Part shown: positions 1-64,000 of the stretch, one piece after another
Layout of the letters: each line of letters begins with the position of its first letter
Numbering within the stretch: position 1 is the stretch's first letter
Source: Malacoraja senta
Lineage: Eukaryota
Assembly: GCA_038087875.1 (NCBI GenBank)
Contig: CM075978.1
Span: forward strand, 174,964,001-175,028,000
Direction: 5' to 3'
DNA: 64,000 nt
The notes under the pieces: model-generated
Told to the model about the DNA's origin: nothing
Seen by the model: only the letters and a program-made list of their open reading frames with translations
Databases searched by the model: none
Program-made: the position numbers and the translations under genes

Positions 1-290
1 CCTGCGTACGGTCCATACGGTGGATGGAGAACCCTTCAGGCTGGACTGCTGAGTCTGGGGAGCTGGGGAAGCGCCATGTCTCTGTGAAACAGAACACAGA
101 GCATTCCATCAGCTCCCTTTGGTAAAGCAGCCTTGCGTTTAAGTCCTCCACTTTGTTTTCTAGTGACTGTACGTTGGCCAGTAGGATGTTAGGGAGAGGG
201 GGCCGAAGTCCCCTATGCTTCAGTCTTACTTATAGCCCTGCCCGACGGCCACGTTTCCGTACTCCATGAAGCCCTCCTAGGTGTTTAAAG
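1..290 (-). mobile_element. Rex1/Babar-type LINE fragment (AP-endonuclease N-terminus)
   Basis: Minus-strand translation LPNILLANVQSLENKVEDLNARLLYQRELMECSVFCFTETW matches the start of Rex1/Babar endonuclease domains; it runs off the window edge. Confidence 0.7.
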
Positions 291-334
291 GTACAGTACT
301 TACGAGTCTCCGTGAGGTTGGAGATAGGTTGAAT

Positions 335-655
335 GCTCAGAGTCATTTACCCAAGGTTGTGAATCAAGAAGCAGAAGGCAACGTTTTATGGTGAAACGGG
401 AAGCTTTAATAGGAAACCTGAGGGGCAACTGTTTCACTCGGATGGAGGTGGGTGTATTAAGCGAGCTGTTAGAGGAGATAGTTGGAGCAGGTATAATAAC
501 AGCATTTAAATGACACTGGACAGGTATTTGGATAGAATATTGTAGAGGGATTTGGGCAAACGCGGGTAAATGTTAGCATCTTGGTTAACGTGGACCAATT
601 GGGCCGGAGGAACTTTTTTCCGTGCTCCGTGACTCTATACCACTATGACAGGCCT
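335..655 (+). mobile_element. Degenerate CR1 LINE 3' end
   Basis: Resembles the CR1 3' ends elsewhere in the window (e.g. 30590-30910). Confidence 0.6.
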
Positions 656-2126
656 GTTTTCATGCTGCGTGTCTGTGTTAACCTTCTAAAATCTCGGGAA
701 TTAACCTTGTAAACCTATGCTACACTCCCTCAATAGCAAGAATGTCCTTCCTCAAATTAGAGGACCAAAACTGCACACAATACTCCAGGTGTGGTCTCAC
801 TAGTGCTCTGCACAACTGCAGAAGGACCTCTTTGCTCCTATATCCGATTCCTCTTGTTACAAAGGCCAACATTCCATTCGCTTTCTTCACTGCCTGTTGT
901 ACCTGCATGCTTACTTTCATAGACTGATGTACAAGGACCCCCAGATCCCGTTGTACTTCTCCTTTTCCCAACTTGACGCCATTTAGATAGTAATCTGCCA
1001 TCCTGTTTTTGCTACCAAGGTGGATAACCTCACATGTATCCGCATTAAACTTCATCTGCCATGCATCTGCCCACTCACCCAACCTGTCAAAGTCACCCAG
1101 CATTCTCATAGCATCCTCCTCACAGTTCACACTGCCACCCAGCTTTGTGTCATCTGCAAATTTGCTAATGTTACTTTGTATCCCTTCATCGAAATCATTG
1201 ATGTATATTGTAAATAGCTGCCGTCCCAGCACCGAGCATTGCGGTACCCCACAAGTCACTGCCTGCCATTCTGAAATGGACCCGTTAATCCCTACTCTTT
1301 GTTTCCTGTCTGCCAACCAATTTTCTATCCATGTCAGCATTCTACCACCAATACCACGTGCCCTAAGTTTGCCCACTAATTTCCTATGTGGGATCTTATC
1401 AAATGCTTTCTGAAAGTCCAGGTACACTACATCCACTGGCTCTCCCTTGTCCATTTTCCGAGTTACATCTTCAAAAGATTCCAGAAGATTAGTCAAGCAT
1501 GATTTCCCCTTTGGAAATCCATGCTGGCTCGGACCGATCCTGTTACTTATATCCAAATGTGCAGCTATCTCATCTTTTATAATTGACTCCAGCATCTTCC
1601 CCACCACCGATGTCAGGCTAACTGGTCTATAGAACATTGGAAAAATATCATCAATGCATCCACGATTTCTAGAGCTACTTCCTTATGTACCCTAGGATGC
1701 AGACCATCAGGCCCTGGGGATTTATCAGCCTATCCAACACCATTTCCTGCCTAATGTGGATTTCCTTCAGTTCCTCTGTGACCCCAGATCCTCTGGCCAC
1801 TACTATAGCAGGAAGATTGAAGGCAGATCCAAAGTACCTGTTCAACTCATCTGCCATTTCCTTGTTCCCCATAATAAATTAACATTTTCGGCCTTCAAGT
1901 GTCCAACTTTGGTCTTAACTATTTTTTTCTTCTTCACATACCTAAATAAGCTTTTACTATCCTGCTTTATATTCTTGGCTAGCTTACCATCGTACCCCAT
2001 CTTTTCTCCCCGTATAGTCTTTTTGGTTATCTTCTGTTGTTCTTTAAACATTACCCAATCCTCTTGCTTCCCGCTCATCTTTGCTACGTTGTACTTCTTC
2101 GCTTTAATTTTTATACTGTCCCTGAC

Positions 2127-3112
2127 ATAGAAACATAGAAACATAGAAAATAGGTGCAGGAGTAGGACATACGGCCCTTCGAGCCTGCACCGCCATTCAA
2201 TATGATCATGGCTGATCATCCAACTCAGTATCCCGTACCTGCCTTCTCTCCATACCCCCGATCCCTTTAGCCACAAGGGCCACATCTAACTCCCTCTTAA
2301 ATATAGCAAATGAACTGGCCTCATCTACCTTCTGTGGCAGAGAGTTTCAGAGATTCACCACTCTCTGTGTGAAAAAAGTTGTTCTCAACTCGGTCCTAAA
2401 GGATTTCCCCTCTATCCTTAAGCTGTGACCCCTTGTCCTGGACTTCCCCAACATCGGGAACAATCTTCCTGCTTCTAACCTGTCCAACCCCTTAAGAATT
2501 GTGTAAGTTTCTATAAGATCCCCCATCAATCTCCTAAATTCTAGCGAATACAAGCCGAGTCTATCCTGTCTTTCTTCATATGAAAGTCCTGACATCCCAG
2601 GAATCAGTCTGGTGAACCTTCTCTGCACTCCCTCTATGGCAATAATGTCCTTCCTCAGATATGTAGACCAAAACTGTACGCAATACTCCAGGTGTGGTCT
2701 CACCAAGACCCTGTACAACTGCAGTAGAATCTCCCTGCTCCTATAATCAAATCCTTTTGCTATGAATGCTAACAATTCCATTCGCCTTCTTCACTGCCTG
2801 CTGCACCTGCATGCCTACTTTCAATGACTGGTGTACCATGACACCCAGGTCTCGTTGCATCTCCCCTTTTCCTAATCGGCCACCATTTAGATAATAGTCT
2901 GCTTTCCTGTTTTGGCCACCATAGTGGATTACCTCACATTTATCCACATTATACTGCATCTGCCATGCATTTGCCCACTCACCCAGCCTATCCAAGTCAC
3001 CTTGCAGCCTCCTAGCATCCTCCTCACAGCGAACACTGCCCCCAGCTTAGTGTCATCCGCAAACTTGGAGATGTTGCATTCAATTCCCTCGCCCAAATCA
3101 TTAATATATATT
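2127..3112 (-). mobile_element. Second CR1 3' fragment nested in the first CR1
   Basis: RT C-terminus (RPHLEYCVQFWS) and a (CATAGAAA)n tail at 2126-2150; the host CR1 sequence resumes at about 3113. Confidence 0.85.
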
Positions 3113-4557
3113 GTCCCTTGTCAGCCATGGTCGTCCTTTTCTCCCCTTGGAATGTTTCTTCCTCCTAGGAATGAACTGATTCTGCACCTTCTGTATTATT
3201 CCTAAAAACACCTGCCATTTTTGTTCCACTGTCATCCCTGCTAGTGTATCTTTCCAGTCAACTTTGGCCAGCACCTCCCTCATGGCCTCATAGTCCCCTT
3301 TATTCAACTGCAACACTGACACCTCGGATTTACTCTTCTCCCTCTCCAATTGTAGTATAAACCTGACCATGTTATGGTCACTGCCTCCTAATGGCTCATT
3401 AACCTCGAGGTCCTTTATCAAATCCGGTTCATTACATAACACTAAATCCAGAATTGCCTTCTCCCTGGTAGGCGCCAATACAAGCTATTCAAAGAATCCA
3501 TCACGAAGGCACTCTACAAAGTACCTTTCTTGGGATCCAGTACCAACCTGATTTTCCCAGTCGACTTGCATGTTGAAATCTCCCATAACAACCACAGCAT
3601 TACTTTTACTGCATGCCAATTGTAACTCCTGTTTCAACTTGCGCCCTATGTCCAGGCTACTGTTTGGGGGCATGTATATTAGTCCCATTAGGATCTTTTT
3701 ACCCTTACAATTCCTTAGTTCTATCCATACTGACTCCACATCTCCTGTTTCAATGTCACCCCTTGCAAGGGAGTGAATTTCATTCCTCACCAACAGGGCA
3801 ACCCCACCCCATCTGCCCACCTGTCTGTCTTTTCGATAGGAGGTATACCCTTGAATATTCAGTTCCCAGCCCTAGCCCCTTGCAGCCATGTCTCAGTAAT
3901 TCCCACAACATCATACTTGCCAGTTTCTAACTGAGCCTCAAGCTCGTCCGCTTTATTCCTTAAACTTCGGGCATCCATATACAGCACTTTGACCTCCGTA
4001 TTCCCTTCCCCCCTCGCAATTGGCCCTGACCTTACTCTGTTGTCCATTTTTCCTGTAGCCACTTCCCCTTCAACTCCATCTTTATACTCCCAATTTGTCA
4101 ATCCCTCCCCCCCCCCACTATACAATTTAAACCCACACGTGTAGCCCTAGCAAACCTGCCTGCCAGAATGTCGGTCCCCCTCCAGTTAAGGTGTAATCCG
4201 TCCCTTTTGTACAGGTCACCCCTACCCCAGAAGAGATCCTAGTGGTCTATAAATCTAAATCCTTGCTCCCTGCACCAGCCACTCAGCCACACATTCAGAT
4301 CCCCTATTTCCCTGTTCCTGGCCTCACTAGCACGAGGTACTGGTAGCCATCCAGAGATAACCACCCTAGAAGTCCGGCATTTCAGTCTTCTTCCCAACTC
4401 TCTGAAGTCATGTTGGAGAACCTCCTTCCTCTTCTTCCCGATGTCGTTTGTGCCTACGTGCACAACTACTGCCGGCTGTTCACCTTCTCTCAGGAGGATG
4501 TTCAGAATTCGGCTCGTGACATCCTGAACCCTGGCACCAGGGAGGCAACAGACCATC

Positions 4558-4577
4558 CTAATAATAATAATAACAAC

Positions 4578-4623
<46 letters not shown>

Positions 4624-4862
4624 TATTTTATTGTCATATCACATAGGTGCAACGAGATTTGGTATGCAGCTTCCATCCGATGTCATAACTTAAACAACTA
4701 ATACAATTTAGATAACATTTAGATTCCCCGAGAAACATGATTTATAATGCCTAAAGTGCAAATAGGTATGTGCCGGGTCGATGTGCGACGAGACCATCCG
4801 ATGGAGACATTTCGTGGGGGTGGGGGGCACTCATCAGGGCAGGTTCAGAGCAGTTATAGCAA
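4558..4862 (-). mobile_element. Rex1-type 3' tail insertion with (AAT)n microsatellite inside CR1 ORF1
   Basis: (AAT)n at about 4559-4622 next to a minus-strand ATGACAATAAA tail motif; it splits the ORF1 segment FCGGRQ / RMVCCLPGARV. Confidence 0.6.
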
Positions 4863-5651
4863 TGGGGCAGACTTGTCTGCCGCCACAGAATCTCCTGTCC
4901 ACTCCTCGGACAATGGAGTCACCCACCACTAGGGCTCTGCCCGAAGTCGGTCTCGCCGGTCGAGTCCCATCTCCAGGATTGGAGCCACCGATGTGTCCGC
5001 CGCTCGGACTGGAAACATCGTCTCCCCGGACAGTTCCCATGAGGGCGTACCTGTTTTCATTAGGCACAGCCACCTGAGTCTTCTGCACTCCACGATTTCC
5101 ACCCTTTCTCTCTGTCACACAGCTTGCTTCTTCCCGTAACCTCGGCGTGACTACTTCACTGTGGGTCCTGGCAAGGAAACTTTTGTTTTCCCGGATGGCC
5201 CTGAGGTCATCCAGCTGCTTCTCGAGTGCCCCAACACGGTCCTTTAGGAGCTGAAGCTGGACGCACTTGCACAGTTGTAGCAGCCAGAGGCTCCATCCGT
5301 GTCCCTGGGCTCCCACATTCTGCAAGCCTCACACTGTCTCATCTGCCCCAACATGTGTTCACCGCGTTCCATCCTCTCGAGCTTTCTGCTTAGCCTCCTC
5401 TTCTCATCCTCCTCACCGAAGACTCTCGAGCCAAAGACTCACACTTTACTCACAAAGCACTTTCGAGCCAAAGACTCACACTTTTCTCACAAGGCACTCT
5501 CGAGCCAAAGACTCACACTTTACACACAAGGCCGCTCCTTCACTGCCGCTCCCTAAGGGCCGTCTTGCCTATATTGACTGATAAATTGCCTAATTTACCA
5601 AATTTACCAATTTACAAACCAAATTCCTCAGTTTTAAACTGCGTTCCCCAT

Positions 5652-6078
5652 CTGACTCACTTCTAACTCTCCTCCCACTCGGGCTAGAGCCAATCAGTGC
5701 TTTTTCCTGCTTCTCTTTGTTGCTGTTTCTTCAAAATCCACGGGAGATCTGAGTTAAGTCTGTCTGTGCTTTGCCTCTCCTTTTCAACTGTTTCCCCCCT
5801 CTGACACTTCTAACTCTCCTCCCACGGGCTAGCGCCAATCAGTACTTTTTCCTGCTTCTCTTTGTTGCTGTTTCTTCAAAATCCACGGGAGCTCTGGGTT
5901 AAGTCTGTCTGTGCTGTGCCTCTCCTTTTCAACTGTTTCCCCCCTCTGACACTTCTAACTCTCCTGCCACTCGGGCTAGAGCCAATCAGTGCTTTTTCCT
6001 GCTTCTATTTGTTGCTGTTTCTTCAAAATCCACGGGAGCTCTGAGTTAAGTCTGCCTGTGATTTTGCCTCTCCTTCAT
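5652..6078. repeat. Tandem repeat, about 144-150 bp unit x about 3
   Basis: CTGACACTTCTAACTCTCC-like starts recur at about 5652, 5802 and 5946 with near-identical bodies. Confidence 0.85.
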
Positions 6079-6096
6079 CTGTCGTGACATCTTACT

Positions 6097-6254
6097 GGGG
6101 TGGGAGATTGCAACCTTCACGTGGTCCGTCCTATTTTGACGAATACAATCAACCTGTAAGATTAAATAGAACAAGTTGTCCTACAACTTTAGGCTGTGCA
6201 CGCCATACACAAGAAGAAGAAGAAGAAGAAGAAGAAGAAGAAGAAGAAGAAGAC
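6097..6254 (+). mobile_element. Short (GAA)n-tailed retroposon (SINE-like)
   Basis: 12-bp TSD TGACATCTTACT (6085-6096 / 6255-6266); the same element occurs in reverse at 46195 and 49485. Confidence 0.8.
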
Positions 6255-6809
6255 TGACATCTTACTCACCACGTATTTTTCAAGCAACGCTAAACCTGGT
6301 CGCCTTGCGGAATCCATTGATTAAACCTGATAAGGGATAATTTCATTTCCATTGGTGACGAGCTGCCACATTGAGAAGAGTCTGTTTATTCCGATTCTTC
6401 CCTTTCGAATCAGTAACCAAGGCACAATTCACTCGTCTCTGTTGATCCCTATATTATATGTGCTCTTTTCGCCGAGCTCCGATTTTGAAAAACCTTTGGA
6501 AGATTGAAAGTCTGCGGAAATCCCCAAGTAAGCAGCAGCCACTTGCAGACACACCACGATGTACACTACAAGAATTACAAGGCAACACATGTTTGCTATG
6601 ACACTTGATCTAACCTTCCCTCTCTTTCACTCGCTGCTCGAAACGCCAGTTTAAAATTTGCTATTCAGAACTATCCAGGAATAATTACTGAATCTATAGA
6701 ACCTCGGAGGATAATGTCCAATATATATATTTTAAAACTCTACAAATGTGTGAATATAAATGACCAGCTGATTGGAATTCATCAATCCTTGGGCGCATAA
6801 ACCACTTCA

Positions 6810-7118
6810 ATGGTGGTAATTGGTCGAGATGCTGCCTCACATTGCCGGAGATTCGCGTTTGATCCGAACCTCGTTCGGTGCTGTCTGTGTGGAATTTGCA
6901 AGTTCTCCTTGTAACCACATAGTTTTTCTACGTGTGCTCTGATTTCTTCCTACATCCCAAAGACTTGCTGGTTTGTTGGCTGCTGTAAATTGCCCTTAAC
7001 ATGCAGGTAGTGAGTGGGAAAGTGGGATAACATGGAACTGGTGTCAAAGGGTGATCGATGGTTGTCGTGGATTCGATGCTTCGATGGGACTGTTTCTATA
7101 TTATCTAAATTCTAAACT
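6810..7118 (+). mobile_element. Degenerate HE1/V-SINE
   Basis: tRNA-like head and V-domain core (GTCTGTGTGGAATTTGCAAGTTCTCC...CATCCCAAAGAC). Confidence 0.65.
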
Positions 7119-7239
7119 CTTTAGTAACATTTAGGTTTTGAAAGTATTTATTTTTGTCTATCATCTGCGCCCGTCCTTTATTCAACGGCATATCCATAAA
7201 CTTTATTTGTCCTTTTCCCAATGCAGAGATAATGTACAG

Positions 7240-10200
7240 CTATTACATCGGACATTCCACCAGTTGAACAACCAGAGCACAAGATGGACATTAGTCCTCC
7301 GAAGTGGAGGGAGGTGGAATTGCCTAAAGCGGGCAAGAGCATCTTCAGCTCCAGGGCCAAATGGGGTTCCATATCGACTCTACAAGGGTGCTCGTGATGT
7401 TGTTCGCTTCCTGTGGAGGCTAATGAGAGTGGCTTGGGAGAAGAGAGTTATACCCAAAGCATGGCGCAGGGCAGGAGGAATCCTAATTTCTGAAAGAGAA
7501 GGAATCCACATATATCAGCCAATTCCGCCCTAACAGTCTCCTCAATGTAGAGGGTAAGATTTCCTTCAGAATCATAGCTCAGAGGATGACCAGCTATTTA
7601 GAGAGAAACAACCTTGTGGATACAACAATCCAAAAAGCAGGCATTCCAGGGTTCTCTGGATGTCTCGAACATACCAGCATGATTTGGCACCAAATCCAGA
7701 CTGCAAGAAAAGAGAAGAGAGACCTGCATGTCCTTGACCTTGCCAACGCGTTTGGAATTGTCCCTCACAGTTTCCTCTGGGCATCCTTTGACTTCTTCAG
7801 GATACCAGAGACTATCGTGTTAAAGAAGGAACTGCAGATGCTGGAACATCGAAGGTACACAAAAATGCTGGAGAAACTCAGCGGGTGCAGCAGCATCTAT
7901 GGAGCGAAGGAAATAGGCAACGTTTCGGGCCGAAACCCTTCTTCAGACTGATAGGGGGTGGGGAGAAGAAAGGAAAAAAGGCGGAGGAGGAGCCCGAGGG
8001 CTGGGGGAGGGGAGGAGACAACCAGAGGGCTGATGAAGGGGAGGGGGCAGCAAAGGCTAGCAGAATTGGGAGAATTCAATGTTCAAGCCCCGAGGATGTA
8101 GACTGCCCAAGCGGAATATGAGGTGCATTTCCTCCAATTTCCGGTGTTGCTCGCTGTGGCCATGGAGGAGACCCAGGACAGAGAGGTCAGATACGGAATG
8201 GGAGGGGGAGTGGAAGTGCTGAGCCACCGGGAGGTCAGGTTGGTTATTGCGGACCGACCGGAGGTGTTCGGCGAAACGATCGCCAAGCCTCCGCTTGGTC
8301 TCACCGATGTAGATCAGCAGGCATCTAGAGCAGCGGATGCAATAGATGATGTTGGAGGAGATGCAGGTGAACCTCTGTCGCACCTGGAACGACTGCTTAG
8401 GTCCTTGAATGGAGTCGAGGGGGGAGGTGAAGGGACAAGTGTTGCATCTCTTGCGGTTGCAAGGGAAAGTACCCGGGGAGGGGGTGGTATGGGAGGGAAG
8501 GGAAGAATTGACAAGGGAGTTACGGGGGGAGCGGTCTTTGAGGAAGGCAGATATGGGGGGAGATGGGAAGATGTGGCGAGTGGTGGGGTCACGTTGGAGG
8601 TGGCGAAACTGACGGAGGATCACTTGTTGTATGTGACGGCTGGTGGGGTGAAAGGTGAGGACTAGGGGGACTCTGCCCTTGTTGTGGGTGGGGGGATGGG
8701 GAGAGAGAGCAGTGTTGCGGGGTATGGCAGAGGGGTATGGTGCGAGCCTCATCTATGGTGGAGGAGGGGAACCCCCGTTCCCTGAAGAATGAGGACATTT
8801 CGGATGCCCTGGTGTGGAACGCCTCATCCAGGGAGCAGATGCAGCGTAAACGGAGGAATTGGGAGTGGGGGGTGGAGTCCTTACAGGAAGGAGGGTGGGA
8901 AGAAGTGTAGTCCAGATAGTCCAGGTCGGTCCGCAATAACCAACCTGACCTCCCGGTGACTCAGCACTTCAACTCCCCCTCCCATTCCGTATCTGACCTC
9001 TCTGTCCTGGGTCTCCTCCATGGCCACAGCGAGCAACACCGGAAATTGGAGGAAATGCACCTCATATTCCGCTTGAGCAGTCTACATCCTGAGGGCTTGA
9101 ACATTGAATTCTCCCAATTCAGCTAGCCTTTGCTTTCCCCTCCCCTTCATCAGCCCTCAGGCTCCTCCTCCGCCTTTTTTCCTTTTTCTCCCCACCCCCT
9201 ATCAGTCTGAAGTAGGGTTTCGGCCCGAAACGTTGCCTATTTCCTTCGCTCCATAGATGCTGCTGCACCCGCTGAGTTTCTCCAGCATTTCTGTGTACCA
9301 GAGACTATCGCAAGCCTTGTCCAGGTTTATTTTCAAGATCTGCAGCTCTGTTTCACCACGCCTGAGTTCACGACCACATGGCACTGCATGGAGATTGGCA
9401 TTATGGCGGGGTGTACCATCTCCCCATTGATTTTTACAATGGCTATGGAAGTCATCATAAGGGCCTCCAAGTGGGCAGTGGGTGGCGAGCGGCTGAAGTC
9501 TGGACTCCGTCTACCACCCATCAGGGCCTACATGGATGACATGACAATCATAACAACAACAGCACCTTGCACCAGGCGTCTTTTAGGGAAGCTTCAAGAG
9601 AACATCACTGGGGCCAGAATGAAATTCAAGCCATCCAAATCAAGAAGCATTTCTATAATCAAAGGCAAACTGACATATCAAAGGTTCTTCATTGATCAAG
9701 AACCTATTCCAACTGTCAGAGGCGCCAATCAAAAGTCTGGGAAGATGGTATAACTCTAAACTGAAGGACACTGATCAGGCTAACGAGTTTAGGCAAGAAG
9801 TCATCAAAGGTTTGGCGAACATCGACCGATCCATGCTGCCTGGAAAGCTGAAAATCTGGTGCCTGCAGTTTGGGTTACTACCTCGCCTTGTGTGGCCACT
9901 AACCATGTATGCCATCACCCTCACAAGAGTCGAGAAGATAGAAAGAACAATCAGCTCTTTCGTGAGAAAGTGGTTAGGTGTTCCTCGGTGCCTGAGCAGC
10001 ATAGGCCTGTACGGTCAGTGGGTACTCCAGCTGCCTCTCTCTAGTCTCACAGAGTAGTTCAAGTGCACTAAAGTCAGACTAGAGATGACCCTGGCAGAAT
10101 CAAGGGACACTGTCATCCGAGCTGCTGCTCCAACCCTGGCAACAGGAATGAAGTGGACGGCTAAGAATGCGACACAGCAGGCAAAATCTGTTCTCCACCA

Positions 10201-11440
10201 AGGCGACATGGTAGGGCAAATCCAACACGGAAGAAGTTGCTAGGGGCTTGGCGGATAGCGACCTTGTTGGAAGAAGGCATCATCACAGGAGCGTCGGAAG
10301 CTGGTCGCGGCCAAAGTCCGCCGACAAGAGGAGTTAAGTAGGTGTGCCAAGGCTGTGTCGCAAGCTAAACAGGGCCAGTGGATGAGATGGGAGAGTGTGG
10401 AAAATAAGAAGATCAGCTGGAAGGACACGTGGGAGATGGAGGCGAGCAGGATAAGTTTCCTCATTCGGGCAACCTATGATGTCCTTCCTAGCCCAAAAAA
10501 TCTCAGCCAATGGCTGGGCGAAGATCCATCATGCCCCCTGTGTGCAACACCAGCCACACTTAGGCACATCCTCACTTGGTGTAAAGTAAGCCTCTCCCAA
10601 GGACGGTACACCTGGAGACATAATCAAGTGCTCAAATGCCTGGCAGCGACTGGAACGCAGAAGAACAGCTAACAATGCCCTGCCGCCCAGAACAACCAAC
10701 CCAGTTAAGACAATTGCCTTTGTTCAGGGGGGGAACAAAGGCAATGGAAAATTCCACCAAGGACCAGGTTTGGACAGCTGGAGGCAGCCCGGGATTGGCA
10801 GATGCTGGTGGATGTGGACCAACGGCTTACAGTTCCATCAGAGATAGCCATCACCAACTTGAGGCCTGATCTTGTGCTCTGGTCGAACTCTCAACGCATG
10901 GTGTATTTTGTGGAGCTCACAGTCCCTTCGGAGGATGCTGTGCAGGAAGCCTTCGAAAGAAAGAAACTGCGATATACAGAGCTTGCAGCGGAGGCAGAAC
11001 AGCGGGGCTGGAGAGCTAAGATCTGCCCGGTAGAAGTTGGATGTCGAGGATGCGTGGCAACATCTACCTTAAGACTGATGAAGGACCTGGTGATCAGCGG
11101 ACAAGCCCTACGCCAGGCCATCAAAGAAACATCACGGGTGGCAGAGCGGAGTAGCCAGTGGCTCTGGCTGAAGAGGAAAGACCCCATTTGGTTTCCCAAT
11201 TAACCGACTAGACAGATGCAGAGGGGGGTGGTTCTGGGACGCCAGAATGCATCACTGAGCCTACTGGAGACGTCGTGGGTTCAATCAGCGAAACGTCGAT
11301 GAAAGTAGGTGCCCACTTGACAACCCCAATGACGTGTCTGCCTAGCCTTTCTCAACATCGGAGGAGCATAGGTGAGTGCAGAAGGCTCCCATCACCATCG
11401 GGAGTAAATTGATATTTGGCACTTTGGACTTTTAACATCT
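7240..11440 (+). mobile_element. HERO-like non-LTR retrotransposon (RT + CCHC finger + restriction-like endonuclease), 5'-truncated and frameshifted
   Basis: RARASSAPGPNGVPY, QKAGIPGFSGCLEHT, DLANAFG, YMDD, CPLCATPATLRHILTWC...GRYTWRHNQVL, RPDLVLWS...VELTVP..E...KKLRY. Clade assignment is from recalled motifs and the ends are approximate. Confidence 0.8.
7818..9295 (-). mobile_element. Penelope-like element (GIY-YIG endonuclease) with inverted terminal structure, inserted into the HERO element
   Basis: ORF 8057-8752: IIYCIRCSRC..YIGET.R.L..RF.EH...HF..GLN. About 7855-8262 is the inverted copy of about 8921-9298. 15-bp TSD TACCAGAGACTATCG (7803-7817 / 9296-9310). Confidence 0.9.
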
Positions 11441-11778
11441 AGTCCTGTGTATTTGTAAACATTATTTGTTCTACACGTTGGTTTTCTTCTCCCATTCTAA
11501 CTGCTGCAGTATTTGTAACGCGCTTAGATTTGACTGGCGAGGCATTTCCTTTCGACACTTTCACGAATTCTATTTATGTATTTCTCTTTTCGTTACTTTG
11601 ATATTCTACTTTCCATTGGCCATATCATTTAAAGCATCTGTAAAAGTTAACCGGGTTGTGACATGAGCGAAGCTGCATCAAATCAAAACTTTCCATGATA
11701 CACAAAATGTGCCATTTCTCTAGATAATATCTGCAACATCTGTGTCCTCCGTGACATTGACTGCGCTTTCCAGCGCTA

Positions 11779-11800
11779 TGACGTCAAAGTGAAACGGAAC
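11779..11800 (+). promoter_or_regulatory. Candidate promoter module of gene A: perfect CRE abutting an ISRE/IRF-like tract
   Basis: TGACGTCA (11779-11786) followed directly by AAGTGAAACGGAAC, about 110-125 bp upstream of the ATG at 11906. Confidence 0.55.
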
Positions 11801-11905
11801 CATTCGGGCCACGCGGTATTGCTGCAAGACGGTCGCCAACAAGCTTCACTGCTTGACTCGCGGTCAGAGAGCAAACACCGTTGAATTTCATCATCTTGGC
11901 TCAGA

Positions 11906-11960
11906 ATGTTTATGTTTGCCGTGCTGCTATGTCTCTCGATCCTGCGCATGAGTTACACAG
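11906..11960 (+). CDS. Gene A exon 1: signal peptide
   Basis: MFMFAVLLCLSILRMSYT plus a phase-1 donor (CAG|gttaat); 55 nt; in phase with exon 2. Confidence 0.75.
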
Positions 11961-12130
11961 GTTAATATATTTCCCTCTATTAAACGAAAATAACAGGGAA
12001 AAGGTCAATCCGCGAAAAGTATAAGATGTACAACTCTTACTTTTCGGTCGAGCTATTTCAGCTATTTGGATTTTTATCAATCCGTTCATTGTCATTTCAC
12101 ATGTTTAACGTTTGTTTTTAATTCTGACAG

Positions 12131-12454
12131 TTACTGACGGGGCCTCCTCGTTCAGGGTGCGTCAGATTCTCGATAAGGTAACGAAAGTGAAAGGTGAAAA
12201 TGTGTCCCTATACTGTACTTTCCCAATCTTCGGTCAGAAAGCACTGGTGGATGTATACTGGAAGAGACACGGTCAAGAAGAGACTTTGAATCCCACCGCA
12301 AACAGGAGGGTGACAATGAACAATGTCCTGAAGGGATCTGCCGAATTACATCTGTTGGACATGAGCTTCCGTGACTCCGGGATCTATTATTGCAGTGTGA
12401 GACGCGGGGAAGGAAATAGTTCCAAAAGCAATGGCACGAGGATTATTGTACACG
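12131..12454 (+). CDS. Gene A exon 2: Ig V-set domain with J-like G strand
   Basis: GENVSLYC, VYWKR, SAELHLLDMSFRDSGIYYC, SNGTRIIVH; acceptor ttctgacag|, donor G|gtgagt; phase 1-1. Confidence 0.92.
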
Positions 12455-14462
12455 GTGAGTATTACTTGATGTTTCGAATCACAATACAAAAACAAATATG
12501 GTGTGCTACAGAGTTATAAAGTAGCAATAAACGGGCCCTTTCTCAGTCTGTACTAGAAGTTTTGCTCTAGCGATTTAAGTAATTGTTTTTTCGTGATTGT
12601 TGCGCCATGAGATCTTTGGACAATCATTATTCTTTAATTTCATATCATTTAGTTATCATTTTTATGTGTAGGGTTAATTTTCTTGGCGGCCCCTCAACTG
12701 CATCCTGCGAAAGGAGTATAGATTAAGATTGCAGATGGAAGTCAATGAAATATAAACCGTCATATGTTACCGATTATTGTAGCTGCAGTCGTTTAGTCAA
12801 AAAAACACTGCGTTCGAGTCTAGACCTGTGATATCCAGATGATGGAGCATTCTTGGGGGTTCACGAATTGAGCTCTTTGTTGTAGAATAACCATACTTGA
12901 CCATTTATGTAGTTATTTCTAGTCCAATTAGTAAATGTTAACAAAACGTATGTTGATAGAAGAAACATTTGATGAATAGTGAGTGTGATATATTCTAACC
13001 GCAATCTTGTATAAGACTATTCCACCGTGATTTTTAGGAATTCATAGTTTCAAAGAAAATGAATGATAAAATACGAGTCACAACACATCTGCGACTACAG
13101 AAATTAGGTTCTGCCTAGAACGTTATAATGGAAGTAACAAAAGTTCATGGTGAAAATTGTTAAAGAAATTCAGAGGTATAGCAAGGAAGAATAGGTGGGG
13201 TGCGTGGTGGCGTATTAATGTGGGTGGAAGACAAAACAACCCCATTAAATTATAAACGGGGGAAAATCTGAGAACAAGTCACAAAATATGTAAACAAAGA
13301 AGATAAAAGTAGTATCAGAATTCAAATGATTAAATTACAAATTGAGATTAATCAAAACGTTATCCGTCATTTTGACGTCGAGTTTCATTGGAACTCAGCA
13401 GAGCGTCGAGTGGGAGAACAGAAGCTTCAGTCTGAATGATAAATACACGTCAGCGGCATACTCGATTGCTGGGTGGCAATATGCCAGAAAGCTTCACCCA
13501 ACTGAGTACGATCTTTCCTCCGCACAGCGCACTATTTCAATCCCACATCAGCAACTACTGAATACACACATAAACGCTACTATACCTTGTCCAGTTTAAG
13601 TACCGTGACATGTATTGCGAACACGACAAATACCTAAAGCATCCCATCAATTTCGAAACTTATAACTGCTCAAAATAGAATTCAACAACTCCTAAACATA
13701 GGAATAGACCCTTCGGCCCACAATTTCAGTGCCGAATATGGTGCCAAGTTAAAATAATATCCGCTCTTTGCGAGACATATCCTTTCATTCCCTGCATTTG
13801 CCTATTTAAAAATATCTAAGATGCCCCTATCGTATCTGCCTCTGCAACTAGGCATGATGTAGTTAAGCTGGAAGGGGTATAGAACAGATTTACGAGGATG
13901 GTGCCACGACGCGATGGTCTGAGCTATAGGGAGAGCCTTTGGCAGGCTAGGACGTTATTCCTTGCAGCGCAGGAGGGTAAGAGTTGATCTTATTAAGGCG
14001 TATCTGATCATGACAGGAATAAATCTGGTATATGCATCGCCTTTTACCCAGAGTAGTGGAATCAAGACCTTGTAAACTAAACATTTCGCCACATTAAATT
14101 ACAATAACCGAGGAAAAGAAGTTTGCGTCGCAGTGGAGAGATCAATTATGTGCCCGCCACCAGGAAACCGAAATTGTCAGTCCCATGCACCCTTTCTTTC
14201 TTTCCGATCACTACTTGTGAAATATCCGCGGAAATTCTCTGGTGAGACCACTTGCATAGATCAGTTTGGGATGGAGATCAAAGATTTACCCACCGATGTA
14301 GAAAGAATGCTTTTGTTACGTGGACGGGAGCATGATGGTGCCGAACATTTGCCGTTAGAGATGGTGTCCTATTTCATGTTGAGTAAATGCAGTTGCTAAA
14401 CATTTCATTCTATTAAATCACCCCCCCCCACACACACACACACACAACCCCTATGAAAAGTC

Positions 14463-14773
14463 GGCATGGTGGCGCAGCGATAGTGTTGCTGCCTTACAGC
14501 GCTTGCAGCGTCGGAGACCCGCGTTCGATCCTGACTACGGCTGTTGTCTGTACGGAATTTGTACGTTCTACCCGTGAACGCGTGGGTGCCCTCCGAGATC
14601 TTCTGTTTCCTTCCACACCCCAAAGACGTAGAGGTATGTTTGTAAATTGGCTTGATAAATGTAAAAAATATCCCTAGTGTGTGTCGGATATTGTTAATAT
14701 GCGGCAATCGCTGGTCGGCGCGGACTCGATGGGCCGAAAGGCCTGGTTCCGCGTTGTATCTCTAAAACTAAAA
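14463..14773 (+). mobile_element. HE1/V-SINE (further copies or fragments near 16535, 21950, 23040, 24700, 41430, 61440)
   Basis: Box A TGGCGCAGCG, box B GTTCGATCC, V-domain core and CR1-like 3' end with TAAAAC tail. Confidence 0.85.
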
Positions 14774-15129
14774 CACAAAAAAGCAACACAATCACGACAG
14801 TACAGAGGGCGTGCTTGATACAGGGCGAATTAAGAAGGTTATGGTCAGGGTTAGCGATTAAGTAAATATATGACAGGTGCAAAATGATGTGGTTGAGTGA
14901 GGATATCCACGCACTGGAAGAAACAAATAGCGAGGTCGAGAAATAGAGAGAGTTGAAGGTGTTGAGGTTCAAATGGACCCGAGTATCCCTCTAGGTGAGT
15001 GATTGAATGTTTGCTTCAACATTTTCGTCTATTATGATTCACGTGAGTTACATATTTTTGCTGCAGACATGTGAGTGTTGGAATCTATCCCAAACAGTTA
15101 AGGGTGATTAATTGCCAATGTACAGGAAC

Positions 15130-16090
15130 AGAACAATATCGCAGCAGCATAACGGGTCTGTAGCACAGTACTCAACAAACAAACCAAAATGATTACAATA
15201 GAAAACTATATTAGTGCAAAACAAAAACAAATGCTCCAAAGTTCCGAGTACAACAAAGACGGTTTGTATTCGGTTTAGTTGGTGTTTGTAATGTCTAATA
15301 GCCTGATGGTTGTTGGCAAAAAGCTCTTTCACAACATGAAGGTCATGGTTTTCAAACGCCTATACCTTCTTCTCGATGGCAGTGTGGCAAGGTTGTGTGG
15401 GGTCTTGAAGCTGGCTGCTTTTTTGAGGCAGCTTCTCCTATAGATCTCTTCCATGGTTGGAAGGTCGGAACACCTGATCGACCGGGCTGTTTTCACCACT
15501 TTTTGTAATTCCATTCCTGGGCGTTCGAATTACTGGACCAGGCCGTGATGCAACCGGTTAATACGCTCTCTACCATATACTGCACAGGTTTAAGAGCGCT
15601 TTCGATTAAAGATGGTGTCAAGCAGGAAACTATGACTATGACTCAATGGCAACATACCGAATCTCCTCAATCGTCTTGAGAATTAGAAGCATTGGGGGGC
15701 TTTCATATGATTGTATGGATGTGCGGACTGCAGGACGGATCTTCAGAAATATGCATGCCAGGGAACCTGACGTTTTTGACTCTCTCCACCACCGACCCGT
15801 CGATGAAGATAGGTTGATGAATCCTGGCCCTTCCTCCTCTAAAGTCAACAATCAGGAATTTTACTGACATTGAGAGACAGATTGTTGTTCTAGCACCATT
15901 CGATCAGATGATGGAACTCCTCTGACACATCATTACCTGTAATTAGTTCAGCAACGGTGGTGTAGTCTGCAAATTTAAAGGTTGAGTTGGAACTGTTCCG
16001 GGTACACATCCATGGGTATGGAGTGAGCACACAGCCTTGAGGTGCCACTGTTCTGATAGTTATCGAGGATGAAGCGTGAGCAATGTGACA
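15130..16090 (-). mobile_element. Decayed Rex1/Babar LINE 3' fragment
   Basis: Minus-strand remnants (ELQKVVKTARSI, RRRYRRLK) similar to those at 28090-28420. Confidence 0.55.
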
Positions 16091-18214
16091 GCTTCACGGC
16101 ATTGGTCAGTTCCAATATGGCCTTTTGTATACCTGCTGTTAGAACATTATGGATTATCTCCAGTGATTTCTTCTTTCCTCTGTGTTATTTTCCCTTATAG
16201 GTGTAGCAAGCTGATGTCAAAAACCAATTGGATCACAACCATTACATCACGCATGCTACTTCCCCCAAAATCTGTCCTGCTCGCCCTCTCTCATCCCATG
16301 CTTGCTGCGGTTAAGAAGTGATTCTAATGTTTCATTTGTCTGCATCCTCCTTGCATGTTCAGTTTGTGGGAACAAATTACAGTTTCCTTTGGGTGTCATT
16401 TTCCACAGGTTCCGTGGGAAGCCATTTCTCTGCTTCACCCATTGAGTCATTAATGGCTACATATGGAGTAGTATTTTCATGCTATTATATTATATCTGTA
16501 CCACCTAATAACAATCCAATATTTGAGCCTCTGCACGGTGGCGCAGTGGTAGAGTTGCAGCCTATAGCGCTTACAGCGCCAGAGGCCCGCATTCGATCCT
16601 AGCTACAGGTGCTTGTCTGTACGGAGTTTGTACGTTCTGATAATAAGACGGCGCTTTGACTTCACCCCGTTATTACTTCATTGGAGGGAAACAATCACGT
16701 TGGTTGGCGTGATAGCTATAATTATCCTCACCTTTTTACAAAAGCTTATGTGAGATGTAATGTATTAATTTATCAATTGTCCATCATTAGTCCACTAGGG
16801 TAGATAACCCTCCTCTAATCGATCTGAAAGATTATGATTTGCTTAACCAACCAATTTCTATACGAACTTATTCCTAGCTCAGAATACGTATTATTGTCTA
16901 TTACCCTTGATCTATTCTTGATCTATTGATTATTGGTCATAATTTGATATATTTTCCTCAATATATTTGGCATTGGGTTGACACGCTTTGCAAAAATAAA
17001 CGCTATCATTGAATAGAATCACAGAGTCCTCGAGCAGGAAAACACACATTTCAGCCCAATTGTCCAATGCTCACCAAGATGTCACACGGTAATTGGCCCT
17101 TATCCTTCTCTAAACCTTTTCCCCAATTTATCCGTCCAAATGTCAGGTAAAAATTGTACCTCCCTCAGCGACCTCATCTAGCACCTCATTCCATATACCC
17201 ACCAGCATCTGCATGAAAAGGATGCCCCTTAGGTTCTTGGTAAGTGTTCCCCTCTCGCCTTCCCCGGAAATGAGTCCGCAAAATACAACATTCCACCATC
17301 ACCCTTTGCTTCCTTACATGAAGCCATTTCTCTACCCAGTGGCGAGTTCTCCTTGGACTACATGGGATCTAATGTTCCAGAACAACGTACCGTGTGGAAC
17401 CTTGTCAAAGTCATTTCTGGTCCATACAGACAACGTCTGTCTAGTGCTTTGCCCAAATCATCCTTTTTGGTTGCTTTAAAATAAATCGGATTCGTGACAC
17501 ACGATATTTCACCTATACAACCTTGCTGATAATCCTCGATCAGCTCCTTTCTAATCACATGCATACATATTTTATCCCTCTGAATCCTTTCCAGTGGCCT
17601 TCCTAATGCAGACTCGTTTACAGTTCCCATGGTTTTCCTTCCAGTCCTTCTCAAATATAGCCACAATATTAGCCATCCTCCAGTCTTCGTGTAGGTCTTT
17701 TCACGCTATTTCTCTATTGATACACACTCTTAATTTGATGTTTTGTTTTAATCAATTCTCGACGTCCCTAGATGTATTCCATTATAAGACACAACCGATG
17801 TGTTAACTCACATCACCACATTCTAAATTAATTGTCCCCCCCCGCATGCCCGCCACCCATGTATCCTATTCGCCATGACCACAGTTGATGAAACATACCA
17901 TCTTTCCATATCCTCATCCCCATGAATCTTCTTTTTTCCCATAAAAATAATTTCTTCTGCATTCTTTCAGTAGATCTTCTTGTTTATTCTTTAAACGTAA
18001 GTTTTGCAATGTCATGGTTAAATTTGAAATAACTGGAAGTGTCTGAATTAGTACAACTTAATAATCATATTCGTTTGCATCGGGAACAGAATTATTGTAA
18101 GGCCTACTATCTGATTGCGGCACATTAAATTATTTGGTTTACTTGAGATATCGGGTGTGATTTGCTTTTAATTGATCCTTATTACAAGTTCGATAGTTTA
18201 TGTCATGGTACCAG

Positions 18215-20054
18215 GTGGCGTCGAAGGACGAGAAGCTGAAGCAAAGAAGTGGAAGCCAAATAACCGAAGGGAAACTAAGCCGAAACGCCAAATAACCGAA
18301 AGCGTACAAAGCCGAAACGCCAACTAACCGAAAGGGTGGGGCGCCTAAATGCAAACTAACCAAAGGGCGGGACGCCTAAAAGCCAACTAACTGAAAGGCT
18401 GCGTCGCCTAAAAGCAAACTCACTGAATGGCCGCTCTGCCGAAACGCCACCTAACCGAAAGGCTGCGTCGCCTACAAGCCAACTAACCGAATGGCGCTTA
18501 ACCGAAAAGTCAAATAACGGACATGACATCGCCGGGGGGCCGGACTTGTCAGCGATTGGTCCAGACCCTCGCGTCCATCACATCACTGGCCGGTGGAGAC
18601 GGGAGGGTGGGGGTCATTTTCCTACACAAGCCATAGGTGACTGGGCACTTTGAATCCGAGCACCAAGTTGTAAGGGGTCGAAGGAGCGCATCCCCTCGGA
18701 CAGCCCTCACTCTCCCACGGCCACGGCCGCCCTCCGCCTCGTCTCCACCGTGCGGCCGCTCTGTGACGGGTTGTGTGTCGGCAGCGCTGGGTGGAGCAGA
18801 GGTGTGGGACAGGCTGGTCCCTCTCAGAGTCATTGACCACGATGCACCGCCATCAGAAAACAACCCCCACACCAGGGTGACCCCGACCCACTCACGGGGT
18901 GATTTACCACCTGACACCCACACCGGGTGATTCATCCCCACCCCGGCCGCGGGGTCACTCGCCCCGGGGCATTGGCATCCATAGTAAATCGCTTTTAAAA
19001 CATGGGGGACACACACAAATTCCCTGGCGGGCCGATGACAAGTGTGCATGACAACGAACAATGTTATGTCCTGCCTCTCCCCCCCTCCTGACAACAAGAA
19101 GCATGTTTTATTTATTACAGTCTGGTTGCCTGCGTAACGCACACAAGCTCACACGCACAAAAACACCAGGTAATCTGTAAACTGCCTTAACCGAAGATGG
19201 ACACAAAATGCTGGAGTAACTCAGCGGAACAGCCAGCATCTCTGGAGAGAAGGACGTTTCGGGTCGAAACCATTTTTCAGACCTGAAGACTGTGTCTGAA
19301 AGGTCTCGACCCGAAACGCCACCCATTCCTTCTCTCCAGAGATGCTGCCTGTCCCACTGAGACACTCCAGCATTTTGCGTATCTTTGGTGTGACAGTTGT
19401 CTCATTTCATCGGCTTCATGTATTTCTCATTTCTCATCTCATTTCATCGGCTTTACATGCGCCTGCATCTATACATTTGCAACAGAGGGATGGAATGGAT
19501 GTGACCACCTGCTAAAGCGAAGGCATAGTTAGGACAGGGAAATAAACCCACCACTTAATTAACCAGGTTCCCAAATGTAAGAACCATTTATACATGTAAC
19601 ATTTTTGTTATTAAATCAATGTAACTCTTTTTTGACTTTTCATGCCGAGTTAAAACCCCGTTCCGTGGGAAGGGCTTGTGGCAGCTGGTTTTATGGTGCC
19701 TTCATTGTTGGTAGGTGCTGTCCCTTCACATGGACCGCTGTCAGTGCCAGTTTTCTCAACTTCCATAGCCGTTCTGCATAAGTGTAGTCAGACGTGATGG
19801 ACCCAGGGATCTGGACCAATCGCTGACAAGTCCCGCCCCCTGTGACGTCATGTCCGTTATTTGACTTTTCGGTTGGGCGGCCATTCGGTTAGTTGACTTG
19901 TAGGCGACGCAGCCTTTCAGTTAGTTGGCTTTTAGGCGTCCCGCCCTTTCGGTTAGTTTGCATTTAGGCGCCCCAACCATTCGGTTAGGCTTCGTTTCCG
20001 TTCGGTTATTTGGCTTCCACTTCTTTGCTTCGGCTTCTCGTCCTTCGACGCCAC
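18215..20054. mobile_element. Foldback/TIR-type element with long internally repeated inverted arms in the V-C1 intron
   Basis: About 18215-18590 is the inverted counterpart of about 19790-20054, both built of AACTAACCGAA-type subrepeats. No clear TSD. Confidence 0.75.
19190..19387. repeat. Palindromic pair of Penelope-type terminal repeats (about 200-bp hairpin)
   Basis: CAAAATGCTGGAGTAACTCAGCG...CGTTTCGGGTCGA followed by its reverse complement. Confidence 0.75.
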
Positions 20055-20206
20055 ATCCGTACACGATTTCCCAACAACAGAGTTAAATATTTTACTATTA
20101 AAGGAACGCTCAAGAAGTTATGGTATTATCCATTTCGAAAGCGATTATATGGTCTTCTAAATACACATATAGGGGTGCTAACTCCTTTATCTTAAATTGT
20201 TTGCAG

Positions 20207-20488
20207 TGTCACCGACGCCTTTGAAGATTAAACAGATGAACACTCCTTCCCTGGCCCTAAACTGCACAACTGCTCCGTTTTTCCCGAAGGACTGTGAATT
20301 TACCTGGTATAAAGATGACCACGAAATCACTTCTGGAATAAGTTCCACTAAAATACGGAACGACGAGGGATTATACCTTGCTTCCAGCTTCCTGCAAGTA
20401 GTGGATAGCCGATCGGTTTATAGTTGCAACGTGTCTCACATCACCCTCCTGGTTCCGACCGTTGAAACTCACATAATTCTTGGAATGG
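20207..20488 (+). CDS. Gene A exon 3: Ig C1-set domain
   Basis: LNCTTAPFFPKDCEFTWYK, NDEGLYLASSFL, YSCNVSH; acceptor tttgcag|, donor G|gtatga; phase 1-1. Confidence 0.9.
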
Positions 20489-23400
20489 GTATGAGGATAA
20501 TACTTTCAATAATGTCTGTTTCATGTCAAGGCATTTCATGAATTCCCACCCAAAACACACGCCAGACCGTTTTAAGTGTTTGAATGAAGATAGTGAGCGT
20601 GTCTTTGTTGAAATGAAAAGAAATTAGATACTGGTTAGTAAGCGACATCGTGCAAAGATGACAGTTGTGTTTGTATGGTTTTTTAATAGCGAATGCTTGA
20701 ACTCGCTGTTTATCTCTGATTATATAGAGCTACACAGCATGGAGGCAAGACCCTTCGCCCCGCCCTGTCGACGTCAAGCAAGTTGGTATTCTGGACTAAA
20801 CTCATCTGCCCGCATTTGACACATTTCCCCTATCCAAATATCTATCCAAATATCCTTTGAAAATCACAATTGTATACGCTTCTATAGCTTCCTCGGAAAG
20901 AAATTGCCCCTTGGGCCCCTCTTAATCTTCCATGTTAAAAATCCATTACCCTGGGGAAAACAACTGTAAGCATTCATTTTCTCTACGACCATCATAATTT
21001 TATATACTTGAATTGGGTAAACCTCCTATGCCTCATGGGAAGAGGTCACAACCTACTCAGCATCACCGTATAACTCATCCATGAATTCCAGGTACTACTT
21101 GGTGAATCATTTCTGCACCTTTTCTAACTTAATGGCATGCTACGTATAGCAGGATGACCAGGACAGCACACAGTACACCAACAAGCTTTCAAGAGAGAGC
21201 GAGATAGGGCTCTTAAAAATAGCGGAGTCAGGTGATATGGGGAGAAGGCAGGAACGGGGAACTGATTGAGGATGATCAGCCATGATCACATTGAATGGCG
21301 GTGCTGGCTCGATGGGCCAAATGGCCTACTCCTGCACCTATTGTCTATTGTCTATTGTCTATAAGTCGTCTCAGCAAATACTTGTAAAGCTGTTTCCCTG
21401 CATAATAAGGGCACTGTTTTCTGTGTATATGTAAAATAATGTTCAGTCTTATCACTGTAACCGTGGAGATTGGAGAGAGATGGTAATCCAACATATTTCA
21501 AGTTTCAAGGGACCAAAACAACAAGCCTGAAGGCAGAGGCCAAGGGAGATTTAATAACAGACGCGGTTATTAACTTCGATGTTTTCTTTTTTCACGGTTA
21601 CTGATCTGTGATGAGATTCAAACAGAAGAGGAAAATGAAAAGAAAGGAGAAATAAGAAAATGTTCGAACGGTCATACATACAATAAGGAGTAGCGATAAT
21701 TCCGGCTGATGGGCGTTCCTCTGAACTGTCTGATCTGTTCCGTGCTCCCAGACATCTCTATGTTTTGTTAATTTTATGCGCCCAGCATCTGGAAGTTGTC
21801 CCATTATTTTCATTCATAGAAACTGCCAGTATACTTCCAAATTTCTGAAATTGTTGAATACATTTTTCAGGTCTAAAGTTTTAGTCAATGTAGTTGGAAG
21901 ATATTCCATAACGCTTTATTTGAGACTTCATTGAGGTAGCCCACCAAGTCCACGATGATCATCGATCACCGGCATATATTTCTCTGTTAGAACACTTTTT
22001 CATTCACTCACTACACACTGGCGACAAATTACAGAAGCCAATTAGCCTTCACACCTCCACATTCAAGGGATGTGCGAGGAAACCGTAATACCCGAAGAAC
22101 ACCAACGCGGTCACATTGAGAAAGTAGACATTCCACACGGACAGCATCCATGGTTAGGATCAAACCTGCGTCTCTCGCGCTGTTCAGGCAGTAGCTCTAC
22201 AGCTGGTATTTCCCAAGTGAAATAGACCTCACCAAATATACTGTCGTAATTGAAATCGGAAAAGGATAACCCTGGAGGGAGTACGCAGATGGTGTTAATG
22301 GAAGTTCTGAAAGGGCAAACATTATAATATCTATCGCTGAATGATAAGGTATGATGAGGAGGCACCCTGGGTGGTGTTAATGGAAGTTTTGAAAGGGCAA
22401 ACATTACAATATCGCTGAATGCGAAGGTATGGTGAGAAGGCAAATAGGTGTTCGCGGATACAGGAAAGTGAAGATGGTTTTTGTGAAATAATGCTTTTGC
22501 GATAAAGAAAGTAGAGGGAGATCAGCTGCCAGCTGGTGCCATGACTCCGATGGTCGTTTAAAATATAGAGCATGATTCCATGAGATTAGAGGGTAGTCGT
22601 ACAGAAGATGTTTACAAGAATGAGCCCAGGAATGAGTAGATCAACCTATGTTGAGCGTTTGTCGGCACTGGGCCTGTATACGCTGGAGTTCAGAAGATTG
22701 GGGGACCTCATTGAAACATACAGAATAGTGAAAGGTTTGGATAGAGTGCATGTGGAGAGTATGTTTCCACTTGCGGGAGAGTCTAGGACTAGAGGTCATA
22801 GCCTCAGAATTAAATAATTAAAATAAGGCAGTGGAGGCAGTCAGTGGATATTTTTTAGGCAGAGATAGATAGATTCTTCACTAGTACAAGTGTCAGAGCT
22901 TATGGGGTGAAGGCATGAGAGTGGGGTTAGGAGGGAGAGATAGATAGCCACGATTGAATGGCGAAGTAGAATTGATGTGTCGAATCGCCTAATTCTTTCC
23001 TATCCCTTTATACCTATCCTGGAGTCTGGATTGCTGCTGCACAAATCCACACGTCTTTGGGGTTTGAGAGAAACCTGGAGCACCAGGAGAAAACCCACAT
23101 GATTTCAGGGAGAGTGCAAACTCCACATAGACAGGGCCCAATTTAGAATTGAACCTGTATCTCTGGTGCTGTGAAACAGCAGCTCTGCTAGATGTGTCAC
23201 TGTTGAGTCCAAGGTGTTGATTGCCCTTCTCAATGAACCCCAGGCCTGTTAAATCCTCCTTCTGAAGTTTTCGCTGCCTCTGACTTGCACTCATTATTTT
23301 ATTGGTCTGAGAGTTTCAGGTTTCGAATTGAAATAATGGGATTTTTTTCGAACTCATTACTAATTCTGCAGCATTTAAAATTACTTAAGATTAGCTGCAG

Positions 23401-25609
23401 ATTATCGGCGAATCTGTGGAATAATTTGCTACAGAAGGCTGTGGAGGCATTCAGTGGATATTTTATAGGCAGAGAGAGATAGATTCTTGATTGGTACAGG
23501 TGTCAGACGTTATGGGGAGACGGCTGAAGAGTGGGGTTAGGAGGGAGAGATAGTTCAGCCATGATTGCATTGAAGAGTATACTTGATGGACCGAATGGCT
23601 TAATTCTACTCCTATTCCTTATCACATTGACCTTATGGACAAGGAGAAAGCTCTTCTTGTTCCAGGTGGGTGTTGGGACGAGATTTCAGAGCAGCAGACT
23701 GATAAATTGAGCATGCATGGCTGTGGACCAAACTGTGATGGAGGCAAACACGTTGAGGTAAAGGGTGCTTATAGAAACAGCGATACAACGTTTCAAGGTT
23801 TGAAGGTCAGTTTACTGTCACATGTACCAATTAAGGTCCAGTGAAATTTGCGATTACAGAACGTGCGATTATCAGAAAATGTCAAACAATGTCTCAGAAA
23901 ATACATATAGGTAATGGAGCCCGTTGACCTGGCTGAGTCGGAGGAAATGCGCTGGATATAACTGTGCGTGTACGCGGGCTGGTAATGGGAATTAATAGCA
24001 GCACCCCCCACCCCCAAGATGGATGTGGAAAATATGAGATTGAAATGCAAAGCTAATGTAGAGAGAGCATTGCAAAGATTGCCCTTAACTTATTTGCCCA
24101 ATCTTGCACTGGACGTACTTTCTATCAAAAATAAATGGTACAATCTCCTTGCTTTTACATGTTAGTTTTTCTTGATAAATAATAAGGATCCCATTAGCTA
24201 TGTACCTGCCTTAACTTTAGTCACCATTCTGAAATACTCTAAACAGGTATATTTTGTTTTTTGCTTTATAAATCCAATCGTTTAATCTTGGTTGCCTCTT
24301 CGTCGTTTCGGTTTTCATAAGGTACCAACGTTAAATGTAAAATTTCCACTTCCCCGCTATGATGAATAATGAGCTCAATCGCAGCGACGGAGACTATACT
24401 TTTCTCCAGGCCCAAAACCAACGGTTCGGGTGTAAATGTTTTATGTAGTTAAAGGAAGAAAACAGGTGCTTGGCATCAGCTAGTCCGTAATTGCACAAAA
24501 CCTACTGTCGCCCCATTTCATTCCCTGCACAGTCCTATCAACTTCCCACAAAATGACCATCACATTACTGACGGAGATAGGCTCAAAATACTGCAGTAGC
24601 TTAACTGGATAGGCAGCGTCATTGGAGAGAAGATATGGGTGACGTTTCGGCTCGAGACTCTTCTTCAAACTTAATAACTACGTATAATGGCCAATTAACC
24701 AACAATCCTGCAAGTCGGTGACATTTGGGAAGATGTTAGAGTACCCGACGGAAGTAACGTGGTCACCGTGGGAATATTAAAACTCCAGAGAACACTGGAG
24801 GTCAGAATTGATCCAGGGTCTCTGGAGATGTGAAACAGCAGAGTTACTAACTGCGAAGATGTGCCAGGAGTGGATCCAGAGTGTCACTTTCTCGGGGTGG
24901 TTTAACGTGACTAACGTCTATATTGTTCAAACCATTTTGAAAGCTGGGATAGTGCACGTGCAACACTTCGGTGGTGCGTCAATGATTTGTTCGCCAAACC
25001 TTCTCAGAGATATATCACAACTCAGAATAATTCAGATCTCGTGTTGATAAATGAATCCTATCGACTGCAGTTATCCTTCCAAAATTTCAACAGACGGTCG
25101 ATATGTCAATTAAACAGCCTTTACGATATTAATGATCCCAACACTAAGAAGACACAGACCCGAAACCCAGTAGAATAATCTATTTTACCGAATACAAAGT
25201 ACATTACAGATCGTGCACGAGAAATCGTGTTTTTTATGCCCAGTGGAATAAATTGTTGATGTTTTCACTCCAGGTAATTCGTTTCCTTATAGTTTATATT
25301 TTGATTGCCGGGGAATTCGAGTGACATTTCGCTGTCACCAGTGACACGGCGAAACGGGAAGAGGGGGTGACAAGCGCATCCGTACAATGTCAAAATAGTA
25401 TGTAGATATAAAGTATGAAGGAGAAACAACGGAAAATGTTTGAGATACTCAATTATCAGACAGAATATATGAAGAGTAAAACAAAGTTCAGCCCTCTTTA
25501 AAGGCTACTGATCGAAATTTTTAAATTTTAGAATCCGTATTAAGGATGACGTTTCGGGTACTTGGATGCACATGATAAAATAAGCATACTTTTGTTAAGG
25601 CGAGATCTT

Positions 25610-26050
25610 GCCTGTCAAACCCTTTCTGGTTTTTTGAGGAGGTAACAAGCGGGATAGACGAGAGAGTGTCAATAAGAGTCGTTTACTTGGAATTTAAATA
25701 GGCCTTTGATAAGGTGCCACGTGAGGCCGTTAAACAAAATAGAAGCGCATGGCATTAGATTAGCACGGATTGAAGATTCACTAACTGGCTGAAGACAAAC
25801 AGTGTCAATAAAGGGGCCTTTTGTGGTTTGTTGTGGTTGACTAGTGGTGTTCTGCAGGGGTCGGTGTTGTGTCTGCTGCATTTTACATTATATGTTAATT
25901 ATCTGGATGATGAAATTAATGGCATTTTCGCCAGGTTTTCAGATGACACGAAGGTAGGTTCAGAGGCAGATAGTGTTGAGGAAGCAGGGAGTTTGCTGAA
26001 GTACTTGGACAGTTTGGGAGAGTGGGTAATGAAATACAGCGTAGCAAAGT
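25610..26050 (+). mobile_element. CR1 RT fragment
   Basis: TSGVLQGSVL, FSDDTKVG. Confidence 0.75.
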
Positions 26051-26154
26051 GAAAATGTGGACCCATTCTGCAATTCCCTGGTTCATGTAATCTGATTATT
26101 CAATGAAGATAATCTCTGAAAAATTATAACATTTAGCTTTTATTTTCCCTTTAG

Positions 26155-26265
26155 GAACACGCGTTAAACTTGTCTACTTTCTGGCGGGTGGATTTGCCAT
26201 ATGCGTGTTAATTATTCTAGCGCTGCTATTTTTTGCCAGGCGGTGCAAATTACACAGTACTGAAG
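26155..26265 (+). CDS. Gene A exon 4: uncharged transmembrane segment
   Basis: GTRVKLVYFLAGGFAICVLIILALLFFARRCKLHSTE; acceptor ttttccctttag|, donor G|gtaaga; 111 nt, phase 1-1. Confidence 0.88.
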
Positions 26266-26824
26266 GTAAGAAATTAGTTGATTCTTGTCCGAAATTAGCG
26301 ACACAAGGAACTGCAGATGCAAAACGCAAAGTGCTTGAGTAACTCAGCGGGTTGGCAGCATCTGGGGATACAATGGCAATGTTCAGTTGAAGGAGCAACG
26401 AGGAGTGCTGAGATAACGATAGATTTAAACAACTTGGCATTTCCCCGACCGCAGCATTCTGTGGGAAACAAATTTTTAACCGGTTTAAGCCGTTGGTTGC
26501 AAAAGCATAGTTGTCGTTTGTTCTAAAAGAAGGCTCTTTTAAACACTGGGTGAAATGCTGCAAAGGTCGGGTTGTTTAAATAGGGACAGTTATCACAGGA
26601 AAGCGGAAGCAAACCATAGGTTTTCAACTTTTCCGTGTGCTTTTCCTTAGCATTATGACTAACGAGGAGAGGATTTGTTCAAATAACAAGAATAGCATGA
26701 CGGCAATGGTCAATTTCTGCAGCCGAACAAATCTGGTCACAACTCGATTATTAACTGACTATCGGCAGGCAGGTTGTGATACGTTGATGATTAAATTTGG
26801 TCGTTTTATTATGTTCTCTACTAG

Positions 26825-26868
26825 CCCCAGAATATATTGAGGACAGAACTCACCACTTCGAAAAACAG
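26825..26868 (+). CDS. Gene A exon 5: cytoplasmic spacer
   Basis: APEYIEDRTHHFEKQ; 44 nt, phase 1-0, donor CAG|gtaatt. An in-frame alternative acceptor gives a start at 26831. The 44-nt form equals the length of the matching exon in gene B. Confidence 0.72.
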
Positions 26869-27167
26869 GTAATTTTGTTGATGGTATAACAAGATATAAC
26901 CTATTGTATCCTGTTCTGCTAATGGACGTCCGTAATTATAATCACATTGATGGGACAACAGGATGGATCCACTTTTCATGGAACTCTCTACGTGCCTCGT
27001 TTGCAATTTTCCTTATCCTTCCGTATTCTTATGATATAGCCCATGATCGTCAGTGACGTGCACTTGCGTATCGTTCAGTTCAGTTTTATTTGTCATATGT
27101 AGGTTAACACAGGGTCAACAGTACAATGAAATGTGTTTGACAAGACAACGGGCCACCTCAGCAATAA

Positions 27168-27990
27168 TTTGATTTGATTTGATTTGATTTAATTTATTGT
27201 CATTGTCTTCAATTAAGAGACAACGAAATTCTCTTTCCCTTACAGTCATACAAAAAAAACACAAAAAAACCACACACACACAGAACACAGTAGTCCACAA
27301 CACAAACATCCCCACAGCGGCACCAAAGTTCCCCACTGTGAGGGGAGGAACCAAAGTCCAGTCAACCTCCTCACTGATGTTCCCCAATGTTCGGGGGGCT
27401 CCCGAGCACCCCGTAGTCGCCGCTACGGGCGGCCTGATTTTCAGGCCCTCTCGCCGGGAATGATGTAACCCCGACGTCGAACGCGAGAACATCCTCAGTG
27501 ATCTGGACCTCTGAATCGGCCACCTTCCACCGTAGTCCGCGGCTCCCGATGTCCACAGGCCGCGCTGGGCGTAGATTTGCGCTGGCGACCCCCGGCAAAG
27601 GGTCCCCGGACTCCGCGATGTTAAAGTCAGCGCCGCCCGCGTTGGGAGCTCCGCACCCACAGCTCCGCGATGTTGGAGCAGCGGCCCAATACTCCTGAGC
27701 TCCAAGCGGCGATCCCAGGTTCTGGTCCGTTCCCGGCAGGAAAGGCCGCGCCAATCCAGTTGGTAGGCCGCGAGAGGGGGTGGGCGAGGACGCGACTCGG
27801 ATAATATCCACATCCTCGCCAGGAAGCGACTGAAGAACGGTTTCCCTTTTACCGTACCCGCTGCCCCCCACATAAAATACCGAAAAAACCCAAATAACAC
27901 ACTCTAAACATAACAACAAAAAAAAGACAACCAGACCGTGGGCGGAGGCAGCCAGTAACAACGCCACCGGATGTCCAGGTGTCCATGATA
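27168..27990 (-). mobile_element. GC-rich non-autonomous retroposon with Rex1-type 3' tail
   Basis: Minus-strand tail AATTTCGTT...AATGACAATAAA-(TCAAA)n shared with the elements at 35713, 50655 and 62238. Confidence 0.6.
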
Positions 27991-28089
27991 TTACAAGGAT
28001 AAAATTAAGATTAAAAAGATAAGATAAAAGTGACATTGGTAGGACATTGGTAGATAATAAATAAAATAATCAACATATATGATGTGTTT

Positions 28090-28420
28090 ATGAGTTCAGA
28101 AGCCTGATGGCATGATGATAAAAACCGTTCTTAAGTCTGGTGGTACGTGCACCCATGCTCCTGTATCGTCTGCGGAAAATATCCGGGGGACAGTTGCCAG
28201 TGATGTGCTGAGCTGCCTTCACCGCTCTCTGTAGTGATTTGCGGCTGTGGGCAGAACAGTTCCCGTACCAGACTGTGATGCAGCCCGTCAGCAGACTCTG
28301 GATGGTGCAACTGTAGATGTTTGTGAGGATGCTGGCGATCATGCCAAACTTCCCCAATCTTCTCAGGAAAAAGAGCCGCTGGTATCCTAAACAGTTATGT
28401 CTAATCCGTCTGTGTCGAGC
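28090..28420 (-). mobile_element. Rex1/Babar LINE C-terminal fragment
   Basis: QRLFFLRRLGKF, CITVWYGN, RLKNGFY. Confidence 0.75.
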
Positions 28421-28846
28421 GGATTGTTCACTTTGTGAAGCATCATAACCGAGGCCCATCCTGTTCCAATTCAAAATTCACCCCTTATATTTTTTGCGGC
28501 GTAGCTCGTACTGATATATGACGGAAAATCTGCTGACATGTCTGAGCCCAGAAATCGCGTCAACTATATATTGTCCTCGAAGTCATCATCCAACAAACTT
28601 CCGGTCAGTGTTCTGCCCATTGGTTTCACGATTTTAGCTAATAGTTCACTAATTATTCAGGAAACTCAAACCAATTAGATACTAGTTGCTTCCGTTTACT
28701 TTTTTTAGTAATCTCATCATAGGGATGAGGCCAGAAATAGTAATGGAATGACTGGTCGTGCAGACCCAGCTTCTTTTATGTGTGCCCGTCTTCGCAGTTG
28801 TTTGTAAATGCGGAGTTTATTTCCTTTCAAATAAATGTTCCTTCAG

Positions 28847-28933
28847 TATCCAACGTACGCAGATTTGAACTTCAGCGGACAGAAGAAAACTGAGAAAAAC
28901 AGACGGCGCGAAAAACAAATTACCTATGGCCAG
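28847..28933 (+). CDS. Gene A exon 6: cytoplasmic, Tyr motifs 1 and 2
   Basis: YPTYADLNFSGQKKTEKNRRREKQITYGQ; acceptor ttccttcag|, donor CAG|gtaaaa; phase 0-0. Confidence 0.82.
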
Positions 28934-29028
28934 GTAAAATAAAGCGGAATTGTGCTGCAAGGAAAATTCGTGTACATCGCCCATATAGGCGAATCAGCAA
29001 CTCATGATCGCTAATTATTTTTCGACAG

Positions 29029-29151
29029 GTCAAAGAAATGTCTCAAAATAAACTGACCTATGCAACTCTGGATCTCACCGCTTCTCTGAAAGATCCAAGA
29101 ACGGCGAAAAATAATGAAACAGTGTATGCAGGAATCAGGATTTTTAAGTAG
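29029..29151 (+). CDS. Gene A exon 7 (terminal): ITIM + ITSM
   Basis: VKEMSQNKLTYATLDLTASLKDPRTAKNNETVYAGIRIFK*; acceptor tttttcgacag|; the first Val completes ITYGQV. Confidence 0.85.
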   Translation, partial: VKEMSQNKLTYATLDLTASLKDPRTAKNNETVYAGIRIFK

Positions 29152-29203
29152 CTGCGAAATCAGCAAACGTCCATTCACTCTAAAACCAACAATATTTAAA
29201 TTA

Positions 29204-29209
29204 AATAAA
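29204..29209 (+). terminator. Candidate polyadenylation signal of gene A
   Basis: AATAAA about 50 nt after the stop codon. Confidence 0.55.
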
Positions 29210-29959
29210 CCTGATTACCATTGAGTCAAAGATCGCACACATACATTATCATTTACAAGACAATGCTCAGTGAACAGGGGATTTTAATGAGCGATGATCA
29301 ACTCTGATAAATGTTACCCTTGTTAACGTCAACAGAAAAACGATTAATGATCATAGAATCGTACAATCATGCACAAGAGCTGTTCTGCACAATAAACGAC
29401 TTTCACCGCAAATCCTAGGTAACCGCATAAGATCCTTATCTCTCTAGGTTTTCCCCATCTAAGTGCCTGTGGAAATGCAAGTGATAGGCTGTATTTGTGT
29501 CTGCCTCCACAAACTCCTTGCCAGCTCGTCCATGGTCATGACCGCATGCTGCATACATGTTTATCCTAAGCATACGCTCGTCAGTTAAATAATTCTCCAC
29601 AATATTAAGAAAAAGACTCTGAATATCTATCCTGTCTGTACTCCTCATACTTTAAGAAAACTGAACAGATGCACCGTTGGAAGCATTTTATCGGGATGTA
29701 TCACAGGAATATGGGAATAGCTCCATCCAAGACCGCAAAAAATAACAGAGAATTGTGGACCAGCCCAAACCGTCACGCAAAACCATCTCCCTGCCATTAA
29801 CTCCATCTACACTTCACGCTGCCTCGCAAAGTCACCGGCATAATCAAGACAGGGTCTCAACCCAACAGGGTCTTCTCCCCTCCCCCACCAGGCAAGAGGT
29901 ACAGAAGTATGAAAACGCATACGTCCAGATCTAGTGACAGTTTCTTCCCAGCTGTTACC

Positions 29960-30915
29960 GTGTCATTTGGATGAGAACATACAGGGCATGATTAGCAAAT
30001 TTGCTGATGATAAAAAGGTGAGTGGTTTTGCAGATAGTAAAGATGGTTGTGAAAGACTGCAGCAGGATCTGGATCGATTGACCACGTGGGCTGAGGAATG
30101 GTTGTTGGAATTTAATACGGAGAAGTGGGAGGTGTTGCATTTTGGGACGTCTAACAAGGGCAGGACCTCACAGTAAATGGTTGACCTCTGGGGAGTGTTG
30201 TAGAGCAGATGGATCTAGGAGTGCAGGTGCATGGTTCCTTGAAGGTCGGGTCGCAGGTAGATAAGGTAGTCAAATAAGCTTTTCGCACTTTGGCCTTCAT
30301 CAGTCTGAGTATTGAGCATAGAGAGGTGTGTAAAAAAGGAGCTGCAGATACTGGTTGAAACAGTTTTGTTCAGTTCTGGGCACCATGTTATAGGAAAGAT
30401 ATTGTCCAGCTTGAAAGGGTTCAGAAAAGATTTCCGAGGATATTGCCAGGACTAAAGGGCGTGAGCAATAGGGAGAGGTTGAGTAGGCTGGGTCTCTATT
30501 CCTTGGAGTGCAGGAGGGTGAGGGGTGATCTTATAGAGGTGTACACAATCATGAGAGGAATAGATCGGGTAGATGCACAGAGTCTGTTGCCCAGAGTAGG
30601 GGAATCGAGGACCAGAGTACATAGGTTCAAGGTGAAGGGGAAAAGATTTAATAGGAATCCGAGTTATAACTTTTTCACACAAAAGATGGTGGGTGCATGG
30701 AACAAGCTGCCAGAGGAAGTAGTTGAGGTTGGGGCTATCCCATCGTTTAAGATACAGTTAGACAGGTACATGGATTGAACAGGTTTGGGGGGGGGATATG
30801 GACCAAGCGCAGGCAGATGGGACTTGTGTAGGTGGGACATGTTGGCCGGCATGGGCAAGTTGGGCCGAAGGGCCTGTTTCCACACTGTAGCACTCTATGA
30901 CTCTCTATGACTCTA
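29960..30915 (+). mobile_element. CR1 3' fragment
   Basis: ISKFADDKK...LQQDLDRL; LGLYSLE..R.RGDLIEVY; (ACTCTATG) tail. Confidence 0.85.
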
Positions 30916-32054
30916 TGAGGCAACTAGACGATCCTATCACCAACTAGCGAGCGGTCCTGTGCAATCGTCTACCTCATTGGTGACCCTCGGACTATCTTTA
31001 ATCGGACTGTACTGGACTTGCACTAAACTTTACGCCCCTTATCCTGTATCTGTACACTGTGGGCGGCTTGATTGTAATCATGTAAGTCTTTCCGCTAATT
31101 GAATAGCACGCGACAGAAAAGATGTTCGCTGTACCTCGGTACACGTGACAATAAACTAAATTAAAATAAACTAAACGTTGCACTGCGAATAAACTTATCA
31201 CTCTTAACGTATTTATAACAGAGGTTATGTCTGGTGAATGTCTACCGAATGGCTGCTGCACTCTCCTGATCCCTTTAAACATAGTCATGCACTCGCCAAA
31301 GGTAAATCAGCTAAAGCCAAACAAAGCTGTTAAATAGTCCCAGTTGTACGTTAGCCCTACTGTTCATTGCGTCGACGAAATTGAGTTACCACTAAACTAC
31401 TAAGTTAATGAATTCGGAATGAAATTGCCTCTTTAGATATATGTTGACCAGTTGTCTTTCCACTCGTCCGTTAAAGCGCCCTGTTCCAAGCTGCTGTCAT
31501 ATTCCAAGAGGCATTCGGGTGGGTCTTTAAGTTCCTTCTATAACTGCCAAACTTTAGTTGGAAAAATAGATGTACTCAATGAATGGCAGGTAAAGAGGCA
31601 GTATTACAGATTCACAATTATACAGGCGGAAACAAAAAGATCTTCACACAATGGAGACACAAGAAACTGCACGTGCTGAAACCTTGAGCAAAAAACGGAA
31701 TGGCGGGGGAACTCCGCAGGCCACACAGCTCCTGTCTGCAAACAAAATATCCAATCGGTCCAGTAGAATTATTTAACTTTATTTTCTCATTTTGATATGC
31801 AGCTGAACAATTAACAACCTGTTTTGAATCCGGTCATAACTGTTGTTCTATCATGTAGGGTGTTTGCTATATTGGTTCATCTTTATGGTTTGGTGTCACC
31901 GATATAAAGGGGGGACACACGTGGGGGCAGGGAATTCAGTAGATGAGATTAGATGATGTATCTTTGAGAAAGAAAACATGCTATTTGGCCGATCTTATCC
32001 ATACTGGTCATCAACCAGCTCTCTGTACTTCATCATCCCCGCCATGCTCACCAT

Positions 32055-33020
32055 CAATGATTTAGATGAAGGGACTCAAATAGCATTAGCAAATTTGCAG
32101 ATGACACAAAGCCGGGTGGCAGTGTGAACTGTGAGGAGGATGCTATGAGAATGCAGGGCGACTTGGATTGGTTGGGTGAGTGGGCAGATGCATGGCAGAT
32201 GCAGTTTAATGTGGATAAATGTGAGGTTATCCACATTGCTAGCAAAAACAAGAAGGCAGATTATTATCTAAATTGTGCAAAGTTGGGAAAAGGGGAAGTA
32301 CAACGGGATCTGGTGGTCCTTGTTCATCAGTGACTGAAAGTAAGCATGCATGTACAGCAGGCAAAGAAGAAAGCGAATGGCATGTTGTCCTTCATAACAA
32401 GAGGAGTTGAGTACAGGAGCAAAGATGTCCTTCATCAGTTGTATAGGGCCCTAGTGAGACCACACCTGCAGTATTGTGTGCAGTTTTGGTCCCCTAATTT
32501 GAGGAAGGACAGTTTTGCTATTGAGGGAGTGCAGCATGGGTTTACAAGGTTAATTCCCGGAATGGCGGGATTGTCATATGCTCAGAGAATGAAGCGGCTG
32601 GGGTTGTAAACTCTGGAGTTTAGAAGGATGGGAGGGAATCTTATTGAAACATATAAGATTATTAAGGGTGTGGACACACTAGAGGCAGGAAACATATTCC
32701 TTGTGTTGGGTGAGTCCAGAACCAGGGGCCACAGTTTAAGAATAAGGGTAAGCCATTTAGAACGGAGATGAGGAAACACTTCTTCGCACAGAGTGTTGTG
32801 AGTCTGTGATATTCTCTGCCTCAGAGGGCAGTGGAGGCCGGTTCTCTGGATACTTTCAAGAGAGAGCTAGATAGGGCTCTTAAAGATAGTGGAGTCAGGG
32901 GATATGGGGAGAAAGCAGGAACGGGGTACTGATTGGGGATGATCAGCCATGATCACATTAAATAGCGGTGCTGGCTCGAAGGGCCTAATGGCTTACTCCT
33001 GCACCTATTGTCTATTATCC
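32055..33020 (+). mobile_element. CR1 3' fragment
   Basis: RT C-terminus (RPHLQYCVQFWSP) and CTATTGT tail. Confidence 0.85.
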
Positions 33021-34009
33021 ATTGTCATTTAAAGCATCAACTTTAGGCATTTCCTCAAGATGGTGGCATCTATCGTCCAGGCTCCCAACCATCTGGGACA
33101 TGCCGTCTCCCACCTCTACCATCCTGCAGGAAGCGCAGAGGCCTAAAATCCCACGCCGCCAGGTTCAGGAACATGCACTTTGGTGTACAAACATATGGTT
33201 CTTAACCCTAGTTAGCCTGCTATCCTACTTCTACCTCAACAATAAAACATGATGGCACAACTATAAATTTGTTTTTTTAAAGTGGGTTTTGCATTAATTA
33301 CTTGTTTTCTGCCACGTTTCTTTATTCTTTCCATTGCCCAGCAGAAGTTACGTATAACTTAAGTATAAGTATGTATGTCATGTTGTGTTATGCTGCCTGA
33401 TTCTTGGTGCCGGTGATGCTGCTGCGAGCAAGGTTGTCATTGTACTTGTACCTAGCCATACTTGTGCAAATGACAATAAACGCGAATTCAGTCAATTTGA
33501 CACCATGAAATCTTTCCTCCATTTCAAAGCAGAAGTTAAGTATATGAAAAAAAAAATTCTATTTGTCTGAATGAGTTCCAGTAACTCTTAGGAAACTTGG
33601 CATAATTCTGGAAAAGGCAGGCCATCTCAGTGGCACCAGCCCATCGCCCTACGCACATTTCTTCCAACGCTAGAAGGGCAGTATGGAAACACTACTACCT
33701 GCACGTTCCTGTCAAGGTCACACACCACCCTGACATATGGTATATCATTAGTCCTTCATCTTCATTGGGTCTACATTTCTGGACTGCCTCCCGGAGCAGC
33801 GAGAGATTGTAGCATGTAGATTGCAGAGGTTCAAGTATGCGGCCATTAAGATCTCCTCAATCGCCGTTAGGAATGATCAATAAATACTAGCCTGGCCGAG
33901 GACCATGTAATCCATCCAAAATAATCGAAGCGAAGACAGAGCAAAATAATCAATTTTGGTTGTTCTATCTATATGTTTTCGATTTCAACATATTGTTTGT
34001 AGCCGGGGT

Positions 34010-35710
34010 GGCGGTTGACAAATTGGGAGTATAATGGCGGTGTGGGGGAGGGGGTGTGTGGGGGAGGGGTAACCTTCAAAACCTTCATACCTTTTGTGCT
34101 ATTTCACCGATCGGAACACAACTTATTTATCTTGCAGCAGAGGAGAATGGTGAGAAAGGTGGCGAAAAATCGCAGCGCTATGGGGGATCGTTTTTGCGCA
34201 AATTTAATTACAACGCAGATAGGAAGCGGTCAAGATGATAGTTTCGACCTAATATATAGATTTATAGATAGATATGTCCCTATCGAAATTACAGACAGGT
34301 GGGCAGAGGGGGTGGGATAGCACTGTTGGTAAGGAATGACATTCAGTCACTTGCGAGGGGTTACAGAGAATCAGAAGGTGCAGAGACATTGTGGATAGAA
34401 CTGAGAAATTGTAAGGGTAAAAATACCCTAATGGTAGTTATCTACAGGCCCCCAAACAGTAGCCTGGATATAGGGTTCAAGTTGCATCAGGAGTTAAAAT
34501 TGGCATGTAACAATAGGTAATGCTACGGTGGTTATGGGAGATTTTAACATGCAGGTTGACTGGGAAAATCAGGTTGGCACTCGACCCAAGAAAGTGAATT
34601 TGTAGAGTACCTCCGAGATGGGTTCTTAAAGCAGCTTGAACTGGAGCCTACAAGGGAGAAGGCAATTCTGGATTTAGTGTTGTGTAATGAACCGAATTTG
34701 ATAAAGGAACTCAAGATAAAAGAACCATTACGAGGTAGTGACCATAATAAGATAAGTTTCAATCTGCAATTTGAGAGGGAGATGGTAAAATTGGAAGTGT
34801 CAGTATTGCAGTTGAACAAAGGGGACTATGGAAGCATGAGGGAGGAGCTGGCCGAAGTTGACTGGAAAGGGACCCTAGCAGGGATGACAGTGGAACATCA
34901 ATGGCAGGTATTTCAGGGAATTATCCAGATAATGCAGGATCATTTCATTCCAAAGAGGAAGAACGATTCTAAGGGGAGTAAGAGGCGACCATGCTTGACA
35001 AGGGAAGTCAAGGACAGTATAAAAATAAAAGATAAGACGTATAACATAGTTTAGATGAGCGGAAGGCCAAAGGATTGGAACACTTTTAAAGATCAACGGA
35101 GGTAACTAAAAAGGCAATACTAGGAGAAAAATGAGGTACGAAGGTAAGGTAGCCAAGAATATAAAGGAGGATAGTAAAACAATCTTTAGGTATGTGAAGA
35201 GGAAAAAATTAGTTCAGACAAATGTGGGTCCCTTGAAGACAGAACATGCGAATTTATTATGGGGAACAAAGAAATGGCAGCGAGTTGAACAGGTATTTTG
35301 GTTCTGTCTTCACTAAGGAAGACAGAAACAGTCTCCCGGATGCAATAGGGGACAGAGCACCTACGGTGATGGAGGAACTGAAAGAAATTCACATTAGTCA
35401 GAAAATGGTGTTGGGTAGACTGATGGGACTGAATGCTGATAAATCCCCAGAGCCTGATGATCTGCATCCCAGGGTACCCGAGCAGGTGGCTCTGGAAATT
35501 GTGGACGCATTGGTGATAATTATCCAATGTTTTATAGATTCTGGGTCAGATCCTGTGGATTGAAGGGTAGCTAATGTTATCCCACATTTTAAGAAGGAGG
35601 GAGAGAAAAATCATGGAATTATAGACCTGTTAGCCTGACATCGGTGGTGGGGAAGATCCGGAAGTCGATTACTAAATAGGTAATAGTGGCGCATTTGGAT
35701 AGCAGTGACA
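34010..35710 (+). mobile_element. CR1 APE/linker fragment containing a Helitron-like 5' fragment (about 34075-34280, minus strand)
   Basis: GRGGGIALLV, IYRPPN, LDLVLCNE, SDHN, KSPEPD. The insert resembles the Helitron-like end at about 51960-52020. Confidence 0.75.
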
Positions 35711-35712
35711 GG

Positions 35713-36425
35713 ATAGATAGATAGATAGATTCCTTTATTGTCATTCAGACCTTTCGGTCTGAACGAAATTGTGTTGCCTGCAGTCATACACAGAACCAAC
35801 AATAACAAAACATACAATAAACACAAATTAAACATCCACCACAGTGAGTTCACCAAGCACATCCTCACTGTGATGGAGGCAAAGTCTTAGTCTCCGTCTC
35901 CTCCCTCCTTGTTCTCCCTCTGCGCTGAGGCGATCGATCCAGGCCGAAGATGCCGCCCTCCAGTCCAGCGGACCTCCGTGGTGATGTCGCCGCCGCCGAA
36001 AGCCGGAACGCCGTCTCCGCTCCGAGACGGCCCGCCACAGCATCAGCTCCGGGCCGCCGCCGCAGCTCCAGGCGGCTGCCCCAGCTCCGGGTCCCGCAGT
36101 CTCCGCTCCGGGCCGCCGCCCCAGCTCCAGGCCGCCGTCCCAGCTCCGGGTCCCGCAGCCTCCGCTCCAGGCCGCTGCCCCAGCTCCGGGTCCCGAAGTC
36201 TCCGCTCCAGGCCGCTGCCCCAGATCCGGGTCCCGAAGTCTCCGCTCCAGGCCGCTGCCCCAGCTCCGGGTCCCGTAGTCTCCGCTCCGGACCCCGCTGT
36301 ATCAGCTCCAGGCCGCCGCCGAAAGCCAGAACGCCGCACCAGCAAGTCGGGCCACCGCTGCCTCAGCCCCGAAGATGGCCAGCATCTCGTTGGTACGTCC
36401 TGGCTGGCTCTGCCTCCGCAGCCTC
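35713..36425 (-). mobile_element. GC-rich non-autonomous retroposon with internal 40-bp tandem repeat and (TATC)n tail
   Basis: CAGCTCCGGGTCCCGAAGTCTCCGCTCCAGGCCGCTGCCC units at about 36040-36315; Rex1-type tail. Confidence 0.65.
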
Positions 36426-37498
36426 GTATACAGGTTAAACTATGTAAACGGCGATGAAGAATTCACAGGGGTTGTACGGACACCTTCTTTTACAGTTTGC
36501 GGAAAGCTCTTTGATTGCTAATAAAGGAGTTCAGCGATTAATTACTATCAAGTTATCAGTTCACATAAGCAATCCAATTGCTCCAAATACGGGAGGATTT
36601 AGAAAACAGCGGAATATACTGCATGGTTATTTGGAATATGATATTGGCAAGATAATCGTTTGCGAAATATATTGACAACGAATACCGGGTCCTAATACCC
36701 TATTCTATATTTGAGTATGGTGAATTATCTGTGAAGAATAGCTAATTGTATGAGTTGTGATTATATAAAAATAGCCTGGCAAAGTTTGCTGGGATGCAGG
36801 GAAATCAGTATCTCACTGTTAGTTATTTTTTTATCTTCCTAGATACTCCAATGTACTTGCATAAGACTTTTGATCATTGTAGTCTGAATTGCATTACTTC
36901 CTGGAGACGCGAAACCTCAAGGTAACTGGAGACTCCACAGATATCCAGATGGAATGCAATCAGAAAGCAAAGAGGCCCCGTCCTGCTTTACGTACACGGT
37001 GCTACAAGCTACTGTATATGCAAGGCGGGTGCCACAGTTGAAAGTAATGACCTGGATTAGTAATGGCCTAAAGTAGTTGAAAGTACTGACCTGAATTAGA
37101 GGGTTTATACTATAGTATTGTCACATCCTTGTGTGCTAGTTGTCAATCAATGCCTGAATCCCAATAATCCATGGAAATCCGTATATTAATAGAACAAAGG
37201 AACTCTGGACAGATATGTTTTCTTATATCATGGCATAACCGTTCCCTTAATGAAAGCAAGACAAAGAAGTTATGATCGACATCGGCAAGCGAAGCGGTGC
37301 GCATACCCTGGTATACATTGTTGCTGCTAAAGTAAAGATGGCTGAAAGCTCCAGGTTTTTCGGAATACATATCACCAACAACTTGTCCTGGACCAGCCAC
37401 GTCGATACAACGGCAAAGAAAACACACCGATACCTCTACTCTCTTAGAAGGCTTGGGCAGTTACGCATGTCCCTAACAGCCCTGCTTCAAAAGATGCG

Positions 37499-40030
37499 AC
37501 AGTCTTCCCATAATACTAGGCGTCTCCTTAACATCATTCACTCTTCGAGTAATGAGACCCCGGAGATGGTGGTCTCCCTCGATGCCGAAAAGGCCTTCGA
37601 CAGGGTTGAGTGGAGGTACCTTTATGAAGCGATGGATAGGTTTGGCCTCGGCAACAGTTTTATTCTCTGGGTGAGCCTATTATATTCGTCTCCGGTGGCC
37701 TCAGTACAAACAAACGACATACTGTCGCCCCACTTCACACTTCAGAGAGGTACCAGACAGGGTTGCCCGTTATCTCCACTCTTGTTTGATGTCGCGATAG
37801 AACCCCTGGCGGTCTGGTTACGCGCAGAGAAGGGCTTTGAAGGTATTACACGGTTCGACACAACTCATAAAGTCTCATTGTATGCGGATGACCTGCTCCT
37901 GTACATCTCGAACCCAGTCAGTTCTCTCCCTGTGATTATGAATATTTTGGAACGGTTTGGTGCATACTCTGGTTATAAACTTAACTACCAAAAGAGTGAG
38001 CTACTACCGATTAACTTACCGTCTAAGCAGCTCCCTCGCTCTTTAACCTCAATCAAAAGGGCAGAGGATGGGTTTCGCTATCTCGGCGTTTTTATCACAA
38101 TACCCTTATCTGATATGTTCCGCACAAACTTTTTGCCTCTGGTTGAGAAAGCCGAAAAGGATTTTGATCGCTGGTCAGTCTTACCTCTATCCCTCGTGGG
38201 CCGGATAAATCTGGTTAAGATGGTTGTCCTACCCAAATTCCTGTATCTTTTCCAGCATATCCCCATACTTATCACCAAATCTTTTTTTGACAAATTAGAA
38301 AGGACAATATCTAAATTCTTATGGGGTAGCAAACCGGTCAGAATCCGAAAGGCGATACTGCAGTCTCCTAAGAGTGATGGCGGTTTGGCCCTCCCTGATT
38401 TTAGGCGATACTACTGGGCAGCTAACTTGCAAAAACTCCTGTATTGGATGAATGATGATTGCGAGCACCCACCGATCTGGGTATACATGGAAAAGGCGAG
38501 TTCACGTCTCCCATTGCGGTCTGTCTTATGCTCCCAACTCCCCCTTTCTATAACATCTGTGGGTGCAGGCCCAATTGTGTCCCTTTCGCTCAAGATATGG
38601 AGTCAATTTAGGAAAAACCTCGGTTTACAGGGTCCTTCCATCTTGACCCCACTGCTTAAAAATCACATTTTTAAACCTTCAAGTATAGACCACGCATTTA
38701 AAACCTGGCATAGTAATGGCATCAGTAGTATTAAAAACCTATATAAGGATGGTATCTTCTCATCTTTCGCGGAGCTCTCGTCTAACTACAACCTCCCAGC
38801 CTCCCACCTTTTTCGGTTTTTCCAGATTAGGGATTTTGTGAAGAAGACATTTCCCTACTTCCCAAATCGCCCTCCTGAAACCCTGACCGATATCATCTTA
38901 GCTTTAGACCCCAATCGGAAGAAATGCATCTCTATTTTATATAATTTGCTAGGGTCGGTTTTATTTAAACCTCATACCTCATTAAAAGCTGCGTGGGAGG
39001 GAGAGCTGAATACGCAATTAACAGACCAGCAATGGGACTCTGCCTTGGATTTGATCCACTCTTCTTCTATATGCGCTCGTCATGGCCTAATCCAATGCAA
39101 AGTCCTTTACAAAGTCCACTATACAAATGTAAGATTGGCTAGAATGTACCCAGCTGTCAATGACACCTGTAACAGATGTAGTCAATCTCCCGCCAACCAT
39201 AGCCACATGTTTTGGTCTTGCCCTAAGCTAGCAGCCTTTTGGAGGAGTGCTTTTGAATTGATAAGTAGAGCTTATGACCAGACTATTCTTCCAAATCCAA
39301 TGTCAGCCATTTTCGGCACCCCTCCTAATACCAACCTCTCTGTTGCGGTGAAACGGGTCCTAGCTTTTACAACCTTGTTAGCCCGGAGACTGATCTTGCT
39401 TAATTGGAGGCTCACCTGTCCCCCGACACACGCCCGTTGGATTAAAGAGGTGCTTTACAATCTGAAACTTGAAAAACTTAGGTTCTCTCTCAAAGGTTCT
39501 ACCAAGACATTCCTAGATACATGGAACCCTTTCCTTGAATTGGTTAACTCTCTTGCCTTGTCCCCGGACTCGGAAGAGGACTGAGTGTTCTCCATCATCG
39601 TTTTGTTCTACAGCAGCTGCTTTCCCCTTAACCCCCCCTCCCTACAATGGTTTATTGAGATATATGCGTATATATATATATATGTCTTAAAAAATTTAGA
39701 AAAAAGATTGATTGAGATTTTTATGTATACATATATATATATATATATTTTTTTTATTTTTTATTTTATTTTTTTTATTTTATTTTTTTATTTTTTATAT
39801 AGCACATTTTGTTTCGTCTATTCTACCATTTGTGTGTGGATGTGTATGTATGTGAGTGTTGTTTGTCCTCGTTTGGCTCCGACCTGACTTGGGTGGGTTG
39901 AAGGTGGGTATGGGTAAGGGTTTTGAGGATCGCTTACATACTGTTGTACAATTATGCCTTGATTATTACTGTCTGTTATTATTATATGTATGTAAATTGC
40001 CGTGAAATTCAAATAAAAAGAATTAAATTA
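37499..40030 (+). mobile_element. 5'-truncated L1-clade LINE with uninterrupted ORF2 remainder (37499-39584), inserted in a Rex1 fragment
   Basis: SLDAEKAFDRVEW, GTRQGCPLSPLLF, YADD, C..C...H.FWSC. AATAAA and A-rich tail; 10-bp TSD AAAAGATGCG (37489-37498 / 40031-40040). Rex1 sequence flanks both sides (about 37290-37498 and 40031-40340). Confidence 0.9.
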
Positions 40031-43000
40031 AAAAGATGCGCCATTGAAAACATTTTATCGGGACGCATCAAGGCATGGTTTGGGAACAGCTACACCCAAG
40101 ACTGCTAGAAATTACAGAGAGTTGCGGACGTACCCCAGACTACCACGTAGACTAACCTCTCTTCCATTGACTCCATCTGCACTTCGCACTCTACCTCGGC
40201 AAGGCCACCAGCATAATCCACTTCGCCCCCTCTTCCATCAGGCAAAAGGTACAGGTATGAAAATCCATTTCTGCAGATTCAGGGACAATTTATTCCTAGC
40301 TGTTATCCGACAACTGAACTATTCTCTCTTGAACTAGAGAGCCGTCCTGAATTCCCATCCAGCTCATTGGAGACCTTATTTACTGTACGTTATCGTATCC
40401 TTAACGGTATAGCCTTATCCTCTATCTGTACACTGTGGACGACTTGATATTATGGTCTTTTCACTGACTCACAGAAGTGAGGGTATTGGGATCTGGACAG
40501 AAGAGAAATTGAGTTGCGCCACGGTGAGTTTCAACGGTGGGGCATGTGTGACGGCCTTCTGTATGCATATGTTCCTGTGACAAAGTGCACAATATCTTGT
40601 GTAGGATATTCCTTTTCTCCAGAGATGCTGCCTGAACCGATGCGTTAACCACCCGCATTTTGTGTCTATCAGCAATATATTGTTGTTAATCCCGCACGTG
40701 ACTGCTCAAATTAACAAGGAGCCGACTCGACACACGTAAGCACACACAGGTATATTTGGGGAAATACCAAGGTGGATTCGCGTTTGATTCATCGAATCAG
40801 AATGGAGAACAGTGAACAAATGAATCACAGTGAAGTGGAGGGATGAGATACACCTGTATTTGGAATGGTATCCGTACAGTGGATATAGTAAGCATGGCTT
40901 TGTGTATGGGAGACGAATTTGCCAGAGTATTTTGAAGAAGCAACAAAGAAGATTGCTGGTGCCAGGGCCATAGACGTCGTCTTAATGGACTTCAGCAAGG
41001 CCTTTGAGAAGTACAAAGGACAGTATAGCATAGGAACGAGCCTTTTGGCCAAGTATATCTGCTCTGAACATGATGCGAAGTTAAACTAGAACTAATTTCT
41101 GGTATCATCTCAAGATTAAACCAATTCCGTATCATATGATTATTGTCGTCTTGTGTAAAACTTAGTTTACCTTGGCTTACATGGGACTATCATCAAAGCG
41201 ATAACGTCTGCTTATCTGCCCATAGCCATGAAGCATTCGATAGATTTTCAAGTAGAACAGAAGGGAGAAAATTTAACCGAACCCGATTTTCATCATGAAG
41301 TTTAATTTCTAAATGTTTAGAGATACAGCATGGAAACAGGCTCTTGGTTCACTGAGTCCAGGCTGTGCATTGATCATCCGTTCATACTCTTTCTATGTTT
41401 ATCCCACTTTCTCATCAAATGTTACCACACTAGGAACAATTTACAGCGGCCAATTAACCTACAATCCTGCGTACCCGGAGAAAATACATGCAGTCACCGG
41501 GAGAACGTACACACTCCACATAGACACCACCTGAAGTCAGGATCGAACCCGGGTACTTGGCGCTGCGAGTCAACAGCTCTACATACTGTGCCACTGTGCC
41601 GCCCCACATTCCATCCGTGTCAGATTGAACCCATGCAAGTGTGTGGCGGATGTGTGTGTGTCTGTGTATGTGCGTTTCTGTGCGTGTGCGCAGGCCGGGG
41701 CAACTGATTGAGAAAGATTTATATATATTGTGAAATAATAAGGCCCCGGCACTGATACCAGTAGTAATTGCCTGCCACCATGAGTAAACCATTCATCGTG
41801 TTAATAGTGGTAAGAAGTTAGCAATAGCGTTTCGCTGGTTCTGTCTGCCACAATGCGTTGAACCAGATTCATCAACAAAAAACTCTTTAAAAGACATTTA
41901 AAAGATCGTTGGACAGATACATGGATAGGAATCACGTGGAGGGATGGGGTCTAGGAGCAGCCACTTGGGACTAGATCGGTTGGCATAGACGAGTTGGGCT
42001 AATGTCCGGTTTCAGTGCAGTGTAGCTCTGTGCCTCTATGTATTTGGTAGATTTGGGTGAAACATGACTCCACGTAAAGATATCCACTCCGAATATATCC
42101 TACTCTCTTAATATGATTTGGAAGTTCTATCGTCTATCGTAACGAGTATCTGTACGTAAATATCGCAAGGATGTCAAGCGCATTTTGGCCACTTAAGGAT
42201 ATAATGAAAATAGGACGGTGAAACAGTAAGTTGTGACATTATCAGAATGTGGAAATCTAACAGAGGATGTTCGTAACAATACCAGAAAATGGATACAATA
42301 TATTCCTGCACTCTTTTCTTTCCATGTTTTCTTTACAATCAAATGAAGGACGATAACCGTTCATCCACACGTGTTAGATTCATCAATAACATCTATTAAA
42401 TTATGAAATTACAATGCAAGGATTTATTATTGGATATCATATTCCACGTTGAATGTCCAGTACATTGTTAGACATTTATTGTTTTGGAAGCAGGTCGTGG
42501 AAGTGCTACAGTTCTACCTTTTAAAAATATTCGACAGTGATGTTTAGCGAATTTTGGGCGATGGGAATATTGACCTGCAAGGACCTTTGATGATCGTTTC
42601 TCGGCACCCTGCAAATCACATGAATAGTGGATTGTAGACGAGTAATAGCAATCAAAAAAGATGTTCGTCGCTTGTCTCGCACATACAATGATTTAGTGAA
42701 ACAGAAATGTGCCCAATCATATTTAATGAATGACTGGGATTAACCTTCTTTCCCGAAATTTTGGCAACAATCCGACATCGTTGACATGGATTGCTAGTGC
42801 AACGAGAAGGCAGACCTTGTTAGTCCATCATTGGGGGGGGGGGGGGAGGGTTCATGCTGACCATTTACAATTTTATGTGGCGGGCCTTCGAGATATCTGC
42901 CCATCCCATTGCCTGCTCGCCTACTTCCGTTATGTACTTGTATAGGTGCCCCTGAAGAGGGCGCAGGGAATGTTCATTCGAGGCCTTCAACGATCAGTGG

Positions 43001-45473
43001 ACTCCACAGAGATTGGAATGTTCCATCGAGACAACAAAAACAATATTTTATTCTGTTTTTACTAATTCAATTGTTTAATAATGTTATGCTTAGAAATATA
43101 TTCAAATAATTTTCCAAAAAATTGTCCCATCAAAAAGTCCTCCGAATCTACTTGTCGGTTTATATTTAGTGCCAAAGAAAATACTCGCCATATTATCATG
43201 GGACACAATTGCACAAGGATTTGTTGTTATTAAAATGTGTGCCTACACTTATTTTAATTATGCAATTCTCATACAAAGAAGTAATCATTTTGACCCGTGT
43301 TTAATTATATGTAGTGTGGAAAACCACTTTAAAATGCACCCGCTAGAATCGGGTAAGGCAGTCAACGCTATACTTTATCAAAGAGTGCCTTATACAACGG
43401 CCGTTGCGAACAGTCAATCTGGCCCGTTCCCAGAACAAAGGTCACATGATCTTCTACACAGTTTTTTTCAGCGTTGTCCGTTTAGACTAATTGACCCAAC
43501 ATTCCTACGTTATCAGAATCATGTTTTGAATCATGCACTTCAGTTTGGCACATCGTCGTGCTCTGGCTTTCTTCCAATCACTCCCCAAGGCAACTATGTA
43601 AAATGTCCCAATTACCGTTCGGCCCTCTGCTCCCTTTCCCCTTTCTGGTTCTCTTCTTGCAAACCCCCCCCAAATAATTTAAGTACAAGCTTTATTTGCT
43701 ACTTTTGTTACTTTGTTACGTCTCTCCGATGTTTACGAGGCACGTGCACATCCTTTACAATAATTTCGCAGCTATCCAATACACTTGTGATCACAAGGCA
43801 CTGTTTGGAGGGTAATTGAAACCCTCCCAAATATATGTGTCCGGAAACCTTTTTGGTGATCGAGGATCTGAGCTTTGGGGGAAAAGGAGATACTTTGTTC
43901 CACCATCATCAGCAACATTTATGAAGCGAAAAGCTATGAACAGTACTAGGGTTATGGGAACGAAGACATATTACCTTTGCACCAAGGAGGCCCCTATCAA
44001 TCCCAACCCTCCCGTTGCACATCCCCACCTTGACCATGTACTCCTCTTACTACTGCCCTGTATCCTAGCAGCGTCTTTGCGGATATGGCCAGCCAGGTTA
44101 TTGATGTTATCTTTTGCATCATGGTTAAATTAAAAACTTTCAGATCCTATGACGGCACTTGTTCCTCCTTTTTCTGCTTGGAAGAAATACAAAGCTATTC
44201 AGTTCTGCAGGCCAATCATCAGGATGGCCATCATCTCCGCATTTATTTCTTGAAGGCTATGGCAATGTCATTGATAATCTTTTCTAATGCAGAGGCGAGT
44301 TTGATGGTCTCTCCCGCCACCTTCGATGGTCTTTCTCACCCCGAACCAAGACATTGCAGTAAGAAGGAACATTTGAGATTCAATGACGGTCCGCCTGGTC
44401 AGTGTTCCGCTGAGAGTGCGTTAGGGGTAACGAGGTGATGTCGCAGACATATGCATCACGTAGGCTAGATAGGCAAGCTTGCCCAATCCTGGGGCAACCT
44501 GACATTGGCCCTACGGACGCAGACAAAGAATGAAACATTGTAGGTGGTAAAGAATTCTACCGAGTGGGGAATCCGGTGTTTTGAAAAAAGTCTCCAGTTG
44601 AACAGTTACAGGCCATAACATGACTGTATTCCCTTCGTGTAGCATCGCCTGAACCATCAGGCATATTGAAATATTGATGGGCCACAATGGTCCCCACTTA
44701 CATGCGTCCCCTCTGTTGCTTGACAAGGCAAATTGCTTCTTCAGGCCTTCCTTCACCCGATATATTAGTGAGAGTCAAGAAAGTGGAAGATGTACGGTGA
44801 ACTGCAGAAGCTGGTTAAAACCGAAGACAGACACGAACATTTGGAGTAACTCGGCGGATCAGCCAGCATCTCTGGTGAAAAGTAATAGGTGACGTTTCGG
44901 TCGAGATCCTTCTTCAGAAAGAGGAATATCGGGTACGATAGTAGATGGCGTCAAGTTGGGAAAAGGTGAAGTACAACGGGATCTGGGTGTCCTTGTACAT
45001 CAGTCTATGAAAGTAAGCATGCAGGTACAGATGGTAGTGAAGAAAGCGAATGGCATGTTGGCCTTTATAACAAGAGGAATCGAATATAGGAGCAAAGAGG
45101 TCCTTCTGCAGTTGTACAGAGCCCTAGTGAGACCGCACCTGGAGTATTGTGTGCACTTTTGGTCCCCTAATTTGAGGAAGGACATTCTTGCTATTGAGCG
45201 AGTGCAGCGTAGGTTGACAAGGTTAATTCCCGGGATGGCGGGACGCTCGTATGCTGAGAGAATGGAGCAGCTGGGGTTGTACACTCTGGAGTTTAGAAGG
45301 ATGAGAAGGAATCTCATTGAAACATATAAGAATGTTAAGGGTTTGGACACGCTAGAGGCAAGAAACATGTTTCCTATGTTGGGGGAGTCCAGAACCAGGG
45401 GCCACAGTTTAAGGATAAGGAGTAAGCCATTTAGAACGGAGACGAGAAAACACTTTTTCTCCCAGAGAGTGGT

Positions 45474-45755
45474 CTTCTTCTTCGAGTCCGTTGCAATCTC
45501 AGATGTCGTTCTGCCAGTATCTGGCGCAGGTCACAGCTGGTCGAGTCGGTTCAGCCAGGTCCTGGGGGCTGCACTGGGGGGCGTCGTCACACTCCAGTAG
45601 GTGGGGCATTGTCTGTACTGCTCCACAGCTGCATGTGTCTTCTGCCTGGTAGTTCCATGCTTTCATAAATGCTTTACACCTCCCCTGCTCCACTCGTAAT
45701 CTGTTGAGGGTCTTCCAGGTTGGCCATGGGAGGTCGTGCCCGCTGGCGAGGCATA
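45474..45755 (-). mobile_element. 5'-truncated non-LTR retrotransposon 3' end (RTE/RTEX-like) present only in duplicate copy 1
   Basis: WNYQAEDTCSCGAVQTMPHLLEC; (GAA)n tail; 11-bp TSD CAGAGAGTGGT (45463-45473 / 45756-45766); empty site at about 49070. Confidence 0.8.
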
Positions 45756-46194
45756 CAGAGAGTGGTGAGTCTGTGGAATTCTCTGCCTCAGAGGGCGGTG
45801 GAGGCAGGATCTCTGGATGCTTTCAAGAGAGAGCTAGATAGGGCGCTTAAAAATAGCGGAGTCAGGGGATATGGGGAGAAGGCAGGAACGGGGTACTGAT
45901 TGGGGATGATCAGCCATGATCACATTGAATGGAGGTGCTGGCTCGAAGGGTCGCATGGCCTACTCCTGCACCTATTGTCTATTGTCTATTGTCTATTGTC
46001 GATTTGGGTTGGCACCCCCATGAGTATCGATTTAGTGCTTAAGCTGCTGATTTCTATTTCTGGAACTCCGGCCTGGTAGCGTAGTTATATCATCATCTCC
46101 AATGAGGACCATCATTCCTTTTGAGATTCATACAAGCAGACCAGATGGTGGTATTATTCCGGGAAGTGTGCCACTCGGCTATTTCAGACACCTT

Positions 46195-46339
46195 CTTCTT
46201 CTTCTTCTTCTTTCGTGTGGCGTGCACAGCCTAAAGTTGTTGGACAGCTTGTTCTATATGATCTTCCGTTTGTGCACGTCGAGTTGATTGCATTAGTCGA
46301 AACAGGGCGGACCATGTGAAGGTTGCAATCTTCCACCCC
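46195..46339 (-). mobile_element. (GAA)n-tailed short retroposon (duplicate at 49485-49626)
   Basis: 11-bp TSD TCAGACACCTT; same family as 6097-6254. Confidence 0.8.
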
Positions 46340-47466
46340 TCAGACACCTTGATAGCGATAGACTTCGGGAGGTTACATCCTTTAGAGTGGATGGGCACAT
46401 GTGTACGCACCCAACAAATGGAAAGATTATTCCTTCCCACATAATAATAGGATATATTTATATATATATATAAGAATGTATGAATGTAGCTACCTTTTAC
46501 GTGTTGTATCGTTGAATCCGCTCTTCTCCTGCCTCCTACATTTTAAACTTGTCTGGATGCCTTGTCACCACATGATATGCAATGGGCACGACTTCGATGA
46601 ACAATTATTGCAGTTCTATAGAAAGCTGCATTGTTGCCTTCTAATCGTATCTGCGTCCAATTCCTTACATCGGGTTTTACTAAATTATTGTTACATGTAA
46701 TAGTTTCGCCAAAACATAAACACGCAGTTCGGTTCACTGATTCTTCACATGTTTTCTGGATTGCTTAATGCTGGTGGAAATTCATTTTCATCATCCTGAT
46801 TCTCCAAGAACGCCAAATGGACACCCAATCAGTGGCAGTCGGATCCGCCCACAAGCAAGGCTGGCAGTTTTCCTTTGGCATTGGTAGCGACACTGGGCGA
46901 AGTCCCAACTAATGAGCGCCCCTCAAGGCTGTGTCATTCTTTTTCCATATCAGCAACATTTCACGGTTAACAATTGACAGTAAAATACATCAACATACAC
47001 CTGTTTGCTAACTGTGGAAATTATACAAGGTTGTTACAGAATGTTCAATCAAGGTTACTACTGAATCTTTTATCTGAAATCCGCAGTAGCTCCATAGCCG
47101 TTCTTTAGTTGCTCTTTATTTTGCATGCTATCCCTTTAACAATTTCCACCCAATAAATCACTACTCAATATGTCATGTCCTGTCACTTTCCTTACATTCC
47201 ACCGTTTGATGCCTTGGATCACTAGTGAAGTAAATATCGCGTCCACTGGAAACTTTAATGGTCGCACTATTACAGGGTCAGTCTTTGACCCCTGGGACAC
47301 AGTGACAGTTTAGCCCCGATCTCTCAGTATGTACGATAACGTAATTCCACGGCTCATTGGTTAGATTCGATACGATACAATACGATACGATAAAACTTTA
47401 TTCATCCCCGGAGGGAAATTGGTCTGCCGACAGTCACAACACACAAGGTCCACCAAAATTTGAAAG

Positions 47467-50400
47467 GAGGATCTGAGCTTTGGGGAAAAAGGAGATACTT
47501 TGTTCCACCATCATCAGCAACATTTATGAAGCGCAAAAGCCATGAACAGTACTAGAGTTATGGGAACGAAGACATATTACCTTTGCACAAAGGAGGCCCC
47601 TATCAATCCCAACCCCCCCGTTGCACATCCCCACCTTGACCATGTACTCCTCTTACTACTGCCCTGTATCTTAGCAGCGTCTTTGCGGATATGGCCAGCC
47701 AGGTTGCAGATGTTATCTTTTGCATCATGGTTAAATTAAAAACGTTCAGATCCTATGACGGCACTTGTTCCTCCTTTTTCTGCTTGGAAGAAATACTTCC
47801 CTATTCAGTTCTGCAGGCCAATCATCAGGATGGCCATCATCTCCGCATTTATTTCTTGAAGGCTATGGCAATGTAATTGACAATCTTTTCTAATGCAGAG
47901 GCGAGGTTGATGGTCTCTCCCGCCATCTTCGATGGTCTTTCTCACCCCGAACCAAGAGATTGCAGTAACAAGGAACATTTCAGATTCAGTGACGGTCCGC
48001 CTGGTCAGTGTTCCGCTGAGAGTGCGTTAGGGGTAACGAGGTGATGTCGCAGACAAAAGGCATCACGTAGGCTAGATAGGCAAGCTTGCCCAATCCTGGG
48101 GCAACCTGACATTGGCCCTACGGACGCAGACACAGAATGCACCATTGTAGGTGGTAAAGAATTCTACCGAGTGGGGAATCCGGTGTCTTGAAAAAAGTCT
48201 CCAGTTGAACAGTTACAGGCCATAACATGACTGTATTCCCTTCGTGTAGCATCGCCTGGACCATCAGGCATATTGAAATATTGATGGGCCAAAATGGTCC
48301 CCACTTCCACGCGTCCCCTATGTTGCCTGACAAGGCAAATTGCTTCTTCAGGCCTTCCTTCACCCGATATATTAGTGAGAGTCAAGAAAGTGGAAGTTGT
48401 ACGGGGAACTGCAGAAGCTGGTTAAAACCGAAGACAGACACGAACATTTGGAGTAACTCGGCGGATCAGCCAGCATCTCTGGTGAAAAGTAATAGGTGAC
48501 GTTTCGGTCGATACACTTCTTCCGAAAGAGGAATATCGGGTACGATAGTAGATGGCGTCAAGTTGGGAAAAGGGGAAGTATAACGGGATCTGGGGATCCT
48601 TGTACATCAGTCTATGAAACTAAGCATGCAGGTACAGCAGGTAGTGAAGAAAGCGAATGGCATGTTGGCCTTTATAACAAGAGGAATCGAATATAGGAGC
48701 AAAGAGGTCCTTCTGCAGTTGTACAGAGCCCTAGTGAGACCGCACCTGGAGTATTGTGTGCACTTTTGGTCCCCTAATTTGAGGAAGGACATTCTTGCTA
48801 TTGAGGGAGTGCAGCGTAGGTTGACAAGGTTAATTCCCGGGATGGCGGGACTGTCGTATGCTGAGAGAATGGAGCAGCTGGGCTTGTACACTCTGGAGTT
48901 TAGAAGGATGAGAGGGAATCTCATTGAAACATATAAGATTGTTAAGGGTTTGGACACGCTAGAGGCAAGAAACATGTTTCCTATGTTGGGGGAGTCCAGA
49001 ACCAGGGGCCACATTTTAAGAATAAGGAGTAAGCCATTTAGAACGGAGCCTAGGAAACACTTTTCTCACTGAGAGTGGTGAGTCTGTGGAATTCTCTGCC
49101 TCTGAGGGCAGGATCTCTGGATGCTTTCAAGAGAGAGCTAGATAGGGCGCTTAAAAATAGCGGAGTCAGGGTATATGGGGAGAAGGCAGGAACGGGGTAC
49201 TGATTGGGGATGATCAGCCATGATCACATTGAATGGCAGTGCTGGCTCGAAGGGTCGAATGGCCTACTCGTGCACCTATTGTCTATTGTCGATTTGGGTT
49301 TGTACCCCCATGAGTATAGATTTAGTGCGTAAGGTGCTGATTTCCATTTCTGGAACTCCGGCTTGGTAGCGTAGTTATATCATCATCTCCAATGAGGACC
49401 ATCATTCCTTTTGAGATTCATACAAGCAGACCAGATGGTGGTATTATTCCGGGAAGTGTGCCACTCGGCTATTTCAGACACCTTCTTATTCTTCTTCTTT
49501 CGTGTGGCGTGCACAGCCTAAAGTTGTTGGACAGCTTGTTCTATTTGATCTTCCGTTTGTGCACGTCGAGTTAATTCCATTAGTCGAAACAGGGCGGTCC
49601 ACGTGAAGGTTGCAATCTTCCACCCCTCAGACACCTTGATAGCGATAGACTTCGGGAGGTTACATCCTTTAGAGTGGATGGGCACATGTGTACGCACCCA
49701 ACAAATGGAAAGATTATTCCTTCTCACATAATAATAGGATATATTTATATATATATAAGAATGTATGAATGTAGCTACCTTTTACGTGTTGTATCGTTGA
49801 ATCCTCTCTTCTCCTTCCTCCTACATTTTAAACTTGTCTGGATGCCTTGTCACCACAGGATATGCAATGGGCACGACTTCGATGAACAATTATTGCAGTT
49901 CTATAGAAAGCTGCATTGTTGCCTTCTAATCGTGTCTGCGTCCAATTCCTTACACCGGGTCTTATTAAATTATTGTTGCATGTAATAGTTTCGCCAAAAC
50001 ATAAACACGCAGTTCTGTTCACTGATTCTTCACATGTTTTCTGGATTGCTTAATGCTGGTGGAAATTCATTTTCATCATCCTGGTTCTCCAAGAACGCCA
50101 AATGGACACCCAGTTAGTGGCAGGCGGATCCGCCCACAAGCAAGGCTGGCAGTTTTCCCTTGGCATTGGTAGCGACACTGGGCGAAGTCCCAACTAATGA
50201 TCGCCCCTCAAGGCTGTGTTATTCTTTTTCCATATCAGCAACATTTCACGGTTAACAATTGACAGTAAAATACATCAACATACACCTGTTTGCTAACTGT
50301 GGTAATTATACAAGGTTGTCACAGAATGTTCAATCAAGGTTACTACTGAATCTTTTATCTGAAATCCGCAGTAGCTCCATAGCCGTTCTTTAGTTGCTCT

Positions 50401-50750
50401 TTATTTTGCATGCTATCCCTTTAACCATTTCCACCCAATAAATCACTACTCAATATGTCATATCCTGTCACTTTCCTTACATTCCACCGTTTGATGCCTT
50501 GGATCACTAGTGAAGTAAATATCGCGTCCACTGGAAACTTTAATGGTCGCACTATTACAGGGTCAGTCTTTGACCCCTGGGACACAGTGACAGTTTAGCC
50601 ACGATCTCTCAGTATGTACGATAACGTAATTCCACGGCTCACTGGTTATATTCGATACGATACAATACGATACGATAAAACTTTATTCATCCCCGGAGGG
50701 AAATTGGTCTGCCGACAGTCACAACACACAAGGTACACCAAGATTTGAAA
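47467..50750. repeat. Tandem segmental duplication, copy 2 (about 3284 bp)
   Basis: Collinear with copy 1 but lacks the 282-bp insertion. Confidence 0.95.
47470..49850 (-). pseudogene. Decayed ERV env, copy 2
   Basis: Duplicate of copy 1, sharing the LQN-TGA stop and the older insertions. Confidence 0.8.
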
Positions 50751-51050
50751 TTAAAAGTGAGAAGAAAAATAAAAAGAAAAGCGACTCTTGGCCGGCTGCC
50801 GTGTGCACAGCGCATTCACTGGAACAAATGAACACAGACTCATCGTCTGGCCAGAGGATTCCAAACTAGAGTGCCCCCTCTCCCCACAACGGGTCCCATT
50901 TGTTCTCTTGCCGTCCCCTATAGCTGTCACCCCACGCCGGGTCCCCATTGTTCTTCACGGCGGCCCCCCCACGCCGGGTCCGCATTGTTCTTCACGGCGG
51001 CCCCCCTACGTCGGGTCCCCATTGTTCTTCACATCCACATTTAATTAGTA

Positions 51051-52024
51051 AAAGACTAAGTGCAGACCTGTTGGGTGTGCTCCCCCAACGCAGTAATCCA
51101 CCACTCACCCGTTCCCCCAACGCAACCCGTTCCCCCAACGCAATATTCCATCACTCACACATAGCCCCCAACTGCGCAAGCACGGTTCATTTCCCCTCGT
51201 CCCCAGCACCCCCCCTCCACTTCACACTCCCTCTCCTTCCCCCTCACCTCTTCTTCTCCCCAATCCCTCCCTCACCTATCACTCACCTCTCCCTCATCCT
51301 CCTTTCCCCCACCTACAGTCACTCCCTCCCTCCCCCCATAACTTATCTCCCCTCCCTACCCCTATTCTATCCCTCTAGCCCCCACCTCCCCTACTCCTCA
51401 CCTTCCCTATCCCCCCGCTATCCCTGCTTACATCCCCACTGCCCTCCGCTCTCTCTATTCCCCACGCCCTCCCCTCCCCCACTCCCCTCCTCTCCCTCTA
51501 TTCCCCGTTCTCCCCCACTTTCCCACATCTCCTCCCGCACTTCCACCTCCCTCATTACCCACTCCTCTCCCTCAATCCCCGCACCCTCCCTCCTCACCTC
51601 ACCAGGATCTCGAGGGTGCCGCTCCTTTACTTCCTCGTGTGCCCAGAGGCAGCAGCGCCGCCGCCGCCAGGCTCAGCGCCCTAGCCCCGGATCACCGGCG
51701 TCGTCGTAGGCGTCGTCGTCGTCGTCGTCGTCGTCGCTGCCGCCGCCGCCGCCCCGCCATCTCAATTCTGGAAAGACCCCAACTGCACAGGCGCGGCTGA
51801 GGACCCATTTGGTTCTCTTTGCACGGGAATTGTCCCCAAAATGCGCAGTCGCGGTTTTTACGGTTTTTAAACCTTAATAAGTGTTTAAATATCCCATCGA
51901 TCTGAACAAAACTTATTAAATTTACAGCACAGGACAATGGTGAGTACGGTGGGGAAAAACTGTTTTTGCGCAAATAGAAAAACAATGCAAACCTGCAGAT
52001 AGCAAGATGAGTTTTAGTTACATA
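51051..52024 (-). mobile_element. Degenerate non-autonomous Helitron with pyrimidine/purine tract and CGN microsatellites
   Basis: Left end AAGACTAAGTGCAGACCTGTTGGG is a decayed version of the end at 52025; right end resembles ATGTAACTAAAACTCATCTTG on the minus strand. Confidence 0.55.
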
Positions 52025-52505
52025 CTAGACCAAGTGCAGACCCGTTGGGTCTGGTCCCCGAAAGTGCTTCACACCCCGGGGTGTTGTTCCCGAAGGTGCT
52101 TCAGACCCCGGGGTGAAAATGTGCGAAAAAAAGATGGCGTCGTTTTCGGAGAAATTCGGAGAAAATCGGCGAAAAAAAGATGGCGTCGTTTTCGGAGAAA
52201 ATCGGAGAAAAAAAGATGGCGTCGTTTTCGGAAAAATCGGAAACAATCGGAGAAAATCGTGTGGGGGTGGGGGGTGGATTTTATTTTAAAAAAACGTGTA
52301 CATAAACACGACCGAATTTAATCAGGAGTGGCTATTCGTAAAGATAAATGACATCTCTTTGGAAATGGTAAAAAATATGGGCCTTTCCGCACGCTGTGTG
52401 GGCCAGGGGTGGTATCAAAGGGGATTTGGTGAAAGTCAGGCGGACACAAGTCGGGCAGACACAAGTCAGGCAGCCACAGAGTTTTATATAATAGATAGAT
52501 ATAGA
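52025..52505 (-). mobile_element. Non-autonomous Helitron
   Basis: Minus strand: A|TCTATATCTATC... 5' end, AGACCC-AAC-GGGTCT hairpin (52038-52052), then CTAG|T 3' end; no TSD. Confidence 0.8.
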
Positions 52506-52839
52506 TAAACAAGGCATACGACACTACAAGTATTAGTACTACAATATTTAACTCGTGTACTAAAGATGTCACAAGACCAATGACTTGGACTCATATTACT
52601 CATACTCATATGGCCTGGTTCACTATTAAACCAGTAAGGACCTACAGTGAAAGGGTTAAGGGTTAAAGAAAATAATAAGGACACATTCCCCACATGATGT
52701 GAAACATTCCCCACATCAACCAAATCTCCAATAATTTTCGTCATACATTCCAAACTCTGTTTTATGATGGAAGTTAGATGGTATACAGTAATTCTGACCC
52801 GCATCACCACAGTTGAAACATAGGAACTTACTAAGATAG

Positions 52840-53730
52840 TGGAGGGGTAGGTAGTGTAGAGAAAGCAGGGACTCTGCAGAAATACTTGGGCAGGTTGAGA
52901 GAGTGGGCTGAGAAGTGGCAGATGGAATACAGCATAGCAAAGTGCGGAAACATGTATTTTGGTAGTAGGAATAAAGGCATTGACTATTTTCTAAATGGGG
53001 GGAGAATTCAGAAAGGGACTTGGGAATGCCGGTTCACTATACCCAAAAAGTTCATTTGCAAGTCGAATCGACAGTAAAGAAGGTGAATGCAACATTGGTA
53101 TATATTTCGAGAGGGACAGAATTTAAAAAAACATCGATGTAATGCTGAGGCTTTATAAGGCATTGGTCAGACCACATTTGGAGTATTGTGAGTGGATTTG
53201 GATTCCATATGTGAGGAAAGGTGTGCTGGTGTTGGAGAGGGTCTGGAGGAGGTTTACGAGAATGATCCCAGGAATTATTGTGTTAACATATGATGAGCGT
53301 GTGAAGGCACTGGGTCTGTATTTGCTGGAGTTTGGAAGGATGAGTGGGGGAGAGGGGGAGTGGGGGAGGGGGGACCTCGTTGAAACTTACCGAATAGTGA
53401 AAGGCCTGGATATTTTTAAGGTGGAGAGGATGTTTCCAATAGTGGGAGAGGCGAGGATCGGCGGCTATAGCCTCAGAATTAAAGGACGTACCTTAAGAAA
53501 GGAGACGAGGACGAATGTCTTTAGTCGGAGGATGGCGAATCTGTGGAATTCATTGTCACAAATGTTCGTGGTATTTTTAAGTTGGAGATTGACAGATTTA
53601 AGGATTTCAGGTGTTATGGGGCGAAGGTAGGAGAATGTGGTTAACATGGAAATATAGTTAAGCCATGTTTGAATGACGGAGTAGACTTGATTGAGTGAAT
53701 GGCCCAATTCGGCTCCTGGAACTTATGAAC
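52840..53730 (+). mobile_element. Decayed CR1 3' fragment
   Basis: LYKALVRPHLEYC, YSLRIKGR. Confidence 0.8.
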
Positions 53731-54288
53731 TGATGATTCGATTTGGGTACTGATTGGGGAGATCGCCGCCCACCCCTCCCCCCTCCCTTTGATTGTAGGT
53801 ATATATTTAAACGTTTAAGCTTCTCCATATTGAACATCCCTTCCCGTCGGAATTGTTTGAGGTGTAATTTGGTAGAGTAAATTAATATTTTTTCAGGGAA
53901 CATATCACATGGCGCTGATCGTTATCTTCGTAGTTCATATAAGGATAATTTAGGAGGAATTTGCCATGAATAGACGTAACATTTAGTTTCAACGAATTCA
54001 TGAAATATGACTTCCACACGCGATGAACAATCACGGCATCTATCAATGCAATTGCAAAGGTCGCCATTTAGTTATTTCTGCCTGAAATAGATCAACAGTA
54101 AGAAATAAAAAATACAAATGCTCACAAGCTAAATTATTGATATCAAACAATTATAGTTAAATGACAACAAAATCGTTTCCACGTTGATAATGTATAATTT
54201 GGCACGGATTTTAAGTTGATGTCTTAAATTAAGCACGCCGTTAAATTCTAGTCCTTCACTTGTTCTTCGATTTGGCCCCTTCTGTTTT

Positions 54289-54351
54289 CTAGAATCTACT
54301 CAGCTCCACAGAGGCATAAATCAGCTTCTGACTAGCATTCACTCGCTTAGT
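54289..54351 (-). CDS. Gene B terminal exon: ITIM
   Basis: TKRVNASQKLIYASVELSRF*; acceptor tattcacag|; short (109-nt) last intron as in gene A (95 nt). Confidence 0.75.
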   Translation of the reverse strand, partial: TKRVNASQKLIYASVELSRF

Positions 54352-54460
54352 CTGTGAATACAATGTTTAGGAATAGATCATTATTTAGAGAAGAAAGCCA
54401 ATTTAAAAAAAAGAAAACACTTTTACTGTTCCGAATGACTTGCGACAACCCACAACCTAC

Positions 54461-54571
54461 CTCTGCATATGTGGTTCGTTCCTCCGTGCCTTTCATATTT
54501 GAAACCATCTTAGACCTGGATAAATCTAATGCTGCATATGAGCAGAACTCATCATTTTCTTTTCCCGTCCG
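54461..54571 (-). CDS. Gene B cytoplasmic exon with two Tyr motifs
   Basis: RTGKENDEFCSYAALDLSRSKMVSNMKGTEERTTYAE; acceptor tttgcag|, donor GAG|gtaggt; phase 0-0. Confidence 0.82.
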
Positions 54572-55590
54572 CTGCAAAATAATGTTTTATTCATGTGTAT
54601 TACTCCTTATATGCAATTGAATTCAGATGGTGAATGCAAAAAGGCAATGTAATATTTTCAATTTCTCAAAAGAGTAAAAAAAAATGCCATGGCAGCATGC
54701 CGAAAATCTTTACACGTTGGACTAATTTTATCAATGACTTCCACTTTTTCTTTTAAAACGCTAGAACATTTTGGGTCCTGCTTATTAATCGATTTGAGCT
54801 CATCCTAATTGTTTCTGTGGTGTAGGACTCCGGAATCACGTAGTACCCACACAGAATCAGGCCACCCCCCCCATCGGGCTATGCTGATCTTTACGGCCTT
54901 GTACATTAATACCACTTGCTCTTATTCCCCACCTTATTCCCCATCTATTTACCTTGGTATCCTAAAGGTTTTCATACATAGAAATTGCATTTACGTCCAT
55001 TGTCTGCTCTTGCTGCGCTTTTCAGGTCTCAACTGCTCCTTCTACAAAAACCGTACCACTCAAATCCCCTTTAAAATTTATGTTCCCCATATTAAGCGTT
55101 TGTCCCCTCGCTTTTAATACCCATTGCAGGGAAATGAAAATCTATTCCATGACTGCCTTTGATCATTTTACATACCTCGGTCAAATCACCCATCAGCCTA
55201 ATTTGCCTCAACGAAAGCAACCCCATCTTAAACAATCTCTCCCAACAAGTAAAGTGGGCATGTAATTTGCGTACGGTAAGAGATTATATGAAAAGGCATT
55301 TTGAAAAGTCATTCAGGAAAATTCCGTAGAACGCACAAAAAAACCCGGGCAAATTCTGAATGCGTTTCTAAACGACTGAATTCACTTCATTCTGAAGTTC
55401 CTTTTAATCAAAATGCACCCGCAATTGACAAACATTTGTAGTTCAAAACTAGAATGTCAGAGCTGTTCAAGGTGCGCTAATGCATAAAGAAAGCCAATCG
55501 ATATTCATGGGATATAGTTACAGGTTACTGTACTTGAGTGGAGAGCGTTAATGCCATAGGTTAAAATAACCCGTAAAAATCTTAGCTTAC

Positions 55591-55634
55591 CGTGTCTTCA
55601 GCAATATTAAAGGCGTTCGCCTGCCGTCCATTTC
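55591..55634 (-). CDS. Gene B cytoplasmic spacer exon
   Basis: RNGRQANAFNIAEDT; 44 nt, phase 1-0, acceptor tttctattag|, donor ACG|gtaagc. Confidence 0.78.
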
Positions 55635-58511
55635 CTAATAGAAAGTAAATTGAGGCTTCGGTGTTTAAACTTGCGTTATATATACAATTGCTGCTGATTC
55701 TCACTACTTTGGCAGTACATCGACTGTAAATAACACATTTTTGCTTTATTCAGATGCTGCTCCTCTGTCATCTTAATAGACACTAAATTTATATTGCGCT
55801 AAACCACATAGTAAGCAATATCTGTCAGCCATGATTACGGTCGTGACAGAGCTGAAACAATCTCCACGTTTTTGTGCTGATGACGCACTGCAGCATTTTA
55901 TTTTCCAAATCATGGCGCCTTCTGATGCACAACACTTTAGTTGAGATATACGTTATGCTATATTGAATGCTTTGCTCTCGTCTGCTTCTTGATGTCCCGT
56001 ACCTGGAATATAATCGGCATATGTGGTGAGGGGGGCTCTAAACCAGAGCAATGTGTAGCTCCTAGTACTTTTTGATCAACGTGTTTTTTTCTGCCTTTTT
56101 CAAAAAAAGTCACTGTACTCTGAAATGTTCACAAAGATTAGTGTTTGCCATCTATGCACCAAAGTTAAGGACTGGTACAGATCGGATTGCAGATATTGCA
56201 TCTCATCAAGATGGGTTTTGGGTCCAAAGGTTTTTACTTGTTTGTTATATCTGCTTTGGTGGAAAATGTTGAATGAATCCTATGGTCCAGGTGGAATAGG
56301 ATCTGTGTGAATGATGCTCCTCTAATGTGTGAAATGAATTTGCAGTATCACTTGTGAGTTCATTTAAGAAATTGTATGAATTATATGAGAGGGGAGGGAT
56401 TGCGGTAGAGTGGAAGGAAAAACATGTCCTGGTGGACAGGAGAGGCATTGCTGGGCGGAAAGATTGGACAGTTGAAGAAGTATAAATCATAAAGGAGAAA
56501 TTTAAACTACTGGCAGTTGGCTGAATATGTTTATTTTTATCTTTGAGGTTTACTACCATGGATCAGGCTGGAATCATGACCGTTCCAACTAGATCACATT
56601 TAACATTCACGATCAGGCGAACTATTTGGAATAGGGAACGGAACCGAGGAATGGGTAAAGTGATAGTAGAAATGCAAATATCTGCATTGATAAAGCCAGT
56701 CCAACCATATGACAAACTGTGCTGTATGAGCGGAAATATTTACTTGGGAATTGCCGTATTTAGTTCTCTAGAGATTAAAATGGGGAGATGCAAACGTTTA
56801 TTACGTCCTGTTGTAGAATCGGAGACCCCATTACAGCATTATGGAGAATATCATGTGGTGTTGTTAAGTAAATGTCCACCATATTCGCCTTTGACCACCA
56901 CGGCTGAGAGTTCGACCTTGTACGATCGGGATATTAAGGTGGTGGATTGTGACTGTTCGTGATGGCTATTAAGGACGAAAAAGTAACCCCGATTCTCCAT
57001 TCTTGTCTCATTCAGTTAAGGCTTTTGGACATTTCGGAATGAGGCACTAGTGAGAAATTATTTCAACATATGTTAAGGCAGCATTTATTGGTAAAGCAAT
57101 AGAAATGCGTAAAACCCGAAGATCAACATAGATAAAGCATAGATAATGTGAGCAGGGTATGTAACAGGGCTATTCGTGATTTCATGACCAATTATAGCAG
57201 CTGATGGAAAAGACACCGAGTGGCGGCAAAGTGATTTAAAATGACAAAAACACCATGTGACGCAGGGCAAGAAGCAGCGCAAGTATTTCTTAGGGATGTT
57301 AAAATACTCAAAGCATATGAGGAGACAACAAATAATGATAGACAGAGTGAATAATATTTTTTCAGCAAGAACATAGGGAGCATGTGTGAGGTGATAAATC
57401 TCAACTGACCAGTGTCAAAGCTACAGGAGGCTTTCTATAATTGACAAGCCACCAAGTCGCCAATTGGATATCGACTCAAGCACTAAAGCAGTGGAGTCAA
57501 GATATGCGAAATGATTGCAACCTACGATTACGGACTACAGCTAGGCAAAGGGATCAAATATACCATGTACCTCTGGGAGCATGTATAATATGAGTTATGC
57601 TCCATGCCTCACACCAGTTGAAGAATACAAGATTAGTCCCATACCAGCTTGAATAAAAGTACACAATGCTCCAGACCGGGCTAGATGATTGACGAGCAAA
57701 GAATGGGCATCTGTTTGGATGTATATCATCAAACGGCGAATGACTGGGAATGCCCAGAATATATTAATTAATATGTTAGAGTATTGTTAGAGAAACAAAG
57801 AGTCGTGGAGTTATAGAGCCACAGAAAACTATTTCTTGCGTGACTCTATACGCACGTTGGCGCAACGGTTGAGTTGCTGCCTTACAGCGACAAAGACCCG
57901 GATTCGATCCTAACCCGTCTCACTGTGCGAGTTGAGCCATGAGTGACCTAGAGTGAAAGACTCGTGGTTGCGTATGAGACTCCAAGTTTATGATCAAGAG
58001 TTTAACCGAGTTCCCACGGGTATGACTCAAGTTTGCCGTTAACTGTCATTTCTGCGATGTTACAAGTTCGTCTCCCGAGTTAACAAGTTCCTTTCCCGAG
58101 TTACTCTTGAGCCAACCTTCAATGAAGGTCTGTTTTAATAAGCAACATCTCCATTCTGCGGCTTTGAGTTAAAGATAGAATTCAGCGCGGGCGCATCTAT
58201 TGATGTGACCTACAAAGGGGAAATGCGCACCGTCCAGTGCCAGAGCGGTTATACTGATGATTTGTTTGAAACACACATCACGTAGTTAGAAGATCAGCAG
58301 GCGGAGGTTTGCTATATTTTAATTGAATTTACTGCCAGGTCTACACACTGCGGGGAGACTGGAGAAGAAATCTTTGAATGTGGACGGATGCGCACATCAG
58401 ATTGTTGGGAGACGGAGCTCAGGGTTCGCCTCCTGAGCTGCTTTGGTGCCCAGGCGTGAGTTGAGGTAGAGGGAGGTTGATGGGGGGGGGGGGGGGTCAG
58501 GTTAAACTCAC

Positions 58512-58563
58512 CCATTTGACAGAGGCAGAGGATTACGAGGATCCAGCGAGACTCGGACTGCAT
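58512..58563 (-). other. Orphan signal-peptide-like exon
   Basis: ATG...MQSESRWILVILCLCQM plus G|gtgagt (phase-1 donor); 52 nt. Confidence 0.45.
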
Positions 58564-58667
58564 GGAGTCGTGTCTGACTGCCTGGGCAGCCTGAGGGAGG
58601 CAGATGCACCCTGCCCGGGGAGAGGCCGCGGAGAGACTGCGGGGGGAGTATCTCACTCTGACTGTGA

Positions 58668-58890
58668 NNNNNNNNNNNNNNNNNNNNNNNNNNNNNNNNN
58701 NNNNNNNNNNNNNNNNNNNNNNNNNNNNNNNNNNNNNNNNNNNNNNNNNNNNNNNNNNNNNNNNNNNNNNNNNNNNNNNNNNNNNNNNNNNNNNNNNNNN
58801 NNNNNNNNNNNNNNNNNNNNNNNNNNNNNNNNNNNNNNNNNNNNNNNNNNNNNNNNNNNNNNNNNNNNNNNNNNNNNNNNNNNNNNNNNN
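58668..58890. other. Assembly gap
   Basis: Run of N flanked by (CA)/(GA) low-complexity sequence. Confidence 0.99.
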
Positions 58891-61129
58891 GACTGACTGT
58901 GTGTGGGTGTGGGGGGTGGGACAGAGAGAGAGAGAGACACACACACACACAGGCAGCGTGGAGTACCTTTAACCGTGTGTGTGGGAGAGAGACAGAGGCA
59001 GACACACACACACAACGGGCAGTGTGTACCTCAGTCTGTGTGTGTGTGTGGGGGAGAGAGAGACACAGAGACAGTGTGGACCTCTGACTGTGTATGAAGG
59101 AGATGGGGAGAGAGACAGAGAGAGAGAGGCACAGAGGCAGTGTGGTGTACTTCAGCGTGACTGTGGGGGGGGGGGAGAAAGAGCGCACAGGACGTCGGTC
59201 TATCTGTGTGTGTGGGAGGGAAGAGAGACTAAGCAGAATACATCGGTCTTATTGTGTGTGGGGGAGAAAGAGAGAGGTGGGGGGGGGGGGGGAGAAAGAG
59301 AGAGGTGGGGGGGGGAAGAGAGAAAGGGGGGAGACGTATATACACACAATGCAGAGTTTTACTGTGTATGTGGGAGACACAGATGGACTTACACAGATGG
59401 ACTTACCTCGGTCTTACTGTGTGTGGGAGAGGGGGAGAAAGAGACGTACACTCACAGAGGCAGAGTCTCTCAGCCTGTGTGAGAGGCAGGGAGGGAGAGA
59501 GAGACACCCACACACAAGGTGGATGTGAAATCTCACCTGCCTGTTTCAGTGACCGGCACCCGCCGCTAGTGAATGAAGACACCCCCATCTGTCTCCCCCT
59601 CCTCTCCCTCCACTCTCCACCCTCTCTCCTCCACCCCCCTCCCTCCTCCAACCCCCCACTCCCCCCCAATTTGGAAATGTCATCCCATCACCCATTCCTT
59701 CTCTCCAGAGATGCTGCCTGCCCGCTGAGTTAAAGAGTTCCCACGGAAGACTCACGAGTCACTAATGTAAACGCACGGGCCACTGCGTTCTTACAACGTG
59801 TTTAAATGTTTCAAATTTTAACCTCAAGAGTACATTTTACTCGTGGAAAAGTTTAAACATGTTTGAATTTTTCCAAGAGTTAACAAGTGTCACGGGTACC
59901 TTCCGTTAGCGCCAAGAGTCGCTGAGTTGCGTCCACGAGTTCCGACGTTCCCGCTACGTTAATCGTACGTGATTACCACGAGTTAAATTTGTTTTAAGCT
60001 CGGGGTACCTCGTGGGTCAGCTCGCACAGTGAGACAGGGGTTTAACTATGGGTGCTGCTTGTACGGAGTTTGTAGTTTCTCCCTGTGACCTGCGTGGGTT
60101 TTCTCCTGGAGCTCCGGTTTCCTCCCACATCCCAAAGTCGTACAGGTTTATAGGTTAATTAGCTTGGTAAAATTGTAAATTGTCACTAGTATGTGTAGGA
60201 TAGAGTTAATATGCGGGGATCGCTGTTCGGCGCTAAGTCGGTGGGCTGAACGGCCAGTTTCTGTGCTGTATGTCTAAACTCTAAAATCTAAACACGGAAA
60301 CAGACCTTCGACTCAACTAGCTCCTGACGACCAAAATGCCGCAACCACGCTAGTCGCTCTTGCACGCATTTGGTCGTATCTATGTAAACCTTTCATATAC
60401 ATGTACCTGTCCAAATGTATTTTAAATGTTGCTATATTACGTGCCCCTACCACCTCCCATGGCAGTTCGGTCCGTTTACTCAACACCAAGAAATAATGTT
60501 GAAAGATAGAACAACTGTGCGAAGATAACTGAAAGGTCGTGCTAGGAGAGGCAATGAATAGACGTTTACGGAGTTTTTAGATGGCATGGCATAGCGTGGT
60601 GGTTTAAAGATAAACACAGTGGATTGTAAATCAGGCTGAGTGCAATAATACTGATCCTAACCAAATTAACCCTGACCCTAACCAGGCAAGAGAAGATTGA
60701 AAATTAGTCTGTGAATAAAGGATGAAAGTTGCAAAGAATCGTTGGTCACTTCTAAATTATTTCAAGTACGTAAAGCCCGCATTGAACCATCGTGTTGAGA
60801 GTGTAAAGCATGTGGGTGCTGAGAATAATTGGAACACCTTGCGTTTTCTCAGATTGTTTTACAGCATATGCTGTTAATGCCTTGAATAAACCGACTTGTT
60901 TGAGAAACTCACCACTGCTCTAATCAATATTCTTGGTGTATGTCCCATTCTGCGCCGTAATTAGGAGGGCAATTCAAGGACATGAAAGCTAGATTTAGGG
61001 TATGGGTCAGGCACATAATTCCCCCCATTACGACGTTGCCATAAAGTTGAGTAAAACCCTAACACACTTATGACAATTTTTTAAACATACGAAACAGAAT
61101 AAATACAAGCCGATTGATTAGATGCTCAC

Positions 61130-61237
61130 GTTTACTTCTCTTGATGTGTCGATACACCATCGTAATGATAAGCAGAAGAATAAATATAATTCCACCCGTT
61201 GCGCATCCATAAATAAGAAAATAGTTCGAATTATTGT
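61130..61237 (-). CDS. Gene B transmembrane exon (upstream exons outside the window)
   Basis: DNNSNYFLIYGCATGGIIFILLLIITMVYRHIKRSK; acceptor ttttattttacag|, donor C|gtgagc; 108 nt, phase 1-1; no charged TM residue. Confidence 0.85.
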
Positions 61238-62237
61238 CTGTAAAATAAAAGAATGAAAAACATATAACTGAAATTAACTGCCAGGTCCAGACCAAGACAG
61301 ATTAATTGTACTGATATTTAAGTTAAATATTTTACGAATATTCGCAAATATTTAGTTAAGTTTACTTTCGAGATACAGCTAAATAAAATCGCCAGTACAC
61401 TAATTCTCTCCTGCATACTGGGGATAAATTACAAAAGCCAATTAACCTACCCAATTTGTACGCCTAGGCAATGCAGTAGGAACCGGAGCACCCGGAGAAA
61501 ACCCACACAGTCACAGGGATAAGGTACAAACTCTCCACAGGCAGCACCCGTAGTAAAGATCGAATCCGGGTCTCCAGTGCTGTAAGGCCCTTCCACAAAA
61601 ACATTTTATACTCAAAACGAAATAAGTGTCTGAGAGATGTGGCAAATGTAGGTTGATGCGTTAAATTGAAAGATAAGTTACAAACCTAATTTGTTGGATT
61701 AAAAAAATAAATCTTCGATTTATGTTAGCCGAAGAGAAAATCGGCGATATTCACAGCACTAAGATGAAACGCACCATGGGAAAACAATATAACTAATTAA
61801 GAATAGATATATATTTGAAATTAGCAGCTTTCCTTTAAAATGTTGATAAATGATATTGAATAAATATCACAAATTAGCCTGAACGGTTGAATCCATCGGA
61901 GGCTGTTGGATTTTCAAAGCGAAGATAAGATTGTGCTGAGGCTAGCCCATTTTGTGGATTTATTGCACAAGGTGCGAGGCCGCCCACAATCACCATTACT
62001 GGATAAACCGCCTGAACCGACAAAGTATCGAGGAAGCTGTAAACGTGGTTATAACGTTGGAAGGAACAATGGCTGGTGCGTAAAATTATCACCTACTCAA
62101 ACGGCAATCACAATATGTCCATATTGCATATTGGCATCGAGACGATGGAAATGGGCAGATCTGTAAATGCATGTGGAATCGGTAAGATGTGGAATGTTGA
62201 AACGAAATTACCTTGCAGTAAAAGGAGGGGATCGTAG

Positions 62238-62660
62238 ACAGGAATGGCGACTTCTCCCGCCCGAGTTGCGGGGTTGAGGATGACCTGGAGCGGGGCCTAA
62301 CATCGCCCGGTGTAGCTTTAATAGCCGCGGGACTTGCTAGCGCACGCCGGGGGCTCCAACATCAAGACCCGGAGCGTGGCCTTGCATCGCCCGGCACGGC
62401 TTTAATGGCCGCGGGACTTATTTATCATCGCCCGTCGGGGGCTTTAACTCTGACATCGGGATGAGAATGGGGAGTGCAGGGAAGAGATAAGACTTTGCCT
62501 TCCATCACAGCGAGGAGGAGATTCGCTGTGATGGATGTTTGTGTAAATTGTGTTGTGTCTTGGTTCTTCTACTTGTTTGTATGACTGCAGAAACCAAATT
62601 TCGTTTGAACGTCAATGAGGTTCAAATGACAACAAATAAATTGTATCATTGTATCATTTT
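62238..62660 (+). mobile_element. GC-rich non-autonomous retroposon with Rex1-type tail
   Basis: ACTTTGCCTTCCATCACAG...AATTTCGTT...AATGACAACAAATAAA-(TTGTATCA) tail. Confidence 0.6.
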
Positions 62661-64000
62661 ATCATCAAACAGTCTGATAACCCTGGACGTTGCCATTTCC
62701 TTCCTCCCTTAAATGAACACGTTGGCCATCAACTATCAGTGTTTCATATGTACAGGATTCAGCCCTGTAGGCCTAACCGTAAATACAGTTTCAATTTGAC
62801 ATGTCATATATTACGATAAATTTGCCACCTTCCCTATTCACCATCTTAATTTCCAGGCGATTGTAATCCTGATCCATGACTAACCTGAAACCTAAGTAAT
62901 GGACGGTATCGAAAATGTTATCGCCAACCACTGGACCGTATAATTACCTTAAATTGCCCTAAGATTCTGCGCAGCATCGTCACAGTTGGATTACGTGCAT
63001 TCTAGCTCAGAATGTCTTTCTGGGCACAATTTGTCTTTAACACTAAACATTTTCGAAATAATATTGCCCTACTTGAAATCTCCAACTGCTAACATAGTAT
63101 TAATCTTAAATCATTCCGATTTGCCTACATCTGTGACGCAAACACCCGATAACACGTTTGATAGTAGGACTAATACATTTACAGTTTATCATCAAAGTGA
63201 TTGTTATTCTATAGAGCATAGACCATAGAATAGTACAGCACGGGAACGGGCCCATCGGGCCGCAATATTTGTGCTAAAGATGCCGTCAAACCGAAAAATT
63301 CTCCCTGTACATGGCTCATATTCCTCTATTGCCTGTTCTTCCATGTACCTCCAACACCACCAAAGCACTTCAGATCTCCCTTAAGATCTCAATTTTCAAC
63401 TATATATTTAGCCAAGTATTCTCCTGATCTATCCTCCCATTCCTATATTCATTCACAAGTGGTACTGGAAGAACTCTCCATTAAACAACATTCAGGGGTC
63501 TTGCTCCTTAAAATTTCTAAAGTCCAAAGTCAATGCACAACCACACTTCCCCATTGTGCTACTACTTTGGCCATTGGGCACCAAACGTCTTTTTTTCGAA
63601 AGCGATCAATATTGGTCACACGATGCAACAAGCTATCCATAGCTTCGAAAGCACCGTGGATGCTGCACAGCGAATCCATCCTAAATACCAGATGCGCAAG
63701 AACGTAAGTCAGAAGCTGATGTTTAATGCATTTCCTGAAGGAATGGCCGCGAGCGACATTAGACTTGTTGCTGGTCTCCCACAAAGGGCAGGATAAACAT
63801 TGCACGTGCCCACTTCTCCTGATACGTATTGTACTTAAATTTACTTAACACTCCAAATGGAACAACCAAGTCGGTTAAGGGCTTTATCTGCTCCAACTAC
63901 AATTTAGTACAATCGGAAATCCACGCAGTTAACTTTAGGGCTTAATTAGGAAAGGGAAAATAGATTATGAAAAAAACCTGGCAGGGAACATAAAAACTGA

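Follow-up and report, generated by a model that had tools for sequence, protein, structure and literature searches.

A probable inhibitory-type V-C1 receptor gene of Malacoraja senta and its place in a family of cartilaginous fish receptors

We analysed a window of 64,000 nucleotides of Malacoraja senta DNA, a 64-kb stretch that contains nothing besides gene A, transposons and a portion of one paralogue. Gene A comprises seven + strand exons between positions 11906 and 29151, which join into 1026 nt encoding 341 amino acids plus a stop codon. Every internal exon follows a pyrimidine tract with its AG acceptor and runs into a GT donor, and the exon start phases (0,1,1,1,1,0,0) are mutually compatible. 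Exon 1 (11906..11960, +) supplies the start codon and the first part of the leader, MFMFAVLLCLSILRMSYT, and ends in phase 1 at the donor ACACAG/gttaat, splitting the leader; the leaders of relatives align with this exon. Exon 2 (12131..12454, +) encodes a V domain of the germline-joined VJ type, which closes with a J-like strand, KSNGTRIIVH, and exon 3 (20207..20488, +) encodes a single C1-set domain recognized by Pfam. The stalk, an uncharged transmembrane helix and the juxtamembrane segment RRCKLHSTE are provided by exon 4 (26155..26265, +), which is the sole strongly hydrophobic phase-1 candidate between the C1 domain and the tail and can be aligned to the transmembrane exons of relatives. 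A search of gene A for an alternative transmembrane exon of the activating type found none. The cytoplasmic tail is completed by exon 6 (28847..28933, +), with Y276 (PTYADL) and Y299 (ITYGQV) in a first repeat, and by exon 7 (29029..29151, +), with Y312 (LTYATL, an ITIM), Y334 (TVYAGI, ITSM-type) and the stop codon in a second one. About 50 nt past the stop, direct reading places putative poly(A)-signal-like hexamers, ATTAAA/AATAAA (29200..29209, +).

The remaining exon, a 44-nt cytoplasmic segment encoding APEYIEDRTHHFEKQ (exon 5, 26825..26868, +), could not be selected from sequence alone because 166 phase-compatible AG..GT candidates compete for it; position 26883 offers a second, weaker donor. 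Its peptide aligns with GTEISEDIPGQFEEQ and similar stretches of relatives, corresponding to their ...FEEQ segment, and the Callorhinchus gene contains an equivalent short exon ending in ...EEQ/gtaaat; this homology and the equivalent exon together fix its identity. Intron 5 harbours a non-coding, high-copy transposable-element insert (27053..28456, no strand assigned) with a word depth of 10^4-10^5 in DNA runs, part of which (27076-28395) is absent from a paralogous contig. The preliminary description had proposed seven exons with canonical sites and matching phases, a 341-aa product, an uncharged transmembrane region, four tail motifs and an SNGTRIIVH strand. We recovered all of these: every exon is open and read on the + strand, the membrane span LVYFLAGGFAICVLIILALLFFA has zero charged residues, and the motifs and the strand lie on the + strand where they had been placed. 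Gene A is a real, intact gene that had been correctly read.

The V exon scores 43.7 bits against the Pfam V-set model (cut-off 26) and the C1 exon 48.9 bits against the C1-set model (cut-off 21). Family profiles built without gene A gave 121.2 bits for its V domain, within the range of members (84-152 bits, against at most 39-72 bits for outsiders), and 108.7 bits for its C1 domain (members 60-139 bits, outsiders at most 24 bits); since these profiles, from which gene A was left out, yield 121 and 109 bits, the identification of both domains is far above chance. The structural Cys/Trp/Cys of the two Ig domains is intact. Taking (F)GxGTxLxV encoded within the V exon as the reference pattern for a J-like G strand, the corresponding stretch of gene A is KSNGTRIIV, in the same exon as V, which keeps the GT and the hydrophobic pattern and replaces the first Gly by Ser. 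The GxG bulge is kept in 60 of 63 relatives and reads SxG in gene A, and a sequon falls within the J-like strand in 56 of the 63 V domains of the family. V and J of gene A occupy one exon, and the separate V and J segments of rearranging Ig/TCR genes are absent. No 12- or 23-RSS was found at <=3 mismatches across 11.9-29.2 kb, and the total for the whole window is at the chance level. One RSS-like pair, CACGGTG - 28 nt - ACAAAAACA at 12451-12494, was set aside as a chance occurrence with the wrong spacer and a position downstream of the J-like strand.

Hatherley 2009 (PMC2785349) gives three marks of a C1-set domain: the BC loop reads (F/Y)(F/Y/H)P, 13 residues lead from the B-strand Cys to the C-strand Trp, and the F-strand Cys is followed by xVxH. 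Gene A presents all three hallmarks, as FFP, CTTAPFFPKDCEFTW (with the 13-residue spacing) and CNVSH. The AlphaFold model of the C1 exon has a pLDDT of 89.9, and the closest match for C1 alone is the MHC class II beta-2 domain (TM 0.85, rmsd about 2 A). The domain carries an additional, unpaired cysteine, Cys156. Between 12454 and 26155 a second Ig exon is absent, which leaves gene A with one C1 domain only. A non-rearranging VJ unit and one C1-set domain rather than two, both claimed from the first reading of the letters, are supported by the joined exon with no RSS nearby and by the Pfam match, the hallmarks and the lack of a second Ig exon.

An intact reading frame could also belong to a silent or dying copy within a fast-turnover multigene cluster, an explanation that we consider unlikely. 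It would fit the introns full of transposable elements, the decay of the J-like GxG to SxG and a homologue search that returned no annotated protein for gene A itself. It would also fit the zero exon reads obtained when an RNA run from another organism, about 6% of which was read, was mapped to 26000-29500, where reads fell solely on the intron 5 transposon; that run neither supports nor refutes expression of gene A. On the other side stand seven open exons with good splice sites, the retention of the Cys/Trp/Cys of both domains, of the C1 motifs and of the four tail tyrosines, and the pLDDT of 89.9 for the C1 exon. At the DNA level, a comparison of gene A with gene B revealed no similarity in introns or exons.

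Homologue searches place gene A within a large family of cartilaginous fish. Every exon, the 44-nt one among them, has aligned counterparts in proteins predicted for the chimaera Callorhinchus and for sharks, stingrays and mantas. A Gnomon protein of Mobula matches best, with 48% identity over residues 1-339, and the V domain of gene A is 53-55% identical to V domains of Mobula; Gnomon proteins of Hemitrygon, Heterodontus and Heptranchias align end to end at 44-45% identity; no orthologue above 55% identity was returned. The Callorhinchus milii gene for P0172 (locus L001) has an exon layout identical to that of gene A, and the common layout consists of leader, VJ, C1, transmembrane exon, short exon ending in E(E/K)Q and two-tyrosine tail exons. 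In the tree, gene A branches as sister to the manta/stingray (Mobula/Hemitrygon) clade with an SH-aLRT of 98, and the 26-row subfamily that contains both is supported at 100. The family includes members with ITIM tails and short-tailed members with an Arg in the transmembrane span, and the presence of such activating-type relatives in the subfamily of gene A suggests, as far as predicted proteins tell, a paired-receptor system. Three homologue searches returned chondrichthyan proteins plus one reedfish 'SIRP beta-1-like' and one carp protein, and by these sequence comparisons the family appears discrete and confined to Chondrichthyes, with inhibitory-type and activating-type members. The names given by NCBI are inconsistent and range over SIRP-alpha-like, tapasin-related-like, B7-H6-like and Ig-lambda-like. 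The preliminary description had attributed the receptor type to cartilaginous fish, which agrees with relatives that are all chondrichthyan, and had stated that clear orthology to an annotated B7-H6/SIRP gene would remove the novelty. Our literature search found no paper describing the family, but gene A is not a one-off, and its novelty is limited, as that statement foresaw, because a large family is already present in automatic gene predictions.

The tail of gene A contains two canonical ITIMs, one ITSM-type and one ITIM-like motif, the first of the four having a Pro at -2 that is non-canonical for an ITIM. Its tyrosines are spaced 23, 13 and 22 residues apart, and repeat 1 aligns to repeat 2 with a score of 30, compared with 18.4 +/- 3.8 for shuffles. 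Directly observed are the structure of the gene, its V-set and its C1-set domain, its membership of the family and the motifs present in the tail; signalling through SHP-1/2 would follow from those motifs. SIRP-alpha possesses a four-tyrosine, two-repeat type of tail that recruits SHP-1/2 (PMC12975943). By analogy, the single V domain of gene A, presented on one C1 domain, would bind a ligand, and its engagement would lead Src-family kinases to phosphorylate the four tail tyrosines. The tail could then act as two tandem repeats, each with an ITIM-type TYAxL followed 22-23 residues on by a second YxxV/I motif, and each doubly phosphorylated repeat may dock the tandem SH2 domains of SHP-1/SHP-2, dampening cell activation as in SIRP-alpha. 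We consider it probable (roughly 0.7) that gene A encodes an intact, non-rearranging receptor of the inhibitory type, belongs to a family of V-C1 paired receptors spread across Chondrichthyes, and signals via an SHP-1/2 tail. The C1 hallmarks, the tail motifs and the position of SIRP-alpha as top reviewed match for close homologues likewise support the original proposal of a SIRP-like VJ-C1 inhibitory receptor.

Some members are named 'NCR3 ligand 1-like' or 'tapasin-related protein-like' by NCBI, and a fold search with the homologue P0151 as query ranks TAPBPR 5 and B7-H6 26, as would be expected if gene A acted as a ligand or chaperone akin to B7-H6 or the tapasin-related protein and not as a receptor. 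This is very improbable, given that the V domain is of VJ type and that an ITIM/ITSM tail occurs here in a paired-receptor family; the names themselves come from weak best matches and differ among isoforms and near-identical paralogues.

True orthology to SIRP, in which the family would retain the one-C1 form of the ancestor and gene A would bind CD47 like SIRP-alpha, is a more substantial proposal that we nevertheless regard as doubtful. With close homologues of gene A as whole-protein queries, the top three Swiss-Prot matches in Foldseek (P0151) were SIRP-alpha of human, cow and rat, and SIRP-alpha clusters ranked first by language-model features (P0004, score 0.96), but PD-L1, TAPBPR, CD276 and butyrophilins come next in the Swiss-Prot list, their E-values one to two orders of magnitude away at most. 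Many members are named 'tyrosine-protein phosphatase non-receptor type substrate 1-like' by NCBI, and the sole strong non-chondrichthyan profile match is the reedfish 'SIRP beta-1-like' protein, whose 39 and 22 bits per domain nevertheless correspond to the generic Ig level. The tail of gene A resembles that of human SIRP-alpha, which has four tyrosines in two repeats, yet searches with the tail alone gave nothing SIRP-specific: zero matches in the PDB and, with the language model, scores <=0.80 for small adaptor proteins, equal to the chance level. Gene A also has one C1 domain against two in SIRP. Within 10 kb on either side of three Callorhinchus genes there are family genes only, so that these loci and the window, holding nothing but family genes and transposons, give no reading of synteny. 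For this reason, and because C1 taken by itself lies nearest to the beta-2 domain of MHC class II, orthology to SIRP is not established.

A different origin would make gene A a relic of an antigen-receptor precursor of the UrIg/PRARP kind, working in homo- or heterodimers paired through C1, with a neighbouring paralogue as one conceivable partner, and not as a SIRP-like monomer. UrIg and UrIg2 are non-rearranging VJ-C genes of elasmobranchs with three to eleven C domains (PMC12227049). In structure, the V-C1 unit fits antibody light chains and TCR chains most closely (Z about 15), C1-set domains normally pair with another domain (PMC2785349), the unpaired Cys156 is available in C1, and the paralogue lies in convergent orientation within the same window. 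By sequence, the C1 exon also finds its best PDB match in UrIg2, but the UrIg2 score adds up three domains that reach 16-22 bits apiece, with 21.6 bits for the best of them, no better than Ig CL; in our PDB sequence searches with single exons and family profiles, multi-domain chains dominate by summed scores and C1 families are not discriminated. Moreover, at least three C domains are present in UrIg and UrIg2, which show linkage with the MHC or the Ig/TCR complex (PMC12227049), the stalk of gene A lacks a membrane-proximal cysteine, and a glycan at the sequon common in the J-like strands of the family would probably hinder V-V pairing. We consider such a relic decidedly unlikely. SIRP has long been discussed as kin of the antigen-receptor precursor (PMC2785349), and a bolder version would take the chondrichthyan one-C1 family for a surviving ancestral SIRP and the nearest living pre-RAG V-C1 'half antigen receptor', forming C1-paired TCR-like dimers that signal via inhibitory and activating partners; to this speculation we likewise give little credence.

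Returning to the inhibitory V-C1 receptor that we favour, C1-set domains are almost confined to molecules of adaptive immunity (PMC2785349), and a V-C1 family that spans sharks, rays and chimaeras and has both inhibitory and activating-type members would place such receptors at the base of jawed vertebrates, while giving a testable model for the role of a non-rearranging antigen-receptor-like molecule. Gene A is of value as an inhibitory member, well resolved and to all appearance intact, whose exon map is complete, and not as a new kind of gene, and it offers a clean example for cloning, expression work and ligand search. Gene A can be likened to one half of an antigen receptor fitted with a tail in the style of SIRP-alpha, a putative "brake" on the immune-cell surface.

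Among known systems, the closest are the chondrichthyan V-C1 relatives. Mobula birostris XP_072135199.1 ('tyrosine-protein phosphatase non-receptor type substrate 1-like') and Heterodontus francisci XP_067905922.1 ('tapasin-related protein-like') have the same architecture as gene A from start to stop, and the relatives share with it a split leader, a VJ exon and one C1 exon beginning V(P/S)PTPLKI; unlike them, gene A has SxG for GxG, an extra C1 cysteine and about 8 residues fewer before the first tail tyrosine. SIRP-alpha and gene A both combine a V domain bearing a J-like strand with a following C1-set, a single-pass uncharged transmembrane region and a four-tyrosine, two-repeat tail, and both SIRP-alpha and the family of gene A have activating partners bearing a basic transmembrane residue, whereas tetrapod SIRP has V plus two C1-set domains and gene A one C1 domain that lacks specific likeness to SIRP. 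With UrIg/UrIg2 (PDB 9DMX), gene A has in common the germline-joined VJ exon, the split leader, C1-type domains and the occurrence in cartilaginous fish, but those genes have three to eleven C domains instead of one, and the text of PMC12227049 makes no mention of ITIMs. Finally, antibody light and TCR chains give the best PDB structural match to the V-C1 unit, with 185-193 residues aligned at the Z given above, and, in contrast to them, gene A has neither a V/J split nor an RSS, is anchored in the membrane and carries its own inhibitory-type tail.

Direct reading of the exon boundaries and a script check bore out the preliminary description of gene A, a V-C1 receptor gene on the + strand, as seven exons with canonical splice sites and matching phases. 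These exons, all on the + strand, encode the leader (exon 1, 11906-11960, 55 nt), the V domain (exon 2, 12131-12454, 324 nt), the C1 domain (exon 3, 20207-20488, 282 nt), the transmembrane segment (exon 4, 26155-26265, 111 nt), a short cytoplasmic segment (exon 5, 26825-26868, 44 nt) and the tail repeats 1 (exon 6, 28847-28933, 87 nt) and 2 with the stop codon (exon 7, 29029-29151, 123 nt). Every internal exon has an AG acceptor with a pyrimidine-rich tract and a GT donor (gtgagt, gtatga, gtaaga, gtaatt and gtaaaa), exon start phases are 0,1,1,1,1,0,0, and the joined exons (1026 nt) yield the anticipated 341-aa product plus stop. All five peptide strings originally quoted were found on the + strand where they had been placed.

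The transmembrane exon is the sole strongly hydrophobic phase-1 candidate between C1 and tail; as had been claimed, the membrane span is uncharged, with zero charged residues, and a search of the gene A locus for an alternative membrane exon bearing arginine found none. The 44-nt exon is not selectable from sequence alone, because 166 AG..GT candidates are compatible in phase, and we turned to the relatives of gene A, in which its peptide APEYIEDRTHHFEKQ aligns with GTEISEDIPGQFEEQ, AAENDENLSRYLENQ and similar stretches. When P0172, a Callorhinchus milii member of the family, was mapped to its own locus, its exon order was identical to that of gene A, including a short exon GSRSHQNRSGYCEEQ followed by the donor gtaaat, and this layout favours the 44-nt exon first proposed over a weaker donor at 26883. 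Homology thus fixes the choice of this exon. In P0172 the short exon is followed by two tail exons with 63% mutual identity, each with an xxYxxL and a TVYAQ motif, which shows that the four-tyrosine tail arose by tandem duplication of one two-tyrosine exon. Tail repeats 1 and 2 of gene A align with a score of 30, versus 18.4 +/- 3.8 for shuffled sequences (30 or more in 26 of 2000 shuffles).

Both extracellular domains were assigned as predicted, exon 2 matching Pfam V-set (43.7 bits, cut-off 26) and exon 3, the single C1 domain, matching Pfam C1-set (48.9 bits, cut-off 21). C1-set domains carry three sequence marks (Hatherley et al. 2009, PMC2785349), and gene A has all three: FFP at the BC loop, 13 residues from the B-strand Cys to the C-strand Trp, and CNVSH after the F-strand Cys. 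The AlphaFold model of the C1 exon has a mean pLDDT of 89.9 and superposes on bona fide C1-set domains with TM 0.85 and rmsd ~2 A. The V exon reads through the J-like strand KSNGTRIIVH straight to its GT donor, indicating that V and J are germline-joined. Together with the lack of any 12- or 23-spacer recombination signal with up to 3 mismatches in or near gene A, this upheld the view of a non-rearranging gene; the one 12-spacer and one 23-spacer match in the whole window are at chance level. A recombination-signal-like pair directly after the V exon (12451-12494; CACGGTG, 28 nt, ACAAAAACA) was rejected as chance, having the wrong spacer length and lying downstream of the J-like strand. Of 63 family V domains, 56 have an NGT or NGS sequon within the J-like strand and 60 retain the GxG bulge; gene A has the sequon, with SxG in place of GxG. 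A glycan at this position would probably hinder V-V pairing of the antibody or TCR type, which would favour binding through a single V domain, as SIRP-alpha does.

The four tyrosine motifs were all recovered in the + strand tail: PTYADL (Y276, ITIM-like with Pro at -2), ITYGQV (Y299, ITIM), LTYATL (Y312, ITIM) and TVYAGI (Y334, ITSM-type), spaced by 23, 13 and 22 residues. In SIRP-alpha, phosphorylated ITIMs recruit SHP-1 and SHP-2 (PMC12975943). By analogy, each tail repeat of gene A, once phosphorylated, would dock one tandem-SH2 phosphatase.

Queried exhaustively with the V exon by phmmer, a set of 1.8 billion representatives yielded single-V proteins of 260-450 aa with 44-53% identity, all NCBI Gnomon predictions from Mobula, Heterodontus, Scyliorhinus, Cetorhinus, Chiloscyllium, Carcharodon and Mustelus. 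They carry conflicting names: 'tyrosine-protein phosphatase non-receptor type substrate 1-like' (in effect SIRP-alpha-like), 'tapasin-related protein-like', 'NCR3 ligand 1-like', 'immunoglobulin lambda-1 light chain-like' and 'uncharacterized'. Further searches, using one full-length member and a 17-sequence profile, extended the list to Heptranchias, Hemiscyllium, Rhincodon, Stegostoma, Amblyraja, Leucoraja, Hemitrygon, Pristiophorus and the chimaera Callorhinchus, the one strong non-chondrichthyan match being a 'SIRP beta-1-like' protein of a reedfish (89 bits). Per-domain scores of family members range over 84-152 bits (V) and 60-139 bits (C1), and gene A reaches 121 and 109 bits against profiles rebuilt without it, versus only 39 and 24 bits for the best V+C1 proteins outside the family, the reedfish protein included. 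By these domain-level scores the family is a discrete group. The gene A protein aligns from residue 1 to 339-341 with relatives from Mobula (47-49% identity), Hemitrygon (45%), and Heterodontus and Heptranchias (44-45%); a search with its closest homologue returned no annotated protein of gene A itself.

In a maximum-likelihood tree of 74 ectodomains, gene A is sister of a manta/stingray clade (SH-aLRT 98), the position expected of a skate gene, and the two together are nested in a 26-row subfamily that includes shark members (SH-aLRT 100). The family contains two kinds of member, one with an ITIM-bearing tail and the other very short-tailed and carrying an arginine in its membrane span, and in some cases their ectodomains are near-identical, as is typical of paired receptors. 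The member P0109 (493 aa) of the skate Amblyraja radiata is V-C1-C1 with two nearly identical C1 copies, the C1 exon having recently been duplicated in tandem, and it has arrived independently at the SIRP-alpha domain count. On Callorhinchus milii MU249845.1, at least 4 family genes lie in one orientation over at least 360 kb (15.25-15.61 Mb), so the family is clustered in the chimaera too; no genes other than those of the family were seen in the 10-kb flanks of three Callorhinchus genes.

We then compared the locus with DNA runs of organism A, which contain it, and with a single poly(A) RNA run from a different organism (B). Over 26000-29500, this other-species RNA run placed no reads on either the transmembrane exon or the tail exons; its coverage was confined to a high-copy transposon at 27053-28456. 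This element, in intron 5, reaches a word depth of up to ~3x10^5 in the DNA runs and has transcripts in the related organism's RNA run; a paralogous contig without it joins 27076 to 28395. DNA contigs of organism A match the gene A locus, some with no difference at all, and they also hold a tail-exon copy differing at 19 of 181 positions over 28862-29041 (running from exon 6 across the 95-nt intron into exon 7), which implies a ~90%-identical paralogue of that stretch elsewhere in the organism A genome.

Elsewhere in the window lies the 3' part of gene B, a second family gene convergent with gene A (54265-54574 and 61068-61295, - strand), with a transmembrane-like ORF containing YGCATGGIIFILLLIITMVY and two tail exons, one ending in CSYAALDLSRSKMVSNMKGTEERTTYAE and the other TLYSQTKRVNASQKLIYASVELSRF plus stop; the exons encoding its V and C1 domains must be located past the end of the window, and it has no similarity to gene A at the DNA level. 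Two short stretches on the - strand, 54023-54067 and 51754-51822, match residues 1-15 and 25-47 of P0147, a Leucoraja erinacea 'PTPNS1-like' protein, at 87% and 83% identity, within its unusual N-terminal extension. Since no V or C1 exon follows them on the - strand within the window, they could represent an upstream exon that is shared, or one derived from a repeat, and not a further gene. LINE-type reverse-transcriptase and related retroelement ORFs (720-11203, 30443-39584, 44956-49072 and 53142-53630; the longest 770 aa, 37272-39584) occupy most of the remaining window, and no further host genes were seen in its 64 kb.

A full-text literature search found no paper describing the chondrichthyan V-C1 family, which goes unmentioned in the UrIg2, shark MHC, CD28-family and whale-shark genome papers. 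Gene A is therefore a further member of a family present in annotation pipelines and absent from the literature.

Comparison with known receptors gave mixed affinities. The best PDB sequence match of the gene A C1 domain is UrIg2, with a score that sums three domains of 16-22 bits each, per-domain values no better than that of an Ig light-chain constant domain; UrIg and UrIg2 each have at least three C domains (PMC12227049), which rules out identity with either. In PDB superposition the V-C1 unit is closest to antibody light chains and TCR chains (Z ~15), and the C1 domain alone is closest, among the matches listed, to the beta-2 domain of MHC class II, with no SIRP entry among the 30 reviewed-protein and 50 PDB matches listed. 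With whole homologues, Foldseek of P0151 against reviewed AlphaFold models placed SIRP-alpha of human, cow and rat on top (E 4e-17 to 6e-16), above PD-L1, TAPBPR, CD276 and butyrophilins, with B7-H6 at rank 26, and the top two language-model matches of P0004 were SIRP-alpha clusters (score 0.96, 204-206 of 256 features in common). The proposed SIRP likeness therefore stands for layout, tail and the whole-protein rankings of homologues, but not for the C1 domain, which is single in gene A whereas the SIRP family has two. With the two-C1 feature absent and domain-level affinity mixed, gene A is at most a candidate member of the SIRP family, resembling SIRP-alpha in its layout and tail.
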